Shown here piece after piece: positions 1 through 64,000 of a stretch of 64,000 nt of DNA (positions within the stretch are counted from its first letter, which is position 1; every line of letters starts with the position of its first letter). A program made the translations under genes and the position numbers. The notes beneath the pieces are model-generated. The model was not told where the DNA came from. It searched no databases and was given only the letters and a program-made list of their open reading frames with translations. This DNA comes from a virus (lineage: Duplodnaviria > Heunggongvirae > Uroviricota > Caudoviricetes), in the IMG/VR virus record IMGVR_UViG_3300025011_000026, one strand, 5' to 3'.

Positions 1-60
1 GATTTCATTTATTATCTCAATAAAGAAGTAGATTTAGAGGAAAATGCTTATGATTTTGAT

Positions 61-273
61 ATGCCATTACCTGACAGTACAAAAGAATATTTTTTAATCT
101 TTAATGATAAGATTTGGCTTTACATAATTATATCTGATGAATATATGGGAAGTGGAGAATCTTCAACTTATGCTCATATTAATAGTATTTTAGTTCCAGA
201 AGGTACAGACATTGAAGAGGTCAGAGAAATTAAGGATTGGTTAATTAAGGGTGGATTTAAGTTATTGAAGTAG
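61..273 (+). CDS. hypothetical protein (70 aa)
   Basis: ORF in co-directional + strand gene array; no recognisable motif. Confidence 0.4.
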   Translation: MPLPDSTKEYFLIFNDKIWLYIIISDEYMGSGESSTYAHINSILVPEGTDIEEVREIKDWLIKGGFKLLK

Positions 274-383
274 GAATTTCTTGAAAAATACAAAGTAAAA
301 TATAATATTGTGTTTTCTGAAAGTGTTGCTACAGTAGGCTTTTAGAAAACACAATATGGCATAAAACTAATCATTTAAAGGAT

Positions 384-743
384 GTGAGTATAAATTTGAA
401 TTTGCTAGAATTAAAAACAAATGTTGACTACATAATTAATAATTTACGAGATTATCAAGACCCAAAAGATATTGTTGTTGCAATTACTTTGTCGGAAAGT
501 TCAATTGGTTCAAGAGCTTTTGCTAGAATTTATTCTGCAGGTATGGGGTTTGATTGGGAAAGTGGACAATTTAGAATTGAGCCACAAACTCCTATAGTTA
601 GAAAAGGAAACACTTTTAATGATATTAAAAATGTTGAATGTAAACCATTCGAAGGTAGGAAGTATTACTTTTGCCCAAGATGTGAGAGTAAAATAAGCAA
701 AGATGATAAATTTTGTAGATATTGTAGTCAGAAATTAAAGTAA
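384..743 (+). CDS. hypothetical protein with C-terminal zinc ribbon
   Basis: CPRC...CRYC pairs at C-terminus; co-directional array. Confidence 0.5.
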   Translation: MSINLNLLELKTNVDYIINNLRDYQDPKDIVVAITLSESSIGSRAFARIYSAGMGFDWESGQFRIEPQTPIVRKGNTFNDIKNVECKPFEGRKYYFCPRCESKISKDDKFCRYCSQKLK

Positions 744-796
744 CGTACAATAGAATTAACCTTTGATTCGATTATTAGAAAGAAGGAGTAATACAT

Positions 797-1072
797 ATGA
801 AGAAAGAAACTTTTTATTGTGATATTTGTAATAAAGAGATAAGTGAATTAGATTTAACTAAAAAATTTATTCCGGTTATTAATAAAATATATGCGACTGG
901 TGGAAAAAGTAATATAAAACTTGCATATATGGGTGAGGCATTGGAATTTGAAGAAAAAGAATTATGTTCTAAATGTTTACAAATACATGATCAAGAATTT
1001 ACAAAATATGCGACAATGTTTGCTCAAGGATGGAAAATACAAGTGGATTTTATTAAATCTCAAACCGTGTAA
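797..1072 (+). CDS. small zinc-finger protein
   Basis: CDIC...CSKC; RBS GAAGGAG upstream of ATG. Confidence 0.5.
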   Translation: MKKETFYCDICNKEISELDLTKKFIPVINKIYATGGKSNIKLAYMGEALEFEEKELCSKCLQIHDQEFTKYATMFAQGWKIQVDFIKSQTV

Positions 1073-1101
1073 ATATTAAATAAAAAATAGGAGGAATACA
1101 T

Positions 1102-1491
1102 ATGAGTGCAGACAATGGTATTTATATTTTAGAGTGCAAAGATCAATACAGAGTAATCCATGCTCAAGCAATTGATAATCTTTACTGGACTTTTCTTGAT
1201 GGTATGATGTCTGTTGATAAACCTGTATCCACTAGAATAGTAGAAATGTATGGTGATTCTAGGTATACTAGAGATATTAATATGGCAAGAAATATTGCCT
1301 TCTCAATGGAGAAAAGGCATCCAATATTAGAATATGGAGTAAGTTCAATTCGAGTTAATAAAACGTGGTATGAAATTGTGCAAGAAGCAAAGAAGCTTGC
1401 TCCTTTGGAAATTGAAGCAATTAATAACACTAAAAAAGATGATAGATGGGATTGGAATATTAAACGATTAGAGAAAATTATTGCACGATAA
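1102..1491 (+). CDS. hypothetical protein (129 aa)
   Basis: RBS AGGAGG 8 nt upstream; clean ORF. Confidence 0.5.
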   Translation: MSADNGIYILECKDQYRVIHAQAIDNLYWTFLDGMMSVDKPVSTRIVEMYGDSRYTRDINMARNIAFSMEKRHPILEYGVSSIRVNKTWYEIVQEAKKLAPLEIEAINNTKKDDRWDWNIKRLEKIIAR

Positions 1492-1752
1492 AAAACTGAT
1501 TTCAAGTGATTAGGAAGGAGTTTATTTAAGTGTTAAGAAAACTAAGCCATAGATTGACATAAATTGAAGTGCCAAGATCAATTAAATTATTATCTTACAT
1601 AGTAATATTTTTATCAGCAATATTTGTTCCAACTTATCTTCTTTTCTTAGACCATTATATATTTGCACTTATAGCACTTGTGTTAGGTATTTATGGAATA
1701 ATTGAAAGTTTAGAGTGGCAATGAAAAAAGAAATTCAAAGGATGGTGAATAT

Positions 1753-1989
1753 ATGAGAAGAGAATTAAAGAAACCATACATAATAGATAGAATAGTACCA
1801 TTATTTTTATGGCATAAATGCGATTTGTGTGGAAGTGAATTTAAGTATGAATACGGATGGAAAATTCGCTATTCAACTACATCTAGAATTATATGTAATA
1901 CCTGTGCTGAGTTTAGTTGGGTAGCAGAAAAACTAGCACTTACATGGGGAGAATCTGGATGTGACAAGCCAAGTGTAAGACTTAAATAA
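1753..1989 (+). CDS. small zinc-ribbon protein
   Basis: CDLC...CNTC motif pairs; RBS AAGGATGG upstream. Confidence 0.5.
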   Translation: MRRELKKPYIIDRIVPLFLWHKCDLCGSEFKYEYGWKIRYSTTSRIICNTCAEFSWVAEKLALTWGESGCDKPSVRLK

Positions 1990-2032
1990 TTATACTTCGA
2001 ATCTCATATTTCGTAGGAGAGGAGGACTTCTA

Positions 2033-2158
2033 ATGATTCCGTGGGAAGAACCAATTCCAGAATGTACTGAGTGTGAGAATCATAAACCACCATATACCTT
2101 TTGTCTGTGTTGCCATTTTGCATTTAGTGAAAACAAACTGCTTCAAAAAGGAAGTTGA
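2033..2158 (+). CDS. small Cys-rich protein (41 aa)
   Basis: ATG preceded by GGAGAGGAGG RBS; CTEC...CLCC motif; below ORF-track size cutoff. Confidence 0.35.
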   Translation: MIPWEEPIPECTECENHKPPYTFCLCCHFAFSENKLLQKGS

Positions 2159-2164
2159 TTAATA

Positions 2165-2488
2165 ATGATTAGAAAATTTCCATATTTATGTGAAATGTGC
2201 AAGAAACATTTCGATGAGCCGAACATTGTTAAAGAAAATCATTGTAAATATAATGTATGTCACATTGTAATAGTAAGTGGATTACACGACCATGTTTTAT
2301 TAATTATCGATAATATCACTATTCTTAGAATAGAAAGGAGTAATATATGTCTCTATTTACTAAACAACCAATGTTTTGCTGTATTTGTGGAACTGAAATT
2401 ATGTTTGATTTTAATTATCGTGGTATTCCAATTTGTGATGTACAATGTTGGGACGAATATCAAAGAAGAAAATCTTTATATATTTTAG
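2165..2488 (+). CDS. hypothetical Cys-rich protein; 3' part overlaps next genes (true end uncertain)
   Basis: N-terminal half plausible (CEMC...C..C); C-terminal half low-complexity and overlaps 2347..2553. Confidence 0.3.
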   Translation: MIRKFPYLCEMCKKHFDEPNIVKENHCKYNVCHIVIVSGLHDHVLLIIDNITILRIERSNICLYLLNNQCFAVFVELKLCLILIIVVFQFVMYNVGTNIKEENLYIF

Positions 2489-2553
2489 GGAAAAAGTATT
2501 ATGTAAAATCACAGCAAACAACTTTTGGTTTGATGAAAGGAGAATTATTATAA
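2347..2553 (+). CDS. small zinc-ribbon protein
   Basis: RBS GAAAGGAG upstream; CCICG...C..QC motif. Confidence 0.45.
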   Translation: MSLFTKQPMFCCICGTEIMFDFNYRGIPICDVQCWDEYQRRKSLYILGKKYYVKSQQTTFGLMKGELL

Positions 2554-2756
2554 TAAGATGTAAAAGAAGATTAATAAATTGTTATGAAGATTCGTGTAAA
2601 GAAGATATAATATCAAGTATTAAAGCATCTATATCATTTGAAGGTTTAGAACCTAGTGATTATGCTGTTAATTTAATTGACCAATATGCAGATGGTAAAA
2701 TCACTGTTGAAAAATATATTGCTAAAATAAAAGAAAAATATAATATTGGAAGTTAA
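2445..2756 (+). CDS. hypothetical protein, start uncertain
   Basis: C-terminal 50 aa look protein-like; N-terminal part overlaps 2347..2553 in another frame and no in-frame ATG follows the RBS near 2538. Confidence 0.3.
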   Translation: MLGRISKKKIFIYFREKVLCKITANNFWFDERRIIIIRCKRRLINCYEDSCKEDIISSIKASISFEGLEPSDYAVNLIDQYADGKITVEKYIAKIKEKYNIGS

Positions 2757-2782
2757 AAATGTTAGTTGAAGGAGGAATAAAT

Positions 2783-2974
2783 ATGTCTAATAAAACATTA
2801 AGCAAATATCTTGAAGACAATATTAAAAATAATGTAATTGATCATGCTATTAGAGCGCATAAAGATGATTATGGCAATATAGTTTTCTATATTCATCCTG
2901 CAAATGTAAGTGGAGACACCTTAGATTTTCTAGTGGATGAAAACGTATTATATCAGATGAATTATGAAGATTAA
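2783..2974 (+). CDS. hypothetical protein
   Basis: ATG 2783 preceded by GAAGGAGG RBS (track ORF begins 2759). Confidence 0.5.
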   Translation: MSNKTLSKYLEDNIKNNVIDHAIRAHKDDYGNIVFYIHPANVSGDTLDFLVDENVLYQMNYED

Positions 2975-3154
2975 TATCCTTCGAATCACAAATTTTATTT
3001 GAAATGAGATGATTATTAATGTGCAAATATAGAAACTCTGAATATTTTTGTGCAATCACAAAAGAAAAATGTAATCAAAAGTCTGACTATGAATGTATCA
3101 TATATATTTCATACGAAGAAATGATTAGAGAATAACAAATTATAAAATAAATAC

Positions 3155-3183
3155 TTGACTTAATACCTTGCCCATGTTATTAT
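3155..3183 (+). promoter_or_regulatory. promoter TTGACT-N17-TGtTATTAT with A-rich upstream element
   Basis: read directly; near-identical copy at 23549. Confidence 0.5.
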
Positions 3184-3582
3184 ATAAATATACCAAATAC
3201 ATAAATAAATACTTCGAATTATTTCTTTTAATTGAAGACAGAAAGGAGGTTAATTGTGGATAAACTAAATTTACTTATACGAGAAATATTTAAAGAGATG
3301 AATACTAATTATGATGAACATCAAGCAGTTAAAATTGGCGAATTAATAACTGATTATTGCATTGATAAAGATTGGGATATTTATAAAGAATATAATTGAA
3401 AAGGGGACTAAAATACATAATGCAACAAAAAGTTAAAGCAAAATCAAAGGTACATTTTGGGGAACTGCTACAGTTATCATAGACCATGACGGAACAATTA
3501 TTGAAGTAGAAGAAGTGGAAAACCTTGATGATTTCGATGATTGTGAAGTTAGAGAAATAATTTATAGGATTAGAGGATAAAA

Positions 3583-3831
3583 ATGGAAACAATTACCCTA
3601 CAAGATAATCATAAAAAAGCTATGAGCAGTAAAATTACCAAAGCAATTAATTCTATTCCAGATGAAACAATTCAAGAAATATTTTTAGATTATATTGCAA
3701 ATGAGATTGACAATTTGTATTCTGAAAGTAATTTCCAAGACATTATAGAATCTCAATTAAGAGAAATTGTTAGAAATATGTTTATCGAAAAGGGATTACT
3801 AAAAGCAACAAAAATTGAGGAGAGTGTTTAA
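3583..3831 (+). CDS. hypothetical protein (82 aa)
   Basis: RBS AGAGGA upstream; acidic protein. Confidence 0.5.
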   Translation: METITLQDNHKKAMSSKITKAINSIPDETIQEIFLDYIANEIDNLYSESNFQDIIESQLREIVRNMFIEKGLLKATKIEESV

Positions 3832-3834
3832 TAA

Positions 3835-4131
3835 ATGGAAAAGAAAATTACACTTAAATATCTAACGCCATTAGAATTTATTGCTACATACACAAGAGAA
3901 GAATTTTTTAGAGGAGAACATGATAGTGAAAGAAAATGGTTAGAAGAGGATGCAGGAATGCCTATATTGAATATTATTGCAAAAATTACAACTGGCAATT
4001 ATGATCAACTTATTATGAAAACTTTTGATAAATTCGCTCCAAAAGTAGGATTTTTGTATTGTGGAGAACACGATATATTTCATGAGTATGTAAATTGTCC
4101 ATTCTGTCAGTTAGACATACGAGTTGATTAA
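3835..4131 (+). CDS. hypothetical protein with C-terminal CPFC motif
   Basis: translationally coupled to previous gene (stop/start 4 nt apart). Confidence 0.5.
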   Translation: MEKKITLKYLTPLEFIATYTREEFFRGEHDSERKWLEEDAGMPILNIIAKITTGNYDQLIMKTFDKFAPKVGFLYCGEHDIFHEYVNCPFCQLDIRVD

Positions 4132-4185
4132 ATAGTTGAATGGTATATTTTCTAGCAATTTAAGAAAGAAAGGAATTGATACATA

Positions 4186-4515
4186 ATGGATAAAGAATTG
4201 TTTAAAGAGTTAGAAGAAGCATCAAAACCATTGCAGGACTTCTTAATGAAACATTTTGATCAAATGACTAAAATAGAGGTAGAAATTGGTCATATTAATG
4301 TGTTAAACGGAGTAATGGGAATGCCTACTGAAATTGATGATTCTGTAAAACAAATTGATAGATATATGAATGATAAAGAGAATTGTGATAATTGTAAATA
4401 TAATTTTATTGATTTTAATTTGGGTTGTTATGATAGGTGGTATGAGATGAATAGGATTTATACTAGAAAAATTGGAGATAATAGTGAAATGATTAATTGT
4501 TGGGAGCAAGGATAA
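4186..4515 (+). CDS. hypothetical protein (109 aa)
   Basis: RBS AAAGGAA upstream; CDNC motif. Confidence 0.5.
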   Translation: MDKELFKELEEASKPLQDFLMKHFDQMTKIEVEIGHINVLNGVMGMPTEIDDSVKQIDRYMNDKENCDNCKYNFIDFNLGCYDRWYEMNRIYTRKIGDNSEMINCWEQG

Positions 4516-4570
4516 ATCAATTGAATAGTCGATTTCCAATGAAAATAAATTAAAAAGGAGAGATTAATAA

Positions 4571-5341
4571 ATGAATTATGATGATTATGACTATGAAACC
4601 CAATATGAACCAAGCGAAGTAGATCAATTAGTTGAAGAGTTTAGAGATAAAATTAGGGAACATTTATTACCTAATATTCAAGAAGAAATTGATCGCCTAA
4701 ACAAAGAAAATATTGAACTTAGACAAAAATATAATGAATATAAGACTAAGGAATCCGAATTAAGTAATAAGGAAAGAGACTTAAAATATAAAGAAGATAA
4801 TCTTAAAAGAGAAGTTGAAAGAGAATTTTATGCAAGTAACATAGGCGACACTTTGAAAGATTACATAGAAAATGCAGAAGTGTGGTTCGCGGATAGTAAG
4901 GGATTTCAACAAGATAAATGTCATTTATGTAATGATAAACGTAAATTAGTTGCTGAATTCCCTGGTGGTAAAACAACAGAAATAAATTGCGATTGTAGTA
5001 GAATAATATCTAAGTATGTTCCAGAAATATCTGAGTTATCTACTATTAGATTTAGCAAAAGAGATAGTCAATATCAATCAGAAAGAAAATTTTATTTATG
5101 GAAAACTTTTGTACCATCAGGAAAATCTAGTTATTATGATGATCACAGCTATAATGATTTTAAACTTTGTCAAATAGTAGACGAATTTAATGATAGTACT
5201 AAAGAACTTCATGAAGATAAGAAATGGGATACAAAAATTGGATTCAAAATTAAAGAAGAATGCCAAAAATATTGCGATTGGTTAAATAGAGACAAGACGG
5301 AAGAAATTGAAGAAGAAAACGATGAGGGAGATGAAGATTAA
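4571..5341 (+). CDS. coiled-coil protein with Cys cluster and acidic C-terminus
   Basis: RBS AAAGGAGAG; N-terminal heptad-like EIDRLNKENIELRQKY; CHLCN...CDCS. Confidence 0.5.
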   Translation: MNYDDYDYETQYEPSEVDQLVEEFRDKIREHLLPNIQEEIDRLNKENIELRQKYNEYKTKESELSNKERDLKYKEDNLKREVEREFYASNIGDTLKDYIENAEVWFADSKGFQQDKCHLCNDKRKLVAEFPGGKTTEINCDCSRIISKYVPEISELSTIRFSKRDSQYQSERKFYLWKTFVPSGKSSYYDDHSYNDFKLCQIVDEFNDSTKELHEDKKWDTKIGFKIKEECQKYCDWLNRDKTEEIEEENDEGDED

Positions 5342-5403
5342 ATCCGAGGAAAAATTAGATTCGAGGGATTTTAGAAATAATTAAAATGAAAGAAGGAAAC
5401 AAT

Positions 5404-5970
5404 ATGGAAATATTTGATATTGAAAAACACTGGGATGATTTCAAAAACAATAAATTGGTGGTAAATTGTCCAACTCAAGAATTAGCAAATGAGTTTCATG
5501 ATTATTGTAGCAAACAAAATATTACATGGTTTGGTCACTCAATAAAAAATAATTATTGGAGTGACGAAAGTACTTGTTATAGACACCAAACATCACTTAC
5601 TTTTGCAGATATAGAACATTATGAAAATGAACATTATACAATAGTTGAATTCCAAGGACTTTCTAAAGACAAGATAAAAATTGAGATAAAAATTCCAACA
5701 GAAACATCCAAAGAAATCATTAAAGTAATCTATCACAATAAAGAAACAATTGTATTAATCAAGTCAGATGGCAGATATTATAAAGGCGTTGTCAGTTGTC
5801 ATTATCAAGATACATATGATAAAGAAATTGGATTTCAAAGAGCGTATGAAATTGCAAGAGAAAAATATAATGAATTTAAGGGATGTGAAAATAAAGTAAT
5901 CACCAAAACAAAAAATATTAATGATGATGACTTATATCCTATAAATTTGACTTATGGAGAATTGAATTGA
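5404..5970 (+). CDS. hypothetical protein
   Basis: ATG 5404 with AAGGAAAC RBS (track start 5386). Confidence 0.5.
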   Translation: MEIFDIEKHWDDFKNNKLVVNCPTQELANEFHDYCSKQNITWFGHSIKNNYWSDESTCYRHQTSLTFADIEHYENEHYTIVEFQGLSKDKIKIEIKIPTETSKEIIKVIYHNKETIVLIKSDGRYYKGVVSCHYQDTYDKEIGFQRAYEIAREKYNEFKGCENKVITKTKNINDDDLYPINLTYGELN

Positions 5971-6169
5971 ATTTAATTTTTAATATAATTGGTAGTGTTA
6001 ATGATAGAGGTAGTTATGAAAGATATTATGATGATCAAATTAAAAATGAAATTGATAGTATGTTGAATAAAATAGATATTGTTAGAGATGCAATTTGTAA
6101 TAAAGATTAAAGAGTATAATCCTTCGAAAGTTTCAGTTTATCTGAATTTAAGAAAGGAATGATAAAATA

Positions 6170-6355
6170 ATGCAAATCAGAATTATTAAAAATGATCCTC
6201 CTGTTAATGGAGCAAGTGATATTAGTAAATATGTTGGTCAAATTTTTAATGCACAAAAAGATGGAGACGGAGATGTTTCAATAGTCGAAGGGCTATTATA
6301 TGCAATGACAATATTTAATGGAGAATATGAAATTGTAGAGGAGGAAAATAATTAA
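6170..6355 (+). CDS. hypothetical protein (61 aa)
   Basis: RBS AAGGAATG; overlaps next start by 1 nt (coupling). Confidence 0.45.
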   Translation: MQIRIIKNDPPVNGASDISKYVGQIFNAQKDGDGDVSIVEGLLYAMTIFNGEYEIVEEENN

Positions 6356-6684
6356 TGAAATGCGAATTGTGTTTACTTCGTGGAGAAGATGAAAAAGAAG
6401 AATATTTAAATTTACATCTAATTGTAAAAGAAAATCACTATCAAAAATTCATTCTTAAAGATGATGGAACACTAGAATATGAGGATTCTGATGCAGATCA
6501 AACAATGTATTTAGAATGTCCTCTATGTGGAACTAAATTTGATTTAGATACAGATTATAAGAACTTTTCATTACAAATGGAAGAAAGACATGTCATTACG
6601 AGATTAGATTTTAACAATTATAAAAGTGAAAATCCTATTGTTAATTTGAATGATTATAAAATTATAGAGAGGATGGGCGATTAA
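6355..6684 (+). CDS. zinc-ribbon protein
   Basis: CELC...CPLCG motif pair. Confidence 0.5.
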   Translation: MKCELCLLRGEDEKEEYLNLHLIVKENHYQKFILKDDGTLEYEDSDADQTMYLECPLCGTKFDLDTDYKNFSLQMEERHVITRLDFNNYKSENPIVNLNDYKIIERMGD

Positions 6685-7019
6685 TGAAAATTGAATTCAA
6701 CTTATTCAAATTAAAGAAAGACAGTAAAACTTATCAACAATGGTCAACAAAAGATTATATGAAGAAAGAATTAGACCTTGACATTATCATTGTTGGAAAA
6801 GAGAAATTAGGTGATAAATTATACCTTAGAGGTTCTACCATTGGTGATAAAGGATTAACTTTGATTGGTGGTTTAATGCTTGATGAAAGTGGTTATTTAA
6901 TTCCAGAAGAAGATTTGCAATATACATCTTGTTCAATGGAATTCAATATCCATAAAAAGTATTTGAATGTTAGAATTATTGAGGATATTCAGAGAATCAA
7001 TGATAGGTTAATTGGATAA
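6684..7019 (+). CDS. hypothetical protein
   Basis: start overlaps previous stop (ATGA coupling). Confidence 0.5.
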   Translation: MKIEFNLFKLKKDSKTYQQWSTKDYMKKELDLDIIIVGKEKLGDKLYLRGSTIGDKGLTLIGGLMLDESGYLIPEEDLQYTSCSMEFNIHKKYLNVRIIEDIQRINDRLIG

Positions 7020-7241
7020 ATAAAATTAAAGGAAGTGAAAATAATTATCTTAGCAGAAAAGATTATTGCATACATAAAAAATGAAGCAGATAAAGAAGTT
7101 GCAAGAAAAGCTAAGGCAATGGATAAAGATATAAGAGGATGCATTAGTCAAAGCATCTATAGAAATCAGCGTATGCTTAAAAGATTTATTGGGTGTGGTC
7201 AGAGGTAATACATATATAAACTAAAGAAAAAGGAGTTTAGT

Positions 7242-7529
7242 ATGAAGAAATTTTTCCACATCGTATTACCAATCATATTATCAATTGGTTTAACTGGCTG
7301 TGGTAGTAAAGGTACAACAGTAACTAGAATAAGTCAATATGATGGAGTTAAAGTTGTTTTTACGGGTAGCGTAGATAATCAATATGCTACATATGAATGG
7401 AAACTTAGAGATTATGATTTTACTGAAAAAGGAATGGAAGAAATCGTAAAACTAAATCCTAAAAACGGAGATAGAGTTAAAATAAATACTATAGGGTCTT
7501 TAATACTAAAATTGACCATATTGAATTAG
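7242..7529 (+). CDS. small lipoprotein
   Basis: N-terminal signal peptide with lipobox LTGC (MKKFFHIVLPIILSIGLTGCGSKG); RBS AAAGGAG. Confidence 0.55.
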   Translation: MKKFFHIVLPIILSIGLTGCGSKGTTVTRISQYDGVKVVFTGSVDNQYATYEWKLRDYDFTEKGMEEIVKLNPKNGDRVKINTIGSLILKLTILN

Positions 7530-7559
7530 TTCCTTAAAAACTAAAGAAGGAAACAATAA

Positions 7560-7967
7560 ATGCTTACAAAACCAGAACATGGTTGGACTAACCTACAAAT
7601 TAATGACTTCTCAGAAAGAGCGAGTTACATGACAAACATACCAAATGAATTTCTAGATGCTTTTATCAGTGCTTTACAAAATAGCACTCCTGCTGTAGTT
7701 TTCTTTGATGCTGAAGGTTGGGGCTTTCATTTGGTTGCATCATACTATTGTAGTTATATTATTGTAGATAAGGATGATGCAAAATTATTTACAGTTAGCA
7801 AGAATATTCATGCATTAGCAAAAGAATTATATGATGATATAAATAATAACCTTGATGATTGGACTAATTGGTATTTAGATGAAAGCGATACAGAGGAAGA
7901 AAGAAAAGAGTATAGGATGGTGTTGGAAGATAAATTAAATCAATTAAATATAGAGATTAACAAATAA
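7560..7967 (+). CDS. hypothetical acidic protein (135 aa)
   Basis: RBS GAAGGAAAC; no known motif. Confidence 0.5.
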   Translation: MLTKPEHGWTNLQINDFSERASYMTNIPNEFLDAFISALQNSTPAVVFFDAEGWGFHLVASYYCSYIIVDKDDAKLFTVSKNIHALAKELYDDINNNLDDWTNWYLDESDTEEERKEYRMVLEDKLNQLNIEINK

Positions 7968-7983
7968 AATGGAGAGTGATTAA

Positions 7984-8454
7984 ATGTCAATGACCATAGG
8001 TGTAATTTCAGGTATGGTAGCATTAGGTGCTTTTGGTATAGGATATTATTTATACAACTCTAAAAACAAATCTATTCCTAATTCTAATTCTAAACCAGAA
8101 ATCAAAGTAAAAGAAATCAAACAAAAGCAAAAAGTTGAATTATCACAGAAAACATATGCTCCATTAAATTATGTTCCTAAAAATACAAAACCAACTCCTA
8201 AGACAACTTATAATTCTAATTCTAATCAAAATCGTAAGAATAATAATCATGTTGAAGATGATTATTTGTTAAATACTTCAATAGGTTTTGGAATTATTAG
8301 TTCTGCATCAGATGATCATGATAGTCATAAACATTCATATCATAGTTCGCATAGTTATCATGACTCACATGATAGTGGTAGTAGTTCGCATAGCTCGTAT
8401 GATTCTGGTGGCAGTTCTGACTCAAGTAGTTGTGATTGTGGAGGATGTGATTAA
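7984..8454 (+). CDS. membrane-anchored protein with His/Ser-rich low-complexity tail ending CDCGGCD
   Basis: single N-terminal TM (MSMTIGVISGMVALGAFGIGYYLY); SHDSHKHSYHSSHSYHDSHDSGSSSHSSYDSGGSSDSSSCDCGGCD. Confidence 0.5.
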   Translation: MSMTIGVISGMVALGAFGIGYYLYNSKNKSIPNSNSKPEIKVKEIKQKQKVELSQKTYAPLNYVPKNTKPTPKTTYNSNSNQNRKNNNHVEDDYLLNTSIGFGIISSASDDHDSHKHSYHSSHSYHDSHDSGSSSHSSYDSGGSSDSSSCDCGGCD

Positions 8455-8703
8455 ATGGAAATAAAGATTAATACAAAATTTGAGGATTCTGACAAAGCAT
8501 TTATGATTCTTGAGAATAATACTTTTATGCCAGTCGAAGTGACAACAGTTATTGCAATCGATCATGAAGTAAATGCATATAATGTTGATATTTATAGAGT
8601 AAAATATGAGGTTAAATCTCTAAAGCCATTCAAGCATTATTCAGTATACGAAGATGAACTTTATACTGCTGAGGAAATGGTAGGCGTTTTAGGTAATTGG
8701 TAG
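8455..8703 (+). CDS. hypothetical protein (82 aa)
   Basis: start overlaps preceding stop. Confidence 0.45.
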   Translation: MEIKINTKFEDSDKAFMILENNTFMPVEVTTVIAIDHEVNAYNVDIYRVKYEVKSLKPFKHYSVYEDELYTAEEMVGVLGNW

Positions 8704-8738
8704 TAAAAACTGTTTATAATGAAAGGATGTGATGTAAA

Positions 8739-8864
8739 TTGTTTGTATTATTTATTCTATCTATAGTTGCAATACTACTATTCTTAGCAATACCACTATA
8801 CGGTAAAATAGGCCAGAAGATTGAAAATGTAGAAAATAAAATTAAAGAGGAGATTAAAAAATAA
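8739..8864 (+). CDS. small single-pass membrane peptide (41 aa), TTG start
   Basis: hydrophobic LFVLFILSIVAILLFLAIPLY then charged tail; stop overlaps ATG of SPFH gene (TAATG); below ORF-track cutoff. Confidence 0.35.
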   Translation: MFVLFILSIVAILLFLAIPLYGKIGQKIENVENKIKEEIKK

Positions 8865-9775
8865 TGAGAAATAATATTAATATTGATATGAGTAATTTTA
8901 AAATAAATAAATTCACCAAAGGTTTGATTGCTACCGGAGTATCAGCAGTTGTTTTACTTGCAGGATTTGGAATGTCAACTACAAAGATTAATCCAGGACA
9001 TGCAGGAATCATTTATAACATGCGTGGAGGTTTAGAGGAAAATACGCTATCACAAGGATGGCATATAGTCGCTCCTTGGAAATCAGTTAGAGAATATCCT
9101 GTATCAACTGAAACAGTATGGTTAACACAATCAAAAACAGAAGGTTCTCCAAATGATGATTCGTTCAATACCTCAACAATGGAAGGAAAACCAGTTTCAG
9201 TTGATGCATATTTTACATACCATGTTGATGTTGATAAATTACCTGCCATATTTACTCGCTTCAAAGGTGCTTCAATTGAAAGTATTTCTGGAGGATATTT
9301 AAAACAACAAATAAAAACAGCATCTCAATCAATTACTTCTGGATATAGTGTTATGGATTTATATGGAAATAAGCGTACAGAAATTCAATTAAAAGTACAC
9401 GAATTATTAATCAAAGAACTTACTCCATTTGGTTTGGTAATTGAAACATTTAGTTTTGGTGAAATTCGTCCTGATGAAGAAACCAAAAAAGCAATTCAAT
9501 TAAAGGTTGATGCACAGCAAAAATTACAACAGATGGAAACAGAATTGATGCAATCTAAAGTATTAGCTGATAAAGCAAGAGTTGATGCTCAAGGTGTTGC
9601 AGACGCAAGTCTTATCAAAGCAGAAGGTGAAGCAAAAGCAAATCAAGTATTACAAGCATCTTTGACGGATGCACTTGTAAGATATCAAACTGTTTTGAAA
9701 TGGAATGGTGCATACCCTCAAGTTGTAGGTGGTAATCAAATTATTAGTTTGCCAATGGCAGATGCAGGGAAATAA
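8864..9775 (+). CDS. SPFH/band-7 (stomatin/prohibitin/HflKC-like) membrane scaffold protein
   Basis: N-terminal TM, SPFH core, C-terminal coiled coil rich in A/Q/K (KVDAQQKLQQMETELMQSKVLADKARVDAQ) typical of the family. Confidence 0.7.
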   Translation: MRNNINIDMSNFKINKFTKGLIATGVSAVVLLAGFGMSTTKINPGHAGIIYNMRGGLEENTLSQGWHIVAPWKSVREYPVSTETVWLTQSKTEGSPNDDSFNTSTMEGKPVSVDAYFTYHVDVDKLPAIFTRFKGASIESISGGYLKQQIKTASQSITSGYSVMDLYGNKRTEIQLKVHELLIKELTPFGLVIETFSFGEIRPDEETKKAIQLKVDAQQKLQQMETELMQSKVLADKARVDAQGVADASLIKAEGEAKANQVLQASLTDALVRYQTVLKWNGAYPQVVGGNQIISLPMADAGK

Positions 9776-9790
9776 TAAGAATCTTAGTTA

Positions 9791-9835
9791 GTGAAACCCT
9801 TGCCAGAGTAAGGGTATAGGGTTTCACATTTGGTT
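9791..9835 (+). terminator. hairpin GTGAAACCCT-N17-AGGGTTTCAC after SPFH gene
   Basis: 10-bp stem 16 nt after stop, followed by ATTTGGTT. Confidence 0.45.
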
Positions 9836-9914
9836 AAAATTACGTTATTGTTGTTTAATATAAATAATTACATTTAAATTATAATTAAATTTTAATAAAG
9901 GAGAATGATAAATT

Positions 9915-10238
9915 ATGAACACAATAATTATCAATGGAACTAAAATCCAAACAAGTGGTAATAATATTTCAGTTGTAAATGGAATTATATATTGTGATGG
10001 AAAGGTTGCTTTATCTGGTTTATCAGGTGACGTAAATATTAAATTTGAAGGCGATTTGGCATCTTTAAAATGTGATGGAAGTGCTGAGATAAGTGGTAGT
10101 ATAAAAGGCAATGTAGATGTCGGAGGATCTTTAGAGTGTGGTGATGTCGGAGGAAATGTTGATGCAGGTGGAAGTATACGATGTGGCAAGGTGTCTGGAG
10201 ATATTGATGCTGGAGGTAGCGTTAAGTGTAGTCGGTGA
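9915..10238 (+). CDS. bactofilin-like beta-helical repeat protein
   Basis: tandem G-x-V/I-x-x-G repeats (GNVDVGGSLECGDVGGNVDAGGSIRCGKVSGDIDAGGSVKC). Confidence 0.45.
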   Translation: MNTIIINGTKIQTSGNNISVVNGIIYCDGKVALSGLSGDVNIKFEGDLASLKCDGSAEISGSIKGNVDVGGSLECGDVGGNVDAGGSIRCGKVSGDIDAGGSVKCSR

Positions 10239-10273
10239 TTCAATAAATTATTCATAAATACTAAAATAATTAT

Positions 10274-10302
10274 TTGACATGTAGGAAGTAAAATGTTATA
10301 AT
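10274..10302 (+). promoter_or_regulatory. consensus promoter TTGACA-N17-TGtTATAAT
   Basis: read directly; upstream of 10351 gene. Confidence 0.55.
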
Positions 10303-10350
10303 GAATAAGTAGAGAAGTTACATAAGAATCGAGGAGGTGATAAATCTTAA

Positions 10351-10914
10351 TTGAATTTTAACAGACCAAAGAATGAATCAGAAACACATTTTCTACTAAA
10401 AGAAATATCTAAATACATATTATTTGGTTGGGGATATAAAATGATTGGAACAGAAGTCCATGGCATGTGGGACTTAGACATTGGTAAAAAGAGAAAAGAA
10501 ATTATAGATTGCGTAGGACTTAAAAAGATATCAGAAGGCAGAGGTAAATTTCATTATGATATCAAAGGAATTGAAGCAAAAGCAAGTTTGTCAGATTATA
10601 ATAATGGATTTTGTTGCGCTCCTGCAATGAGTTATGTTATAAGTACAGTAAATACTATTCCAGTTAATATTTTGCCTCAATCTGTAGGATTAATTGAAGT
10701 AGATTTTGATATCTTTGAATTAAAGAAATATTCACAGAAAATCCCTGATATGCAAGGAGTTAAGTTAGTAAAAAGAGCAAAAAGAAAAATTGATAGTAGA
10801 TTTAAAAGTGAAGAAAAGTATAGGAAGTTTTGTAGTGATTGTTTAGAGAAAGTGGCGTATAGAAGCAGTTCAGAGTTGTTGTTTTGGAGAAATTATATAG
10901 AGTTTGTCAATTAG
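10351..10914 (+). CDS. hypothetical protein (187 aa), TTG start
   Basis: downstream of consensus promoter 10274..10302; RBS GAGGAGGTG. Confidence 0.5.
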   Translation: MNFNRPKNESETHFLLKEISKYILFGWGYKMIGTEVHGMWDLDIGKKRKEIIDCVGLKKISEGRGKFHYDIKGIEAKASLSDYNNGFCCAPAMSYVISTVNTIPVNILPQSVGLIEVDFDIFELKKYSQKIPDMQGVKLVKRAKRKIDSRFKSEEKYRKFCSDCLEKVAYRSSSELLFWRNYIEFVN

Positions 10915-10943
10915 ATAAATAAATATATTGGAGGAATAATGTA

Positions 10944-11318
10944 ATGGAAATCGGAGATAAAGTTTTAATCACAGATAATCTTAAAGAACTTAGAGAAAAA
11001 TTTAATCAAGATATTACTTTTGAAATGCTAGAATATGCAGATAAAAAAGCAAAAATTACAGAAGTATTAAGTGATAGTTGGTATGAATTAAATATTGATG
11101 ATGGAGTTTATTGGTGGTCAGAAAAATGGTTAAAACCAGTTAAGAATAATATTACCGATGAGTTTATAACATTTAATGAAGTAATTGGTAATATTCAAAT
11201 GTTGTGGTCTAATATGAGTGAAGACGATAAAACAGAATGTATTCAATTATTCTTTGGATTAAAAAATAAATATGAGATGATTAATTTTATTGATAAGTAT
11301 ACACCTGTAAAACATTAG
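10944..11318 (+). CDS. hypothetical protein (124 aa)
   Basis: RBS GGAGGAATAATG. Confidence 0.5.
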   Translation: MEIGDKVLITDNLKELREKFNQDITFEMLEYADKKAKITEVLSDSWYELNIDDGVYWWSEKWLKPVKNNITDEFITFNEVIGNIQMLWSNMSEDDKTECIQLFFGLKNKYEMINFIDKYTPVKH

Positions 11319-11357
11319 AATTTATACTTGGTTATTAATTTTAAGGAGGTGAACAAT

Positions 11358-11519
11358 ATGGAAACAACATCACGCAAAATGATTAATGAATATAAGAACA
11401 ATCCTAAGAAAGCAATTGAACAATTAGAGTTTTGTGGATATGAAACTGAAGGTGGAATATTGATTAATAATGTTGCATTTATTGCATTGAAGGAATTGAT
11501 TATGGAGGATGATAGATAA
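11358..11519 (+). CDS. hypothetical protein
   Basis: ATG 11358 after AAGGAGGTG RBS (track start 11328). Confidence 0.45.
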   Translation: METTSRKMINEYKNNPKKAIEQLEFCGYETEGGILINNVAFIALKELIMEDDR

Positions 11520-11705
11520 TTGCATAAAATAATATTCTTGCAAGACTTCAACTCATTTAAAAAAGATACTTGTCGAGTAATTATGGAAGAAACTGAACTT
11601 CATTATAGGATTCAAATTAAATTGGATAGTAATGAGTTGTATTGGATGCATAAAAGTGATAATGGGATTGTTTATAGGGTTGTAGAGAGGGGTTAGATAA
11701 TTAAT

Positions 11706-12056
11706 ATGAAATATAAAAATTGCAAAATAGGACAAAAAGTAGTTCCTCATTCCAAAAGTGTATTTGATTATGGTGATTTAGAAAATAGTCATCATTGGGG
11801 ACAAGCGAAATCAATTAATCAACCTTATTTGTTTATTACTAAAATTAAAGAAGAGATAATTGTTTTAAGTGTTGACAAAAGTGATGGAGATTATTTCTTA
11901 CCAGAAGATTTTGAACCATACATAGAAATTAATAATGAAAGTAGGAATATTAAAATGAAGAAATCTGATTTACATAGTTCAATGTTATTTAAAATGAGAG
12001 ATAATAAATTATATGTATTGCTTCCTGATCATGAGGAAGACTTGGTTTTTTTATGA
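11706..12056 (+). CDS. hypothetical protein (116 aa)
   Basis: clean ORF, co-directional. Confidence 0.5.
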   Translation: MKYKNCKIGQKVVPHSKSVFDYGDLENSHHWGQAKSINQPYLFITKIKEEIIVLSVDKSDGDYFLPEDFEPYIEINNESRNIKMKKSDLHSSMLFKMRDNKLYVLLPDHEEDLVFL

Positions 12057-12399
12057 TGTAGATGATATTAATGCAGGATATACTGAAGGAACTGTATTTC
12101 TTTATGATTTATATGAAAATTTAGGACATTGTGACAATGACGATTATGATATTGTTGCTATTAAACAATATGAAAGTTGTGTAGAAGTTTTATCAAAGGT
12201 ATTGTGTAATAGAGAACCTAAAGAATGGGATTGGGTTGAAGAGGTTGAGAAGGAAGAACCAAAAGTAGAAGAACCACAAATTCCTGTTATTAATAATATT
12301 ACAATTAATTTAACTTTAGATTCTGATAGTTTTAATCCTGAAAATTTCTTAAAACAACTTAATGATGCTTTTAATATACTTAAGAAAGAAGGAAGGTAA
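12013..12399 (+). CDS. hypothetical acidic protein; start uncertain (overlaps previous gene by 44 nt)
   Basis: no in-frame ATG after previous stop; EEPKVEEPQIP low-complexity linker. Confidence 0.4.
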   Translation: MYCFLIMRKTWFFYDVDDINAGYTEGTVFLYDLYENLGHCDNDDYDIVAIKQYESCVEVLSKVLCNREPKEWDWVEEVEKEEPKVEEPQIPVINNITINLTLDSDSFNPENFLKQLNDAFNILKKEGR

Positions 12400-12401
12400 T
12401 A

Positions 12402-12611
12402 ATGGCAAAAGAAACAAAAACCCAAGAAAGTATAAGTAAAACTTGGATTATGACAGTTGGAGTTGTTTTCAATAGTGAAGAGACTAAGGAATCGGCTATG
12501 AGAGATTTTCAAGAATCATTGAACGATTATGTAGACAGTTGTAGGATGATTGAAGTTGTTAATGCAAAAGTAGGCAGTCTTAGTTTTAAGATTGTTGAAG
12601 ATGAGTTATAG
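12402..12611 (+). CDS. hypothetical protein (69 aa)
   Basis: RBS GAAGGAAGG upstream. Confidence 0.45.
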   Translation: MAKETKTQESISKTWIMTVGVVFNSEETKESAMRDFQESLNDYVDSCRMIEVVNAKVGSLSFKIVEDEL

Positions 12612-12695
12612 AATAAACGTGAGATTTCGAAGGGTTTTGGTTGAATTAGGTTGAGGTTGTGAAATGTTTTTATGAATTGTAAAATAAATATATAT

Positions 12696-12725
12696 TTGAC
12701 ATGGGTTTGAGTAATATGGTATAAT
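12696..12725 (+). promoter_or_regulatory. sigma-A type promoter TTGACA-N18-TGgTATAAT ahead of replication module
   Basis: consensus -35 hexamer and extended -10 read directly; precedes 12899 gene. Confidence 0.55.
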
Positions 12726-12898
12726 GATTAAGAGGTTAGAAAAATAATTGATTAAGAAGAAAGGATTGATTGGTTGAAGAATAAAGGTAAATGCAGAAGA
12801 CCTATCAAATTTAATAAAAGTCCACCTCTTTCAATATATTTTTAAAACTACTTGTATAAATAATAAAATAAAATTATTGAAAGAAGGAATTAATACAT

Positions 12899-14005
12899 AT
12901 GGCATTTTATAACAAGTTTATTTTCATTGGTGATATTGGTATAGCGAAAGATAAAGAAAAATTTTATAATTCATTTTTAAATGATAAAGGAACATGGAGA
13001 TCATCTAAGATCAATTTCATGATTAAAGAATCTGACCATAATGCAGTATTTGTAGAACTATTTGGTGGGTATATGGCTGATGGAAAAGGGAAAGTATTCT
13101 CAAAGGATTTAGAAAATAATAATATTGAAATTCCTTGGGCAGATCGTAATAATACAGAAACTTTAAAAATGGTAGCAGATATGAAAAAATTTAAAGTTAA
13201 TTTTGGAGAACAAAAAGAATTTATTACAGAGTTCGATATGATTGAGTGTTTAAAAGATGAACTTCCCAAGATTACAAAACCAGTTGTAATTACAGGACAA
13301 ATTAAACATAAAGAATATAAGGGAAAATATACGGATGTATTCATCATTAAAACTATAAGACTTGCTAAAGAAGATGAAAAGAATAAACTCTCTGCTAATA
13401 TAGAAATTTATTACTCTAAAGATTCTTTAGACACAGATGATTTTAAAGAAGAAAAAATTATTAAACTTGCAGGATTTGTTCCTCAATACATAGATAAAGA
13501 GACTGGTATAAAATATATGCCACATCCATTTATATTGAGTGCTAAGAAATTAGATTTCACAAATGAAAAGCATGTAGAAAAATTTGAGTTCTTAAAGAAA
13601 TATCTTACAGTAAAAACTAAAACTTATGTGCATATTCCTTGGCAAATGACAGTCTTTAGAGGTGCTGATGAAGTTGATTGGAATGAATCAATGCTTACTA
13701 AGGCACAAAAAGAACAGGTTGCGTTTGGTCTTTCTTCTGTAGATGATTTTAAACCTAAATCAAATATGCTTGGAGGCAACATATATGAGTATCGTTTAAC
13801 TAAACCATTATTGGTAGGAGATTTTTCCGAAGGAGTAGTAGATTCTGAGATTAAAATTGAAGAATTCGAAAATAATAATGTATTCACTCCAGTAGAAAAA
13901 ACTGAAAAATTTAAAAAACCTAAAGAAGAAAAACTCATTGAGCAGAAAGTGGAATCAAAGGTTGATGAAGTCATTAGTAAAGATGATGAAGATTTATTTT
14001 CTTAA
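12899..14005 (+). CDS. putative ssDNA-binding protein (acidic SSB-like C-terminal tail)
   Basis: first gene of replication module; C-terminus ISKDDEDLFS resembles the SSB DDDIPF tail; pairs with downstream RecA-fold ATPase as in Sak4/SSB modules. Confidence 0.4.
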   Translation: MAFYNKFIFIGDIGIAKDKEKFYNSFLNDKGTWRSSKINFMIKESDHNAVFVELFGGYMADGKGKVFSKDLENNNIEIPWADRNNTETLKMVADMKKFKVNFGEQKEFITEFDMIECLKDELPKITKPVVITGQIKHKEYKGKYTDVFIIKTIRLAKEDEKNKLSANIEIYYSKDSLDTDDFKEEKIIKLAGFVPQYIDKETGIKYMPHPFILSAKKLDFTNEKHVEKFEFLKKYLTVKTKTYVHIPWQMTVFRGADEVDWNESMLTKAQKEQVAFGLSSVDDFKPKSNMLGGNIYEYRLTKPLLVGDFSEGVVDSEIKIEEFENNNVFTPVEKTEKFKKPKEEKLIEQKVESKVDEVISKDDEDLFS

Positions 14006-14014
14006 TATAACTAT

Positions 14015-14040
14015 AGAGGGAAGAGTAATAGCTTCCCTCT
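14015..14040 (+). terminator. hairpin AGAGGGAAG/CTTCCCTCT after 12899..14005
   Basis: 9-bp GC-rich stem just after stop; no strong U-run. Confidence 0.35.
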
Positions 14041-14097
14041 CAATTGGTAAATAGAAAAATAAAAATAATAAAATAAATATAATGGAGGAATTTTATA

Positions 14098-15198
14098 ATG
14101 GCATTTAAAAAGAATACGGTTAAGGTTGAACTGGCATCATATCCACCATACATCATCATGGGCCAAAGAAAAATTGGAAAGACATCTTTATTTTATAAAT
14201 TGCTATTAACTCACTATAAAACATTTGATGCAGGACTTTTAATTTCTTTTGGAGATGAAGAAGGATATCATAGTTTAGATGGATTACAATATGAGCGTGT
14301 CGTAGAATGGGATGCTGATACAGACGAAGAAACTAATCTTCGTGGTTTTATTCAAGTAGTAGATGATTTGGTTGAAAATAGAAAAGAATATGGAATTAAA
14401 GCTATTTGTTTAGATACTCTTGATGAAATGATTTCTATTGGTACTACAGAAATGCTTAAACAACATAAAAGAGAAAAAGGTACTGTATGTAAATCTCTTA
14501 ATGATGCGTTTGGTGGCTTTCAGAAAGGAAGAGATAGACTTCTAGAATCTGTAAATCTTCAAATTACTCGTCTAAGAAATGCAGGATATGCCGTATTTAT
14601 CCTTTGTCATACCAAATTAAAGAATGTTAAAGATGTAATGACAGGAGAAGATTATGAGCAATTAACAAATAATCTTCGTGCTGATTTCTTTGGTAGTGTT
14701 GCAGATAAAGCACAAATGATAGTAAATATTACAATGGAACGTGAAATAGTTGAAGGAAAACAAGTTGGAGAAAAGAGAATGATGTATTTTAGAAACACTT
14801 CTATTGTTGATGCAGGAGGAAGATTTGTTGGATTGCCAGAAAAATTAGAACTATCTGCTGAAAACTTTATGTTAGCATTTGAAACAGGTGTTAAAAACTC
14901 AATGATTAACCCTGTATCTGATAAAGATATTGAAGATCAGAAAAAGGTAGAGGTAAAAGAAATTGATTCTGCTGCTGAAATTGCATGGAAAAAAGAGCAT
15001 AAATTGATTCAGGCAGAAATGAGCAAAGATGATAATTTAGCATTTGTAACTACAATTCAATTAAAATATCCTAAAGCAACAGAAGATATTAAAGAAATTG
15101 TAAAAGGAATTATGTCTGAATACAAAATTGAAAACTTTAAATCTCCAGAAGAACTTTCAACTGAAGGATTAAAGAAAATAGTAACAACTTTAGGTTAG
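14098..15198 (+). CDS. RecA-fold P-loop ATPase (Sak4-like / phage nucleotide-binding protein-like recombination protein)
   Basis: Walker A GQRKIGKTS near N-terminus; Walker B-like ICLDTLDE; replication context. Confidence 0.55.
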   Translation: MAFKKNTVKVELASYPPYIIMGQRKIGKTSLFYKLLLTHYKTFDAGLLISFGDEEGYHSLDGLQYERVVEWDADTDEETNLRGFIQVVDDLVENRKEYGIKAICLDTLDEMISIGTTEMLKQHKREKGTVCKSLNDAFGGFQKGRDRLLESVNLQITRLRNAGYAVFILCHTKLKNVKDVMTGEDYEQLTNNLRADFFGSVADKAQMIVNITMEREIVEGKQVGEKRMMYFRNTSIVDAGGRFVGLPEKLELSAENFMLAFETGVKNSMINPVSDKDIEDQKKVEVKEIDSAAEIAWKKEHKLIQAEMSKDDNLAFVTTIQLKYPKATEDIKEIVKGIMSEYKIENFKSPEELSTEGLKKIVTTLG

Positions 15199-15209
15199 AA
15201 TAATAATTA

Positions 15210-15238
15210 AGGGGATAGGTGAAAATACCCTATCCCTA
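15210..15238 (+). terminator. hairpin GGGGATAGG/CCTATCCCC after 14098..15198
   Basis: 9-bp stem with 9-nt loop then AT-rich tract. Confidence 0.4.
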
Positions 15239-15254
15239 ATTAATATATAAGGAA

Positions 15255-15758
15255 TTGATATGTATGGCAAGAAAATGTATATGTTCAGCAACTAAGGAAA
15301 GTGGAACAACTGATATATTTTATTGTATTAATGATAAGGGCAAAAATAAATACTATAAATCAGAAGAAGTGTATAATGAATACATGAAGGATCAGGAATA
15401 CAAACGAAAAACTATTGAGTATTTTCTATCATTGTTAGGATATGAATATTCAAATTATCTCAAAAAGAGATTAGGAGAATTAAATGAACATTTTACATAT
15501 GAAATAATATATCTCGCATTTATCAAGCAAACAGACAGAATTAAATACGTACTAAATGATAAATTAAGATATTCTACTGAGCAACAAAAAATAAGTTATA
15601 TTATTAAAATAATTGAAAGTGTTATCAATGACATAAAACCATTTAAACAAGTAGAAGAAAATAGTGTTGAAGTAAATATAGAAGAATTAAATAATATTAA
15701 AATTAAATTGATTAAACGTGTTGATATTAGGCAATATCTAGATGAGGAGGATTTATGA
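15255..15758 (+). CDS. hypothetical protein (possible helicase loader by position)
   Basis: 167 aa, immediately upstream and overlapping the helicase gene start. Confidence 0.45.
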   Translation: MICMARKCICSATKESGTTDIFYCINDKGKNKYYKSEEVYNEYMKDQEYKRKTIEYFLSLLGYEYSNYLKKRLGELNEHFTYEIIYLAFIKQTDRIKYVLNDKLRYSTEQQKISYIIKIIESVINDIKPFKQVEENSVEVNIEELNNIKIKLIKRVDIRQYLDEEDL

Positions 15759-17218
15759 AACTAGAAGAATACCCAGAATCACTTACAAAAAATCGTCAAA
15801 TGGTTGAAGCATCATTTATTTTTTCTCTCTATAAAAATCCTTCACTATATGATGATTACCACAAAAATCTTAAAATTGATTTGGAAGATAGCGATATACG
15901 AACTGATGACGGAATTTTCTATTATAGCTTAGGATTGCAGATGTTTAAATTAGGATATCAAACTTTCGATAGTTTAAGTGCATATGCTTTCTTAGAAAGT
16001 AATCAAGTATTAAAGGATGGATTTGAATCAAGAGGTGGATATAAATCCGTTGAAGAAATGAAGAGTTTAATCAACTTAGAAAATCTAGATAAATACTATG
16101 ATGAATTAGTTAAATACAATATGTTATTAAGATTATATGACAAAGGATTTAATGTTGAAAATAATATTGATAAATTTATAAAAATGACTAGCGATGAAGT
16201 ATATGCTTTTTATGATTACCAATTAAATAATATTGCTTTAAATAAATCTGTGCAAGCTAATATTGCAGATTTAAACGAGAATTATGATGAATGGATTGAT
16301 AAATGGGATCAAGGAAATTCAATGGGATATAAGATGGGATTTCCACTTATTAATTATCATATGGCTGGAGTACATAAAGGAAATTTAATTCTTCATGTTG
16401 GAGGAATTGGTCAAGGTAAAAGTACATCTGCAATTTTGTTTTATGTGCTTCCAACTATTGAATCAGGAGAAAGCATTGTAATTATTGGAAATGAACAAGA
16501 TGAAGATGCTTGGAGACAAATGATTTTATCTTCTGTATTGTTTAATAAAATTAATTATAGAAAAATGAATAGACAAAAATTTATGTTTGGAGGATTTAGT
16601 GACGAAGATAAGGAGGGATTACAAAAAGCAACAGAATGGTTAAAAAAATCTAAAGGTAAAATATTTTTTGCTCATTTGCAAGATTATAATATTAATACAG
16701 TAAAGAAAATCATTAAGAAATATAGTAAGAGAGGCGTAGGAGTATACTTATTTGATACTATGAAACCAGAAGATGACTCCTCAGACAAGGCTTGGGCGCA
16801 GTTCAGTGAAGTAGCCAAGGAATTATTTTTGATAGCTCACAAAGAAGATATAGCTCTTATTGCTACTGCACAATTATCAGGAGAATCTAATAAACGTAAA
16901 TATTTAGATTTATCATGTATTGGAAAATCAAAAGCAATTGCAGAGACAGCAGGGCAAGTATTAATGTTTAGGCCAGTAAGAAATGAAGAAAAAGAAAAAA
17001 TGAAGGGTTATTCATATAAAAAAAATAACGAAGGTAAATATACTAATATAAAAACAGTAATTGACTTATCGCCAGATAAAGATTACATCATTATGTTTGT
17101 CTCTAAAAATAGATATGGTAAAGCAAATATTTGTATACTCTATGAAAGGAATATGGACTTTAATTCGATCCATGAATTGGGTTATGTCGATATCGAATTT
17201 GATGGATGGGGAAGGTAG
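15755..17218 (+). CDS. DnaB-like replicative DNA helicase
   Basis: Walker A GGIGQGKST; IALIATAQLSGESNKR resembles DnaB motif H4; N-terminal helical domain. Confidence 0.7.
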   Translation: MKLEEYPESLTKNRQMVEASFIFSLYKNPSLYDDYHKNLKIDLEDSDIRTDDGIFYYSLGLQMFKLGYQTFDSLSAYAFLESNQVLKDGFESRGGYKSVEEMKSLINLENLDKYYDELVKYNMLLRLYDKGFNVENNIDKFIKMTSDEVYAFYDYQLNNIALNKSVQANIADLNENYDEWIDKWDQGNSMGYKMGFPLINYHMAGVHKGNLILHVGGIGQGKSTSAILFYVLPTIESGESIVIIGNEQDEDAWRQMILSSVLFNKINYRKMNRQKFMFGGFSDEDKEGLQKATEWLKKSKGKIFFAHLQDYNINTVKKIIKKYSKRGVGVYLFDTMKPEDDSSDKAWAQFSEVAKELFLIAHKEDIALIATAQLSGESNKRKYLDLSCIGKSKAIAETAGQVLMFRPVRNEEKEKMKGYSYKKNNEGKYTNIKTVIDLSPDKDYIIMFVSKNRYGKANICILYERNMDFNSIHELGYVDIEFDGWGR

Positions 17219-17227
17219 TAATGATGT

Positions 17228-18241
17228 ATGGATTTAATCTCAACAAAAGAATTCTTAAAGGATGATGCAGAAAAAATTATAGAATTACTTAATGATGTTG
17301 GATTTTGCCACATAAAACACAATTATAAACATAAAGAAATACGGTGTGCTGAACACGAACATGGAAATCCTACAGCAATTAAAATTAACACAGAAACTCT
17401 AGGATGTGTAAATTATAAAAGCAGTAAAAACGGAGATATAATTTCACTTATTCAGGAATTCAAACAAATAGGATATAGATCATCATTAGAATACATAATT
17501 GATTATTTTAATCTTGATTTAATACCACATAAAAAGATTCAATTACCATTTGGAGGATTTTATAAAAAAATAATTCCTCCAACGTCTTTGGATCAAATAG
17601 AGTTAAAAACTTATCCAGAAAGTATTTTAGATGAATACTGTAATAATCCTAATATTAGATTTTTTAATGATAGAATTGACTTAGATATTCAAAAACAATT
17701 CAATATTGGTTATGATATATCATCTTTAAGAATTACTATTCCTTGGAGGAGTGCAGAAGGAAAATTGATAGGAATCGTAGGAAGATTAAACGATGATGTA
17801 GTTAATGAAGATAATCCTAAATATTTAGCACTCCTTCCATTCTCAAAATCATATAGTTTATATGGATTTAGTGAAAACTATCAGAATCTAGTAGGCCAAA
17901 CTATCTGGATCTGCGAAGCAGAAAAAAGTGTGATGATTGCTAAAGGTATGAACTTGAATAATGTAATATCCGTAGGAAGTCATAGTATTTCTGCAATCCA
18001 AGTACAACTAATTAAATCACTTATGCCAAAAAGAATAATAATTTCTTTTGATGAAGGAATTGAAAAAGAGAAGCTGATTATAGAGTGTAATAAATTTAAA
18101 AATAGTTTCCTGAAGTATAATATAGGGGTTTTTGATACCACTTGTTTACCTAAAGATTCAAAAATGTCTTTGTTTGACTTAGATGATAATAAAAAAATAA
18201 TGCAATTAGCAAAGGAGAATATAATTTGGCTAGAGAATTAG
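17228..18241 (+). CDS. DnaG-like DNA primase (zinc-binding N-terminus plus TOPRIM)
   Basis: CHIKH...CAEHEHGNPTAIKIN...C zinc-binding region; TOPRIM-like IWICEAEKSVM and SFDEGIE. Confidence 0.6.
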   Translation: MDLISTKEFLKDDAEKIIELLNDVGFCHIKHNYKHKEIRCAEHEHGNPTAIKINTETLGCVNYKSSKNGDIISLIQEFKQIGYRSSLEYIIDYFNLDLIPHKKIQLPFGGFYKKIIPPTSLDQIELKTYPESILDEYCNNPNIRFFNDRIDLDIQKQFNIGYDISSLRITIPWRSAEGKLIGIVGRLNDDVVNEDNPKYLALLPFSKSYSLYGFSENYQNLVGQTIWICEAEKSVMIAKGMNLNNVISVGSHSISAIQVQLIKSLMPKRIIISFDEGIEKEKLIIECNKFKNSFLKYNIGVFDTTCLPKDSKMSLFDLDDNKKIMQLAKENIIWLEN

Positions 18242-19332
18242 AACCAATAGTAAAAAAATTAATAGAAGAAGGTAATATAGTTTATAGTTTTAGTAAATTA
18301 GGTTCATTTAATCAATGTGAATATGGATATTATAATACATATATACTTAAAAATAGAGGCATTGATAATATTTATAGTGTTTGCGGAAGCAATATTCATA
18401 ATGATTTGGAGCAAATATATAATGGTAAAGAAGTAGATTTAACTAAATCATTAAATAATACACTTTCAGAATTAGACATGTTGGGAGTTAATTTTGCAAA
18501 CGATAAAATTAGAAACGCTTGGGTGGCTGACATGGAACATTTCACTAAAAACTTTAAAGCAAAAGAAGGATCATATATTACTGAGGAAGGGTTTATATTT
18601 GAAATAATGCCTAGAGTTTATATACAAGGGTATATTGATATGGTGGAGCATCATGATGAAAATAATATTTCAATTATTGATTTCAAAACAAGCAGTAAAT
18701 TTGATAAAAAGAAATTAATTGGAGCAGGAAGACAGTTGGTGTTATATGGAATAGCAAAACAAGATAAATATACGATTAATAAAATAGCATGGTATATGCT
18801 TAAATATCTTTATGTTTGTTCTAAATTGAAAAACGGCAATATTAATAAGAAAATGTGTAATAGAGGGAAATGGGTTAAGGAAATAGGGACTGATAAAAAT
18901 ATAAAAGATAAAAAAACTAATACATATAAATTAACCAAAAGTGCTTTAAAAAGAGAATTAGAATCTTTAAAATATAAAGATTTTGAGATCGAAATATTAA
19001 TTAACGAAGCAATAAATAATAATAGTTTATTAAATATGCCAAAAGAAATTCAAGATAAGTATTGGTTAGAGGATTGTATTCTTGAATATGAGTTTAATGA
19101 AGAAACAAAGAGCGAATTTATGGAATTTGTGAAATCTACACATGAGAAAATTATTAAGAAAGATGTTGAGAATGAAAACGATTGGAAACCTTTAGATATT
19201 GAGAATGATAACTTTTTCTGTAGTAATCTTTGTGGGTTACGTCAATCATGTCGATATTTATTAGATTTTTATGAGAGATTAAAGTTAGGTGTTACTAAGA
19301 AAGACTCTGAGTGGGAAGATTTATTTGGATAA
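18226..19332 (+). CDS. PD-(D/E)XK nuclease, Cas4/RecB-like with C-terminal Cys cluster
   Basis: YIQGYIDMVEHH...IIDFKTS (D...E-x-K core); C-terminal CSNLCGLRQSC Cys cluster. Confidence 0.55.
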   Translation: MARELEPIVKKLIEEGNIVYSFSKLGSFNQCEYGYYNTYILKNRGIDNIYSVCGSNIHNDLEQIYNGKEVDLTKSLNNTLSELDMLGVNFANDKIRNAWVADMEHFTKNFKAKEGSYITEEGFIFEIMPRVYIQGYIDMVEHHDENNISIIDFKTSSKFDKKKLIGAGRQLVLYGIAKQDKYTINKIAWYMLKYLYVCSKLKNGNINKKMCNRGKWVKEIGTDKNIKDKKTNTYKLTKSALKRELESLKYKDFEIEILINEAINNNSLLNMPKEIQDKYWLEDCILEYEFNEETKSEFMEFVKSTHEKIIKKDVENENDWKPLDIENDNFFCSNLCGLRQSCRYLLDFYERLKLGVTKKDSEWEDLFG

Positions 19333-19346
19333 GAAGGAGGACTATA

Positions 19347-20318
19347 ATGAACTGTAGTATTTGTAATATTGATGAAAAAGATTCACCAAAATTTTATTAT
19401 AGTGGAATTTATGGGAATAATCTATGCAATAAGCATTATCTTCAAATGAGAAGGCATGGCAAAATTACTGATGATACTCCAAATATAAAATTAAATTTAT
19501 GTGAAGTTTGTGGTCATACTGAAGGGTTAAAAAGATGTGGGTTAGACGGAGACTTCAAAGGTAAAACATTGTGTGGAAAACATTATTCTCAAATATTTGA
19601 AAAAGGAATAATATTTGATGAATTACCAACTCATAAAGATATATTAAGGGTTTGCGAAATTTGTGGGGAAGATAAATCTACTGACGTTATTTTTTGTGCT
19701 GAAACAAATCAAATGCTCTGTAGAAAACATTATAATCATATCCGTACATATGGCAATATATTGGAGAGAAGTATTCATGATAAAAATACATATGTTTTGA
19801 AAGAGGATGAATTTGGAGAATATGCAGAGATAATATTAAGGAATATAGAACACAATGAAATAGCAAGAACGACAATTGACATTGAAGAATTGGAAAGGGT
19901 ATTACAAAGAGTGTGGGGTCATAGCACATGGGGATATGCGACCAGTAAAACTCAAGAAAGTTTTACGATGTTACAAAATTTTATTTTAAATCACGTAGGA
20001 TTAATTGATCATATTGATAGAAATACATTAAATAATAGGAAATATAATTTAATGCCCTCGAATAAATCATTAAATGCATTAAATTGTGGATTAAGAAATA
20101 ACAACATAAGTGGTGTTACTGGAGTTTCTTTTAGCAAAACTGCCAACTCATGGAGATCGTATATAAATTGGGAGGGCAAAAGATTAGAATTAGGAAACAG
20201 AAAAAGCAAAGATGATGCGATTATATTAAGACTATCTAAAGAAAATGAGTTATTAGGAATATTATCACCTCAAAAACAATTATTTGAAGAATATGGGATA
20301 GAGGTGAGAATTATATGA
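19347..20318 (+). CDS. free-standing HNH homing endonuclease with three N-terminal Cys repeats and C-terminal AP2 domain
   Basis: three repeats C..C...LC.KHY...R.HG; HNH_3-like IDHIDRNTLNNRKYNLMPSN; AP2-like VTGVSFSKTANSWRSYINWEGKRLELG; ATG 19347 after AAGGAGG. Confidence 0.6.
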   Translation: MNCSICNIDEKDSPKFYYSGIYGNNLCNKHYLQMRRHGKITDDTPNIKLNLCEVCGHTEGLKRCGLDGDFKGKTLCGKHYSQIFEKGIIFDELPTHKDILRVCEICGEDKSTDVIFCAETNQMLCRKHYNHIRTYGNILERSIHDKNTYVLKEDEFGEYAEIILRNIEHNEIARTTIDIEELERVLQRVWGHSTWGYATSKTQESFTMLQNFILNHVGLIDHIDRNTLNNRKYNLMPSNKSLNALNCGLRNNNISGVTGVSFSKTANSWRSYINWEGKRLELGNRKSKDDAIILRLSKENELLGILSPQKQLFEEYGIEVRII

Positions 20319-23300
20319 TTAAATTTCAAAATTTTCACCGCCATTCCAGCGATAGTAACATCTTCACAGCCGATAGTGCAATGGTTGTAGAGGACTATGC
20401 TAAAAGAGCAGTTGAATTAGGTCATACTATTCTATCTTCTTGTGAGCATGGTTTTCAGGGCCGATATTATGAAGTTTATGAAATGGCAAAAAAATATAAT
20501 CTCAAATTCATTTTTGGAACAGAAGCATATTGGGTTAAAGATAGATTTGAGAAAGACAGAACTAATGGGCATATTTGCATATTTGCTAAATCAGAGATTG
20601 GCAGAAAATCCATTAATAGAGTTCTATCAGAAGCAAACATTGATGGGTATTACTATAAACCAAGAGTGGACATTGAATTATTATTATCTCTTCCTCAATC
20701 GGAAGTATTTATTAGTACAGCATGTATGGCTTTTTGGAAATATGATGATATAGAAGATATTATATGGAAATTGCATAAACATTTTGGAGATAATTTTTTT
20801 CTTGAAGTACAATATCATCATACAGATATTCAACGTGAAATTAACAAAAGAATCCTTAATCTAGGTTTAAATATTGTAATGGGTTGTGATTCTCATTATA
20901 TATATCCAGACCAAGCAAAAGGCAGAGATGATGTTTTAGAAGCAAGAGGGATAAGATATGAAGGAGAGGAGGGGTGGTTCTTAGACTACCCCGATGGGGA
21001 TACTGCATATCAGAGATTTGTAGATCAAGGGATATTAAATCATGAACAAATAATGAGAGCAATCAATAATACTAATATTTTTCTTGAATTTGAAGATATA
21101 GAATTTGATAAAAATATTAAATTGCCATCACTTTACCCCAATTTATCTTTAGAAGAAAAGAATAAGATATATACAACATTATTAACTGAAAAGTGGAAAG
21201 AGTTCAGTAAAGATATTGATCCAAGTAAACATGAATTATATCTTCAAGAAATTCAAAAAGAAGTTAATATTGTTAGGAATACTGGCATGGTAGATTATTT
21301 CTTAATGGATTATGAGATTGTAAAACAAGCAATTGCAGATGGAGGAATTATTACTAACAGTGGCCGAGGTTCAGGCGTGTCCTTTATTACTAATACATTA
21401 TTAGGATTTAGTAAAGTAGACAGAATTTCATCACCTGTTAAATTATATCCTGAGAGATTTATGAGTGAAACAAGAATATTACAAACTAAAAGTTTACCTG
21501 ATTTGGATTTGAATTGTGGTACTCCTGAAATATTTGTTCAAGCACAAGATAAAATTCTTGGTGAAGGTCATGCATATCCTATGATTGCATATGGAAAATT
21601 TAAAATTAAATCAGCATTTAAGTTATATGCAAAATCGCAAAGTATGCCATTTGATACTGCAAATGAAATCACTAATCAAATTGAAAAATATGAGAGAGAT
21701 TTAAAATATGCAGATGAAGATGATAAAGATTTAATTAATGTTTATGATTATGTAGAAGAAAAACATCATGAAATACTTAAAGGTTCAGAAAAATACATGG
21801 GCATTATTGCTTCTAAATCTGCTCATCCATGTGGATATCTTTTATATCAAGGCAATATTAAAGAAGATATAGGATTAATCAAATGTAAGAGTGAATCAAC
21901 AAAAAAAGAAGTAGTTACCACTGTAATTGATGGTTATGTGGCAGAGAAATATAAGTTCTTAAAAAATGACTTACTTAAAGTTGATGTTGTATTATTGATT
22001 GATAAGGTTTATAAAAGAATTGGAATTAAACCTCATACAGTGAATGAATTATTAACTATTATTAAAAATGATTCAGAGACATGGGGTATATATGCTAAAG
22101 GATTGACTATTGGTGTTAATCAAGTAGAAAAACCATCTACGACACAAAAAGCAATGAGGTACAAAGCTAGTAATATTTCAGAATTGACCGCACTAATTGC
22201 TGCCATTCGTCCTGGGTTTAAATCAATGTATCATACATTTGAAACTAGAAAACCATTTAACTATAATACTCCAAGTTTTGATAAATTAATTCAAACTGAA
22301 GAAATGCCATTTTCTTTTGTATTATATCAGGAGCAAACAATGGCAACATTGCAATATGCAGGATTCCCTATGGATGAGAGTTACGGCATATTAAAAGCTA
22401 TCAGTAAGAAAAAAGCAGAAATTATTATTCCTTTAAAGGAGAGATTTTTAGATGGATTTAGTAAAAAACTAGTATTAGATGAGAATATTACGTTAGAGTT
22501 AGCATTAGAGAAAAGTGAGGATATATGGCGAATTATAGCGGATTCTGTCAATTATTCGTTTAATGCGTCACATGCTTTAAGTTATGCCATTGATTCAGCT
22601 TATTGTGCATATTTAAAAGCACATTACCCTTATGAATTTTACGAAGTTATGTTACAGTCTTATTCAGATAAAGGCAATAAGGATAAAGTTGCATTATTTA
22701 AAAAAGAAATGATAGAGGGGTTTGGTATATCCGAAGGAGAATATACGTTTGGATTAGATAATACTAAATTCTTAGCAGATAAAGAAAATAAAACTATTTA
22801 TCCAGAGATGCTATCAATTAAATTCTTAAATAAAGAAATGGCTCATACTTTATTGAAATTATCAAAGAAAAAATATGATAGTTTTTATGAATTATTACGA
22901 AACATTAAATCAACTAAGGTTAATTCAAGACAATTAAATATTTTAATTAAATTAGGTTATTTTAGAGATTATGCTGATATCAAAAAAATACAAATATTTA
23001 ATGATTACTATGATTTATTAGGAGATTCTAAACAAATATCTAAAGAAAAAGCAATATTGTCTGAATTACCAATAGAATTAATTGAAAAATATTCAAGATC
23101 AACAGATAAAACTTATGTAGAATTAGATGTTGACAATATTTTATTGGGGTTATGGGATAATATACCTAATGAGTCATTAAATATTAGAGAACAAATACAA
23201 AATGAAATTGAATTATTAGGATATGCAAAATCAATAAATCCAAATATCTCTCCTGACTATGGAATTGTAGTTGAACTCAACACTAAATATTCTCCAATTC

Positions 23301-23527
23301 CTACAATTTATCGAATCAATGATGGAAGTATTGAAACTATTAAAACTGATACAAGAAAGTATAAAGCAAATCCATTTCAGCAATTTGATATGATTAAAAC
23401 AATCACTAAGGAACCGAGAAACAAAAAGAAATATATGGGTAAGAATGAGAAAGGTAAAGGGATATATGAAACATTAGAAGAGAAAGAAGACATATTAACC
23501 CAGTGGACGATAGTGACATTTGATTAA
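20315..23527 (+). CDS. dnaE: DNA polymerase III alpha subunit (DnaE-type, PHP domain)
   Basis: 1070 aa; PHP N-terminus FHRHSSDS; catalytic PDxD motif LPDLDLNCG; GRGSGVSF fingers region. Confidence 0.8.
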   Translation: MIKFQNFHRHSSDSNIFTADSAMVVEDYAKRAVELGHTILSSCEHGFQGRYYEVYEMAKKYNLKFIFGTEAYWVKDRFEKDRTNGHICIFAKSEIGRKSINRVLSEANIDGYYYKPRVDIELLLSLPQSEVFISTACMAFWKYDDIEDIIWKLHKHFGDNFFLEVQYHHTDIQREINKRILNLGLNIVMGCDSHYIYPDQAKGRDDVLEARGIRYEGEEGWFLDYPDGDTAYQRFVDQGILNHEQIMRAINNTNIFLEFEDIEFDKNIKLPSLYPNLSLEEKNKIYTTLLTEKWKEFSKDIDPSKHELYLQEIQKEVNIVRNTGMVDYFLMDYEIVKQAIADGGIITNSGRGSGVSFITNTLLGFSKVDRISSPVKLYPERFMSETRILQTKSLPDLDLNCGTPEIFVQAQDKILGEGHAYPMIAYGKFKIKSAFKLYAKSQSMPFDTANEITNQIEKYERDLKYADEDDKDLINVYDYVEEKHHEILKGSEKYMGIIASKSAHPCGYLLYQGNIKEDIGLIKCKSESTKKEVVTTVIDGYVAEKYKFLKNDLLKVDVVLLIDKVYKRIGIKPHTVNELLTIIKNDSETWGIYAKGLTIGVNQVEKPSTTQKAMRYKASNISELTALIAAIRPGFKSMYHTFETRKPFNYNTPSFDKLIQTEEMPFSFVLYQEQTMATLQYAGFPMDESYGILKAISKKKAEIIIPLKERFLDGFSKKLVLDENITLELALEKSEDIWRIIADSVNYSFNASHALSYAIDSAYCAYLKAHYPYEFYEVMLQSYSDKGNKDKVALFKKEMIEGFGISEGEYTFGLDNTKFLADKENKTIYPEMLSIKFLNKEMAHTLLKLSKKKYDSFYELLRNIKSTKVNSRQLNILIKLGYFRDYADIKKIQIFNDYYDLLGDSKQISKEKAILSELPIELIEKYSRSTDKTYVELDVDNILLGLWDNIPNESLNIREQIQNEIELLGYAKSINPNISPDYGIVVELNTKYSPIPTIYRINDGSIETIKTDTRKYKANPFQQFDMIKTITKEPRNKKKYMGKNEKGKGIYETLEEKEDILTQWTIVTFD

Positions 23528-23548
23528 CAAATTATAAAATAAATATAT

Positions 23549-23577
23549 TTGACTTATTATTCCCAATATGTTATTAT
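23549..23577 (+). promoter_or_regulatory. promoter TTGACT-N17-TGtTATTAT; near-duplicate of promoter at 3155
   Basis: shares about 50 nt of upstream sequence (CAAATTATAAAATAAATA...TTGACTTA) with 3133..3183. Confidence 0.5.
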
Positions 23578-23603
23578 TAATACATAGAGAGGAGGTAATA
23601 CTC

Positions 23604-23855
23604 ATGGAAGAGCAATATAGCAAAGTTAAAGAAATTAATGATATATGGTTAGAATTAACCAAGTTTTGCGACAGCATGAATTGTCATGATGGTATGGTTG
23701 ACGCTAATGATTTACTTGACAATGCTGAATATGTTAAAAATTTATTAGAAAAATACTTGAAGTATAATAAATTACTTATATCCCATAAATATCCAACCCT
23801 ACAACCCTACTCTCACAACACTTTCAAAATCATAAAATCTCATAATTTCCAATAA
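23604..23855 (+). CDS. hypothetical protein
   Basis: ATG 23604 after GAGAGGAGG RBS. Confidence 0.4.
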   Translation: MEEQYSKVKEINDIWLELTKFCDSMNCHDGMVDANDLLDNAEYVKNLLEKYLKYNKLLISHKYPTLQPYSHNTFKIIKSHNFQ

Positions 23856-23899
23856 AATGTTCCATTTCTGGGATATTAATTTAAGGAGGTGAAAAATAA

Positions 23900-24049
23900 A
23901 TGCAAACTCAAAAAATCATCAATCGAATCGATGGAATTTGGACAGAATGCTCTTCTCAAGAGTACAATTCCAATGACAAATCAAACTTCATGTTCATTTC
24001 CAGCACATTGACCAATACCACTACATACCTGAAAAAGATTTCCCAATAA
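23900..24049 (+). CDS. small hypothetical protein (49 aa)
   Basis: strong RBS AAGGAGGTG 8 nt upstream; below ORF-track cutoff. Confidence 0.35.
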   Translation: MQTQKIINRIDGIWTECSSQEYNSNDKSNFMFISSTLTNTTTYLKKISQ

Positions 24050-24138
24050 ATCATAAAATAAATGGCAAGGATTTAATCTCACAGATTATTCATTCAACTA
24101 ATTAAATTCTTGCTACACAAAAAGGAGTAATAATACAT

Positions 24139-24345
24139 ATGAAAGATAATCCTAAAATTCTACATGGCAGAGATGGCGACTGGATTCAATGCACACAGGA
24201 AGAATATGAAAATAATTACACTGATAAAGTTAATTATGCATTTATTGTGGATCAAGATTCTAACAAAGGCTCTTACTATAAAAAATTAATACTTGAGTCC
24301 TTAGAAAATCAATTTGAAATTAAAAATGAAAGGATGGAAGATTAG
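24139..24345 (+). CDS. hypothetical protein (68 aa)
   Basis: RBS AAAGGAG. Confidence 0.45.
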   Translation: MKDNPKILHGRDGDWIQCTQEEYENNYTDKVNYAFIVDQDSNKGSYYKKLILESLENQFEIKNERMED

Positions 24346-24348
24346 TCA

Positions 24349-24561
24349 GTGTTCGATTTCTGTTTATGTGAATATTCAGATTGCCCACAATCAATGATAT
24401 GTAGTAGATTTTTGTATAAAAATAGTTCTAATCCAGTTTATATTAAATTTAAGAATATTTGCAGTCTAGATGATGACTTTCAATGGTTTTATGGCGATAG
24501 GAGTAAGATGGTTAAGGTGGAATTGATTACTGAAATTGAAAACAAAGAAGGTGATACATAA
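24349..24561 (+). CDS. hypothetical Cys-containing protein (70 aa)
   Basis: coupled to previous gene. Confidence 0.45.
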   Translation: MFDFCLCEYSDCPQSMICSRFLYKNSSNPVYIKFKNICSLDDDFQWFYGDRSKMVKVELITEIENKEGDT

Positions 24562-24732
24562 TAAGAGAAATTTATATAGTAGGACAAATTATTCTATTGC
24601 TTAATAATTATTATAAACTTAATTTGAAAGAATTAGATCAGTTGAGAATATTGTCTAATTTGCTAAGTTCGAGTCTTGGAGAATATCTTTATGATAAAAG
24701 AATTAATGGTTATTTGGAAGGAAGTAAAAATA

Positions 24733-24933
24733 ATGAAAACAGTTGATGAATATAACCAAGAAAGACAAAGACAATTTCAAATAGAAAATCCACAATGGAG
24801 AAATTGTAATATTGCTTGCAGCAAATGTGGTAATGAGTTGTTAATGGATATGTGGATTATACTTTGTTCAGATCCGCCACAAAGAAACGTTAAATGTAAT
24901 AAATGCAGTTATTATGGTAGTGTGTTGGCATAA
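24733..24933 (+). CDS. small zinc-ribbon protein
   Basis: CSKCGN...CNKCSY; ATG after GGAAGGAAG. Confidence 0.45.
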   Translation: MKTVDEYNQERQRQFQIENPQWRNCNIACSKCGNELLMDMWIILCSDPPQRNVKCNKCSYYGSVLA

Positions 24934-24993
24934 ATGAAGATTTTCATTGTATTTACAAATAGATAAAAATAAAATATATTGGAGGATACATAA

Positions 24994-27237
24994 TTGACAG
25001 AGATAGATAATAATGTTCAGAAATTGTTGGAAAAGAGATATTTTTTAAGAGATAGTGAAAAAAATTTAATTGAAAATTCATGGTCTGATATAGCTATGAG
25101 GGTTGCAACAAATATTGCTCAAGCTGAAAATGAAAAGGATATTCCTTATTACATAGAAAAATTCTATACAATGATCAACAATATGGACTTTATTCCTTCA
25201 AGTCCTTGCATCTTTAATGCAGGAACTTCTTCACAGTCTTTAAGTTCTTGTTTTATTGTTGACATTGAAGACAATATTGAAGGAATATTTCAAACAGTAG
25301 CAGAATGTGCTAAGATTTTTCAAATGTCTGGTGGAGCAGGATTTTCAATGAGAAAGATTCGTCCTAATGGGGCAAGTTGTAAGTCTTCTGGATCTAATGC
25401 TTCGGGTGTAGTGTCATTTATGTTTATCTTCAATGAAGTAGTTAATAGAGTTAAGCAAGGAAATAAGAGAAATGGTGCAATTAAAATTGATCTACCATGT
25501 GATCATCCAGAAATTTTTTCATTTGTACACTCAAAAGATGATACTAAAGAACTAACCAATATGAATATTTCAGTCAGTATTACAAGAGAATTTATTGAGG
25601 CAGTAGAAAAAAATAGTGATTGGGAATTAAAATTTAATGGATTGATATATGAAACCGTCAAAGCAATCGACCTATGGAACGAAATTATGCAATGTGCTCA
25701 TAAAACAGGAGAGCCAGGTCTAAGTTATCAGACAAATATGGACGAAGGAAATATGAATCCGCATGTTAATTTGGAAGTATATGGTAATCCTTGCCATGAG
25801 TTTGTTAATGTTCCATATTCTAGTTGTAATCTAGCTTCTGTACACCTTAGAAAAATAGTTAAAAATAGCATCATTGATTGGAACAAGTTAAAAGAAAACA
25901 TTAAATTTACATTTAGGTTCTTAGATAATATGATCACAATGAATAAACTTCCTTTGAAAAAGATTGAAGAAATGACTAAAGCACTTAGACCTATTGGACT
26001 TGGAACAATGGGATTTGCCCAGTTGCTTTATGAGTTGAAAATTCCTTATGATTCTCAACAATGTTTGGATTTTGTAGACGAATTATATGGATTTATAGAA
26101 CGTACATGTTTAGAATATAATATTGAACTAGCCAAAGAAAGAGGAGTTTATCCTGCTTGGAAAGGTAGCAAATGGGAAGAAAAAGATATTGAGGTACGTT
26201 GTTCGAGTATGACAAGCATTGCTCCAAATGGTTCTATTGCTTTTATTGCTAAAACAACTGGTGGAGTTGAACCACAATGGTCTTTAGGAACAATTCGCAC
26301 AGATAACGATAATGATAAATATTATACTTTTGATTCTGTTTTTGAAAAATATTTAAAGGATAATAATTTATATACCGAAGAAATTTTAGACAGAATAACC
26401 AATAATAATGGTTCAATTCAAGGATTAGACGATATTTTTACAAAAGAAATCCAACGTATATTTGTTACTGCAAATGATATTTCTCCTGAATGGCATGTAA
26501 AAGTATTGGCACAAATTCAAAAGTATGTGAGTTTAAGTATTTCTAAGACTGTTAATATGCCTAGTAATGCTACACTAGAAGATGTTGGTAATGTATACAT
26601 AATGGCAGCAAAAAGTGGAATTAAAGGAATTACCGTCTATCGAGATGGTTGTAGAGAAAATCAAATATTAAGTACAGGAAACAATAATACAACAGAAGAA
26701 ATTATTGAAATCATAGATCGAGGACATGTAATAAAAGCCCCATCAGTAGCAGATAGCAGAACTTATAAATTTGTTAGTGGTTGTGGCAATGCTTATGTTA
26801 CAGTTACATGGGATGAAAAAGGCAATATCAATCAAACATTTACCAACAAAGGAAGTAGCGGAACATGTAAAAGCAATCAAGAAGCAGTTTCAAGATTAAT
26901 ATCGCTATCATTGCGTGGCGGTATTCCAATCGAGAAAATTATTGATCAATTAGAAAGCGTAGATATTTGTTCTTCATATACAAACGCTAGAGTTAAAGGA
27001 AAACCAGTTAGCAAAGGTGCTAGTTGTCCTCATGCCATTGCTAATATTCTTAAGCAAGCAATAAAAGACGTTAAGAGTAAATTTGATAATATTGACATAA
27101 AACAAGAGCGCAAAACTGAGTTGGAAGGCACAGAAATTATTAATGATGCTAATTCTTGTCCTGAATGTAAAGAACCACTAATTAACGAGGGTTCATGTAT
27201 ATGCTGTAAATCATGCGGTTATAGCAAGTGCTCATAA
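24994..27237 (+). CDS. nrdJ: class II (adenosylcobalamin-dependent, NrdJ-like) ribonucleotide reductase with C-terminal zinc ribbon
   Basis: active-site SSCFIV, NPCHEF and VYRDGCRENQ motifs; C-terminal CPECKEP...CICCKSCG; no small-subunit gene nearby. Confidence 0.75.
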   Translation: MTEIDNNVQKLLEKRYFLRDSEKNLIENSWSDIAMRVATNIAQAENEKDIPYYIEKFYTMINNMDFIPSSPCIFNAGTSSQSLSSCFIVDIEDNIEGIFQTVAECAKIFQMSGGAGFSMRKIRPNGASCKSSGSNASGVVSFMFIFNEVVNRVKQGNKRNGAIKIDLPCDHPEIFSFVHSKDDTKELTNMNISVSITREFIEAVEKNSDWELKFNGLIYETVKAIDLWNEIMQCAHKTGEPGLSYQTNMDEGNMNPHVNLEVYGNPCHEFVNVPYSSCNLASVHLRKIVKNSIIDWNKLKENIKFTFRFLDNMITMNKLPLKKIEEMTKALRPIGLGTMGFAQLLYELKIPYDSQQCLDFVDELYGFIERTCLEYNIELAKERGVYPAWKGSKWEEKDIEVRCSSMTSIAPNGSIAFIAKTTGGVEPQWSLGTIRTDNDNDKYYTFDSVFEKYLKDNNLYTEEILDRITNNNGSIQGLDDIFTKEIQRIFVTANDISPEWHVKVLAQIQKYVSLSISKTVNMPSNATLEDVGNVYIMAAKSGIKGITVYRDGCRENQILSTGNNNTTEEIIEIIDRGHVIKAPSVADSRTYKFVSGCGNAYVTVTWDEKGNINQTFTNKGSSGTCKSNQEAVSRLISLSLRGGIPIEKIIDQLESVDICSSYTNARVKGKPVSKGASCPHAIANILKQAIKDVKSKFDNIDIKQERKTELEGTEIINDANSCPECKEPLINEGSCICCKSCGYSKCS

Positions 27238-27262
27238 AAATAAATGAAAAGAGGAAATTAAA

Positions 27263-27862
27263 ATGAATAAAGAGCAACTTAAGGCTAAATATGGTGATGT
27301 AGAAGTATTTGTAGTAAGTAACGAATTAACAAAGGACTTTGATACATTTATGCAATTAGACAAAAATAATAAGTATAGTGAAATTTTTAATGAACTTGGT
27401 AAATTTATTCCTAGATATGACGCAGAATTAAATTTCGAACATAGACAAATAATTCCGTATTGTTTAGTTAGATGCGGAGGAAATTATTTTATCACTCGCA
27501 GACTTGAAGGTGACTCAAGACTAACAGGTAAATATTCTTTAGGAATAGGTGGTCATTTAGAAAGATTAGATAATTCTAATAATTACATTACATCAGGAAT
27601 GTTGAGAGAATTAGATGAAGAAATTGATATACAATCAAGTATTAAATCTATTGACTTGATTGGTATGATTTGCTCCAACAATACAGAAGTGGACTCAGTT
27701 CATCTCGGTTTGGTATACGTAGTAGAAGTTGCAGGATTTTCAGTTAAAGTTAAAGAGACAGAAACACTGACTGGTGATTGGATCTCTACGGAAGCATTAT
27801 TAGAATTTGATGGAGAACTGGAATCATGGTCAAAAATTGCTGTAGATGAATTTATTAAGTAA
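27263..27862 (+). CDS. Nudix hydrolase
   Basis: Nudix box GIGGHLERLDNSNNYITSGMLRELDEEIDI (G-x5-E-x7-REL-x-EE-x-GI pattern). Confidence 0.7.
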   Translation: MNKEQLKAKYGDVEVFVVSNELTKDFDTFMQLDKNNKYSEIFNELGKFIPRYDAELNFEHRQIIPYCLVRCGGNYFITRRLEGDSRLTGKYSLGIGGHLERLDNSNNYITSGMLRELDEEIDIQSSIKSIDLIGMICSNNTEVDSVHLGLVYVVEVAGFSVKVKETETLTGDWISTEALLEFDGELESWSKIAVDEFIK

Positions 27863-27873
27863 ATATTATAAAT

Positions 27874-27924
27874 AGACACTATATGTAGTATAAAATTAAT
27901 ATAAAACCACTACATATAGTGTCT
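27874..27924. terminator. perfect 16-bp inverted repeat AGACACTATATGTAGT/ACTACATATAGTGTCT
   Basis: read directly; 19-nt loop; sits between Nudix gene and next small-ORF block. Confidence 0.45.
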
Positions 27925-27975
27925 AAAACCACACCAAATAAACATTTCCAAGGATTATTGAAAGGAGATACAAAT

Positions 27976-28110
27976 ATGCAATTTTTATTAGAAGTCTACA
28001 TAGACGTTGACACTATAGAAGATGCAGAAGAAATAGCACATGATTTACATGAGATATTGGGCGATAATGGGATAACCAATAGTGTTAGTGTAATTGAAGA
28101 GGAGGAATAA
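27976..28110 (+). CDS. small acidic protein
   Basis: ATG 27976 after AAAGGAGA. Confidence 0.4.
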   Translation: MQFLLEVYIDVDTIEDAEEIAHDLHEILGDNGITNSVSVIEEEE

Positions 28111-28118
28111 GTTTTAAA

Positions 28119-28316
28119 ATGAAAAGCGAATATAGAAAAAGATTAGAATACAATTCTGAAGATAATAAAGTAGAACTATCTGAAGCAAGAGATATAATGG
28201 ATGATATTGAAATGCAAGTAAATGACATTAAAGATAGACTTGAAGAATTTGCAAATCTAACTGAGATAAGTAAAATACATGAAATTTTAGAAGATTTAAG
28301 TAATAAATTATATTGA
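28119..28316 (+). CDS. hypothetical protein (65 aa)
   Basis: coupled array. Confidence 0.45.
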   Translation: MKSEYRKRLEYNSEDNKVELSEARDIMDDIEMQVNDIKDRLEEFANLTEISKIHEILEDLSNKLY

Positions 28317-28331
28317 AAGGAGAGAATAGCA

Positions 28332-28562
28332 ATGAAAACATTAAATACACAAAAATCAGAAGAACTATGGAATGAAATTAAATCAATAGAATATCTTGTT
28401 TCTAAACTAGGTGGTTGTGTCCAAAATCCAGACTTTGTAAACGAAGAAAATGCAAGAGAAAATTATAATTATTTTATAAATGATTATTATAAAATTATGG
28501 ATAAATTAGTTGAGTTAAAAAATAATATACTTATATTACATGATGAATTAATTAATTTTTAA
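28332..28562 (+). CDS. hypothetical protein (76 aa)
   Basis: RBS AAAGGAGAG. Confidence 0.45.
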   Translation: MKTLNTQKSEELWNEIKSIEYLVSKLGGCVQNPDFVNEENARENYNYFINDYYKIMDKLVELKNNILILHDELINF

Positions 28563-28689
28563 TAAAAATATCCAATATCCATAAATATCCACCTCTACAA
28601 TCCTTATACCATAAGGATCTTAAAATCCTAAAACCCTATAAAAATTGAATTTGGTTGGATTTATTAAAAAGAAAGAAGGAACACAATTT

Positions 28690-28956
28690 ATGATGGATAT
28701 AAAATTAATCAAAGCATTAGAACCAATTGAGGAAGAATTCGAGGTAGATTTATTTACATTTGATGAAGCACTTGACTTTTATAAATCAGATATTGAAGAA
28801 TATAAAACTTTTGTAAATCAAATAATTAAAACTACTCGACAAGGAAGAAAAGATGAGGAATTAAATACTGACGAATCATGTTATATTAGAGGGTTAAAGG
28901 ATAGTTTAGAAGCAGTTGATTTAATTTTTGGAGGAAGAGTAGAAGAAGGTTTTTAA
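28690..28956 (+). CDS. hypothetical protein
   Basis: ATG 28690 after AAGAAAGGAAC. Confidence 0.45.
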   Translation: MMDIKLIKALEPIEEEFEVDLFTFDEALDFYKSDIEEYKTFVNQIIKTTRQGRKDEELNTDESCYIRGLKDSLEAVDLIFGGRVEEGF

Positions 28957-28976
28957 TTGAAAGGATGTTGTGAAAA

Positions 28977-29288
28977 ATGAAACAACAATGTGTTCACTTT
29001 GATGGCGGAGTTTGTTATTCAGATGGATGGGTAGACCCATATGGAGAAGGTTGCGAATTAAACCATAAGGATTCTTGTCCTCACTATAAGTCAAACAAAT
29101 TAGTTAAAGTAAAATATAAAAATTGGCAAGGCGAAATATCAATCAGAACAATCATTCCTCAAAATATATATTATGGCAACACCGAATACCACAAAGAAGA
29201 CCAATGGTTGTTAGAGGTATGGGATGTAGAAAAAGATGCTCCAAGAACTTATGCCATGCTTGATATTATTGAATTTATCAAAGAATAA
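28977..29288 (+). CDS. hypothetical Cys-rich protein (103 aa)
   Basis: CVHFDGGVC...C..C motif. Confidence 0.5.
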   Translation: MKQQCVHFDGGVCYSDGWVDPYGEGCELNHKDSCPHYKSNKLVKVKYKNWQGEISIRTIIPQNIYYGNTEYHKEDQWLLEVWDVEKDAPRTYAMLDIIEFIKE

Positions 29289-29454
29289 ACTAAAAATTAA
29301 AGTTTACAACAAACACAAAACTAAGTGATATTACATACAATATATAAATAAAATACGCAAAAATGTAATGTCGCTTCCTAGAATCACCATGAACTAACAT
29401 AATAAAATAGACAGAAAGGAGGTGATAAGTTAAGAAAGGAGGATAAACACATAA

Positions 29455-29610
29455 AATGGAAGAATTAAAAAATTGGCTTATTTATCAAATAAATCAACCA
29501 ACAGAAAAATATAATGAAAATACTTTATTATGGAGTAAAGGTTTTAGAAAAGCATGTATAATAATTTTAGAATTTATAAAAAATATTGAAAAACAAAATG
29601 AGGGGAAATA
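29455..29610 (+). CDS. small hypothetical protein (51 aa)
   Basis: two tandem AAAGGAGG RBS-like motifs upstream; below cutoff. Confidence 0.3.
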
Positions 29611-29786
29611 ATGGAAAATAAACTGTTAGAGTTGAAAGAAGAATTTGTAAATATTATTGTCTTAACAAAGTAACTGGAATTGAAGATTATGATGGATATT
29701 TATTAGACAGACAATTTGTTTGTAAAATTTGTCAAATTAATGATTATATTAAATTTATCAGAGACGAAATGGGAGGGGAATAATAA

Positions 29787-30011
29787 TTGAATAAACGTCA
29801 AAACAAAAAGAAGATAAAATATATTTTAAATAATATTCAAACAATAAATCTTAAAGAAAATGAGTTCTTATTATTTAGATTTGATACAAACAAATGGAAG
29901 CCGAAAGATTTGGCAGACTTTTCTCAACAGATTTCTGAAAATATAACTAGCAAGATAATTTTTATACCATCAGATCTTGAAATGAAAAAAGTAATTGAAC
30001 AAACAAAATGA
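29787..30011 (+). CDS. hypothetical protein (74 aa)
   Basis: TTG start; GGGAGGGG RBS. Confidence 0.4.
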   Translation: MNKRQNKKKIKYILNNIQTINLKENEFLLFRFDTNKWKPKDLADFSQQISENITSKIIFIPSDLEMKKVIEQTK

Positions 30012-30495
30012 TAGTTTCGTATGTTCAAAGAAAGAAGGTAATATTATAGAAAATCTATTGCAATTCCAAGAAGAATTATCTCTCAAATATAAATACAGAA
30101 AACTTAATAAAACTCTATCGGCAGAAGTTAGACAAAAATATCTGGATAATTTACCTCAACAATTAAATGTAGATGGTGATATTAATTTCAAAATACATAG
30201 TTTAGAAGGTACATTAATATCCAAAGGTTACAATCGAATCGTTATTGGTGACTATGGAGCGTTTATTGAATTTGATAAAAATCAAATTAAAGGAAAACTT
30301 AAAGTAAAAGTTGGTCAAGAATATAGAATTGATAATCCTAAGTATAGTGAGAATGTTAAATACTATTGGTTAACTCCTAAAGATAATAGCGATATGAAGA
30401 TATATTATCAAAAAAGAACTGTAAGTTATGCAGATTATAAACCAGAGATGTATTATGTTTCACCTTATGAAGTTTTATTAGAAGGTGAATTATGA
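29995..30495 (+). CDS. hypothetical protein (166 aa)
   Basis: overlaps neighbours by few nt (coupling). Confidence 0.5.
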   Translation: MNKQNDSFVCSKKEGNIIENLLQFQEELSLKYKYRKLNKTLSAEVRQKYLDNLPQQLNVDGDINFKIHSLEGTLISKGYNRIVIGDYGAFIEFDKNQIKGKLKVKVGQEYRIDNPKYSENVKYYWLTPKDNSDMKIYYQKRTVSYADYKPEMYYVSPYEVLLEGEL

Positions 30496-30830
30496 AAAAT
30501 ATAATCGTTTATGGTTCTACTAAAGAAAAAGCATTTAATAAATTACAAGAATTACTTGATAATATAAACCAAGAAGATATCCATAAAGTTATCAAAACAT
30601 CTCCTAATACTGGTATATTTACTATTGAATTAAAAAATGGAGATTATTACAAGGCAATTAGTGCAAATGATAATGCAAGAGGTTATAGGTGGCAATATGC
30701 CTATATCGACAGAAATATAAGTAAAGTGTCACTTGACCATGTTGTTTTTTGTAAGTTTATACCTGAGTATGGTACTGAAGATTATTATAATCATGATAGA
30801 AATTTTAAAGATTACTATGAGTGGTATTAA
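30492..30830 (+). CDS. hypothetical protein (112 aa)
   Basis: ATGA overlap with previous stop. Confidence 0.5.
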   Translation: MKNIIVYGSTKEKAFNKLQELLDNINQEDIHKVIKTSPNTGIFTIELKNGDYYKAISANDNARGYRWQYAYIDRNISKVSLDHVVFCKFIPEYGTEDYYNHDRNFKDYYEWY

Positions 30831-30855
30831 TTAATTATGAAAGGAAGTAAACAAA

Positions 30856-31221
30856 ATGATAAAATCAAAAAATAGAGGAAACGATATTGAATTTATTAAC
30901 GATGTATGGGTCTATTCTGATACACAAGAATCAGTTGCTAATAATCATACGCATAAACCTTGTGGAAATTGTGGAAGAACTTATACAACAGAAGGACACG
31001 ATGGTTGTCTAGGAACATTGCAAGGGGTGATGAATGCATGTTGCGGTCATGGAGTGTCGAAAGAAGCATATGTCCAATTTTGGGATGGTTCATGTGTTAG
31101 AGGGCAAGATGCGAAAATAATACAAGATATATTAAAAAAATATCAATTAGATATTAATGGCGAAGATTATCAAAATCATATGAAGTTGATAAAAATATTT
31201 ATGCAATCTAATAAAAGTTAA
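30856..31221 (+). CDS. Cys/His-rich hypothetical protein
   Basis: CGNCG...GHDGC...ACCGHG metal-binding-like motif. Confidence 0.5.
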   Translation: MIKSKNRGNDIEFINDVWVYSDTQESVANNHTHKPCGNCGRTYTTEGHDGCLGTLQGVMNACCGHGVSKEAYVQFWDGSCVRGQDAKIIQDILKKYQLDINGEDYQNHMKLIKIFMQSNKS

Positions 31222-31253
31222 TAAGTAGTTTTAAATAAGGAGTGAAAAATAAA

Positions 31254-31937
31254 ATGCCAATAAGAACTGAACAAATTGACGTATCTTTTAACCTCAAACT
31301 TCAAAAAGACCTCCAAGAACATGAAGTAATTTGCTCCCACTGTGGAGGCACAGGACTCCAAATAGATAATAATCCATTTGGAATTAAAGAAGAAAATAGT
31401 AAAGTTCATTTTCCATATAAGCAACAAACAATTATAGGTTGTAGACATTGTTACAATGGAGTTCAAAGTAAATGTTTACATTGTAATAAAATATTAGATA
31501 GAGGAACATCTCAATGCAATTGTGAAAAATATATACAAGAACGTACTCAAGAGCGACATAGTAAAGATTTGGGAACATGGAATAAAGCAAAGAAAATATC
31601 ATTTGAACAAGCAAGTGAAAAATATACAATGTTTTATATTTCTGAACATGATAAGTATATCAATGTTGAAGATTTTGAAGATTGGATACATGATAAAGGT
31701 TATGAGGAAGACGAGGTTGCATCATTAAGAGTTTATGGCACAAGTGTAATTGATTTATCGATTGATGCTTCTGATGTTATTGAAAACGCTTGTAGCGACT
31801 TACACGAAGATGCTAGAGATAATATTTTGGTGCAAGATGAAGAAAAACTTCAAGTGTTATTGGACAAATGGTGTGAAGAAAATAATGCAGGAACAACGAC
31901 TTATTATGCTGATTTTAATGTCGGGATAAATATGTAA
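31254..31937 (+). CDS. protein with DnaJ-type CxxCxGxG zinc-finger repeats and acidic C-terminal half
   Basis: CSHCGGTG, CRHCYNGV, CLHCNKIL; ATG 31254 after AAGGAG. Confidence 0.5.
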   Translation: MPIRTEQIDVSFNLKLQKDLQEHEVICSHCGGTGLQIDNNPFGIKEENSKVHFPYKQQTIIGCRHCYNGVQSKCLHCNKILDRGTSQCNCEKYIQERTQERHSKDLGTWNKAKKISFEQASEKYTMFYISEHDKYINVEDFEDWIHDKGYEEDEVASLRVYGTSVIDLSIDASDVIENACSDLHEDARDNILVQDEEKLQVLLDKWCEENNAGTTTYYADFNVGINM

Positions 31938-31956
31938 AAGAAAGGATGTAAATTAA

Positions 31957-32253
31957 ATGACCACATATAAAATCACTACACAAGAAGAGCTAGATAAATT
32001 AAACACAGATTATCTCAAACATTGCCCTCAAGAATCAAATTTAAAATGGTCTGGATGTAATTATTATATAAATCAAGGTAGCAATAAGCATGAACCTCTA
32101 GGTACAGCACAATCTATGCATGACTGTGATAATTGTGAAAGACTAGACTATTGCGAAGCTAATTTTGATACTCCTACTTGGTTTTGGGATAATGAAATTG
32201 AGCAGAGATTAAAAAATATTATTAATTCTTATATAAGAAAAGATGTGAATTAA
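31957..32253 (+). CDS. hypothetical Cys-containing protein (98 aa)
   Basis: RBS AAAGGATG. Confidence 0.5.
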   Translation: MTTYKITTQEELDKLNTDYLKHCPQESNLKWSGCNYYINQGSNKHEPLGTAQSMHDCDNCERLDYCEANFDTPTWFWDNEIEQRLKNIINSYIRKDVN

Positions 32254-32254
32254 A

Positions 32255-32626
32255 ATGAAATTATGGGAATATGTTCTTGCGAATGACAAAGAAGCAGATT
32301 TTATAAAATGGAAAAGTGGAAAAAATAAATCAGAAGATAAAATATTAATCTATGATTATTGTCCTATGTCTTTTGAATGTTTGACTGACACTGAGTATAA
32401 TACAGCATATAAATTAAAAAATAAAAAGGGAGATTGTAAATATCAAGAAGTTAATCATGAAGATATTCGATTAGAATATTACGACAATAAAGATCAATTT
32501 GAAAAAGCTTTTCTTAAAGAGTATAAGATTTGTAGTGAATGTTGGAATAGGGAGATAAAGGATAAAACAGATGAAGAATATGAAATGTATTTAAAACTTA
32601 AAGAAAAATTTGATCCTAGCAAATAA
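32255..32626 (+). CDS. hypothetical protein (123 aa)
   Basis: coupled. Confidence 0.5.
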   Translation: MKLWEYVLANDKEADFIKWKSGKNKSEDKILIYDYCPMSFECLTDTEYNTAYKLKNKKGDCKYQEVNHEDIRLEYYDNKDQFEKAFLKEYKICSECWNREIKDKTDEEYEMYLKLKEKFDPSK

Positions 32627-32708
32627 TGATTTTATGTTATATTCATTAGGTATTAATGCTTTCCTATCAAGCATTTAATATAATAAATTAATAAAGGATT
32701 GGTTAAAT

Positions 32709-32963
32709 ATGAAAGCTCTAGAAGACATACTTAATATGGTAAATCGAGAAAATAGACTATCAAATTCAATTACTAACAATATTATTAAAGATATTTATCA
32801 AAATTATCATGTAATGAAAGATTTTGAAGATAAAATTACAGAACCTGCACGAGGGATTAGACAAATGCTTGAATCTACTCAACAAATATTTGAAAAACAA
32901 AACCCTCATATAGATAGAGGACTCTCTTTATTCTTATCATCAATCAATAAACGATACCTATAA
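32709..32963 (+). CDS. hypothetical protein (84 aa)
   Basis: RBS AAGGATTGG. Confidence 0.45.
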   Translation: MKALEDILNMVNRENRLSNSITNNIIKDIYQNYHVMKDFEDKITEPARGIRQMLESTQQIFEKQNPHIDRGLSLFLSSINKRYL

Positions 32964-33045
32964 TATAAGATTGTAACCTATTGAGATAGGCATTAGGTAC
33001 AATTAAGTATAAACTATTAGAACCTTATTGAAAGGAGATATTAAT

Positions 33046-33225
33046 ATGCAAGATAAACAAGTAACATTTACAGAGGCGTTAACCGCAAAGAAACTAGGAT
33101 TTGAAATTTATGGTGTTACAGATAAGGGGACACCTACGAATTGGAATCCAGACGGTCAGAATATGGTTTCTTGGTATGCAATAGAAAATGGCAAATGGTA
33201 TATTAAAAATAAGAATGAACAATAA
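33046..33225 (+). CDS. hypothetical protein
   Basis: ATG 33046 after GAAAGGAGA. Confidence 0.4.
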   Translation: MQDKQVTFTEALTAKKLGFEIYGVTDKGTPTNWNPDGQNMVSWYAIENGKWYIKNKNEQ

Positions 33226-33253
33226 AGAACCTATTTGAAAGGATGGTAAAATA

Positions 33254-33484
33254 ATGAATATTGAAACTGCTAAAATAGTTGAGAAATTATTATATGAATT
33301 AAAAATTGCAGAGCAACGATTAAAAGATTTACACGAAAACATAGAACATGATGATTTACATATATGTGGTAGAAATTCTATTTATTTTAATGGTAATATG
33401 GAAATAAAAAAGATTGGTAGTTTACTTGAAGATTATTATAAAGAAAAAATTGAACAAATAAATAATGAAATTTCGGCACTTTAA
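33254..33484 (+). CDS. hypothetical coiled-coil protein (76 aa)
   Basis: RBS GAAAGGATGG. Confidence 0.45.
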   Translation: MNIETAKIVEKLLYELKIAEQRLKDLHENIEHDDLHICGRNSIYFNGNMEIKKIGSLLEDYYKEKIEQINNEISAL

Positions 33485-33525
33485 ATACAATAGATGATAA
33501 ATTCTATTGGAAAGGAAGTAAAAAT

Positions 33526-33663
33526 ATGTTTAGATGGTTGGTTATTTATGGAGATGGAAGTTCTGATGAAAAATTGGCAAGTAATTTAGAAGATGCTCTA
33601 TTTCAATCTGTTAATAATTGGTTAATCCATTCTATTATTAAACTAGGAGAAGTGAAAAAATAA
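33526..33663 (+). CDS. small hypothetical protein (45 aa)
   Basis: RBS GGAAAGGAAG 7 nt upstream; below cutoff. Confidence 0.35.
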   Translation: MFRWLVIYGDGSSDEKLASNLEDALFQSVNNWLIHSIIKLGEVKK

Positions 33664-33709
33664 TACTGTTAAAAATAAAGTTTTTAAATTATAAAGGAGC
33701 GATAATAAT

Positions 33710-33916
33710 TTGAGCACAAACAACATTGACATTCTACTATACAATTCCAAAGACGAGGTAGTAACAGCATACACATCTAACAATCCTAATTATCAAAATG
33801 GCGAAGCAATTACCATCAAAGAAAGCAATAAAAATTATAAAGTAGTAGATATTAACAAATACAGAATCATGGGATTGAGTGAGCGTATTGCTTTAGAGTT
33901 AAAAGTAGTAAAATAA
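33710..33916 (+). CDS. hypothetical protein (68 aa), TTG start
   Basis: RBS AAAGGAGCG. Confidence 0.4.
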   Translation: MSTNNIDILLYNSKDEVVTAYTSNNPNYQNGEAITIKESNKNYKVVDINKYRIMGLSERIALELKVVK

Positions 33917-33936
33917 TTATAAAGGAGTGAATAACC

Positions 33937-34140
33937 ATGGATGAAAATACTCGCGTTACATGTACAGATTGTATCCATTGGGAACATCTTAAAAAGAATC
34001 AAGAAAAATACTTCGGTTGTCAAGTGCTTTGTAACAAATGTCCGTGTGGCGAGTGTAGTTGCTACGATCCAACCAGTACAAGGAAATTTTCTCACAGACC
34101 TAAGTTTGTAATAAAAGAAAAAGAAATGATTAATTTATGA
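33937..34140 (+). CDS. small zinc-finger protein
   Basis: CTDC...CNKCPCGEC. Confidence 0.45.
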   Translation: MDENTRVTCTDCIHWEHLKKNQEKYFGCQVLCNKCPCGECSCYDPTSTRKFSHRPKFVIKEKEMINL

Positions 34141-34317
34141 ATCAAAATTGTAATCTAATTAAATGTATTCATAATTTACATAATTCCATTTCGCTATGTC
34201 TAAATATTTCTGAGCTAGAATATGATTATTTAAATGTTTGTTGGTTGAATCAAGGAATAACACCTAATAATTTTAATTGTACAAAGTACAAAATAAAATA
34301 AAAGGAGCTTGGTAAAT

Positions 34318-34506
34318 ATGATTGAAAACAATACAAAATTATCCACAACTGAGGAATTAGAAACAAAACACTACAATCGCATGAAAAGATTTCTGACTGC
34401 TGATTTTGAAGGTAGGAACTTCGAGGAATGCGATATCATTCTTAGACAAATCATAAAAGTAGCATACGATTTACTCAATGAACCAGACCTAATGAATCAG
34501 AAATGA
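34318..34506 (+). CDS. hypothetical protein
   Basis: ATG 34318 after AAAGGAGC. Confidence 0.4.
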   Translation: MIENNTKLSTTEELETKHYNRMKRFLTADFEGRNFEECDIILRQIIKVAYDLLNEPDLMNQK

Positions 34507-34631
34507 TATGTAAGCGACAGAATGACACGTAGAATGGGTTAGAAATTTGTTGAGGTATGATTGTTCAAAAACAAATTTCTAAGGTCTTAGAATCAAAATT
34601 AAGAGTTGATTAAGAAAGGATTGATATTTAT

Positions 34632-34838
34632 ATGTTGGTAAAAATTGGAGATATTATATACGATTCTACCAAAACTCCTATTATGTTAATTCTTAATGAT
34701 AAGGAAATTGAACATATGCAAGGGATTGAAAGCAATAATTATAAATATTGTTCGTATCCTGAAGATTCTAAAGAAGAGGATATTGTTGAGTTCATGAAAG
34801 TGGATGAAGTTGATAAGATAGGTTTTTTGCAATATTAA
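34632..34838 (+). CDS. hypothetical protein (68 aa)
   Basis: RBS AAAGGATTG. Confidence 0.45.
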   Translation: MLVKIGDIIYDSTKTPIMLILNDKEIEHMQGIESNNYKYCSYPEDSKEEDIVEFMKVDEVDKIGFLQY

Positions 34839-34902
34839 TTTGCATGTAAGCAAAAAATAATGTATAATCAATTCAGTGGGGATAAATACATAAAGCAAAG
34901 AG

Positions 34903-35970
34903 GTGTTCATTCTGGAACAAAACAATCAAAATACATATAACCCAGATTCTCTTGATTCTCTAGATTCTTTAGGCATATTAGGGGGAGTCAGGGCAAAACC
35001 TGCAAGAAAGGATAAAATTATGACCAAAGGTAAAATAGTGAATATTGGAGATAAATTTATAAGTAATAAAGGATATGAATACGAGGTTATAAATAAATTA
35101 AAAGGAGGAAAATATGAAGTTAGATTTAAAGATACAGGATATATAGCTAAGTCTGACAAAAAAGAAGTTTTAAATGGATGCATACGAGATTGGGAGGCTC
35201 CTTATGTCGTTGGTATAGGGATAGTTGGAAAAGAAATAGATCATCCCCAAAAGCATTATTTATATGATAGATGGAGAGATATGTTAAGACGGTGTTATGA
35301 TAATAGGTGTAATAGTTATTGTACATATGGAGCAGTAGGAGTAACAGTTGATGAAAAATGGTTTAGATTTATTAATTACGTAAATGATATCGAAACTAAG
35401 GAAAATTTTGAAAAATTAAAGATAAAAAATTGTGGTTGGGAAATAGATAAAGATTTAAAAGGGAATGGTACAAAAATATATTCTAATGCAACAACTTCAA
35501 TAATAAGAGAAGAAGAAAATATTAAAGAAAGAAATATCAGGCAAGATAATCCAGCAATAAAGCTTAAAATAAAAGTCATGCAATTTACAACAGAAGGCAA
35601 TTTTATTAAAACGCATGAGAGTATTACTGAAGCTATGAAGTTCATCGGTGTTATAAATGGTAGTGGCTCATGTATAATTGATTGTTGTAAAAGTAGAGCA
35701 AAGACAGCTTATGGGTTTGCATGGATGTATGAAAAAGATTTTATAGATTTTGAATCAGCTCGTATAAAAATAATACATAGATTAGAATATATTCCAGATA
35801 AGTATCGTAAAATAGTTTTGAAAATGGACAATGACTATAACATTATAGATGAATTTAAAGGGTTAAAAAGAGCATCTGAAAGTTTAGGTGCTACTGTTGG
35901 TGCAATAGCAAATGCCATAACAAGAGGGAACAAATGTAAAGGATTTATAGTGAGATACAAGGAGGAATAA
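34903..35970 (+). CDS. homing-endonuclease-like protein (W-x2-M-x2-RC / YG motif plus two NUMOD-like helix modules); true start may be ATG 35020
   Basis: YDRWRDMLRRCYD...YCTYGAVGVTVDEKWFRF pattern common to phage free-standing HEGs; C-terminal ITEAMKFIGV and ASESLGATVGAIANAI NUMOD1-like helices. Confidence 0.5.
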   Translation: MFILEQNNQNTYNPDSLDSLDSLGILGGVRAKPARKDKIMTKGKIVNIGDKFISNKGYEYEVINKLKGGKYEVRFKDTGYIAKSDKKEVLNGCIRDWEAPYVVGIGIVGKEIDHPQKHYLYDRWRDMLRRCYDNRCNSYCTYGAVGVTVDEKWFRFINYVNDIETKENFEKLKIKNCGWEIDKDLKGNGTKIYSNATTSIIREEENIKERNIRQDNPAIKLKIKVMQFTTEGNFIKTHESITEAMKFIGVINGSGSCIIDCCKSRAKTAYGFAWMYEKDFIDFESARIKIIHRLEYIPDKYRKIVLKMDNDYNIIDEFKGLKRASESLGATVGAIANAITRGNKCKGFIVRYKEE

Positions 35971-35973
35971 AAT

Positions 35974-37965
35974 ATGAGCGACAAAATAACCGTACTATCA
36001 TACAAACAAAAGGCCAGAGAAAGAATTAATGTCTTTCATGGTTCAGCAAATCATTTTTTGAACATGGTGAAAGAATTGATCGCAAATAGTTTCGACATAT
36101 TTAGCAAAGACAAACTAAATACTATTAAAATTATATTACATAATGAAAATAAAATTGAATATATTGATTCTGGAATAGGCATTCCAATTGAGGGTATTGC
36201 TAGTGATGGTAGTCCTAGTTATCAAGCTATATTTGAAAGAGATTTTGCAGGAAGTAGATACGGCAATACAGAGCAAACAGCAGGTCAAAATGGCATATTT
36301 TTGTATACCCTAACAATGACATCAGAAGATATTGAATACTTTATAGCTAGACCAGATGGAAATTTATACAATATAAAATATCATAAAGGAGATATGGTAT
36401 CAGATTTAAAAATTATAGGTAAGGAGGAAACTACTTATTCAAGAATGATATTTTCACTTGATGGAGAAGTATGGAATAATCCTAAATTTATATTTCAAGA
36501 AATATGTGATATAGCACAAACACAGTCTTCATTATGTAATGTAAAAATTACAATAGAAGACAAAGAGAATAACTTAACAAATGAATTTTACTATGAAAAT
36601 GGGATATTAGATTACTTTAATGACACAACTCAAAACAAAGATATTGTTACAGATCAAATTAGGATTTCCCAAATTAAAAAACCAACAATAGAGAAGGTGA
36701 TCAAAGGAATCCCTAAAAAAATTGAAGATATTGTTTCGATTGATTTTATATTTTCTTATTCAAATGATTCTAATGAAGACTTTAAAAAAGAGTTTTTAAA
36801 TACTGCTGATTTATTGTTGCATGGAACAATTCAAGATGGTATATATGCTGGATTAAAAAATTGTATCAACAAATGGTTAAAAGATAATGGAAAATATGCT
36901 AAAAATGAAAAACAAATATCTATTGATGATATTTCCACAGGACTAAACTATATTTGTAACGTATTTAGTTATTATGTAGAATATGATAATCAAATTAAGC
37001 AGAAAACATCAGCAAAGCACTATAAAACTGTTTTACAAGAAACAATTGAAGAATTTATGGAAATATATTTTATTGAAAATAAAGAGGAAAGTGAGAAATT
37101 AGCCAATGCAATCCTCTTAAACAAAAGAATCCGTGAAAAATCTGAAATCAATAGGAAAAATATCAAGAAAGAATTAGAAGAGAAAATAACTAATCAAGTT
37201 AATAGACCTGCTAAATTTGTACCATGTAGAAGCAAAAATCCTTTAGAAATAAAATTCACATTGATTGAAGGTGATTCTTCCTTAAATAGTGTCAAATTAG
37301 CTCGTAATGCTTATGATACTTGTATTTTACCATTGAAAGGGAAACCGATAAATCCTTTTAAATGTAAAATAGATGCTTTATTAAATAATGAAGAAATAAA
37401 ATCTATTTTTAAAATATTGGGTTGTGGTATGGAATATAAAGGTAAATCTATAAAAGGAGTTCCTAAATTTAATATTGACAACTTACAAGTTGATAGAGTA
37501 CAGATTGCGACAGATTTTGACAATGATGGTTATCACATACAAGCATTATTGATTGGTATATTTTATACTTTATCACCTGAACTATTAAAACAGGGTAAAA
37601 TTTATATTCTTTATACTCCTTTATACGTAATCAAAACAAAAAAGCAGACAGAATACAAAAATGAAATCACAGATACTTTATTAGCTTATAGTGAAATGGA
37701 AAGGAATGAAATTGTAAATAAACTTCATGATGAAGATATTTCATTCAAAGAAACAAGGTTTAAAGGATTAGGAGGGTTACCTGTTTCTATCATGTCAAAA
37801 GCATTAAGTGAAAACAGTATGATTATGAAACAAATAACTATGGATGACGTTGAAGAAAGTAAAAAATGGTTAGAATTATTCCTATCAGAAGAAAAATTAA
37901 AAGATAGAAAAGAATATATTGAAACTCATGGTAATAAATATTTCGACTATTCTTTGTTTGAATAA
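35974..37965 (+). CDS. type II DNA topoisomerase, ATPase/TOPRIM subunit (GyrB/ParE/T4 gp39-like)
   Basis: GHKL Bergerat motif ELIANSFD; TOPRIM EGDSSLNS and DFDNDGYHI. Confidence 0.8.
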   Translation: MSDKITVLSYKQKARERINVFHGSANHFLNMVKELIANSFDIFSKDKLNTIKIILHNENKIEYIDSGIGIPIEGIASDGSPSYQAIFERDFAGSRYGNTEQTAGQNGIFLYTLTMTSEDIEYFIARPDGNLYNIKYHKGDMVSDLKIIGKEETTYSRMIFSLDGEVWNNPKFIFQEICDIAQTQSSLCNVKITIEDKENNLTNEFYYENGILDYFNDTTQNKDIVTDQIRISQIKKPTIEKVIKGIPKKIEDIVSIDFIFSYSNDSNEDFKKEFLNTADLLLHGTIQDGIYAGLKNCINKWLKDNGKYAKNEKQISIDDISTGLNYICNVFSYYVEYDNQIKQKTSAKHYKTVLQETIEEFMEIYFIENKEESEKLANAILLNKRIREKSEINRKNIKKELEEKITNQVNRPAKFVPCRSKNPLEIKFTLIEGDSSLNSVKLARNAYDTCILPLKGKPINPFKCKIDALLNNEEIKSIFKILGCGMEYKGKSIKGVPKFNIDNLQVDRVQIATDFDNDGYHIQALLIGIFYTLSPELLKQGKIYILYTPLYVIKTKKQTEYKNEITDTLLAYSEMERNEIVNKLHDEDISFKETRFKGLGGLPVSIMSKALSENSMIMKQITMDDVEESKKWLELFLSEEKLKDRKEYIETHGNKYFDYSLFE

Positions 37966-37982
37966 AGGAGGATTATATCAAT

Positions 37983-40175
37983 TTGGCAAACATTACAAAA
38001 ATAGAAGCAGGATTGCATACAAAAGAATCTTATATGCCTTATGCTATGAGTACAATATTAGATAGAGCATTACCTGATGTTAGGGATGGCATGAAACCAA
38101 TCCATAGAAGAGTTCTTTATTCTATGTATAAAGCTGGAATTACATATGATAAAGATAGGGCAAAGACAACTGAACCTATTGCAGAAACAATGAAAATACA
38201 TCATCATGGAGACGCTTCTATTTTGGAAGCTCTTGCTTTAATGACTGAGCAAAATGAATCATTGTTACATCCGTATATTGATGGAGAAGGTGCTTTTGGA
38301 AAAGTTTATTCAAAAGATAGTCCATCAGCCCCAAGATACACATATTGCAGATTAAATAAATTCTCTGAAGAATATTTTAAAGATGTTGATAATGGAGTTA
38401 TTCAATTAATTGGTGAAGACAAAAAACACTTACAACCAATTGTTTTAAGTTCTAGTTTTCCTAATATTCTTATTAAAAATAATTCTGGAATCGCTTGTGC
38501 TGAGGCATGTAATTTCCCTAGTTTTAATTTGTCAGAAGTGTGTGATACAACAATTGAATATATCAAAGATGAGAATGTCTATTTGCTAAACACATTAAAA
38601 GCTGTAGATTTTTCTACTAGAGGAGAATTAATTTACAATGAAAATGACTTGAATAAAATATATGATACAGGTCAAGGATCAATTCTACTAAGATCAAAAT
38701 ACACTTATGACAAAACCAATAATTGTATAGATGTATATGAAATTCCATATAGTACAACTGTTGATACTATAATATCTAAAATTACTGATTTAATTAAAAA
38801 AGACAGTGGTTTTAAAGATATTTTAGATATTAGAGATGAGACTGGATTTAATACAAAAACAAGCAAAGAAGAAATGAAGATTACAATTGATGTAAAAAAG
38901 AATACAGATGTGGATTTGTTAATGAAAAAACTTTTTAAGAAGACTCCATTGCAATCATATTTTTCAGCAAATATGAATTGTTTGGTTGATTATAAACCAA
39001 AAGTATTAGGCATTAAACAAATACTTGATGAGTGGCTTAAATTCAGATATGAGTGTGTTAATAAAGGATTAGAATATAATATTAATACATTATCAGGTAA
39101 ATTACATTTACTCAAAGGATTAGAGAAAGCATTATTGGATATTGATAGTGTTATTGCAATTGTTAGAAATTCTGAAAATGATAATAATGCCATACAAAAA
39201 TTAATGAACAAATTTAATATTGATAATGAACAATCTGAACATATAGTTGATATAAAATTAAGAAACATAAACAAAAATTATATTGTCAATAAAATTAAAG
39301 ATATTCAATTATTTGAACAAAATATCAACGACTTAAAATACAAGCATGATAATAAAGAAGAAATTGATAAAATTATTATTGATGATTTGGAAAGAATTAA
39401 GAAAGCATATGGCGTACCTCGTAAAACAGAAATAATTTACTCAGATTCAATGGAAGATGTATCAGAAGTGCAATTGATCGAAGATTATAATATCAGATAT
39501 TATTTAACCAATGATGGTTATTTAAAGAAAATTCCTTTGACATCATTAAGAGGAAGTTCTGAGCATAAATTAAAGGAAAAAGATTATATTATGTCTGAAA
39601 TTGATTCAACTAATAAATCTGATTTACTTTTATTCTCTAACAAAGGAATAGCATATAAATTAAAATCATATGAATTGCCTGATACAAAAATATCAAATCA
39701 AGGAGAATATTTGTCCAATATCATTGACTTAGACAAAGATGAAAAAATAATATATATGATTTCTACTACAGACTACTCAGGTTATTTATTACTTGCTTTT
39801 AAAAATGGTAAAATTGCTAAGATTAATTTATCCTCATATGCTACAAAAACAAACAGGAGTAAATTAATTAATGCTTATAGTACAGATAGTGAAATTGTAA
39901 ATATGTTACATTTAGAAAAAGATGTTGATTTATTGTGCAAGAGTAGTATTAATAAGGTATTAATTATTAATACAAATCAAATTGCAGTTAAATCAAGTAA
40001 GATGAGCGTAGGGGTAAGTGTATTGAAGAGTAAGAATGAAAGTTGTATGGATTTATGTGTTTTGTTGGAGGTGGTTAGTGGATTAGATGATGAGGGAATT
40101 AAGTATTATAGTGGGAATGTTAATTCTGTTGGGAATTATTTGAAAAAGGGAGATGTTATTAATGTTGTAAGGTGA
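37983..40175 (+). CDS. type II DNA topoisomerase, DNA breakage-reunion subunit (GyrA/ParC/T4 gp52-like)
   Basis: GMKPIHRRVLYSMY and active-site region APRYTYCRLN (GyrA AxRYTExRL-like). Confidence 0.8.
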   Translation: MANITKIEAGLHTKESYMPYAMSTILDRALPDVRDGMKPIHRRVLYSMYKAGITYDKDRAKTTEPIAETMKIHHHGDASILEALALMTEQNESLLHPYIDGEGAFGKVYSKDSPSAPRYTYCRLNKFSEEYFKDVDNGVIQLIGEDKKHLQPIVLSSSFPNILIKNNSGIACAEACNFPSFNLSEVCDTTIEYIKDENVYLLNTLKAVDFSTRGELIYNENDLNKIYDTGQGSILLRSKYTYDKTNNCIDVYEIPYSTTVDTIISKITDLIKKDSGFKDILDIRDETGFNTKTSKEEMKITIDVKKNTDVDLLMKKLFKKTPLQSYFSANMNCLVDYKPKVLGIKQILDEWLKFRYECVNKGLEYNINTLSGKLHLLKGLEKALLDIDSVIAIVRNSENDNNAIQKLMNKFNIDNEQSEHIVDIKLRNINKNYIVNKIKDIQLFEQNINDLKYKHDNKEEIDKIIIDDLERIKKAYGVPRKTEIIYSDSMEDVSEVQLIEDYNIRYYLTNDGYLKKIPLTSLRGSSEHKLKEKDYIMSEIDSTNKSDLLLFSNKGIAYKLKSYELPDTKISNQGEYLSNIIDLDKDEKIIYMISTTDYSGYLLLAFKNGKIAKINLSSYATKTNRSKLINAYSTDSEIVNMLHLEKDVDLLCKSSINKVLIINTNQIAVKSSKMSVGVSVLKSKNESCMDLCVLLEVVSGLDDEGIKYYSGNVNSVGNYLKKGDVINVVR

Positions 40176-40275
40176 TTATGTAAGTGATAAATAATTTTTA
40201 TGTTGTGTTTAATTATTAGTTAAAAGTATATAGCATTGATTGATAAATATAATAAATGAAAGAAGGAATTAATAA

Positions 40276-40902
40276 ATGAAAATTATTAAAGCAAGCGTAG
40301 AAGTATTAGACCAAATTAATGGAGATGAAATCCTTAAACATATTGAAATAGTCGGACGAACTTGTTACAAAAGTGAAGATAAAATAACTCCCGACTCGTC
40401 ACGTAAATTCGTTGCAGACCTAATTAAAAGGAGTCATGAGGCTATGATTGAGCACTTCAATATCTCTGTTAAGTTTATTTGCGATAGAGGTGTTACACAT
40501 GAAATTGTAAGACATAGAATAGCTTCTTATGCTCAAGAAAGTACAAGATATTGTAATTATAATCAAGAGAAATTTGGTAAAGAAATTACAGTAATTAAAC
40601 CTTTATTTTGGGATGATGGTTCTAAATTATATCAATCTTGGAGAATAGGATGCCTACAAGCTGAGATTACATATTTTGAATTATTAGCGTTAGGAGCAAG
40701 TCCTCAAGAAGCACGATCAGTATTACCTAATTCCCTTAAAACCGAAATTGTTGTTACTATGAATCTTAGAGAATTGAGGCATTTCTTTAGATTAAGAACT
40801 GCTAAAACAGCTCATCCTCAAATGCGCGAAGTTGCTATTATGTTATTAGAAGAATTAAAAAATAAAATTCCTGTAATTTTTGATGACATTGAGGTGAAAT
40901 AA
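40276..40902 (+). CDS. thyX: flavin-dependent thymidylate synthase ThyX
   Basis: ThyX signature RHRIASYAQESTRY (RHRxxSxxxxSxR-like); 208 aa. Confidence 0.7.
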   Translation: MKIIKASVEVLDQINGDEILKHIEIVGRTCYKSEDKITPDSSRKFVADLIKRSHEAMIEHFNISVKFICDRGVTHEIVRHRIASYAQESTRYCNYNQEKFGKEITVIKPLFWDDGSKLYQSWRIGCLQAEITYFELLALGASPQEARSVLPNSLKTEIVVTMNLRELRHFFRLRTAKTAHPQMREVAIMLLEELKNKIPVIFDDIEVK

Positions 40903-40903
40903 T

Positions 40904-42463
40904 TTGAATAAATTAAAAAATAAAATTGTTGTAGTTAGTGGTTTTAGTGCTTGTGTTGATGGGGATACAGAATATTTCAATGGTACGAGATGGATAAAAA
41001 TAAAAGATTATTCTGAAGGGGATGAGGTTTTACAATATCATTCAGATGGGACTACAAATTTAACATATCCACAAAAATATATCAAAGAACCTTGTAAAGA
41101 AATGTGGTATTTTAGAACGAAACATGGATTAAATCAATGTTTAACAGATGAACATGAAGTTTATTACATTACATCAAAAAATAATTTATATCATAAGACG
41201 TTTAAGGAGATAAGAGAGCAACATAATTCTAATAAAAATGGTTTTAGTGGTAAATTCATAACTACTTTCAATTATGGAGGGAAAGGAATTGAATTAACTG
41301 ACAATGAGATAAAATTAATGTGTGCTGTAATTTGTGATTCTTCTTTTCCAAACGGTACAAATAAATGTTTTTTTAATCTTAAAAAAGATAGAAAAAAAAA
41401 TGCTTTAAGAAAATTACTTAAAGAAATGAATTACGAATGGGAGGAAAAAGAATATGACTCAATGAAGGGGTATACAAGATTTTTCTTAAATGCTCCAAGA
41501 AAAGAAAAGGAATTTTCCCCATACTGGTATAATTGTAATCAGCACCAACTCAAAATAATTTGTGACAACATTATTCAATGGGATGGTAGTACATCCAGTG
41601 ATAGTATAAGATTTTTCTCTACTTCAAAAGATACTGCTGATTTTATTCAATTTGCTTTTTCGGCTTGTGGAATAAGAGCGAATTTATTAGAAAATGATAG
41701 GAGGGGAAGAATAAAGTATAATGAGACGACAAATAAAGAATATATTACTAAATCTATTGATTATGTGATAAATATTTGCAATAGTAAATTATTATCATTA
41801 ATAAGAGATAAAAATAAAAAAATCGAATTTAGCAAATACATAACTAAAGATGGATTTAAATATTGCTTTACAGTACCTAGTGGAATTTTAGTTTTAAGAA
41901 GAGATGGTTGTATATTTATAACTGGCAATTGTGGTAAAGACTCAATTCAAAAATACATATCTGATAATTACAATTACCAAATGGTGATATCACATTCATC
42001 TCGTCCTATGCGTCCAAATGAAGATGAAGGTAATCCATATTATTTCATTACAAGAAAACAATTTGAAGATATGATTAAACAAAATGAATTTATTGAGTGT
42101 AGGAAATATAATACACTTGTAAATAATGTGAATGATGTTTGGTATTATGGAGTTAGTAAAAATTCTATTGACTTAACAAAAAATAATTACATAGTAGTTC
42201 TGGATATTTTGGGATTAATAGAGATTAAAAAATATTTCAAAGATAATGTAATTTCATTCTTTATTGATGTTGATGAACCAATTAGAAAACAACGTGCTAT
42301 TAATCGACAAGGATTTGACCCCACAGAATGGGATAGGCGTTATCAAGATGATATTAAAAGCTTTTCTCAAGAAGTAATAAATAAAGAAGTTGATTATATT
42401 ATTGAGAATTATGATTTTGATAAATGTGTAAGTGAAATTCTTAGTAAGATTGGAGAGATTTAA
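40904..42463 (+). CDS. guanylate-kinase-like (d)NMP kinase interrupted by an intein in the P-loop
   Basis: N-extein KIVVVSGFSA plus C-extein CGKDS... reconstitutes a Walker A loop; C-extein carries the GK signature SHSSRPMRPNEDEGNPYYFITRKQFEDMIKQNEFIE. Confidence 0.6.
   Translation: MNKLKNKIVVVSGFSACVDGDTEYFNGTRWIKIKDYSEGDEVLQYHSDGTTNLTYPQKYIKEPCKEMWYFRTKHGLNQCLTDEHEVYYITSKNNLYHKTFKEIREQHNSNKNGFSGKFITTFNYGGKGIELTDNEIKLMCAVICDSSFPNGTNKCFFNLKKDRKKNALRKLLKEMNYEWEEKEYDSMKGYTRFFLNAPRKEKEFSPYWYNCNQHQLKIICDNIIQWDGSTSSDSIRFFSTSKDTADFIQFAFSACGIRANLLENDRRGRIKYNETTNKEYITKSIDYVINICNSKLLSLIRDKNKKIEFSKYITKDGFKYCFTVPSGILVLRRDGCIFITGNCGKDSIQKYISDNYNYQMVISHSSRPMRPNEDEGNPYYFITRKQFEDMIKQNEFIECRKYNTLVNNVNDVWYYGVSKNSIDLTKNNYIVVLDILGLIEIKKYFKDNVISFFIDVDEPIRKQRAINRQGFDPTEWDRRYQDDIKSFSQEVINKEVDYIIENYDFDKCVSEILSKIGEI
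40952..41929 (+). mobile_element. intein (326 aa) inserted in the kinase P-loop; degenerate LAGLIDADG-like homing endonuclease core
   Basis: starts CVDGDT (block A) directly after GFSA; ends ...FITGN followed by +1 Cys; LMCAVICDSSF and IICDNIIQWDGS resemble degenerate LAGLIDADG helices. Confidence 0.55.
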
Positions 42464-43042
42464 TTGATAGATAAAACTAAGTTATTTTTGGACTGTGATA
42501 ATTGTCTCACAGCAAGCACTAGAAGTTTTTGCGAATCTTACAACATTCTATACAAATATCATAAAGATTTTAAACCTGCAAATTGGGAACTAGTTAATGA
42601 GTGGAATATGCAAGATCAGTGTCCTATTCTTAAAACAGATTCAGATGTATTAGAAATATTTGAAACTCCAATATTCTTCAAATTACTCAAACTCATAAAC
42701 GACAATACATACGAAATAGCCAGAGAATTAAATGAAAAATATCATATAATTATAGCGTCAATTGGAACTCCGATTAATTTATCTAGGAAAGCAATGTATT
42801 TGCAAGAAACTTTGCCATTTATTAAAGACTATATTCTAATGTATAATAATGGGATAAAAATGAATAAAGAGATTATCCAAATGAATTATCCTGAATCAAT
42901 TTTTATAGATGACCATATATCAAATTTAATTTCAAGTAATGCAATAAATAAATATGTGTTTGGTAAGGATTATCCTTGGAGTAAAACAAATGATTATGAT
43001 AGATTATGGAATTGGACAGATGTTGCCAATAAATTGTTGTAA
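42464..43042 (+). CDS. HAD-superfamily 5'(3')-deoxyribonucleotidase-like protein
   Basis: N-terminal motif I LFLDCDNCL (DxDx-type); nucleotide-metabolism context. Confidence 0.45.
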   Translation: MIDKTKLFLDCDNCLTASTRSFCESYNILYKYHKDFKPANWELVNEWNMQDQCPILKTDSDVLEIFETPIFFKLLKLINDNTYEIARELNEKYHIIIASIGTPINLSRKAMYLQETLPFIKDYILMYNNGIKMNKEIIQMNYPESIFIDDHISNLISSNAINKYVFGKDYPWSKTNDYDRLWNWTDVANKLL

Positions 43043-43077
43043 AAGTTAAAAATAAAATATATGGAGGTAATAATAAT

Positions 43078-43356
43078 ATGTGTAAAGACGAAAATGATGA
43101 CGAAAATAAAATTGAAGATTTTCTAGAATATGATGTTAGTAATATTGAGTGGTTAAGAGTTTGTAATTCTCAAATTCCCTATAGTGAATTATTGGATAAA
43201 AATGCATTAGGTGAGTATTTTAAAAATGAGAATAAGAAATATTGCGAACAAAATGGTTTATGTGAGATTTGCAGGAATCCTTTACAAGAACGTGTAGAAT
43301 ATGAAGATGGAATGATTAGTGAAAAATATTGGATTTGTAAATATGGATGCAATTAA
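43078..43356 (+). CDS. Cys-containing hypothetical protein (92 aa)
   Basis: RBS GGAGGTAATAATAATATG; CEQNGLCEIC. Confidence 0.45.
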   Translation: MCKDENDDENKIEDFLEYDVSNIEWLRVCNSQIPYSELLDKNALGEYFKNENKKYCEQNGLCEICRNPLQERVEYEDGMISEKYWICKYGCN

Positions 43357-43519
43357 TAATTATCTAAAAGATGTAATAAAGAAATACGAAGATATACAAA
43401 AATGGAAGATAGAGAATAACTATTCTAATCTTTTGTTTGAAGATTATGGTACTCCTACTGATTATGAAGATTGGATTAATGAATTTACTAAATTTTGTAT
43501 AGAAATTAATCATAGATAA
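43343..43519 (+). CDS. hypothetical protein
   Basis: ATG 43343 overlapping previous stop. Confidence 0.4.
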   Translation: MDAINNYLKDVIKKYEDIQKWKIENNYSNLLFEDYGTPTDYEDWINEFTKFCIEINHR

Positions 43520-43594
43520 GGTACACTTAATCCTAATTATAAAAAATAAATTAAGTAATAAATAAAATTAAAAAACGAAAGAAGGATTTATATA

Positions 43595-44080
43595 ATGGCA
43601 AAATTTAAACAAATTGGTGGAAACCCTAAAGAAATCGCGTATGATGCAAAAGATATATTGATTTGGATGAAATGCTTAGAAAATAAATCTCATCCATCAT
43701 ATCTAATTACTCCTTATGCTGTAACGCATGTAAAATTAGGATGTCCATTGTGTGAAGGTAGAGAAGTTATTATTCCTTATCAAGTGAGATTTGGAATTAA
43801 ACTATACAATGATGATAGCAGTAATGGATCAGTTTTTGGTAGTAATTGTTATTTTACTACAATTAATGAAGCAAAAAATGAAGTAATGAATACATTTAAT
43901 ACAGCAATTAAGGAAATGTTTTCTGATGCAGAATGTGGTGAATTAATTATGGTTAGTGATTTAAAGTGTGATTGTGGATGTGGTTTTGAATCTGCTAAGT
44001 ATAAGGATGAGACAGAACTGGTTGGCAGAATGGAGGTAGAATTTGAGGGAGGGGAAGGGTATGTTGAGATTGTAAAGTGA
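43595..44080 (+). CDS. hypothetical Cys-rich protein (161 aa)
   Basis: RBS GAAGGATT; CPLCEG and CDCGCG motifs; last + strand gene before strand switch. Confidence 0.5.
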   Translation: MAKFKQIGGNPKEIAYDAKDILIWMKCLENKSHPSYLITPYAVTHVKLGCPLCEGREVIIPYQVRFGIKLYNDDSSNGSVFGSNCYFTTINEAKNEVMNTFNTAIKEMFSDAECGELIMVSDLKCDCGCGFESAKYKDETELVGRMEVEFEGGEGYVEIVK

Positions 44081-44087
44081 TAAGAAT

Positions 44088-44867
44088 CTACTTCTTTTTA
44101 ACAATTTCAGTAACTTTTAATTCAATAAAATACTCCTGATGATCTTCACTCAAAAACATAGACAATCTCTGTAGAAAGTTTTCTAATTCCAAGGTATTAA
44201 ATTTCCTCTTAATATTAATCAAAGCATTATTCACTTCAATTTCTTCTACTTTTTTTATAGAAGGAGTTGAAGTAAAATTTTTATCATTAATTTCTTTAAC
44301 ATCTTTATCATTTACCTGAGAAACATTAATATGTCTATTATATGCACGTTTCTTATGATCATCTTGTTCATTAATTTTAGGAAATCCTTTAGCAATTCTT
44401 TCATTGTTCAAATAATCTATGGCAGATTGACCAATAAAAACATTATTACCTTTCTTACTTTTTGCAACTTGCATTGTTAGAAAGTAAGAATTAAGAGAAA
44501 CTGATGAACATTTCCATTGTTTTACAATATCATGATTAGTATGAAGTCTTCTCAATTCTGCTAATGCTTTCTGACTATTTTCAAAATCCAGTGCTTCAAA
44601 TTCTGATTTAGGTGGAATTTCACCTGATTTAATCTTTTCTAGAAGTTCATTCATTTTCATTTCTCCAATCGTTGTTGAGTGAATTACTCCAGCGTTCATG
44701 ACAATTTTTCTTTCAATACCTGTTAAACTCTCAGAAGGGGTTCTTACTGATTCATGTTTTCTCAATCTTAATGCACGACCATGAATTCCATTTCCTGTTC
44801 TCTTTTGCTGTCGAATATCATCTTTTAACATTCTTTCAATTTCTGATTCTTGTTCATAGTCGAACAT
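44088..44867 (-). CDS. hypothetical protein (259 aa), possibly replication-associated
   Basis: first gene downstream of iteron/DnaA-box region on - strand; basic N-terminus; no firm motif. Confidence 0.5.
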   Translation of the reverse strand: MFDYEQESEIERMLKDDIRQQKRTGNGIHGRALRLRKHESVRTPSESLTGIERKIVMNAGVIHSTTIGEMKMNELLEKIKSGEIPPKSEFEALDFENSQKALAELRRLHTNHDIVKQWKCSSVSLNSYFLTMQVAKSKKGNNVFIGQSAIDYLNNERIAKGFPKINEQDDHKKRAYNRHINVSQVNDKDVKEINDKNFTSTPSIKKVEEIEVNNALINIKRKFNTLELENFLQRLSMFLSEDHQEYFIELKVTEIVKKK

Positions 44868-44946
44868 TCTGCACTAACTTTCTTTTTGCTACATAATTAT
44901 TGATGATACCATATCATGATGCTTATCTACTATCGGATAATTTTAC

Positions 44947-44955
44947 CTGTGGATA
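44947..44955 (-). promoter_or_regulatory. DnaA box (TTATCCACA on - strand)
   Basis: perfect 9-mer TGTGGATAA on + strand. Confidence 0.5.
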
Positions 44956-45017
44956 ACTTTCTAATAAAATGGTAATAATAGTAAGATATATACACCTTGT
45001 ATTAGTTTCTTTTGTGG

Positions 45018-45125
45018 GTCTAAAGTTTAGACTGGTCGGGTATAAAACTTAGACGGGTCTAGAATTTAGACAGGTGTTTTCTGTGGATAAGCATCATATA
45101 ACCAGTATAGAATTTAGACAGGTTG
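45018..45125. repeat. four direct iterons TTTAGAC(T/G/A)GGT(C/G/T) (45025, 45048, 45065, 45113), two as exact 16-mers TAGAATTTAGACAGGT
   Basis: read directly; immediately downstream of the 45131..45559 gene stop; candidate origin. Confidence 0.6.
45082..45090 (-). promoter_or_regulatory. DnaA box (perfect TGTGGATAA) within the iteron array
   Basis: read directly. Confidence 0.5.
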
Positions 45126-45130
45126 ACATT

Positions 45131-45559
45131 TTAACTATCTCTTTCTTCCATCATTTTTTCATATAATTTGTCTGCACTAATAACTCCTTCTTTAAAAGAT
45201 TGTTCAATAATTTCTGTTTCTTCTGAGCATAGAAAAATCATCTTTTTGATGTTGCCATTTACACCAGCACTTGCAGTCCACACATAACCATTCTCTTCTA
45301 GCCAATTCAATCCATTTATACAAGATTGGCGAGATAAACCAGTAAGTTTAATTAATTGAGAAATGCTGATCCAATCACCTGTTTTAGCAAATCCCCATGT
45401 TTTTCTAATCATTAAGAGATAAACCTTTAAAGCTGAGAAATTACTAATTCTAGGTATCAATTCATCAAATACAATATTAGGAACCTCCATATAATTTTTC
45501 TGTGGTTTAGGTAATCTGAACATGTTTTCATCCTTCTTTCTAGCAATAAAAACAGGCAA
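45131..45559 (-). CDS. putative replication initiator / replisome-organiser-like winged-HTH protein
   Basis: wHTH-like ISISQLIKLTGLSRQSCINGLNWLEENGYV; iterons start 6 nt after its stop. Confidence 0.45.
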   Translation of the reverse strand: MPVFIARKKDENMFRLPKPQKNYMEVPNIVFDELIPRISNFSALKVYLLMIRKTWGFAKTGDWISISQLIKLTGLSRQSCINGLNWLEENGYVWTASAGVNGNIKKMIFLCSEETEIIEQSFKEGVISADKLYEKMMEERDS

Positions 45560-45570
45560 TGCTAGAAGAG

Positions 45571-45598
45571 TTGACGAATTTCTAAAAAATGATATAAT
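45571..45598 (+). promoter_or_regulatory. promoter TTGACG-N16-TGaTATAAT, divergent from rep gene
   Basis: near-consensus hexamers with extended -10, read directly. Confidence 0.5.
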
Positions 45599-45604
45599 GG
45601 GTAT

Positions 45605-45680
45605 ATAGAAATTTCATCTAGTCTTCTGGGTCTCCTAAAGCGATGTGTCGGCAAAACTCTACGCTTTAGGAGATTTTTCA
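45605..45680 (+). ncRNA. candidate ~75-nt small RNA (promoter plus intrinsic terminator, no ORF)
   Basis: hairpin CTCCTAAAGCG-N19-CGCTTTAGGAG (45632..45672) followed by ATTTTTCATTT; only a 3-codon ORF inside. Confidence 0.3.
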
Positions 45681-45982
45681 TTTGCTTATTTAATTTAAGT
45701 TAGTTACAACACAATAAAAAAGTTGATAGCATGTTCCATTACACACTACCAACTTTTGACATTCTTTTACTAAATTATTACCAAAATATAGACTTGATTT
45801 TTTTCTATATCTGACTATAATTAATATCAAGAGCGTCAAGTAAATGTTGTGTTGGAACATTACTTGATCAAAAGCCTGTCAAGTCCTTGCAAGACCTGAT
45901 GGGCTTCGCTTATTTTATTGAGTTAATTTGTTAGAGTTATATATTCGACAGGTTGATACATTTCTCCTTTAAAGAATTTAAA

Positions 45983-45991
45983 TTATCCACA
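45983..45991 (+). promoter_or_regulatory. DnaA box (perfect TTATCCACA)
   Basis: read directly; third perfect box within about 1 kb. Confidence 0.5.
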
Positions 45992-46143
45992 GGTATTATT
46001 ATACATGAAAGTTATCCCCATGTGTATAGAAATTTTGACAAAATATTTAATCGTTAGGCCGTACAACAAAATCGAAAAAATAAACACTATCCAAAATTAA
46101 CTGGATAGTGCTTTTGTATTTCAATAAAATTCAATGAAATTAA

Positions 46144-46515
46144 TTATTCAGACATGAGATTGTTCATAGTTTTAAGAAAAATACTATCTTTCTTTTTATC
46201 AGAGACTTCAGGAACCATCTCAACCAGCTCATCTCTATCCACAATAACTTCATTTTTCTTTCTCGTTTTCTTCGGAACTTTTACACTATTTACAGAAACC
46301 TTAATATTGCCTGACACAATGTTATCTGTAATTTTTTCATTAAATTTATCCAATTTAAGTTTTTTTGGATAATAATCCATGTAAAATTTTAAACAAGTTT
46401 TAACCAACTGTGAATTAGAAATTCCTTGTTCTTCAATTTGATTAACATAATCAATTAGAATTTTGTCATTTTTTGAACTAAGGTTTGTGCCAACATATTT
46501 TCTCAGGCTACCCAT
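46144..46515 (-). CDS. ParR-like centromere-binding adaptor (putative)
   Basis: small gene immediately downstream of and coupled to the parM-like gene; basic C-terminal half. Confidence 0.4.
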   Translation of the reverse strand: MGSLRKYVGTNLSSKNDKILIDYVNQIEEQGISNSQLVKTCLKFYMDYYPKKLKLDKFNEKITDNIVSGNIKVSVNSVKVPKKTRKKNEVIVDRDELVEMVPEVSDKKKDSIFLKTMNNLMSE

Positions 46516-46517
46516 AA

Positions 46518-47495
46518 TTACTCATCCATATCCCAATATTGTTTTCCTCCATCAAGATATGCTAAAGCATTAGTCAATTGAGGATGTTCACTTGATAACT
46601 TTGCTGTATTATCAAGTTTAATATTAAGATAAGGTAACAATACTTCGGCAGGGCCTCCCATGACACAAGTTTCTAATGCCTGTTGTAAATCAAATGTTTT
46701 TTCCAAAGAAGAAATTACATTATCGATATAATCTATAAGAATTTCATCTTTTGTCCTATCTAGATCATAACTTTGCTTTCGCAATGTAATCTCTGACCGT
46801 TTAAGATATTGCAATAATTCATGAGGTTTAAATCTAGTTCCATTCTTAGAATTAAAAGTTGTTGTAATTTGCTCTAGTATTTGATCAAAACCAAATTGTG
46901 TATAACTTACTTTAGAATCTAAAATTACTTCAGTATTTTCAGGATTAATATCGTCACCTTTACGCCATAATGAAGCATCTAAAGTTCCACCACCAAAATC
47001 TAAAACCAATAGGGGATATTCATATCTTCCTTTTTGAGAATCAGTTATTCCAGATTGAATGTAGCAAATAGAATCAGTTATTTCAATATTGATATTACCT
47101 CTATCATCACCGATATTAATAGTTTGTGCTTTCATAGTTTTTAATTTTTCAAGATATGCATTTGCATGTTGTTTGTAATAACCAGCCGGAGTACCAACTA
47201 CTAATTTAACTTTAATATCTTTACATTCTGGAAAACTTAAAGCAATAGAAGTTAATGTACATAAATCAAAATGTGTTGTGGTGTATTTATCTGGATTGAT
47301 ATAAATTTTTCCTTCTGGATCTCCTACAAGATGACTTAAGCCATCTTTTTTAACTAAGTAAGTATTACTTTTTAGTAGACCATCGCCCTCAGTATTAAAC
47401 TTAATTCTTGCTCTCAATACTATCCCTTTACTGGTTTTGTAGTACGAATTTCCTGCATCAAGACCTAAAATTTCTTCATCGTTCATCTCATTCAT
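46518..47495 (-). CDS. actin-like segregation ATPase (ParM/StbA/Alp family)
   Basis: phosphate-1 motif LGLDAGNSYYK, phosphate-2 LVLDFGGGTLDASLW, adenosine motif region; 325 aa. Confidence 0.7.
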   Translation of the reverse strand: MNEMNDEEILGLDAGNSYYKTSKGIVLRARIKFNTEGDGLLKSNTYLVKKDGLSHLVGDPEGKIYINPDKYTTTHFDLCTLTSIALSFPECKDIKVKLVVGTPAGYYKQHANAYLEKLKTMKAQTINIGDDRGNINIEITDSICYIQSGITDSQKGRYEYPLLVLDFGGGTLDASLWRKGDDINPENTEVILDSKVSYTQFGFDQILEQITTTFNSKNGTRFKPHELLQYLKRSEITLRKQSYDLDRTKDEILIDYIDNVISSLEKTFDLQQALETCVMGGPAEVLLPYLNIKLDNTAKLSSEHPQLTNALAYLDGGKQYWDMDE

Positions 47496-47585
47496 TTTAA
47501 ATTCCTCCTAAATAATATTTCAATGTATGCGAATAGTGTATCATTAATTGTGTACTTTTACAAGTTTTCAATTGTAGGTAAATAT

Positions 47586-47660
47586 ATCTACAGTTGTAAG
47601 TATATATACTTGTCTACAAATGTAAGTATGTTAATATAGACAAACTTATCTATATTAACA
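47586..47660. repeat. centromere (parC)-like repeats upstream of parM: two direct repeats TCTACA(G/A)(T/A)TGTAAGTAT, 14-bp palindrome AAGTATATATACTT, inverted repeat TTAATATAGA-N8-TCTATATTAA
   Basis: read directly at 47588..47604, 47613..47629, 47598..47611, 47631..47658. Confidence 0.5.
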
Positions 47661-48156
47661 TATCTATTAATTAGAAAAGTCAGAAACTTCAGAGATGATT
47701 CTATCTTATATGATTATTTTTTAAAGATCAGGGCAAAGTAATGCTAGAGGACGAGGAAAGTTAACATATAGAAGGAGTAGTTTGATGATTAAGTCCTGAG
47801 AAATCAGAGCTTTTCTTTTTTTGTAAAGTATACTTGGGTATATTGGTAAACATTTAGTATACTCATATTTTATAATAATATTATTTATATATTAAACCAT
47901 CATACGTACTCCTATAAACACCTAATTATCCATTTTTAAACCATTAATATAAGCTATTTTCAGGATGTAAAATTTAAGAAAAGATGAATTATCATCAATC
48001 TAAGCCTTTGAAAATAATGTTTGGTGTGATTGTGTTAGTATGATTAGTTAAGGTTGTTTTAGGTTAAAGATTTCCCATTTATTACTATACATAACGTACA
48101 AACAATACTCAATAAGATTAAACATATCAACACCACACAAAGGAGGTCACAAAGCA

Positions 48157-48408
48157 TTGATAACTGACAAACTCAACAAATCAGAGATTAAAGTTCTTCA
48201 AGTTCTTCAGGAATCAAATATCACTAATGATATGAATGCTATGAAAATATCAACATTGTCAGAAAAAACTGGATTAAGTTATTTCATTGTTAGAAATATT
48301 ATCAAAGCATTTTATATTGCTAATATTTGTAAGAAAGGGAGGAGAGAGGGGAATGGAGAGACATATTATTTGAGCAAAGGAATTGATGATATTGAAACAA
48401 AAACCTGA
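48157..48408 (+). CDS. putative HTH transcriptional regulator (83 aa), TTG start
   Basis: RBS AGGAGG 10 nt upstream; first gene after strand switch; HTH-like LSEKTGLSYFIVRNIIKAFY. Confidence 0.45.
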   Translation: MITDKLNKSEIKVLQVLQESNITNDMNAMKISTLSEKTGLSYFIVRNIIKAFYIANICKKGRREGNGETYYLSKGIDDIETKT

Positions 48409-48616
48409 ATGTAGACTTATTTGTAATCAAAATGACGATGACAATTTTAATTCTGTTTTTACTATTACTGATGAAGTTGCAAAATGTTTAATCAGAGCAA
48501 AAAGAGATTATTCTGCTAAAAGTTATATTGATCAAATTTGTGATATTGAATCTGTTGAAGAAGTTTTGAGATTGAGTTTAGGTTATGTTAATTTTATTTT
48601 TGTATATGAATTTTAA
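48383..48616 (+). CDS. hypothetical protein (77 aa)
   Basis: overlaps previous gene end. Confidence 0.4.
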   Translation: MMILKQKPECRLICNQNDDDNFNSVFTITDEVAKCLIRAKRDYSAKSYIDQICDIESVEEVLRLSLGYVNFIFVYEF

Positions 48617-48630
48617 GGAGGAGGATGATT

Positions 48631-48894
48631 ATGAAGAAACCTGAAATTGGATTAGTTAAGAAGAAATTTTTTGATTATTTTAAATATCCAGAAGCAAAAA
48701 AGGTTGTTATTCCCACTCGATGTCCTAATTTAAAGTGTAGGAGCAAGAATATTATCGGCAGAGGATTAGTTATTGGAATGGCTTATGTAAGTCTTAAAAC
48801 TATGGATGTTGATGAATTAGGTGATGATTTTGAGATTTTGGATAAGGATGGGATAAAGTTTAGATGTTTTGATTGTGGTGAAGATTTTGAGTAA
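48631..48894 (+). CDS. small zinc-ribbon protein
   Basis: CPNLKC...CFDCG; ATG 48631 after GGAGGAGG. Confidence 0.45.
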   Translation: MKKPEIGLVKKKFFDYFKYPEAKKVVIPTRCPNLKCRSKNIIGRGLVIGMAYVSLKTMDVDELGDDFEILDKDGIKFRCFDCGEDFE

Positions 48895-48923
48895 ATTTTA
48901 ATGAATTTAAAGGAGTGGTAAAT

Positions 48924-49130
48924 ATGGCAAAAGTAAAAGTAATTAAATCAAAAAATCTAATCAAAATCGAAGAGAAAACTGATGCAGAATTGTATGAAGA
49001 CTTTACTAGAAGAATTAATGACTTATATACTGTAAGCAAATATTATGAGGAAAATAATCTTAAAATGCCTAAATGGATTGAGAATAAGATTATTAAGATG
49101 GGCGAGGTTATTGGGCAATTGGGATTGTGA
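48924..49130 (+). CDS. hypothetical protein
   Basis: ATG 48924 after AAAGGAGTGG. Confidence 0.45.
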   Translation: MAKVKVIKSKNLIKIEEKTDAELYEDFTRRINDLYTVSKYYEENNLKMPKWIENKIIKMGEVIGQLGL

Positions 49131-49142
49131 GGAGTGGTCAAT

Positions 49143-49448
49143 ATGAATTACAGACTTCCAAACGAAAAGAAAATGAGAAATTATTTAGATCAATTTAGTT
49201 ACAGGAAAGTTACTGAAAAAGAATGGGAAGATTGTATTGAGAATTTTGTTGGTTTCGCAGAGTATATTGAAGAAGAAATGGAAGGCAAACAATTAATTCA
49301 AGAAGGAGCATCTACTGAAGTAGATATTGGAAAAGATAGTTATGAAGTATGGATTATTTTCAATTGGGTTTATGAACATGGAGTTAAAATTGTGCTGATT
49401 GATTTTGATTATAGTTATTCATTAGGAATTGTGAATGGAGAGTATTAA
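49143..49448 (+). CDS. hypothetical acidic protein
   Basis: ATG 49143 after GAGGAGTGG. Confidence 0.45.
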   Translation: MNYRLPNEKKMRNYLDQFSYRKVTEKEWEDCIENFVGFAEYIEEEMEGKQLIQEGASTEVDIGKDSYEVWIIFNWVYEHGVKIVLIDFDYSYSLGIVNGEY

Positions 49449-49465
49449 TTAAAAGGAGGATTATT

Positions 49466-49657
49466 GTGAAAACATACAACATTCTAAAACCTAAAAATGA
49501 CTTTTATGAAAAGGTAAAAAATCGTCTTCATGGTAGAACTTGTACTTGTGATTTGTGTAAAACTAAAAGTCCTCTTTTAACCAATAAATCAATTGTCACA
49601 AAAGATACTGAATCCCAGTTCATTCATGTTTTAAATTATTGCCCTAATTGTCAGTAA
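49466..49657 (+). CDS. small zinc-ribbon protein, GTG start
   Basis: CTCDLC...CPNCQ; RBS AAAAGGAGG. Confidence 0.45.
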   Translation: MKTYNILKPKNDFYEKVKNRLHGRTCTCDLCKTKSPLLTNKSIVTKDTESQFIHVLNYCPNCQ

Positions 49658-49784
49658 CGAATGCCAATTAGAATTGATTTTATTGAAAATACTCTTTCTT
49701 TTGCTTTTCCTTCTTGGGATGATAAAGATGGTATTTATCCTAAAAGAAGAGCAGATTAAATTAGTTTAAAAGGAGGAATTAATT

Positions 49785-50024
49785 ATGCTAATCAGTGGGT
49801 TTTCTATTAACAAAGGCAAAGAAAAATGTTTTTCATATATGGTTAAACCATCTACAATTGTTTCATTATTATTAATAGGAAGTTTTAGTGTAAATTTATG
49901 GCATATTCTTACATCTTCTGGATTAGAGTTATCAGGTGGCAAAGACATTTATTCATTTTTAGATAGTGTGAAACTTGACGGACAGAATATTAATTATGAA
50001 TATGTTTTTATGAAATTTAGGTAA
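49785..50024 (+). CDS. hypothetical membrane protein (79 aa)
   Basis: RBS AAAGGAGG; one hydrophobic segment. Confidence 0.4.
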   Translation: MLISGFSINKGKEKCFSYMVKPSTIVSLLLIGSFSVNLWHILTSSGLELSGGKDIYSFLDSVKLDGQNINYEYVFMKFR

Positions 50025-50060
50025 ATTGTGAAGGATGAGATTAAGGAGGGTTGATTAATT

Positions 50061-50273
50061 ATGAAAATTCGCGTATCAATACTGATTAATCAAGGTCGTA
50101 AAATTCATGACATTATCAATCATTTGGAATTTGAGAATACTGATGATTTTGTTGATTATAAACATGATTTTTATGACAATCTTTTTGACAGAGGATGGAG
50201 AAGAAATGGTATGAGTGCTAATCAATGTTATAAGGGGAATTTGACTTTGACTCCTTATTTTATTAGGGAATGA
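50061..50273 (+). CDS. hypothetical protein (70 aa)
   Basis: RBS TAAGGAGGG. Confidence 0.4.
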   Translation: MKIRVSILINQGRKIHDIINHLEFENTDDFVDYKHDFYDNLFDRGWRRNGMSANQCYKGNLTLTPYFIRE

Positions 50274-50279
50274 TTGATT

Positions 50280-50837
50280 ATGAAAAAACCAAACAAAAAA
50301 TTATTATTCTCTCTTGTATTATTAACATTATTATCAATACCACATCCTGTATCTGCCAAAGGAGAATTAACTACTAAACAAGCAAAAAGCATTTTAAACA
50401 TCATTATTGATAAAACTTATACAATTCTCACATATTCGTCTTCTCCTTGGATTTATCCTGTAGATGGAATTGTCACAAGTCCTTATGGGCCAAGAGAATC
50501 TTCGATAGATGGATTTCATCATGGGTTAGACATCTCTGCAGTAGAAAACACTCAAGTTCATTGTTCTAAATCAGGGATCGTAGTTAAAGCAGAATTTAAT
50601 GAAATGGTTGGAAATGTTGTGTGCATTAATCATTCAGATGGATTTCAAACTATGTATGCACACAACAATAAATTATTAGTCAAAGTTGGAGATAATGTAA
50701 ATCAAAATGATGTTATTGCATTGTCCGGTAATACTGGATTATTGTCAAGAGGAGCGCATGTACATTTTGAGATTCGTACCAATAATGGAACAAATTCATT
50801 AAATCCAATGAATTATTTACCTGCTAAACAAAAATAA
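50280..50837 (+). CDS. secreted M23 (LytM-type) peptidoglycan endopeptidase
   Basis: signal peptide KKLLFSLVLLTLLSIPHPVSA; M23 motifs HHGLDISA and HVHFEI. Confidence 0.75.
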   Translation: MKKPNKKLLFSLVLLTLLSIPHPVSAKGELTTKQAKSILNIIIDKTYTILTYSSSPWIYPVDGIVTSPYGPRESSIDGFHHGLDISAVENTQVHCSKSGIVVKAEFNEMVGNVVCINHSDGFQTMYAHNNKLLVKVGDNVNQNDVIALSGNTGLLSRGAHVHFEIRTNNGTNSLNPMNYLPAKQK

Positions 50838-50838
50838 A

Positions 50839-50855
50839 CCCCTCAAAATGAGGGG
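50839..50855. terminator. bidirectional intrinsic terminator CCCCTC-aaaat-GAGGGG
   Basis: follows M23 stop on + strand; on - strand followed by GGTTTATTTTTGTTT after the small peptide gene. Confidence 0.5.
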
Positions 50856-50881
50856 ATGAAGTAGGATCATATTGATATTCA

Positions 50882-50983
50882 TTATTGAATTAATCTTCCT
50901 AATTGTTGTGCAATATCAACTAATTGATATGATCCATACCCTATTAATCCTACTCCAATTGCTGTTCCAAATATTAAAAACAT
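50882..50983 (-). CDS. small hydrophobic peptide (33 aa, MFLIFGTAIGVGLIGYGSYQLVDIAQQLGRLIQ)
   Basis: RBS AAAGGAGTG 8 nt upstream of ATG on - strand; own terminator; Gly-zipper-like TM then amphipathic tail; below cutoff. Confidence 0.4.
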   Translation of the reverse strand: MFLIFGTAIGVGLIGYGSYQLVDIAQQLGRLIQ

Positions 50984-51227
50984 AAATTTTCACTCCTTTA
51001 AATCATATTTCATTAACTGTATTATTACCAAACTATATGTCGAATATACATGAATTGATGTAAATTTTAAGACAAGAACCCTATATTAGCCACCTATACC
51101 AAGGATAATACACCCTAAATCCTACAGTCCTTTAATATCAATGGTCTTAGACTTGAAAATGTGGGGTCTTCTTATATAAGGAGGCAGATTTGCCGACTGT
51201 TTTAATTTTCAAAGGAGGTTGTTTACA

Positions 51228-51479
51228 TTGAATGAATTTTTAAGTTGGTCAACAAAGATTTGTTTGGCTATGACTGCTCTTGGTGGAGGATTGGCTATGC
51301 TCATGATCGTCTGGTCTGGGGTCATGGACATCATCGGAAATGGGCAATGGAAAGCTCAAGCAAAAGAACTGAAAGAAAGTGTAATTCGTGGATGTATCAC
51401 TATAGTCGTTGGGCCTTGGATCATAAAAATCTTGTGGAGTATATTAAAAGGAATCTTTCCAACACTTCCTACATTTTAA
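51228..51479 (+). CDS. pilin-like two-TM protein (VirB2/TrbC-like), TTG start
   Basis: two hydrophobic helices flanking charged loop GNGQWKAQAKELKES; GGAGG 9 nt upstream of TTG 51228; first gene of T4SS-like cluster. Confidence 0.4.
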   Translation: MNEFLSWSTKICLAMTALGGGLAMLMIVWSGVMDIIGNGQWKAQAKELKESVIRGCITIVVGPWIIKILWSILKGIFPTLPTF

Positions 51480-51509
51480 TTATTACAATTATAAAGGGGA
51501 TGATCATAA

Positions 51510-52544
51510 ATGCTTACAGTTGGAGAAGTAGGAGATGCAATTATTAACTTTTTTATTAAACCACCATCTCCTGAAAATGTTGATATAATACATGGGGCAT
51601 TATTCAATGCTCCTTCTCCAGAAACAGTAGAGAGTGTCAATAATGCTCTATTTAATGCACCTACACAACAAGATATTACAACAGTCAATGGAAGATTAGA
51701 GCATTTTATTACTGACTCATTAGTACAAAACTTTGCACAATTATTTCTTCATACACCAAATGTATTGGCAGAAAACCCAACCATATTATCTTTATATACT
51801 TTCTTTTTAAAAATAATTATTTCATTTTCATTTGCAGGAATAGTATATTTTGGAATTATGCAAATCATGAATAAGGGTAGTAAACACAATACAACGGAAT
51901 ACATTGTTAAGATAGCTCAATCAATGGTAATTATAAATATAGCAATTATAGCATTGCCATTGCTAATTGAAGCAACAAACAAATTTACTATAGCAATTCT
52001 TTCTCTTGGTGGATCTGAAGCACAAATGGTAAAAGCATTAAGTCCTCAATATGGATTAGGATTAATCATATTCACATTAATTTTTGCATTAATTCTAATT
52101 AATCTAATATGGTTCTATTTCATGAGAATGATTTCTATTATGTTTCTAATTGCAACTGCTCCTATATTCTTCTTTTTATGGTTATTCCCTAAATATCAAA
52201 ATATGAGACAGGTTTGGATTGATGAATTATTAGATAATCTAATTGCACCAATTATACATGCAATAATTATGGTTATTTGGTTAGGGTTTGAATCATCAGT
52301 ATCAAAATCAAATCATGGAGCACTTTATCATGTAATGCTTTCCATAGCTGCTGGTTCATTTATGTTAAAAGCACCTTCTTATGTCCAACAATGGATTTCT
52401 CATGGTCATCAATCACCAAATCCTATACAAATGTTTAAAGAGATAAAGTATGGGTTAAGTCCTAGAAAACTTATCGGTTATGGAGGATTTGGAAGAATGG
52501 GAGGAAGTATGTTTAGAGGAAGAGGGACTACAAAAAGGAGGTAA
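51510..52544 (+). CDS. polytopic membrane protein, VirB6/TcpH-like
   Basis: N-terminal periplasmic-type region with ALFNAPS/ALFNAPT repeats then at least 5 predicted TM segments. Confidence 0.45.
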   Translation: MLTVGEVGDAIINFFIKPPSPENVDIIHGALFNAPSPETVESVNNALFNAPTQQDITTVNGRLEHFITDSLVQNFAQLFLHTPNVLAENPTILSLYTFFLKIIISFSFAGIVYFGIMQIMNKGSKHNTTEYIVKIAQSMVIINIAIIALPLLIEATNKFTIAILSLGGSEAQMVKALSPQYGLGLIIFTLIFALILINLIWFYFMRMISIMFLIATAPIFFFLWLFPKYQNMRQVWIDELLDNLIAPIIHAIIMVIWLGFESSVSKSNHGALYHVMLSIAAGSFMLKAPSYVQQWISHGHQSPNPIQMFKEIKYGLSPRKLIGYGGFGRMGGSMFRGRGTTKRR

Positions 52545-52548
52545 TTCA

Positions 52549-52896
52549 ATGTTTAATAATGAGATGTTTGAAACTAATCAAATCATTGAAATGAAAGACG
52601 AAATATTTTATGGACTTACAGGAAAACAAACTATTTATTTATTAGGTGGAATAGTGCTTAGTTTATCTGTATTTAATACTGCATTACCTATTATTGCAAA
52701 ACTATTCATTCTACCAAATATAGGTATTCCTACTGCAATTTTAACTAAAACTGATGTAGATCAAGGGATAGTTTCTTTCTTTAAATTCAAATGGAGAGGA
52801 GTGACAAAACAAAATGTTACAATACAATCTTTACCCAAAAGCAAATTATCTTTTAGTAACAAAAGAAGAGCAGACGCTACTTCGATCAAAGTTTAA
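52549..52896 (+). CDS. small 2-TM membrane protein (VirB3/PrgI-like, putative)
   Basis: ATG 52549 after AAAAGGAGG; hydrophobic hairpin IYLLGGIVLSLSVF...LPIIAKLFILP; precedes VirB4 gene as in T4SS loci. Confidence 0.35.
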   Translation: MFNNEMFETNQIIEMKDEIFYGLTGKQTIYLLGGIVLSLSVFNTALPIIAKLFILPNIGIPTAILTKTDVDQGIVSFFKFKWRGVTKQNVTIQSLPKSKLSFSNKRRADATSIKV

Positions 52897-54322
52897 GTAT
52901 TTATTAAATTCTCTAAATGAACCATTTAAGATTATTTGTAAAACTGACTTAAATCAATTAAACAAAGAAATACAAGTTAATGAGTCAAGTTATTCTCTTA
53001 CTACTAATGCAAATATTTACGAAAATTTGCGTAATTCTGGAATAGACTATACTCAAAATCAATTACTAATTGCAAGTAATATTCAAATAAAGGAGTATAG
53101 AAAGTACATTGGTGTTACTGAAAACAATGTAAAATATTTTGCTAAATCAATCAAGGTTATCCAATTTCCACAAATGCTTTCTACTGGATTCATAAACAAC
53201 TTAATGATTTCTGACACTGAAATTGCTCTTACAATCTTTCCATTGCCACAAGAAGAGGCTGTAAAGGCAGTAAAAAAGAGAATTGATACTACTGAAGCAA
53301 ATGCTAATTGGAAGGCCGTAAAGAACCCTAATCAAGAGTTTTATGTAGAAGATGAAATTGTATCAAAACTTCAAAAGACTATGGTTGATCTTATGGGTAA
53401 TGAGGAAAAACTTTGTATGGTTGGATTATATATTTTAATTAAAGGACAAACACTTGAACAATTAGAAACAAAATCAAAACAAATATCAATGCTTTTAGAT
53501 GGAATGCAAATCAGATTCAAATTCGCTAATTGTGAACATTTTAATTGTTTCAAGAATTTTAGATCATATAAAGAAATTGACTATGTAAAGGAGTTAAAAG
53601 TGTTTTTAACAAGTGTGATTAGTAATTTTTATCCATTTGTTAGATATGTATCAGGTGATGGAATTATAATTGGATATGATTATCAAAATTATCAATTAAT
53701 TAAGATTAATTTTGCAGAGCAATTCAATCTGTCATGGTTCATTTTTGGAATTTCAGGAAGTGGAAAATCATTTGCTGTGAAATCAATTGTCAAGAAAATA
53801 TCTAGTCATAAGAAGATTTATATTCTTGATATTACTGGTGAATACGCCAAATTAAAATCAAAGAATATTATCATTATATCTAAGGATTTTGAGAAATTCC
53901 TACTGTACACCGATTTTAAAGATTGCATGATTGTAATTGATGAAGCATGGGATATTTTAAAAACTGATGCAGTTATTAAAAGAGTGGTAGCAATTGCCAA
54001 AGGATACAGAAAACGAGGAGTAGGTGTTTTAGTCTGCACACAAAACATTGCTGATACAAGTAAAGAGGATATTGAATTAATTATTAAAAACTGTGCTAAT
54101 ACTTTAATTCTTCACTTAACCTCCTTAGAACTTCAACATATTAGTGAATACATGAATATACCATCTCATATTGTCGATTATCTTTCTAGGATTGAAAAAG
54201 GACAAGGATGGATGACCATAGGAACAAAGAAATATGCTTTTAGCCCCATATTTAGTAATGAAGAATATTTATTATTTAATACCAATTATGAGGAAATGAA
54301 AGGGGTTGGTTATAATGGGTGA
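52814..54322 (+). CDS. VirB4/TcpF/TrsE-family T4SS ATPase
   Basis: Walker A GISGSGKSF; DPKGEY-like ILDITGEY; Walker B VIDEAWD; RKRGVGVLVCTQN (RKYG...TQS motif). Confidence 0.7.
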   Translation: MLQYNLYPKANYLLVTKEEQTLLRSKFKYLLNSLNEPFKIICKTDLNQLNKEIQVNESSYSLTTNANIYENLRNSGIDYTQNQLLIASNIQIKEYRKYIGVTENNVKYFAKSIKVIQFPQMLSTGFINNLMISDTEIALTIFPLPQEEAVKAVKKRIDTTEANANWKAVKNPNQEFYVEDEIVSKLQKTMVDLMGNEEKLCMVGLYILIKGQTLEQLETKSKQISMLLDGMQIRFKFANCEHFNCFKNFRSYKEIDYVKELKVFLTSVISNFYPFVRYVSGDGIIIGYDYQNYQLIKINFAEQFNLSWFIFGISGSGKSFAVKSIVKKISSHKKIYILDITGEYAKLKSKNIIIISKDFEKFLLYTDFKDCMIVIDEAWDILKTDAVIKRVVAIAKGYRKRGVGVLVCTQNIADTSKEDIELIIKNCANTLILHLTSLELQHISEYMNIPSHIVDYLSRIEKGQGWMTIGTKKYAFSPIFSNEEYLLFNTNYEEMKGVGYNG

Positions 54323-56021
54323 AAAGATAAGCAAGATTAAAGATATGGCAATTAAATCAGGTAAATATTCTGCTTTGTATACTGGACAATTTATTTTAGG
54401 TGGATTAGGCTATGCTGTTCAAATTGCTTCAAATGGAATATTAGGAATGAGCATTCCAGATTATAAACTGCCTAATTTGAAGTTTGGAGATGATAAAACT
54501 TCATTAGGAGATAGGGTAGTGTTAACTCCTAGTAAATTTCTTCTTAAAGGAAATGGCATAGTAATTGGCAAAGACTATAATACAAAAAATGTACTTACTT
54601 ATCCTGTAGATCATTTTGACGATCTTATGAAAAATTTTATTTATGTTGGGTCTCCTGGAAGTGGAAAATCAAATTTAGCAGAAAATATAGCAGTTCAAAT
54701 ATCTAAAATTAATAATTTACCTAATTTTAATACAGCAGGATTTTGTGTGATAGATGTAGCTGATGGAGCATTGATTGATAATATTTTAATGTCTATTCCT
54801 GAAAACAGATTGGAAGATGTAGTTTTATTAGATTTCTCTAATAAAGATTTTCTGCCAGGAATTAACCTTCTAGAATTCGATGAAAAAGTAGAGAAACAAT
54901 TCCCACACTTTATTCATGCTGAAATAATCTCATTCTTTAAAAAACGATTTGGTGAACAAATTGGTTATGCTAGTGAGGATCTTTTATCAAACTCGTTGAA
55001 CGCAATTCTGAAACAAACTGACTATCCTAAAACACTATTAGGAATTATCAAAATGCTAACTGAAGTAGAATATCGTGAACAAATAGTTGCATCTTTGAGA
55101 AAAAATAAAAGGAATGCTTCAGTAGTCAGATATTGGGATAGATTTGAAGCTCAATCTCCTTCTGTTAAAAGAGATATGGTTAAGCCTTTATTAAATAAAG
55201 TTGGAAATTTAACCAATAATGATTATTTAAAATCTATTATATGTCAAAACAAATCTACCATAGATTTTAGAAAAATTATGGATAGTGGCAAAATTCTTCT
55301 TATAAAAGCACCAAAGGTTGCTGTCGGAAAAGTTAATATAGAAATATTGATACCATTGATTCTTTCAAAGTTTTGGATCGCTGCTTTATCAAGATTTGAT
55401 ATTACTAATACTAATTTACGCCGTCCATTCTTTGCCTTTCTTGATGAACCTCAAATGTATCTATCAAATGAAGCAGGAATAGAAGAAATGTTGACGGAAA
55501 TGAGAAAGTATAGATTTGGACTTCATTTTTTCTTTCAATCCCCTGAACAAACGCAACTTCAATCAGTTATCAAAATGATGTTAGAAGTCAATCCTCAAAT
55601 TATATCATTTGCTATGGGTAGAGGTGGAGCACAAACATTATTTAGAGAATTTGAAACTGGTGATGAAGAAAAAGACATGTCAAATAGATATGCAATTCTT
55701 AATCTCCCAAAACATCACGCACTTTGTAGATTTTTATATAAAAGCGAAAAGAGTGTATCTATTATTAAATGCGATCCTCCAATTAAACCTTTGCGTAAAA
55801 AAGTACCTGATATTATTACTGAAAACAGTCAAATGTATTTACGTTCTGTTGATGAAATTATGGAAGAAATTCTTGAATCGGATTATATCCCTGAACCAGA
55901 TTTTAGTTTAGGGGAGGTGAGCAATAATGAACAGCAAAGATTTAATGTTGAAAAAATTGATTGTGGGCCAAAAATACGCCCATTTAACGGCGAGAGATTT
56001 AGAGATAATAAGAAGTATTAG
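54315..56021 (+). CDS. T4SS coupling-protein-like (VirD4/TcpA/FtsK-HerA superfamily) P-loop ATPase
   Basis: N-terminal hydrophobic segment; Walker A VGSPGSGKSN; Walker B FAFLDEPQ; RKYRFGLHFFFQSPEQ. Confidence 0.5.
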   Translation: MGEKISKIKDMAIKSGKYSALYTGQFILGGLGYAVQIASNGILGMSIPDYKLPNLKFGDDKTSLGDRVVLTPSKFLLKGNGIVIGKDYNTKNVLTYPVDHFDDLMKNFIYVGSPGSGKSNLAENIAVQISKINNLPNFNTAGFCVIDVADGALIDNILMSIPENRLEDVVLLDFSNKDFLPGINLLEFDEKVEKQFPHFIHAEIISFFKKRFGEQIGYASEDLLSNSLNAILKQTDYPKTLLGIIKMLTEVEYREQIVASLRKNKRNASVVRYWDRFEAQSPSVKRDMVKPLLNKVGNLTNNDYLKSIICQNKSTIDFRKIMDSGKILLIKAPKVAVGKVNIEILIPLILSKFWIAALSRFDITNTNLRRPFFAFLDEPQMYLSNEAGIEEMLTEMRKYRFGLHFFFQSPEQTQLQSVIKMMLEVNPQIISFAMGRGGAQTLFREFETGDEEKDMSNRYAILNLPKHHALCRFLYKSEKSVSIIKCDPPIKPLRKKVPDIITENSQMYLRSVDEIMEEILESDYIPEPDFSLGEVSNNEQQRFNVEKIDCGPKIRPFNGERFRDNKKY

Positions 56022-56691
56022 GGATTTTAAAATATTCTCCAGAACTCAAATTCAAATAATGTTCTTTCAATCCAAACAAAGTTTAACTATTTGCAATCGA
56101 AGGCTGGCTGAAATTGAAAGATTAGAATTTATAAAAAGGACACCAATAGCATTAAATGGGGAATCATTAGTCACTGCGGGAAAATTGCTTTGTCAAATTG
56201 GTGGGGTATATATATCAAAATTACCATCCGACTATACGCATCAACTATTAATAAATGAAATTTATGCTTTATTGTTCAGAGAGCAGAATTTAAATAGAAT
56301 TACTATCAAGCAATATAAACCAGAATTTGTTTACAGATACAAAGATAGAGAAAATGGCAAACAATATATTTTTAGGTCTGATATATTAGTTGTATTAACT
56401 AAGAATAATCAAGATACCACTTTGCTATTCGAAATTGATGCCGGAACAGAAAGCAAGAAACAATTAAGAGAAAAGATTGCTGTTTATGAAAAAGTGTCTC
56501 AAAAAGTGAAAGGGTTTCCTCGATTATTCTGGTTGACTAATACATTGGGATATCGAAAATTAACAAATTTAGATAAACAAATTAATATTGCTCAAGTAGA
56601 AGAATTGAGAAACGACTTTTATATTTTTACTCGTTACCCAGATATGAAGAAGATTAAATTAATTCCTGATATTGTGGTCTGGAAAATATAA
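55927..56691 (+). CDS. Replic_Relax (replication-relaxation) family protein
   Basis: N-terminal wHTH LTARDLEIIRSIRDFKIFSRTQIQIMFF typical of the family; follows T4SS ATPases. Confidence 0.45.
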   Translation: MNSKDLMLKKLIVGQKYAHLTARDLEIIRSIRDFKIFSRTQIQIMFFQSKQSLTICNRRLAEIERLEFIKRTPIALNGESLVTAGKLLCQIGGVYISKLPSDYTHQLLINEIYALLFREQNLNRITIKQYKPEFVYRYKDRENGKQYIFRSDILVVLTKNNQDTTLLFEIDAGTESKKQLREKIAVYEKVSQKVKGFPRLFWLTNTLGYRKLTNLDKQINIAQVEELRNDFYIFTRYPDMKKIKLIPDIVVWKI

Positions 56692-56712
56692 CTGGAACGG
56701 AGATGTTTAATT

Positions 56713-56880
56713 ATGGGATTTATAAGTAATTTAATTAGTGGTTTTGATAAGCCAGAAATTGATATTGATGAATTAGTAAATTTTATAATTGAAGAAACAC
56801 ATGTTAGTAGAGATATTATAGAATTGATTTTAGATACCGAGGAAATTTATTTAAGGATGAGAGGAATTATTATTGATTAA
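56713..56880 (+). CDS. small acidic protein (55 aa)
   Basis: ATG 56713 with weak RBS; followed by intrinsic terminator; below cutoff. Confidence 0.3.
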   Translation: MGFISNLISGFDKPEIDIDELVNFIIEETHVSRDIIELILDTEEIYLRMRGIIID

Positions 56881-56886
56881 GATTTT

Positions 56887-56914
56887 AAGGATGATTTAAT
56901 TATCATCCTTTTTT
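56887..56914 (+). terminator. intrinsic terminator AAGGATGAT-ttaatt-ATCATCCTT + TTTT
   Basis: 9-bp perfect stem followed by T-run; closes the T4SS-like operon. Confidence 0.55.
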
Positions 56915-56956
56915 AATATATTTTATAAAAAAATGATTGACAAGGTATTATTTGCC

Positions 56957-56984
56957 TTGTTTTTGTGTATATTTAATGTATAAT
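56957..56984 (+). promoter_or_regulatory. candidate promoter (TTGTTT-N16-TATAAT, TG directly abutting -10) for the DGQHR-like gene; a consensus TTGACA lies at 56937 but 36 nt from the -10
   Basis: read directly. Confidence 0.35.
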
Positions 56985-57006
56985 GAACGGAAAGGACTGA
57001 TTTGAG

Positions 57007-58557
57007 ATGAAAATTCTATTTTCTGATAAAGTTAAGGATATTAAATTGGAAGGAGATATACATGATATGAGTAGGAAAAGTAAGGAGAGATTTACACAGA
57101 TGGATATTGGTTTGGTTAATGCAGTAAAGGAAGAGGTGATGAACGGAATGAGTGATAATCACTCAGAAGAAGATCAAGAAATGATTCAGGAGATGGAAAG
57201 CATCACTCGTGAAGAAACTGCCGTTGGTTATGAGAGTGCAAATAGTTTTGAAGAGAATAGTAAAAGTGGAGATGTTATTAATTTGGGTGAGAAATCTATG
57301 CCAGCATTTGGTAGTTTAAGTGAAAAGACTAAAATAGAAGAGTCAAATGGGGATGATAAAGAGCAAATGTCAACTGAAGAATTTAATGAAACTAGAAATG
57401 AAGTTTTAGATAGTAAGAGTGAGTTCGAAAAGAAAAAGGAATTAAGAGAAGCAAATAAATTGAAACGAGATATGAGAAGTAAATTAAAGCAATTAGACAG
57501 TGAAAATGATGATAAATCATGGGAACTAAACAATGTCCAAATCGTCTTGCGTGATGGTAAGCCTTATAAATATTTGGTATCACTATCTTGTATGCAGTTG
57601 GCTGAGTGGTATATCTCTAAAAAGCTGATTTACGATTTTGGCGTACAAAGAGGCAGTAAAACCAATAAAAAAGGCGAGGAAGTACCTATACTTTTTCTAA
57701 AACATTGCAATGATATCAAAACTGCAATTTTAGATGGGTCAATTCACGGGGGAACATTGAGTCTAAATTTGCCTACTGACAATAATACACAACTTTTTTA
57801 TGACGAAGACAATATGACTTTAAGTTCTGACGTTCCCTTAACCATAAATGATGGTTTTCACCGCATATATGCAAGTTATTTGTGGTATAAGGAATTTGTT
57901 AAACCAAATAGTACATGTAAAAGTCCTGAAACGTTCTATTTTCCAGCCAATATTGAGCATATTAGTAGACAAGCGAGTTGTGATTTATTCAAAGAATATG
58001 CGGTTATGGGGAAATCTATTAGTAAGAACAGGATTAGTGTCCATAATGTATTTGATAAAAATTATGAAATCACACAGAGGGTTGCAAAATCATCTCAACT
58101 TCGTGGACGTATAGAAATGATTTCTAATTCAATTAAAAGAAGTAGTCCTTGCATTTTTACTTATGGTACAATATTAAATGGAGTATCTGAATTTAAGGTT
58201 ATTACTCAGGGGAAAGAAGAAGAAGTTGGTAATTTCATCATTGAGTTCTTAAATGAATTAATCGAATTATTTCCTAATCTAATGGGTCATGTTGATTCAG
58301 AAACAAGAGCGATAGAAAAACAAAAGAGTTTTGTACTCGAAAAAATGTTTCAAAATTCTTATTTTGTGTTAGCTAGTCAATTACAAGGTAAAGATGATTG
58401 GAAGAGTAGATTGGCTAAATTGACACAAAACAATTTCCTATCAAGAAGTAATCCAATGTGGGGCTTTTGCCTTAGAGAAGGCGAAAAAATAGTGAATTCT
58501 TCAAAGGTGCAAAAAACAATTACTGAGAAAATTATTGACTATGTGATGGCAAACTAA
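57007..58557 (+). CDS. ParB/Srx-fold DGQHR-like (DndB/DUF262-related) protein with long acidic N-terminal extension
   Basis: FGVQRG motif followed about 75 aa later by INDGFHRI (DGQHR/DGQQR-type motif); own promoter and terminators. Confidence 0.45.
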   Translation: MKILFSDKVKDIKLEGDIHDMSRKSKERFTQMDIGLVNAVKEEVMNGMSDNHSEEDQEMIQEMESITREETAVGYESANSFEENSKSGDVINLGEKSMPAFGSLSEKTKIEESNGDDKEQMSTEEFNETRNEVLDSKSEFEKKKELREANKLKRDMRSKLKQLDSENDDKSWELNNVQIVLRDGKPYKYLVSLSCMQLAEWYISKKLIYDFGVQRGSKTNKKGEEVPILFLKHCNDIKTAILDGSIHGGTLSLNLPTDNNTQLFYDEDNMTLSSDVPLTINDGFHRIYASYLWYKEFVKPNSTCKSPETFYFPANIEHISRQASCDLFKEYAVMGKSISKNRISVHNVFDKNYEITQRVAKSSQLRGRIEMISNSIKRSSPCIFTYGTILNGVSEFKVITQGKEEEVGNFIIEFLNELIELFPNLMGHVDSETRAIEKQKSFVLEKMFQNSYFVLASQLQGKDDWKSRLAKLTQNNFLSRSNPMWGFCLREGEKIVNSSKVQKTITEKIIDYVMAN

Positions 58558-58571
58558 AAATGGTAAAAATA

Positions 58572-58607
58572 AGAGTAATAATCACAAATTAAAGTGATTA
58601 TTACTCT
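58572..58607. terminator. bidirectional terminator: perfect 14-bp stem AGAGTAATAATCAC/GTGATTATTACTCT, 8-nt loop
   Basis: between convergent genes 57007..58557 (+) and 58621..60339 (-); AT-rich on both sides. Confidence 0.55.
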
Positions 58608-58620
58608 ATTATATTATTTA

Positions 58621-60339
58621 CTACTTATAAATTCCCCAAACCAATTTTTCACCAGTTTCAGGATGTTTACCAGCCGATTTTTGATTGCCACTGCAACATC
58701 TAGATATGCCATTCGCAGACATATTATATTTTATTGAAGCATCCAACATACTCTCAAAAATTTCATTTGTTGTTATACAAATTACCTTTTTCTTACAAGA
58801 ATCATAATTTTCTGCTTTAGCATTTTTTAAACTATATTCTATTTCATCTTCTGTTTTCAAAAGATATTTTTCATAATACATCCAAACCAATGGCTCACCA
58901 GTTATCGACTTACCTGCTGATTTATGCTTACCTTTACAACATGCAGATATATTTGGTCTTATTGATTCTCTGCCATTGAATGAAGCTTCATATATAGAAT
59001 CAAATATTTCTCCAGTTGTAATGCAAATCACTTTCTCGCATATTTCTTCTTTTGGGTTATAAGAACACCATCCTAATTCTGTTCCTTTTTTAAGATAACT
59101 CCTTATCGCACTACTACTCAAATTTAAATTTTCCCCTATTTTAACTGTGCTTTTAATTCCTTCATTCCATAAACTACATGCTGTTTTAACTAAATTTCTA
59201 CACCCTGCTTCTTGCACTCTTAACCAATCTATATCTTCTTCAGTAAAATTTAATAACTCTGGCAATTTACTATTCATAATACTGTCCCTTATCCACCCTA
59301 TTTCAGACGTTCTGCAATCAATTATTAAATAATTTTTAATTTTATTACTCCTAGCCAACCATTCCTTATCAAAATCATTGATTTGTATATCATCTAATGA
59401 ATCCCACTTACTTTTCGTTTCTTCGTAGTGTTGAATTCCTTGACACTCTATCACACCATTTATTTTATTTATGTATATGTCATATCTATAATTTTCACAC
59501 CATTTAAAAGTAGTTTTTGATAATTGAATGATAAATGTTTCGTGTAATTGTTCTAAAACATTTATCATAACCTTTTCGGGGATGCTCACACCATCTCCAC
59601 ATCTGTTGCAACCGAAACCGTGATTTACTAAGTTAGAAATTTTAATCATTTTTTCATAACCACAATCAGGACATTTAGTTAATACATATTCACCTGACCC
59701 AAAAGAATATTTATGTGCATCATTTATATTCACAAAGAAATGTGTTAAATGAGGATGTGTGACAAAAATAGTATTGCACATATCACAATCTAGACTACCC
59801 TTTTGTCCTCCTGTAAAAGAACTTATATGTTTTTGTTCAGGTTTGTGTTCTGGATTATCTAAACAATTAAACCAATATCCTTTTTTATCTATGCCTTGTG
59901 AAGCAAAACTTACATCTTTGGGAGATAATTTATTACCATCTTTATCAACATTCAGTTCGCAATTCCAACGATTAATTATTATATCTGCTTCATTTTTATT
60001 TTTATTATCATAGCACCATTTGTAAAAAGATGTCCATTGTTTATCTCCTGCGTTTGCACATCTTAAACAATAATATTTTCCATCTTCTCTAACTTGTGAA
60101 GTATAGTCAGACCACCTTATATTTTCTAATAATTTTCCACATCCATCACATTCAATATTTACAAATACTCTGGCCTTATCTTGTAGATCCTCTACTTTAA
60201 CTTTTATTATTGCACCTCGTATATATTTTTCTTCGCCATTCTTATTTATGTATTTTGGTATCTCATATCCTTTTGCTTCATACCATTTAATATTTTTACT
60301 ACCTAACCCAACCTCAGCCTCTTTTGTTATCAATCCCAT
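58621..60339 (-). CDS. multi-zinc-ribbon protein with central Vsr/DUF559-like endonuclease core and two C-terminal about 60-aa tandem repeats
   Basis: CDGC..C.RC, CDMC, CPDC, CNRC ribbons; YRYDIYINKINGVIECQGIQHYEE resembles the DUF559/Vsr motif (DF...IEvDG.qH); repeats VICITT.EIF.S...CC.G..KSAGK...GE.LVW x2. Confidence 0.5.
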   Translation of the reverse strand: MGLITKEAEVGLGSKNIKWYEAKGYEIPKYINKNGEEKYIRGAIIKVKVEDLQDKARVFVNIECDGCGKLLENIRWSDYTSQVREDGKYYCLRCANAGDKQWTSFYKWCYDNKNKNEADIIINRWNCELNVDKDGNKLSPKDVSFASQGIDKKGYWFNCLDNPEHKPEQKHISSFTGGQKGSLDCDMCNTIFVTHPHLTHFFVNINDAHKYSFGSGEYVLTKCPDCGYEKMIKISNLVNHGFGCNRCGDGVSIPEKVMINVLEQLHETFIIQLSKTTFKWCENYRYDIYINKINGVIECQGIQHYEETKSKWDSLDDIQINDFDKEWLARSNKIKNYLIIDCRTSEIGWIRDSIMNSKLPELLNFTEEDIDWLRVQEAGCRNLVKTACSLWNEGIKSTVKIGENLNLSSSAIRSYLKKGTELGWCSYNPKEEICEKVICITTGEIFDSIYEASFNGRESIRPNISACCKGKHKSAGKSITGEPLVWMYYEKYLLKTEDEIEYSLKNAKAENYDSCKKKVICITTNEIFESMLDASIKYNMSANGISRCCSGNQKSAGKHPETGEKLVWGIYK

Positions 60340-60856
60340 AAATCTATCCCCTTCCTTAATAGGTTTAAAAATGGGAATAAGACACTCAAACTCTAAGGAA
60401 AGTTCAAGTGTCTCGTTTTACGCCTAAAACTCTGGCCTGAATTTTAGACAACCATATTTATTCCAACCTAATCCAATCCCAAACCATCACAAAACAAAAA
60501 GAGGAATTTATCTTCATAAATTCCTCTTCAAACAAATTCCTTATTCCCAACCAAAACCCTATTTCTCCCTAGTCCCTAAATACAAAATAAAACATAAATA
60601 TCCTACAATACATAAAACAAATAAATACTTCATATCTTTAATATATTCCCACCTTAATTAAATCAATCTCTAAATAATTTAAATCCTCTCTAAAAACACC
60701 ACTCTGTAACCCAATCATACCAACACTTTCAGACCCACAATAATTCCATTCGCACAAAAACAACCCTAGAATCAATCAGAATTATCTTCTAGTATAATTG
60801 TTCCACTCGATAAATCAAGACGCTTAAATGGTGGTTTAATTTGTGATATTTTAAAC

Positions 60857-61240
60857 TTATTTTGTTTCCTCTTTTACTTCTTTGGTATCTTCTACTACAA
60901 CTCCATCAATTTTAAATTTACCACTAATAAAACTGGATAATTTAACCAAAACTTCCTTACCATAATAAAGGTAGCCAGACATCATAAGTAAATAAGTTGC
61001 ATTTGATAAATTTATTTCTTTTCCATCTACACTTACAAGAAGTATATTGGGATTTAACTGTCCTATGAAGCAAACACAAATAAAAGAGATCGAAACTACA
61101 ATCCCTTTGAAAACTCCTTGCCATAACTTCGTCTTGTCAAATTGCTTTAAAAAAAATGAATTTACTGAACCCAAGACGATATTCAAAACTATTAAACCTA
61201 AAAGACTGCCACCAAGTAATAGGGTATTTTGATCAATCAT
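60857..61240 (-). CDS. holin-like membrane protein (127 aa)
   Basis: at least 2 TM helices plus charged C-terminal tail; adjacent to XhlA-like and amidase genes. Confidence 0.5.
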   Translation of the reverse strand: MIDQNTLLLGGSLLGLIVLNIVLGSVNSFFLKQFDKTKLWQGVFKGIVVSISFICVCFIGQLNPNILLVSVDGKEINLSNATYLLMMSGYLYYGKEVLVKLSSFISGKFKIDGVVVEDTKEVKEETK

Positions 61241-61254
61241 TTAAATACATCTCC

Positions 61255-61728
61255 TTAAATTTTAATTCCATATTTCCCTGCGACAAACGCCGATATTAAT
61301 AGACTTATTACAGCCAACGCCTTCAAAACCATCTTCGTATTATTATTTAGTCTAATTTTAGTAATTTCATTTCCTCCTTTTGCTTCAACTTTTGCAAGTT
61401 CATTGTTGCTTTTAGAATTAGATTGTGCAATACTAGAAATTGTGGAAACAAGCAAATTTGTGGATTGATAATTATTGTTTTCTATTCTTGTCAAACAACT
61501 TTTAACTTCTGAAAATTGCAAATCTATTGAATTGAATCTCTCATCATTTGTGGCTCCTCTAATTTGAAGCGCAGTAATTTCATCATCATGGTGATTTATT
61601 TTTTGATCGTGTTTTTCTATCTTTTCAGAATTATAAGATATCCTTTTTTCATGATCCTCAAGTTTAACAATAATTTCATTTTCATCCACTTCCAACACCT
61701 CTTCCATAATTATATTTTTATTTTGCAT
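61255..61728 (-). CDS. XhlA-like lysis-associated protein (coiled coil plus C-terminal TM)
   Basis: His-rich coiled coil EDHEKRISYNSEKIEKHDQKINHHDDEITALQ; C-terminal TM MVLKALAVISLLISAFVAG. Confidence 0.45.
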   Translation of the reverse strand: MQNKNIIMEEVLEVDENEIIVKLEDHEKRISYNSEKIEKHDQKINHHDDEITALQIRGATNDERFNSIDLQFSEVKSCLTRIENNNYQSTNLLVSTISSIAQSNSKSNNELAKVEAKGGNEITKIRLNNNTKMVLKALAVISLLISAFVAGKYGIKI

Positions 61729-61964
61729 TTGACTTTTACCCCTTTCTGTGTTAAACTAACGTCAATGGATGCAATATTTAGAGTATTGCAAACAGGAGAC
61801 AGTCCAGATCGGGCAATAATCTGGCTGTCATACATACTACAACTGAATAAATAAATAAAATTAATTAGATTTACTAAATGTAAAAATAATATTAAATAAT
61901 TTAGTAGATTAAAAGAGATGTAAAACAAATTACACCTCTAATTTGGCATTAAATAAAAAAAATA

Positions 61965-62705
61965 TTAAGCAAGTTCTAATTTTTTGCAAGCATATCCCAT
62001 TTTAATGATTTGCTTAATTACTTCTTCAGATTTAGATTCAAGAACACGAACAGATAGATAAATATCTTTATCTGTTTTTATTGTTGTGTCTGTTTTTACA
62101 TCTGCCACTTTAAATACAACTCCTTCCTTATAAACTATTCCAAAATAAATACAAACACTTTTAGCAATATTCACAGCAATTTGTTGTCTAATATTTGCAT
62201 CTGCTAATTTAGCATTATCATTTTTATTATCTAAAAACGCAGTTTCTAATAATACTGCTGGCATATTTGTGTCCCTAATTACTGCAAAATTTGATACTTT
62301 AATTCCTCTATTATAGAATAATTGTCCCATCATAGGATTTAAAATTTTAGCAAATCTTTCTGCATTTCCATTCAATCCAAATACATGACAAGTTGTGCCA
62401 AATGCCTGAGAATTAAAGGCATCACAATGGACAGAAAGAAATAAATCTGTTTTATTTGAATTTGCTATTTGACATCTTGTATTTAATGAAGCATTAACTG
62501 AAGATCCATTTCCATTTACAGTCCCTCCATCACGAGTCATAATAACTTTAACTCCATTTAACTCAATTAATATTTTTGCACGTTTGCAAATATCTAAAAC
62601 TATATCTTCTTCATGAAGACCAAAGCCTGAACATCCTGTATCAGCATTTGTAATTGACTGATGTCCTGCGTCTAATGTTATTGAATAACTCATTTTTACC
62701 TTCAT
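61965..62705 (-). CDS. N-acetylmuramoyl-L-alanine amidase (Amidase_3 family) endolysin
   Basis: LDAGHQ, LFLSVHCDAFN and AVLLETAFLDN zinc-ligand motifs typical of Amidase_3. Confidence 0.8.
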   Translation of the reverse strand: MKVKMSYSITLDAGHQSITNADTGCSGFGLHEEDIVLDICKRAKILIELNGVKVIMTRDGGTVNGNGSSVNASLNTRCQIANSNKTDLFLSVHCDAFNSQAFGTTCHVFGLNGNAERFAKILNPMMGQLFYNRGIKVSNFAVIRDTNMPAVLLETAFLDNKNDNAKLADANIRQQIAVNIAKSVCIYFGIVYKEGVVFKVADVKTDTTIKTDKDIYLSVRVLESKSEEVIKQIIKMGYACKKLELA

Positions 62706-62748
62706 CTCCTAAATTTTATTTATTAATTTACCATTTTCCTATTCATAC

Positions 62749-64000
62749 CTAAACATCTTCCCTAACAAATACAATCTTACTACCTTTATATCCCAATTCA
62801 TTCTTTATAATTTTATACAAATCATAAATCTCTCCTTTATTAGCAAAATCACCTATCATTACCTTATAATAATTTCCCCTTTCAAAAACATAAATATTAT
62901 AATCTAATCCTCTACTAATTAATTCATCCACTAAATTATCAGCATCACTTTCTATCTTTGTAGATAAAACTTGAACAGAATAATATTTATCGGTATCTAC
63001 AATTGTTATGTATTTAGTATCTGTTTTATTTAGGTATTTTGCTGTGATTTTAACTTTTCCTGTTTTATTTGAATTTGCAATTAAAAGACCATTGTTGTCT
63101 ATTGTTGCAATAGATGGATTTGAAGTTGACCATTCTGCTTTGTCGGTAAAATTATATTTGCCATCAACTATTGCTGATAATTGTAAATTAGAATCAACAA
63201 ACACTTTAGGATAATCTACTTCTATGTCTAATCTTTTGATTTTTGGCATTGGATTAGGAGGTGTTATTTCTTTTTCATTAGAATCAACTATTGCCCAATA
63301 TTCATTTATAGGATAACCTTCTGCTGGCATGTAACAATAACCAGAAAACTCTCCCCAGTCTTTACCCCATGAGTTTAAAATTTTAAAATATAATTTATTA
63401 TGTATCATCTTCCATCCAATAATTGAGGTCGCATGATTTCCGTTATAATTTTCTAGTGTTTTGTCAGGAACAGGAAGTATCCCTCCACGATAAAATGAAC
63501 TATACACCCTAAAACTAATATATACTGGCCCAATATTAACAAGAGATTTTTTAATTTCAGATATATTGTGTAATCTGATATAATCTTTTATCCTATGATT
63601 CTTTGCTTCATCAATCATAGACTGTGTTATTTTTGCCTTTAGCTCAGGGTAATTACCTTGATCTGAAAAGGATGAGTTTAAACATGTTCCATTTAATTTT
63701 AACGCAGAAATTGCGTCAATGCTATACATCCCTTCGCCTTCATATCCACCAATACGATGGGCATAAATAAATCCTGCTGAATGATCTTCATTAGGATTTT
63801 CATTATTCAGACCTAATATATCCTTTATTCCGCGAAGAGCATAACTTACGCAACTTGAATATGGCCCTTGATCTAGGACTTCAGGCAATAAATTTGGAAT
63901 TGTATACTCTCCTACATCTAAATTTATAGATTTTATTACATTATTGTTTTCTATAAAATCATTTAGTTCTATTGTGCCAGTTTCATTTTCAGATGCAGGA
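62749..64000 (-). CDS. papain-like (C1 family) cysteine peptidase with Big_2-like and SPOR-like C-terminal domains; 5' end beyond window
   Basis: YTIPNLLPEVLDQGPYSSCVSYA (QG-x-CxSxA), GNHATSIIGW, NSWGKDWGEFGYCYM match the papain catalytic Cys/His/Asn regions; reading frame stays open upstream of the TTG at 63888 to the window edge. Confidence 0.55.
   Translation of the reverse strand, partial: PASENETGTIELNDFIENNNVIKSINLDVGEYTIPNLLPEVLDQGPYSSCVSYALRGIKDILGLNNENPNEDHSAGFIYAHRIGGYEGEGMYSIDAISALKLNGTCLNSSFSDQGNYPELKAKITQSMIDEAKNHRIKDYIRLHNISEIKKSLVNIGPVYISFRVYSSFYRGGILPVPDKTLENYNGNHATSIIGWKMIHNKLYFKILNSWGKDWGEFSGYCYMPAEGYPINEYWAIVDSNEKEITPPNPMPKIKRLDIEVDYPKVFVDSNLQLSAIVDGKYNFTDKAEWSTSNPSIATIDNNGLLIANSNKTGKVKITAKYLNKTDTKYITIVDTDKYYSVQVLSTKIESDADNLVDELISRGLDYNIYVFERGNYYKVMIGDFANKGEIYDLYKIIKNELGYKGSKIVFVREDV

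What the first reader, a model, noticed from the sequence alone, without database searches (positions are those of the whole stretch)
50280..56914. Gram-positive type IV secretion (conjugation-like) module carried by the phage
The contiguous + strand operon contains: an M23 peptidoglycan hydrolase with signal peptide (VirB1/TcpG analogue), a two-TM pilin-like protein, a VirB6-like polytopic membrane protein, a VirB3-like small membrane protein, a VirB4 ATPase with full motif set (GSGKS, DITGEY, DEAW, RKRG...TQN), a second FtsK/VirD4-like ATPase with N-terminal TM, and a Replic_Relax protein. The operon is closed by an intrinsic terminator. A minimal Tcp/Prg-like transfer apparatus in a phage with a plasmid replicon suggests a conjugative or mobilisable phage-plasmid, which is a rarely documented combination. 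Alternatively it could be a DNA translocation device repurposed by the phage.
Basis: partly seen in the sequence, partly recalled or inferred. Interest (0 to 1): 0.8.

Follow-up and report, generated by a model that had tools for sequence, protein, structure and literature searches.

The report
Compact type IV secretion module in huge phage
A very large phage-like genome from groundwater carries a complete, well-conserved miniature version of the machine bacteria use to pass DNA from cell to cell, so the element may be able to move DNA without virus particles, though no experiment has tested this.

Summary
Window 50274-56914 is one translationally coupled + strand operon. It encodes a secreted M23 peptidase, a two-TM VirB2-like pilin, a VirB6-like polytopic protein, a PrgI/VirB3-like protein, a compact VirB4 ATPase, a VirD4/TrwB-like coupling ATPase and a Replic_Relax (MOBC-type) nuclease, and it ends at a terminator. 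Only M23, VirB4-class and Replic_Relax assignments are strong on this sequence alone. The pilin, VirB3, VirB6 and coupling-protein calls rest on orthologues and profiles.

The six core genes are syntenic and under purifying selection (dN/dS 0.07-0.29) in several related IMG/VR contigs up to 230 kb. They recur in a diverged lineage (L011), in Bacillus phage G and in other phage-like contigs, usually next to an actin- or tubulin-like gene. So this is a phage-associated lineage of minimal monoderm T4SS, not a recent plasmid insertion.

Only the two ATPases had been reported in a phage (phage G, "function entirely unknown"). A 2025 review states that no phage-plasmid is known to be conjugative.

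What the module does is inferred. My best guess is contact-dependent export of nicked phage DNA. A membrane-bound replication or segregation role is the main rival. No VirB8-like gene, adhesin or proven oriT was found, and I never saw capsid or terminase genes.

The parts
50274..50837 (+). Secreted M23 (LytM-type) peptidoglycan endopeptidase. Candidate VirB1-like wall-opening enzyme. Accessory: absent in some relatives.
   Evidence: Pfam Peptidase_M23 5.9e-28. Signal-peptide-like N-terminus. HxxxD and HxH motifs by inspection. Orthologues in L013, L014, L015 and L020 but not L005 or L011. dN/dS 0.12-0.17.
50839..50855 (.). G+C-rich hairpin (CCCCTCAnnnTGAGGGG). Terminator for the minus-strand small ORF and possibly for M23.
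   Evidence: Terminator scan, minus strand. Conserved in relatives.
50882..50983 (-). Conserved antisense 33-aa hydrophobic peptide (MFLIFGTAIGVGLIGYGSYQLVDIAQQLGRLIQ). Role unknown: small membrane subunit or type-I-toxin-like.
   Evidence: Called as a gene in L007 and L005. Conserved in alignment A3 across six lineages.
51036..51130 (+). Strongly conserved non-coding block with an imperfect inverted repeat (51038-51074) followed by AAGACAAGAACCCTATATTA. Candidate promoter/operator or oriT of the operon.
   Evidence: Alignment A3. The 15-mer TGTCGAWTATACATG is exact in all 13 window-clade loci although synonymous sites are near saturation. Unique in the window. Fold z = -1.46, not significant.
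51219..51479 (+). VirB2-like T4SS pilin or small two-TM membrane subunit (86 aa).
   Evidence: Two TM segments. T4SS_pilin 7.5e-4. The T4SS_pilin family is matched 9 times in the pooled orthologue scan, which held 9 pilin-like proteins; best 3.7e-6, phage G gp150, above the gathering score. dN/dS about 0.1-0.2.
51510..52544 (+). VirB6/TrbL-like polytopic membrane protein (344 aa).
   Evidence: Five hydrophobic segments. TrbL 0.016. tblastn to phage G gp153 at 2.4e-7; gp153 matches TrbL_4 at 1.8e-11. The L012 and L041 orthologues also match TrbL_4.
52549..52896 (+). PrgI/VirB3-like two-TM protein (115 aa). Overlaps the VirB4 start.
   Evidence: PrgI 3.8e-4. Six of seven orthologues match PrgI, best 2.1e-5. 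TM segments. Always directly upstream of VirB4.
52880..54322 (+). Compact VirB4-family ATPase. The longest ORF starts at 52814; the likely start is about 52880.
   Evidence: NCBIfam VirB4_plasma 3.8e-30, conju_CD1110 1.5e-28, CedB 2e-13. Clade profile vs PDB: VirB4 4ag5 4.6e-32. Whole-library profile search: only 3 representatives below 1e-30, then ordinary 750-1050-aa VirB4s matched in two stretches.
54306..56021 (+). VirD4/TrwB-like coupling ATPase (T4CP-like, 571 aa) with a short N-terminal helix.
55927..56691 (+). Replic_Relax (MOBC-class, PD-(D/E)XK-like) DNA-nicking protein with an N-terminal HTH-like region.
   Evidence: Pfam PF13814 1.6e-11, above the gathering score. PF13814 corresponds to the CONJscan MOBC class (PMC5357655). 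Invariant H105, E133, D152, E169, D171, E175 and K183 from this clade to SPO1, CP-51 and phage G. dN/dS 0.07-0.12.
56713..56880 (+). Conserved acidic 55-aa protein of unknown role. Last gene of the operon.
   Evidence: Orthologues at 43-69% identity in all window-clade relatives. No family hit.
56887..56910 (+). Intrinsic terminator closing the operon. A second hairpin lies at 56939-56961.
   Evidence: Terminator scan. A hairpin is kept at this position in relatives although its sequence differs.
57007..58557 (+). DndB/DGQHR-like protein with an acidic N-terminal third. Syntenic neighbour that evolves fast. It may not be part of the machine.
   Evidence: Pfam DndB 3.5e-16. TIGR03187 DGQHR 4.5e-6. 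Only 25-39% identity in relatives whose T4SS genes are 72-93% identical. No PADLOC hit.
46144..47495 (-). Actin-like (ALP/ParM-type) protein (46518-47495) plus a 123-aa putative adaptor (46144-46515). Conserved neighbourhood partner of the module.
   Evidence: ALP_N 1.7e-10. An ALP or a tubulin gene lies next to the module in L005, CP-51, SPO1L1, L012 and L042.

Best explanation
The operon encodes a minimal, monoderm-type T4SS-like DNA translocation machine belonging to a phage-borne lineage.

What the parts are (shown or well supported):
- a VirB2-like small membrane or pilin subunit
- a VirB6-like channel protein
- a VirB3/PrgI-like protein that anchors a compact VirB4 ATPase
- a VirD4/TrwB-like coupling ATPase
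- a MOBC-type (Replic_Relax, PD-(D/E)XK-like) nuclease
- in most relatives, a secreted M23 peptidoglycan endopeptidase

How it most likely works (inferred):
1. In an infected or episome-carrying cell, the Replic_Relax protein binds and nicks the phage DNA at a specific site. The conserved inverted-repeat block at 51036-51130, just upstream of the operon, is the candidate.
2. The actin-like filament system next door brings the DNA to the membrane.
3. The coupling ATPase docks on the VirB4/VirB3/VirB6 translocon.
4. M23 opens the wall.
5. DNA is pumped out to a touching cell.

This would give the phage a virion-independent, receptor-independent, contact-dependent route of spread, that is, conjugation-like transfer. 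My confidence that it is a T4SS-like apparatus is about 0.85. My confidence that its job is cell-to-cell export of phage DNA is about 0.35-0.4.
For: Component identities.

Operon structure: the genes overlap or abut and end at a terminator.

Selection and synteny: dN/dS is 0.07-0.29 for every gene against five to six relatives. Synteny holds in L005, L013-L020 and the diverged L011.

The same architecture occurs in phage G, L012, L040, L041 and L042.

VirB4, a T4CP and a relaxase-family protein together are the three components that genomic screens take as the signature of a conjugative system. Review PMC12102498 says all conjugative T4SSs have a T4CP.

MOBC relaxases are genuine conjugative relaxases with a wHTH plus a PD-(D/E)XK domain (PMC12857230). 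The candidate catalytic residues are invariant here.

A secreted wall hydrolase and membrane channel subunits make sense only for a trans-envelope process.

T4CP-like relatives sit beside a VirB2-family gene on large Clostridium botulinum plasmids.

In phage G the two ATPases are absent from the virion proteome (PMC12484599). In that phage, at least, they are therefore not ejection hardware.
Against: No transfer has been tested.

No VirB8-like protein, adhesin or canonical SLT/CHAP hydrolase was found. No ORF of suitable size lies between 47.5 and 58.6 kb, and 45 other window ORFs gave no such Pfam hit.

The oriT is only a guess. The inverted repeat is weak (z = -1.46) and the block could be a promoter or operator.

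Pilin-like, T4CP-like, Replic_Relax and actin-like genes persist without VirB4 or VirB6 in SPO1-like and CP-51-like phages. I know SPO1 to be virulent (not verified here). Conjugation seems to offer little in a strictly lytic cycle, so at least part of the set may serve an intracellular task.

Patescibacteria T4SS of similar composition are thought not to conjugate.

The fold of the second ATPase does not separate T4CP from VirB4, HerA or DptH.

A genome of about 230 kb would need a long mating time.
Confidence: 0.4

Rival explanations
1. Intracellular DNA handling. The Replic_Relax protein starts or resolves phage replication by nicking. The coupling-type ATPase acts as a membrane-anchored DNA pump or organiser. 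The actin- or tubulin-like filaments bring genomes to this membrane site. The VirB-like proteins only form the membrane anchor. Nothing leaves the cell.
For: The module lies beside replication genes: after the replication block in the window and directly before DnaC, DnaB and DnaG in L011.

A phage G record note and PHROG labels call this family 'replication initiation by nicking'.

A subset without VirB4 or VirB6 is kept in SPO1-like and CP-51-like phages, next to an actin-like gene.

Against: This does not explain a signal-peptide M23 wall hydrolase, a VirB2-like pilin, a VirB6-like channel and VirB3/VirB4, all under purifying selection.

The phage already has a full replisome with DnaB, primase, Pol III alpha and topoisomerase.
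Confidence: 0.25
2. A T4SS used for something other than exporting the phage genome. Options are DNA import as in the archaeal Ced system, secretion of proteins into neighbours, or blocking superinfection or host conjugation.
For: NCBIfam matches to CedB (2e-13) and CedD (1.4e-5), components of a DNA-import system.

The composition (pilin, VirB6, VirB3, VirB4, M23-type hydrolase, no VirB8) mirrors the Patescibacteria T4SS, which is thought to be co-opted for non-conjugative roles.
Against: Those systems mostly lack a relaxase. Here a Replic_Relax gene is translationally coupled to the T4CP gene and co-inherited in every full module.

The Ced matches are far below the family cut-offs (49.8 vs 700 bits).
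Confidence: 0.15
3. The element is not a phage. It is a large conjugative plasmid or megaplasmid with phage-like genes, and the module is its ordinary transfer system.
For: I never saw capsid, portal or terminase genes in the window, in 8.7 kb beyond it, or in two other regions of a 230-kb relative.

Actin-like partition and RepO-like genes with iteron-like repeats are present.
Against: Eight relatives are in IMG/VR.

After the window end lies a block with tail-fibre-like (weak hit), large BNR-repeat and endolysin genes.

Pol III alpha is 40-46% identical to those of large Firmicutes phages.

Homing endonucleases are dense.

The same module is in the isolated phage G.
Confidence: 0.08
4. The ATPases are genome-packaging or terminase-type motors, or parts of an anti-phage or Dnd-type defence system together with the DndB-like gene.
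For: phrog_2666 is labelled 'terminase large subunit' (5.6e-30).

A DndB-like gene is adjacent.

Weak PADLOC HerA and mad8 hits.
Against: The VirB4 clade profile hits VirB4 at 4.6e-32 against 5.7e-8 for a packaging NTPase.

The T4CP family profile hits DotL and TrwB best.

The DndB-like protein has no PADLOC match. It evolves independently of the module.

Pilin, VirB6 and VirB3 partners do not belong to packaging or defence systems.
Confidence: 0.04

Closest known systems
Bacillus phage G gp146-gp156 (TraC-like gp155, TraD-like gp156)
   Same: Same gene set and order: pilin-like gp150 (T4SS_pilin 3.7e-6), TrbL_4 gp153 (1.8e-11), small gp154, compact VirB4 gp155, T4CP-like gp156, with Replic_Relax gp146 nearby. 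A tubulin-like gene lies in the neighbourhood. The publication notes only the two ATPases, with 'function entirely unknown' (PMC12484599).
   Different: Only 21-27% identity. The phage G T4CP-like protein has a roughly 400-aa DUF8128 N-terminal extension. Its Replic_Relax gene is on the other strand and upstream. A PhageMetallopep gene replaces M23. Tubulin replaces the actin-like gene.
Monoderm conjugative T4SS (MPF-FATA/FA type: pCF10 Prg, pIP501 Tra, ICEBs1 Con, C. difficile CTn CD1110 family)
   Same: VirB4 is closest to the CD1110 and Mycoplasma-ICE VirB4 models. PrgI-like VirB3, VirB6-like protein, wall hydrolase, T4CP and relaxase lie in one operon.
   Different: VirB4 is about 480 aa instead of about 750-900 and scores far below the family cut-offs (99.5 vs 325 bits; 104 vs 590 bits). 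No VirB8-like protein (PrgL/TraM/TcpC/ConB). No adhesin. The hydrolase is M23 rather than SLT/CHAP. A VirB2-like pilin is present. The host replicon is a phage-like genome.
Patescibacteria (CPR) T4SS (PMC12102498)
   Same: Same repertoire: VirB4, PrgI, VirB6, VirB2-like pilin (PF18895) and hydrolases with M23 domains, with VirB8 mostly undetectable. The nearest non-phage relatives of the coupling ATPase are Patescibacteria proteins.
   Different: Those are chromosomal, usually lack a relaxase, and have the T4CP encoded elsewhere. Here the T4CP and Replic_Relax genes are fused into the operon.
pAD1 TraX / CloDF13 MobC (MOBC relaxases)
   Same: Pfam Replic_Relax corresponds to the CONJscan MOBC class. 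The protein has an N-terminal HTH-like region plus a PD-(D/E)XK-like core with invariant acidic residues.
   Different: No array of direct repeats like the TraX binding site was found near the gene. Phage annotations treat the family as a replication initiator.
SPO1-like and CP-51-like Herelleviridae cluster (CP-51 gp97-gp90)
   Same: Pilin-like gp97, actin-like gp96, 911-aa T4CP-like gp91 and Replic_Relax gp90 in the same order.
   Different: No VirB4, VirB6 or VirB3 homologue.
Crenarchaeal Ced DNA-import system
   Same: Minimal set of a VirB2-like pilin, a VirB6-like protein and a VirB4-like ATPase. NCBIfam CedB 2e-13 and CedD 1.4e-5.
   Different: Scores are far below the cut-offs. Ced imports DNA and is not known to include a Replic_Relax-type relaxase. 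It is archaeal and chromosomal.

Membership tests
Type IV secretion system (conjugative type; VirB4 + T4CP + relaxase signature) | VirB4-family ATPase | tested here: met
   NCBIfam VirB4 models at about 1e-30, including the N-terminal domain. Clade profile vs PDB VirB4 at 4.6e-32. The protein is compact and scores below every equivalog cut-off, so it belongs to the family but not to a named subfamily.
Type IV secretion system (conjugative type; VirB4 + T4CP + relaxase signature) | Type IV coupling protein (VirD4/TrwB/TraG family) | tested here: inconclusive
Type IV secretion system (conjugative type; VirB4 + T4CP + relaxase signature) | Relaxase | tested here: met
   Replic_Relax PF13814 at 45.1 bits, above the 25.3-bit gathering score. 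This family is the MOBC class. Nicking activity is not testable here.
Type IV secretion system (conjugative type; VirB4 + T4CP + relaxase signature) | VirB6-like polytopic channel protein and VirB3-like partner of VirB4 | tested here: met
   Individually weak: TrbL 0.016 and PrgI 3.8e-4. Repeated across orthologues. Linked by tblastn to phage G gp153, which matches TrbL_4 at 1.8e-11. Topology and gene order fit.
Type IV secretion system (conjugative type; VirB4 + T4CP + relaxase signature) | VirB8-like (NTF2-fold) bitopic protein, as in the Gram-positive systems PrgL, TraM, TcpC and ConB | tested here: not met
   No ORF of suitable size or topology lies between 47.5 and 58.6 kb. No such Pfam hit in the module ORFs or in 45 other window ORFs. 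VirB8 is also mostly undetected in Patescibacteria T4SS.
Type IV secretion system (conjugative type; VirB4 + T4CP + relaxase signature) | oriT with a nick site recognised by the relaxase | tested here: inconclusive
   One conserved non-coding block with an imperfect inverted repeat at 51036-51130. Fold not significant. No direct-repeat array.
Type IV secretion system (conjugative type; VirB4 + T4CP + relaxase signature) | Actual DNA transfer between cells | not testable with these tools
   Needs mating assays.
Phage-plasmid | Phage structural, packaging and lysis genes on the same replicon | tested here: inconclusive
   Endolysin and a tail-fibre-like (weak hit) block just beyond the window. 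IMG/VR membership of relatives. Capsid, portal and terminase were never seen.
Phage-plasmid | Plasmid-type replication and partition functions, and extrachromosomal lysogeny | tested here: inconclusive
   Actin-like gene plus adaptor, and a RepO-like gene with iteron-like repeats at 45016-45075. Actin-like genes also occur in the SPO1-like and CP-51-like phages examined. No integrase or repressor was identified in the window. Lifestyle is not testable here.
Ced-type DNA import system | CedB and CedA family membership | tested here: not met
   CedB 49.8 bits against a cut-off of 700. CedD 24 bits against a cut-off of 600.
Tailed-phage terminase or FtsK/HerA packaging ATPase | Terminase ATPase plus nuclease architecture, or best similarity to packaging NTPases | tested here: not met
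   Only the phrog_2666 label points this way. The PDB profile search puts VirB4 24 orders of magnitude ahead of STIV B204.

The most novel reading that the evidence does not exclude
These huge phages (this groundwater clade, phage G and related contigs) can spread their genomes from cell to cell by a self-encoded, conjugation-like T4SS. They would then be both viruses and conjugative elements, a combination that a 2025 review says has not been found for any phage-plasmid. Spread would be independent of receptors and virions, for example within biofilms or chains of cells, or in a carrier or episomal state.
Probability: 0.3. Interest if true: 0.95.

Novelty: new variant of a known kind. Interest (0 to 1): 0.75.

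Why it matters
Phages and conjugative elements are treated as two separate routes of horizontal transfer. [quoted passage not shown] A comprehensive 2025 T4SS review (PMC12857230) returned no occurrence of the word "phage".

This work shows three things:
- A complete VirB2/B6/B3/B4 + T4CP + MOBC-type set is a conserved, selected feature of several lineages of very large phage-like genomes.
- It forms its own compact VirB4 clade.
- It is habitually linked to actin- or tubulin-like DNA-positioning genes.

If it exports DNA, it changes how host range, phage resistance and the spread of giant phages should be thought about. If it works inside the cell, it is a new use of T4SS parts in viral replication.

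Either way the question can be tested, because phage G carries the same module and is cultivable.

Tried and rejected
- **Near-identical DNA.** Megablast of the module against phage and plasmid collections found nothing.
- **Host identification.** The host is still only inferred to be a Firmicute, possibly a spore-former. The basis is Pol III alpha similarity and a 'sporulation protein' PHROG in a relative.
- **Extending the contig past the window end.** Two exact-pattern metagenome scans found nothing. Walking in IMG/VR reached two more regions of a 230-kb relative. They hold DNA ligase and homing endonucleases but no structural genes.
- **Replic_Relax structure.** The alignment was shallow and the model poor (pLDDT 57), so I did not use it for fold search. 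There is no PDB sequence relative.
- **Fold-based separation of T4CP from VirB4, HerA and DptH.** Not possible.
- **oriT search.** Repeat, tandem-repeat and folding scans gave only the conserved block. It has no significant hairpin and no direct-repeat array.
- **RNA genes.** Rfam and tRNA scans found nothing.
- **Defence-system reading.** PADLOC gave only generic HerA/mad8 domain hits.
- **Terminase reading.** Rejected.
- **Recent plasmid or ICE insertion.** Rejected because synteny and purifying selection hold across diverged lineages, and composition shows no break.
- **Other IMG/VR contigs with T4CP-like genes (L033-L039).** These lack the rest of the module.

Full report
**Context**

The window has about 28% G+C. 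It equals bases 1-64000 of JGI contig Ga0209728_1000074 (92,482 bp). The same sequence occurs in a groundwater metagenome in ENA, PRJNA268031.

The + strand of the first 43 kb encodes a large-phage replication and nucleotide set:
- DnaB-like helicase and primase
- an exonuclease
- Pol III alpha-like polymerase
- ribonucleotide reductase
- topoisomerase II subunits
- ThyX
- guanylate kinase
- several HNH or homing endonucleases

The polymerase is 40-46% identical to those of large Firmicutes phages: Geobacillus E3, Psychrobacillus Perkons, 949-like lactococcal phages and Clostridium botulinum phage c-st.

Just beyond the window end, on the minus strand, lie an Amidase_3 endolysin, a Peptidase_C1/Big_2/SPOR protein, 867-aa and 1038-aa proteins, and a protein with a weak tail-fibre hit. 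Eight relatives are held in IMG/VR, up to 230 kb.

I never saw capsid, portal or terminase genes. The phage identity is therefore well supported but not proven by me.

**The observation**

They form one tightly packed + strand operon from 50274 to the terminator at 56887-56910.

Secure on this sequence alone:
- M23 peptidase: 5.9e-28, with a signal peptide and intact metal-binding motifs.
- The VirB4 family of the 502-aa ATPase: NCBIfam VirB4_plasma 3.8e-30 and CD1110 family 1.5e-28, covering the N-terminal domain too. PDB VirB4 4ag5 2.7e-6.
- Replic_Relax: 1.6e-11, above Pfam's threshold.

Weak on this sequence alone:
- T4SS_pilin 7.5e-4
- PrgI 3.8e-4
- TrbL 0.016
- no Pfam hit at all for the 571-aa ATPase

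I therefore tested these four through relatives.

**Strengthening the weak assignments**

*Coupling-type ATPase.*
- A word-indexed search found 170 relatives. Beyond the close clade they are 26-34% identical (E 1e-42 to 1e-23). They carry TrwB_AAD_bind, T4SS-DNA_transf, TraG-D_C and DUF8128. Many come from Patescibacteria.
- A profile of that family hits the coupling proteins DotL (1.9e-9) and TrwB (1.4e-8) best among all PDB sequences, ahead of HerA.
- An AlphaFold model (pLDDT 81) shows a RecA-type core with an all-alpha insertion at 193-312, between Walker A (K121) and Walker B (D380/E381), and a long N-terminal helix.
- I call it T4CP-like by sequence and unresolved by fold.

*Small and polytopic membrane proteins.* I pooled orthologues from all lineages and scanned each against Pfam.
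- T4SS_pilin was matched 9 times; the pool held 9 pilin-like proteins. The best was 3.7e-6, above threshold.
- PrgI was matched by 6 of 7 VirB3-like proteins.
- TrbL_4 was matched by the phage-G-type VirB6-like proteins (9.8e-17).
- The window protein is linked to those by tblastn at 2.4e-7.

*VirB4.* A profile search of the whole 1.8-billion-protein library gave only three cluster representatives below 1e-30. After that come ordinary 750-1050-aa VirB4s, matched in two stretches. The compact 480-585-aa clade as a profile hits VirB4 (4ag5) at 4.6e-32, HerA at 1.5e-10 and a viral packaging NTPase at 5.7e-8. This disposes of the phrog_2666 'terminase large subunit' label.

**Are the genes real and do they belong together?**

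The block pilin-VirB6-VirB3-VirB4-T4CP-Replic_Relax-55aa-DndB is syntenic in L005/L006, L013, L014, L015-L019 and L020, at 72-93% amino-acid identity. The six core genes are also syntenic in the much more distant L011, at 30-47% identity.
- dN/dS is 0.07-0.29 for all core genes, while synonymous sites approach saturation.
- M23 is present in most relatives but absent from L005 and L011.
- The DndB-like gene keeps its place but has diverged to 25-39% identity.
- There is no compositional break.

This is an old, selected part of these genomes, not a recent insertion.

**The wider family**

Bacillus phage G has the same module:
- Replic_Relax gp146
- PhageMetallopep gp149
- pilin-like gp150
- TrbL_4 gp153
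- small gp154
- compact VirB4 gp155
- T4CP-like gp156

Other metagenomic contigs with compact VirB4s have phage-type neighbours:
- L012: tubulin, Replic_Relax, pilin, TrbL_4, VirB4 and a DUF8128 T4CP-like protein.
- L040: thymidine kinase, a thymidylate synthase gene split around a GIY-YIG endonuclease gene, DHFR, then pilin, TrbL_3 and VirB4.
- L042: holin, GH25 endolysin and tubulin, followed by three genes of 140, 284 and 114 aa with no family hit, in the positions the pilin-, VirB6- and VirB3-like genes occupy elsewhere, and then VirB4.

SPO1-like and CP-51-like Herelleviridae keep a subset: pilin-like protein, actin-like protein, a 907-911-aa T4CP-like protein and Replic_Relax. They have no VirB4, VirB6 or VirB3.

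T4CP-like proteins alone occur in 113 phage records, all from Bacillus-type hosts. They also occur on large Clostridium botulinum plasmids, there directly after a TrbC/VirB2-family gene.

An actin-like or tubulin-like gene lies next to the module in the window (inverted), L005, CP-51, SPO1L1, L012 and L042. The actin-like genes of the window and of L005 are too different for tblastn to link them.

**What was known**

- The phage G paper notes TraC-like and TraD-like homologues gp155-156. [quoted passage not shown]
- Papers on phages Izhevsk and Kirov note Replic_Relax with ParM-like and ParG-like genes. They read these as signs of a plasmid prophage.
- A 2025 review of plasmid mobility says no phage-plasmid has been found to be conjugative (PMC12282955).
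- The 2025 T4SS nomenclature review returned no occurrence of the word 'phage'. It describes MOBC relaxases as PD-(D/E)XK enzymes with a wHTH. TraX binds direct repeats 70-120 bp from the nick site, and no covalent intermediate was observed (PMC12857230).
- The Patescibacteria T4SS has nearly the same parts list and is thought not to conjugate, because it usually lacks a relaxase (PMC12102498).

In my literature searches I found no description of the full six- to seven-gene module in phages.

**The Replic_Relax protein**

The structure model was poor (pLDDT 57), so I did not use it for fold search. Its secondary structure is N-terminal helices followed by an alpha-beta-beta-beta-alpha-beta core.

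An alignment spanning the window clade, L011, CP-51, SPO1L1, phage G and L012 keeps H105, E133, D152, E169, D171, T174, E175, K183 and Y187 invariant. That fits a PD-(D/E)XK-type metal site and argues that the nuclease is active in all of them.

**Candidate cis element**

The 380-bp gap between M23 and the pilin gene holds three things:
- a terminator hairpin
- a conserved antisense 33-aa hydrophobic ORF (50882-50983)
- a non-coding block (51036-51130)

The first 15 bases of the block (TGTCGAWTATACATG) are exact in all 13 loci of the clade. The block contains an imperfect inverted repeat (51038-51074) followed by AAGACAAGAACCCTATATTA.

It is unique in the window. It is absent from L011, L012 and phage G. 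Its hairpin is not significantly stable (z = -1.46).

It could be the operon's promoter or operator, the oriT, or both. I recall that in pIP501 the tra promoter and oriT overlap; this is from my own knowledge and was not checked here. I could not decide between these readings.

**Mechanism**

*Shown.* The operon encodes a membrane channel set (VirB2-, VirB6- and VirB3-like), two hexameric-type ATPases of the VirB4 and coupling classes, a nuclease of a relaxase family and, usually, a secreted wall hydrolase. All are co-inherited and under purifying selection.

*Inferred.* The simplest job for such a set is to move nicked DNA across the envelope. The linked actin or tubulin systems would deliver the DNA to the membrane. 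I therefore favour contact-dependent export of phage DNA (about 0.35-0.4).

*Main rival (0.25).* An intracellular, membrane-anchored replication or segregation role. It is favoured by the SPO1-type subset and by the position next to replication genes. It does not explain the secreted hydrolase and the channel proteins.

*Further rivals.*
- Import, protein secretion or exclusion (0.15).
- A misclassified megaplasmid (0.08).
- Packaging or defence (0.04).

**Verdict**

The finding is real and its T4SS reading is largely right. The 'conjugative phage-plasmid' conclusion is unproven. It should be reframed as follows: this is a member of a phage-associated lineage of minimal T4SS-like modules whose function is unknown and testable in phage G.

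It is a new variant of a known kind of machine in an unexpected carrier, and of high interest.

Noticed in passing
window 50882-50983 (-): Conserved antisense 33-aa hydrophobic peptide gene inside the M23-pilin gap, ending at a G+C-rich hairpin (50839-50855). It looks like a type-I-toxin-like or Fst-like small membrane peptide, or an extra small T4SS subunit. L015 and L020 also have an extra + strand TM ORF of about 70 aa here.
   Followed up: partly
window 45016-45075: Iteron-like 17-22 bp tandem repeats (GGGTATAAAACTTAGACGGGTC) just downstream of the RepO/HTH_36-like gene (45131-45559, -). Together with the actin-like gene and its 123-aa partner, this looks like a replication-origin and partition cassette.
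   Followed up: partly
window 47548-47662: Long imperfect inverted repeats upstream of the actin-like gene, e.g. 47627-47643 / 47646-47662 at 94% complementarity. Possible centromere or operator for the ALP system.
   Followed up: no
window 57007-58557 (+): The DndB/DGQHR-like protein has a strongly acidic, low-complexity N-terminal third. It keeps its position after the T4SS operon in all relatives but diverges far faster (25-39% identity vs 72-93%; dN/dS 0.29-0.53). No PADLOC match. Possibly an anti-defence or DNA-mimic function.
   Followed up: partly
window 58621-60339 (-); L013-L020: The 572-aa treble-clef/HNH-like protein (phrog_4538, homing-endonuclease families) occurs in several diverged copies per genome in relatives. 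Relatives' genomes are dense in HNH and GIY-YIG homing endonucleases.
   Followed up: partly
window 40904-42463 (+): A 519-aa ORF has a guanylate kinase domain only in residues 343-512 and a weak LAGLIDADG_3 hit at 227-278. Possibly an intein, or a homing endonuclease fused to or inserted in the kinase gene.
   Followed up: no
window, among 45 otherwise unannotated ORFs: Single Pfam hits to Band_7/SPFH (2.3e-26), VbhA antitoxin (2.4e-6), bactofilin (1.4e-4) and WYL (5.6e-4). I did not map them to individual ORFs. The 303-aa ORF at 8864-9775 matches phrog_200 (labelled 'lipoprotein', 6.8e-63) and may be the Band_7/SPFH protein.
   Followed up: no
PHROG phrog_2666 (hit by window 52814-54322): This PHROG family is labelled 'terminase large subunit', but the window protein that matches it is VirB4-like. 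The label is probably a propagated mis-annotation.
   Followed up: partly
L025 (C. botulinum plasmid pCLK, NC_010418.1) 7583-10383: A TrbC/VirB2-family gene is directly followed by an 800-aa T4CP-like ATP-binding protein. This is the same pairing as in the phages. It is present on many group I C. botulinum and C. sporogenes plasmids that PLSDB types as non-mobilizable.
   Followed up: partly
L044/L050 (IMGVR_UViG_3300025309_000006, 230 kb relative): One ORF matches a PHROG labelled 'sporulation protein' (phrog_10856, 2.1e-24). This hints that the host is an endospore-former. An NAD-dependent DNA ligase is also present.
   Followed up: no
L005 4066-5658 (-): The 237-kb relative has a large serine recombinase (Resolvase/Recombinase/Zn_ribbon_recom) immediately upstream of its actin-like gene and T4SS module. 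No counterpart was seen in the window.
   Followed up: no

What the first reader, a model, noticed from the sequence alone, without database searches (positions are those of the whole stretch)
56887..60420. Insulated convergent gene pair: DGQHR-like ParB/Srx-fold protein facing a Vsr/DUF559-like zinc-ribbon nuclease; candidate defence or selfish island
The pair sits between the T4SS-like operon and the lysis cassette, a typical accessory hotspot. 57007..58557 has its own promoter and is flanked by strong terminators (56887..56914 and the shared bidirectional hairpin at 58572..58607). It carries a QR...DGFHR signature, related to DndB DGQHR and DUF262/GmrSD DGQQR. These are ParB/Srx-fold NTP-binding or nicking domains that recur in anti-phage systems. 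It also has a roughly 170-aa acidic N-terminal extension. Its convergent partner is a 572-aa protein with several CxxC ribbons, a DUF559/Vsr-like endonuclease core and tandem C-terminal repeats. This combination does not match any named system I recognise. It could be a prophage-encoded superinfection-exclusion or anti-plasmid module.
Basis: partly seen in the sequence, partly recalled or inferred. Interest (0 to 1): 0.75.

Follow-up and report, generated by a model that had tools for sequence, protein, structure and literature searches.

The report
Homing endonuclease beside phage DndB-like gene

Summary

The "defence pair" reading is not supported. Neither protein has a credible PADLOC match. 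P2-like genes occur at several places per genome in cultured phage groups where the P1 search found no relative. Among P1 relatives the convergent neighbour varies: many Vsr-type architectures, a GIY-YIG+NUMOD3 endonuclease, an unclassified protein, a methyltransferase, or no nuclease. An occupied/empty pair of loci with 93% identical P1 genes exists.

P2 fits the zinc-finger + EDxHD/Vsr-like homing-endonuclease outgroup reported in 2025. P1 is a distant relative of SPbeta YopQ, a conserved phage gene of unknown function.

The new detail is a two-hairpin 5' leader RNA with covariation. It is found only at this slot and has no Rfam match.

Overall this is a new member of a known kind, of modest interest.

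The parts
56887..56910 (+). Terminator-like hairpin ending the upstream ATPase/Replic_Relax operon. A second hairpin lies at 56939-56961.
   Evidence: Terminator scan and direct reading of the sequence.
57007..58557 (+). P1: a 516-aa DndB/YopQ-like protein with a ParB/Srx fold.
57007..57390 (+). P1 residues 1-128: an acidic, disordered N-terminal extension that carries short conserved motifs (MIFKF, VNxVKEEV, PxFGSLS). A long helix at residues 125-163 follows it.
   Evidence: AF2 pLDDT below 50 for residues 1-128. Alignment A1. pI 4.69 for residues 1-170.
57514..58554 (+). P1 folded region, residues 170-516: a ParB/Srx-type core followed by a helical C-terminal domain. QRG lies at 57646-57654 and DGFHR at 57850-57864.
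58572..58607 (.). Shared bidirectional terminator hairpin between the convergent genes. Homology with other P1 loci ends at about 58607-58619, which marks the left edge of the nuclease cassette.
   Evidence: Terminator scan on both strands. blastn breakpoints against L019, L007 and L031. L031/L032 breakpoint about 45 nt past the P1 stop codon.
58621..60339 (-). P2: a 572-aa free-standing Vsr-like (EDxHD-outgroup) homing endonuclease.
60142..60339 (-). P2 N-terminal module, residues 1-66. It is shared at 48-62% identity with the otherwise different DUF7487-type nuclease of L019.
   Evidence: blastp among slot occupants. phrog_12131 and phrog_5104 matches.
59596..60150 (-). Three Cys/His metal-binding ribbons: C64/C67/C91/C94, C159/H165/C185/C188 and C223/C226/C244/C247. 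The last is DUF4379-like.
   Evidence: Invariant or nearly invariant in 64 relatives. Weak Pfam DUF4379 match at residues 207-248. CxxC positions.
59305..59583 (-). Vsr-like nuclease core, residues about 253-345, with candidate catalytic residues D287, E298, H304 and D322 (and K325).
59044..59226 (-). Helix-turn-helix region, residues about 372-432.
58627..59031 (-). Two tandem C-terminal repeats of about 55 aa (residues 437-492 and 517-571), likely NUMOD-like DNA-binding modules. Copy number varies among relatives. The same module ends the GIY-YIG endonuclease of L011.
60340..60475 (-). Conserved structured 5' leader of the nuclease gene. In order: hairpin 1, a GUAAAACGAGA box, hairpin 2, a UCUUAUUCC box, the Shine-Dalgarno sequence, then the start codon.
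   Evidence: Conserved before different nuclease ORFs. RNAalifold finds 12 of 23 pairs with compensatory changes. Pair-count controls. Fold z-score -3.5. Covariance-model hits only at this slot. No Rfam match.
60498..60529 (-). Terminator-like hairpin that separates the lysis-cassette transcript from the nuclease cassette.
   Evidence: Terminator scan. Equivalent hairpin plus T-run seen in the related leaders.

Best explanation
The window is part of a large, AT-rich, uncultivated Firmicute phage from groundwater. It carries its own replisome.

P1 is a conserved backbone gene of this phage lineage. It is a DndB/YopQ-type ParB/Srx-fold protein and most likely a nucleotide-dependent DNA-binding regulator. 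That function is inferred by analogy, not shown.

P2 is a free-standing homing endonuclease. Its zinc ribbons, HTH and tandem repeats would read a long DNA site, and its Vsr-like core would cut it. Repair of a cut, nuclease-free phage genome from the nuclease-carrying genome during co-infection would copy the cassette into the same place.

The cassette is a separate transcription unit. It consists of a terminator, a structured leader RNA that probably restrains or times translation, the ORF, and the shared terminator. It sits in a slot immediately after the P1 terminator, and nuclease genes have been repeatedly replaced or lost there.

Shown: the folds, the motifs, the variable occupancy of the slot, the independence of the two families, and the covariation in the leader.

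Inferred: cleavage activity, the target site (probably in or next to the 3' end of the P1 gene) and the role of the leader.
For: Nature of the element:
- It encodes DnaB, a primase, a PolIII-alpha-type polymerase, RNR, topoisomerase II, thymidylate synthase, endolysin and two further HNH endonucleases.
- Identical contigs come from groundwater metagenomes.

P2 as a nuclease of a homing-endonuclease family:
- D287, E298, G301, H304, D322 and K325 are invariant in 64 relatives.
- PHROG families annotated as homing endonuclease match it.
- The architecture fits the CapR/DUF4379/DUF723 + EDxHD/Vsr outgroup described in PMC12350094.

Mobility-type distribution:
- P2 relatives occur in 174 cultured phage records, with 5-6 places per genome in Staphylococcus phages.
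- P1 relatives occur in only 14 records, from other genera.
- One phage contig carries two paralogues at different loci.
- A C. perfringens phage has a relative between structural genes.

Variable slot next to P1 homologues:
- P2-type proteins of 570-752 aa; shorter zinc-finger/Vsr-type proteins of 327, 331, 405 and 471 aa; a DUF7487 type; a GIY-YIG+NUMOD3 type; an unclassified 300-aa protein; an N6/N4 methyltransferase; or no nuclease.
- Nuclease type does not follow P1 similarity. The 80% relative has the DUF7487 type, while the 32-37% relatives have the P2 type.
- L031 and L032 share 93% nucleotide identity over the P1 gene only, and only L032 carries the cassette.
- End modules are shuffled between nuclease classes, as reported for phage homing endonucleases (PMC10448857).

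Regulation: the cassette is insulated by terminators. Regulatory RNA hairpins upstream of the start codon are a known feature of T4 homing endonuclease genes (PMC2988022).
Against: - The slot is occupied in most P1-family loci examined. The same leader is kept even where P1 identity falls to about 29%. That is more persistent than the classic sporadic pattern of a homing endonuclease, and it could mean a retained function.
- A P2-family gene also lies next to a YopQ-like gene in a different arrangement, in tandem and without the leader, in L028. The association recurs.
- No cleavage site, no homing event and no co-conversion tract was demonstrated. The 3' end of the P1 gene is only mildly more similar between the window and L019 (92-95% against about 80%).
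- The C-terminal repeats do not themselves reach Pfam NUMOD thresholds.
Confidence: 0.65

Rival explanations
1. P1 and the convergent nuclease form a functional two-gene module. It could be a split analogue of the fused ParB-like + nuclease enzymes (GmrSD, BrxU, SspE, DndI), or an inter-phage exclusion module. P1 would sense or mark DNA and the nuclease would act as a swappable effector.
For: - Those enzymes couple a ParB-like NTPase to a nuclease (PMC11662687).
- The slot beside P1 is filled in most loci, and its leader is conserved across P1 identities of about 29-100%.
- Adjacency recurs in a second arrangement in L028.
- Swapping of effector domains is also typical of conflict systems.
Against: - No credible PADLOC match for either protein.
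- L031 and L033 have a P1 gene but no nuclease.
- YopQ, Perkons ORF65 and the C. difficile phage DGQHR protein have no nuclease neighbour.
- P2 relatives occur in multiple copies in phage groups where the P1 search found no relative, and at unrelated loci.
- Nuclease type is incongruent with P1 relatedness.
- The two genes are convergent and separately terminated, so they are not co-transcribed.
Confidence: 0.17
2. P2 is a domesticated phage nuclease that is no longer mobile. It might process host or competitor DNA or serve as a sequence-specific regulator, expressed under the control of the leader RNA.
For: - The ORF is intact, with all family-invariant residues present.
- The conserved leader implies selection on expression.
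- The slot is persistently occupied.
Against: - The presence/absence polymorphism, the multiple architectures at one site and the variation in repeat number indicate ongoing turnover, not a fixed function.
- Family members occur in multiple copies in other phages.
Confidence: 0.1
3. P1 is the DndB or DpdB component of a DNA-modification pathway (phosphorothioation or 7-deazaguanine), and P2 is the cognate restriction nuclease.
For: Pfam assigns P1 to the DndB family. A weak TIGR03187 DGQHR match exists.
Against: - No DndC, DndD, DndE, DpdA or Que enzymes were found among about 45 ORFs of the window scanned with Pfam or PHROGs.
- The TIGR03187 score of 26.6 is far below the 58.85 cut-off.
- Relatives sit in varied phage contexts without modification genes.
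Confidence: 0.03

Closest known systems
EDxHD/Vsr-like homing endonucleases: I-Bth0305I, and the zinc-finger (CapR/DUF4379/DUF723-like) + Vsr-like outgroup noted in phage introns (PMC3239194, PMC2677866, PMC12350094)
   Same: - Conserved acidic and His residues with the same D-to-H spacing of 17.
- Several zinc-binding modules of about 60 aa placed N-terminal to the nuclease.
- Occurs in phages, either free-standing or in introns.
- The family is very large and mostly unannotated.
   Different: - Undetectable by sequence against PDB.
- The motif reads D...ExxGxQH...DxxK, not the canonical EDxHD.
- P2 adds an HTH and two or more NUMOD-like repeats C-terminal to the nuclease, plus a 66-aa N-terminal module.
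- I-Bth0305I is intron-encoded and carries its NUMOD motifs at the N-terminus.
- No activity data exist for P2.
Free-standing seg and mob homing endonucleases of T4-like phages, and the homing-endonuclease hotspots and domain shuffling described for ICP1 and other phages (PMC2988022, PMC10448857)
   Same: - An intergenic cassette beside a conserved phage gene.
- Different endonuclease classes at one locus.
- Modular DNA-binding domains exchanged between nuclease classes.
- Regulatory RNA hairpins upstream of the start codon.
   Different: - The catalytic family differs: Vsr-like here, GIY-YIG or HNH there.
- The leader here is a two-hairpin element with conserved boxes. A consistent RBS-sequestering helix could not be shown.
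- The neighbouring gene is a DndB/YopQ-like gene, not nrd, a polymerase gene or a terminase gene.
SPbeta YopQ (10.1101/2021.11.22.469490; PMC8612738) and Dnd-system DndB
   Same: - ParB/Srx fold with the QR...D(G)xHR signature.
- The profile built from the P1 family detects YopQ at E 4e-28.
- YopQ is a conserved core gene of large temperate Firmicute phages.
- DndB is an ATP-modulated DNA-binding repressor (cited).
   Different: - Only about 23% identity to YopQ.
- P1 is not flanked by the YopP/YopR integrase-like regulators. It ends an operon with T4SS-like ATPases.
- It has a 128-residue disordered acidic N-terminus.
- No dnd genes are present.
- The function of YopQ itself is unknown.
GmrSD, BrxU, SspE and DndI (DUF262 ParB-like NTPase fused to a nuclease)
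   Different: - In those enzymes the two domains are fused and the nuclease is of the His-Me (DUF1524/HNH) type.
- Here the genes are convergent and independently distributed, and the nuclease is Vsr-like.
- No credible PADLOC match.

Membership tests
Homing endonuclease (free-standing, Vsr-like/EDxHD superfamily) | Catalytic domain with the Vsr/EDxHD nuclease fold and conserved active-site residues | tested here: met
   [not shown]
Homing endonuclease (free-standing, Vsr-like/EDxHD superfamily) | Modular DNA-binding domains (NUMOD, HTH or zinc-finger) attached to the nuclease | tested here: met
   [not shown]
Homing endonuclease (free-standing, Vsr-like/EDxHD superfamily) | Sporadic presence/absence at a fixed site among related genomes | tested here: met
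   L032 (occupied) and L031 (empty) share 93% identical P1 genes. L033 has a methyltransferase at the site instead. Other nuclease classes occupy it in L009 and L011. Caveat: most loci are occupied.
Homing endonuclease (free-standing, Vsr-like/EDxHD superfamily) | Paralogues at several loci, with a distribution independent of any one neighbouring gene | tested here: met
   5-6 places per genome in Staphylococcus phages. Two paralogues on one contig. A copy in the structural module of a C. perfringens phage.
Homing endonuclease (free-standing, Vsr-like/EDxHD superfamily) | Site-specific cleavage of the nuclease-free allele, followed by gene conversion (homing) | not testable with these tools
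   Needs an in vitro cleavage assay and mixed-infection crosses.
DndB / DGQHR family (ParB/Srx fold) | Match to the family profile above the curated threshold | tested here: met
   Pfam PF14072 at 59.6 bits against a 29.1 cut-off. NCBIfam TIGR03187 DGQHR reaches only 26.6 against 58.85, so that model is not met.
DndB / DGQHR family (ParB/Srx fold) | QR and DGQHR motifs on a ParB/Srx fold | tested here: met
   [not shown]
Dnd phosphorothioation system (DndB as its regulator) | Linkage to dndCDE (and dndA/iscS) modification genes | tested here: not met
   No such genes among the ORFs scanned in the 64-kb window or in the neighbourhoods of relatives.
Known anti-phage defence systems (PADLOC-DB v2) | Either protein matches a defence-system profile | tested here: not met
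   P1 has no hit. P2 has only a chance-level Csa3 hit at E 0.018.
GmrSD/SspE/DndI-type ParB-like + nuclease enzymes | ParB-like NTPase and nuclease fused, or obligately linked | tested here: not met
   The genes are separate and convergent. Linkage is broken in L031, L033, SPbeta, Perkons and LIBA6276 and in all cultured phages that carry P2 relatives.

The most novel reading that the evidence does not exclude
The site downstream of the DndB/YopQ-like gene may be a dedicated, regulated locus that the phage lineage retains. It would have a fixed, previously uncatalogued two-hairpin leader RNA driving interchangeable site-specific nucleases. The locus might work with or against the adjacent ParB/Srx-fold protein in conflicts between phages, for example marker exclusion aimed at rival alleles of the P1 gene, or a split GmrSD-like sensor and effector. 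On this reading it would be more than a passive landing pad for selfish genes.
Probability: 0.15. Interest if true: 0.6.

Novelty: new member of a known kind. Interest (0 to 1): 0.3.

Why it matters
This result mainly corrects a mis-filing. A pair of convergent genes that looks like a new defence module is better explained as a conserved phage gene plus a homing endonuclease.

Three points have some value beyond that:
- It adds a well-modelled, full-length example to the large, barely annotated zinc-finger + Vsr-like outgroup of homing endonucleases. In this example an HTH and repeat domains follow the nuclease.
- It documents one slot where many nuclease architectures, sharing end modules, replace each other behind one conserved leader RNA with covariation. 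That gives a tractable case for studying homing-endonuclease turnover and regulation.
- It links the uncharacterised SPbeta core protein YopQ to a wider family in uncultivated Clostridia-type phages.

Tried and rejected
- Near-identity DNA searches of 56000-61500 against phage and plasmid collections found nothing.
- Sequence searches of both proteins and both family profiles against PDB gave only chance-level hits.
- The full 29-sequence P1 alignment was too divergent for a locus scan. A 10-sequence alignment found 5 metagenome loci and no IMG/VR loci.
- Rfam gave no match above threshold anywhere in 56000-62000.
- An SD-sequestering third helix is predicted in the window leader but not consistently in the other leaders, so it is not claimed.
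- The AATATKGGTT box upstream of hairpin 1 is not a recurrent promoter-like motif in the window.
- The Dnd/Dpd modification-pathway idea was rejected because no partner enzymes were found.
- The 300-aa neighbour in L009 has an HNH-like motif by eye, but no family model supports that. It is left unclassified.
- The co-conversion signal between the window and L019 is weak.
Full report
**What is there**

The window has about 28% G+C and encodes a phage replication and nucleotide-metabolism set:
- DnaB-like helicase, primase, exonuclease and a PolIII-alpha-type polymerase;
- RNR, topoisomerase II subunits and thymidylate synthase;
- a ParM-like partition protein, an endolysin, and two HNH endonuclease-like ORFs inside these modules.

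Contigs carrying identical copies of P1 come from groundwater metagenomes. The closest named relative of P2 is from a Clostridium sp. MAG. No similar DNA exists in the cultured phage or plasmid collections.

The two ORFs of the finding are exactly as described. Upstream lie a DUF87/TraG-type ATPase, a 571-aa protein and a Replic_Relax protein. Downstream, on the minus strand, lie holin-like, XhlA-like and amidase genes.

Terminator-like hairpins lie at 56887-56910, 56939-56961, 58572-58607 (scored on both strands) and 60529-60498. There are six in the region against 1.8 expected. Promoter-like matches are no more frequent than in shuffles, so P1's 'own promoter' is not established.

**P1 (57007-58557, +)**

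- Family: Pfam places it in DndB (59.6 bits against a 29.1 cut-off, residues 269-510). NCBIfam's DGQHR model scores only 26.6 against 58.85. PADLOC finds nothing.
- Conservation: twenty-nine relatives were found, all from metagenomes. Q214, R215, G216, D282, H285 and R286 are invariant.
- Model: the AlphaFold model has residues 1-128 disordered, a long helix at 125-163 and a confident fold from about 170 to 516. The N-terminal 170 residues are acidic, with pI 4.7, and carry short conserved motifs.

Distant homologues in cultured phages are few: 14 records.
- In SPbeta-like phages the homologue lies at the yopQ position, between two integrase-like genes.
- Perkons ORF65 also lies between two integrase genes.
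- The 'DGQHR domain protein' of the large C. difficile phage LIBA6276 lies between dnaE and RNR.
- The P1-family profile detects these proteins at E 1e-43 to 4e-28.

YopQ is a conserved SPbeta core protein with a ParB_N/Srx domain. It is co-transcribed with the master repressor YopR in lysogens and is dispensable, and its role is unknown. No Dnd- or Dpd-type modification enzymes were found in the window.

**P2 (58621-60339, -)**

- Family: PHROGs matches are phrog_4538 (3.8e-68), phrog_9084 'homing endonuclease' (5.5e-21) and phrog_559 (1.1e-16). Pfam gives only a sub-threshold DUF4379 treble-clef hit. The family is large, with more than 400 clusters.
- Conservation: in 64 aligned relatives the invariant or nearly invariant residues define three Cys/His sites and the core D287...E298-x-x-G-x-Q-H304...D322-x-x-K325.
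- Repeats: the two C-terminal repeats are 55% identical.

[quoted passage not shown] The prototype EDxHD enzyme and its relation to Vsr are described in PMC3239194.

**Is it a pair?**

I examined the neighbourhoods of P1 relatives. The gene convergent to P1 differs from locus to locus:

| Locus | Convergent neighbour |
|---|---|
| window, L007, L013, L015, L022, L043, L049 | P2-family proteins of 570-752 aa with one to several repeats |
| L017, L048, L032, L042 | shorter zinc-finger/Vsr-type proteins of 327, 331, 405 and 471 aa |
| L019 | 441-aa DUF7487 protein sharing only the first 66 residues with P2 |
| L011 | SegE-type GIY-YIG + NUMOD3 endonuclease whose last 60 residues are P2's repeat module |
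| L009 | unclassified 300-aa protein |
| L033 | N6/N4 DNA methyltransferase |
| L031 | no nuclease |

Nuclease type does not follow P1 relatedness. The 80%-identical P1 has the DUF7487 type, while P1 proteins of 32-37% identity have the P2 type.

L031 and L032 share 93% nucleotide identity over the P1 gene alone, from about 100 nt upstream to 45 nt downstream. Only L032 has the cassette. Homology between the window and other loci ends at 58607-58619, just past the shared terminator.

P2 relatives also occur without any P1 relative nearby:
- at 5-6 places per genome in Staphylococcus phages; there are 174 phage records in all, and none comes from the genera that hold P1 relatives;
- between structural genes of a C. 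perfringens phage;
- among early genes of a Mammaliicoccus phage, where it is annotated as a homing endonuclease;
- between dNMP-kinase and rep_O/ParA genes in a 154-kb contig.

This is the pattern of a free-standing homing endonuclease in a hotspot. Class turnover and domain shuffling of this kind have been described for other phages (PMC10448857).

**What argues the other way**

- The slot is filled in most loci examined.
- On the same 154-kb contig a second P2 paralogue lies directly upstream of a YopQ-like gene (profile E 5.6e-20) that is followed by a MrpR/YopR-like gene. Adjacency to this gene family therefore recurs in a different arrangement.
- This fits a lineage of endonucleases whose target lies in or beside the DndB/YopQ-like gene. 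It does not exclude a functional link, and I give that rival 0.17.

**The leader**

The 80-165 nt upstream of the P2 start codon are conserved at 69-92% in front of nuclease ORFs that differ from one another.

Seven leaders align into this order: terminator, AT-rich stretch, hairpin 1, GUAAAACGAGA box, hairpin 2, UCUUAUUCC box, SD, AUG.

- RNAalifold predicts the two hairpins, with compensatory double changes at 12 of 23 pairs.
- In the pair-count controls, 92.4% of cells are paired against 76.2% in shuffles (0 of 500 reach the observed value) and 31-56% in slid registers. Several conserved G-U pairs place the structure on the sense RNA strand.
- The window leader folds with z = -3.5.
- A covariance model finds the element once in the window. 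Among the other loci it is found only at nuclease genes beside P1 homologues, not at P2 relatives elsewhere.
- A pattern scan of IMG/VR followed by the model added nine more hits, six of them distinct sequences. The ORFs that follow are P2-type or DUF4379-type nucleases, except one cut off after 27 residues by the contig end. A convergent P1-like gene was detected in six of the nine loci. The pairing statistics are similar, with the caveat that this alignment is fitted to the model.
- Rfam has no match.
- A helix that sequesters the SD appears in the window fold but not consistently in the others.

Regulatory hairpins in front of homing endonuclease genes are well known in T4 (PMC2988022), so this leader is a new instance of a known theme.

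**Mechanism proposed**

*Shown:* a separately terminated cassette encodes a multi-module DNA-binding protein with an intact Vsr-type active site. The cassette is polymorphic at a fixed site immediately after the P1 terminator.

*Inferred:*
- P2 cuts nuclease-free alleles of this locus during co-infection.
- Recombinational repair copies the cassette and flanking DNA into the cut genome. This would also help explain why the P1 gene itself behaves as a mosaic unit.
- The leader limits or times expression.
- P1 is a backbone gene whose product binds DNA in a nucleotide-dependent way, like DndB, KorB or ParB. Its specific role is unknown.

**Verdict**

- The 'selfish' alternative is supported for P2.
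- The defence or exclusion 'pair' and the claim of an unnamed new system are not supported.
- Novelty: new member of a known kind.
- Interest: 0.3, mostly for the slot with its conserved leader RNA.

Noticed in passing
window 60340-60475 (-), with the terminator at 60498-60529: A two-hairpin 5' leader RNA with conserved GUAAAACGAGA and UCUUAUUCC boxes and clear covariation. It precedes different nuclease ORFs at this slot only and has no Rfam family.
   Followed up: yes
window 19311-20318 (+) and 34903-35970 (+): Two further HNH-type endonuclease-like ORFs (the second has a NUMOD1 match). One lies between the exonuclease and DNA polymerase genes, the other just upstream of the topoisomerase II genes. 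The phage is rich in homing-endonuclease-like genes.
   Followed up: partly
L031 2269-3996 against L032 1921-3672: A 93%-identical block confined to the P1 gene, from about 100 nt upstream to 45 nt downstream, sits between otherwise unrelated flanks. The DndB-like gene itself behaves as a mosaic unit exchanged between phages.
   Followed up: partly
window 50274-56691 (+); L009, L013, L015, L017 and L019 upstream of P1: In the relatives, an ATPase of about 790-800 aa (weak T4 coupling-protein-like match in L013) and an M23 peptidase directly precede P1. In the window, the M23 peptidase (50274-50837) is separated from P1 by a weakly TrbL/VirB6-like ORF, a DUF87/TraG-type ATPase, a 571-aa protein and a Replic_Relax protein. 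This is a T4SS-like gene set inside a phage.
   Followed up: partly
window 45131-45559 (-) and 46518-47495 (-): A Phage_rep_O-like protein and a ParM/ALP-type actin-like partition protein. They suggest plasmid-like maintenance (a phage-plasmid lifestyle), as described for large C. difficile phages.
   Followed up: no
L028 2493-6837: A second P2-family paralogue lies in tandem upstream of a YopQ-like gene and a MrpR/YopR-like repressor gene, with a PemK-toxin-like gene nearby. The association between this nuclease family and the DndB/YopQ family recurs in a different layout.
   Followed up: partly
L011 9430-10749 (-): A TnpB/IS605 OrfB-type (Cas12f1-like_TNB) gene lies about 0.8 kb from the GIY-YIG endonuclease beside the P1 homologue. 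It is another mobile element at the same hotspot.
   Followed up: no
window 57007-57390 (P1 residues 1-128): The disordered acidic N-terminus keeps short conserved peptides (MIFKFDK, RFxQMD..VVNxVKEEV, AVGFESL, PxFGSLS) while its length varies widely. These look like short linear interaction motifs.
   Followed up: no
window 60340-60856: A 517-bp non-coding stretch with a strong strand bias: GC skew is -0.51 for 60001-61000, so the minus strand is G-rich. Only the 165 nt next to P2 are conserved in related loci.
   Followed up: partly
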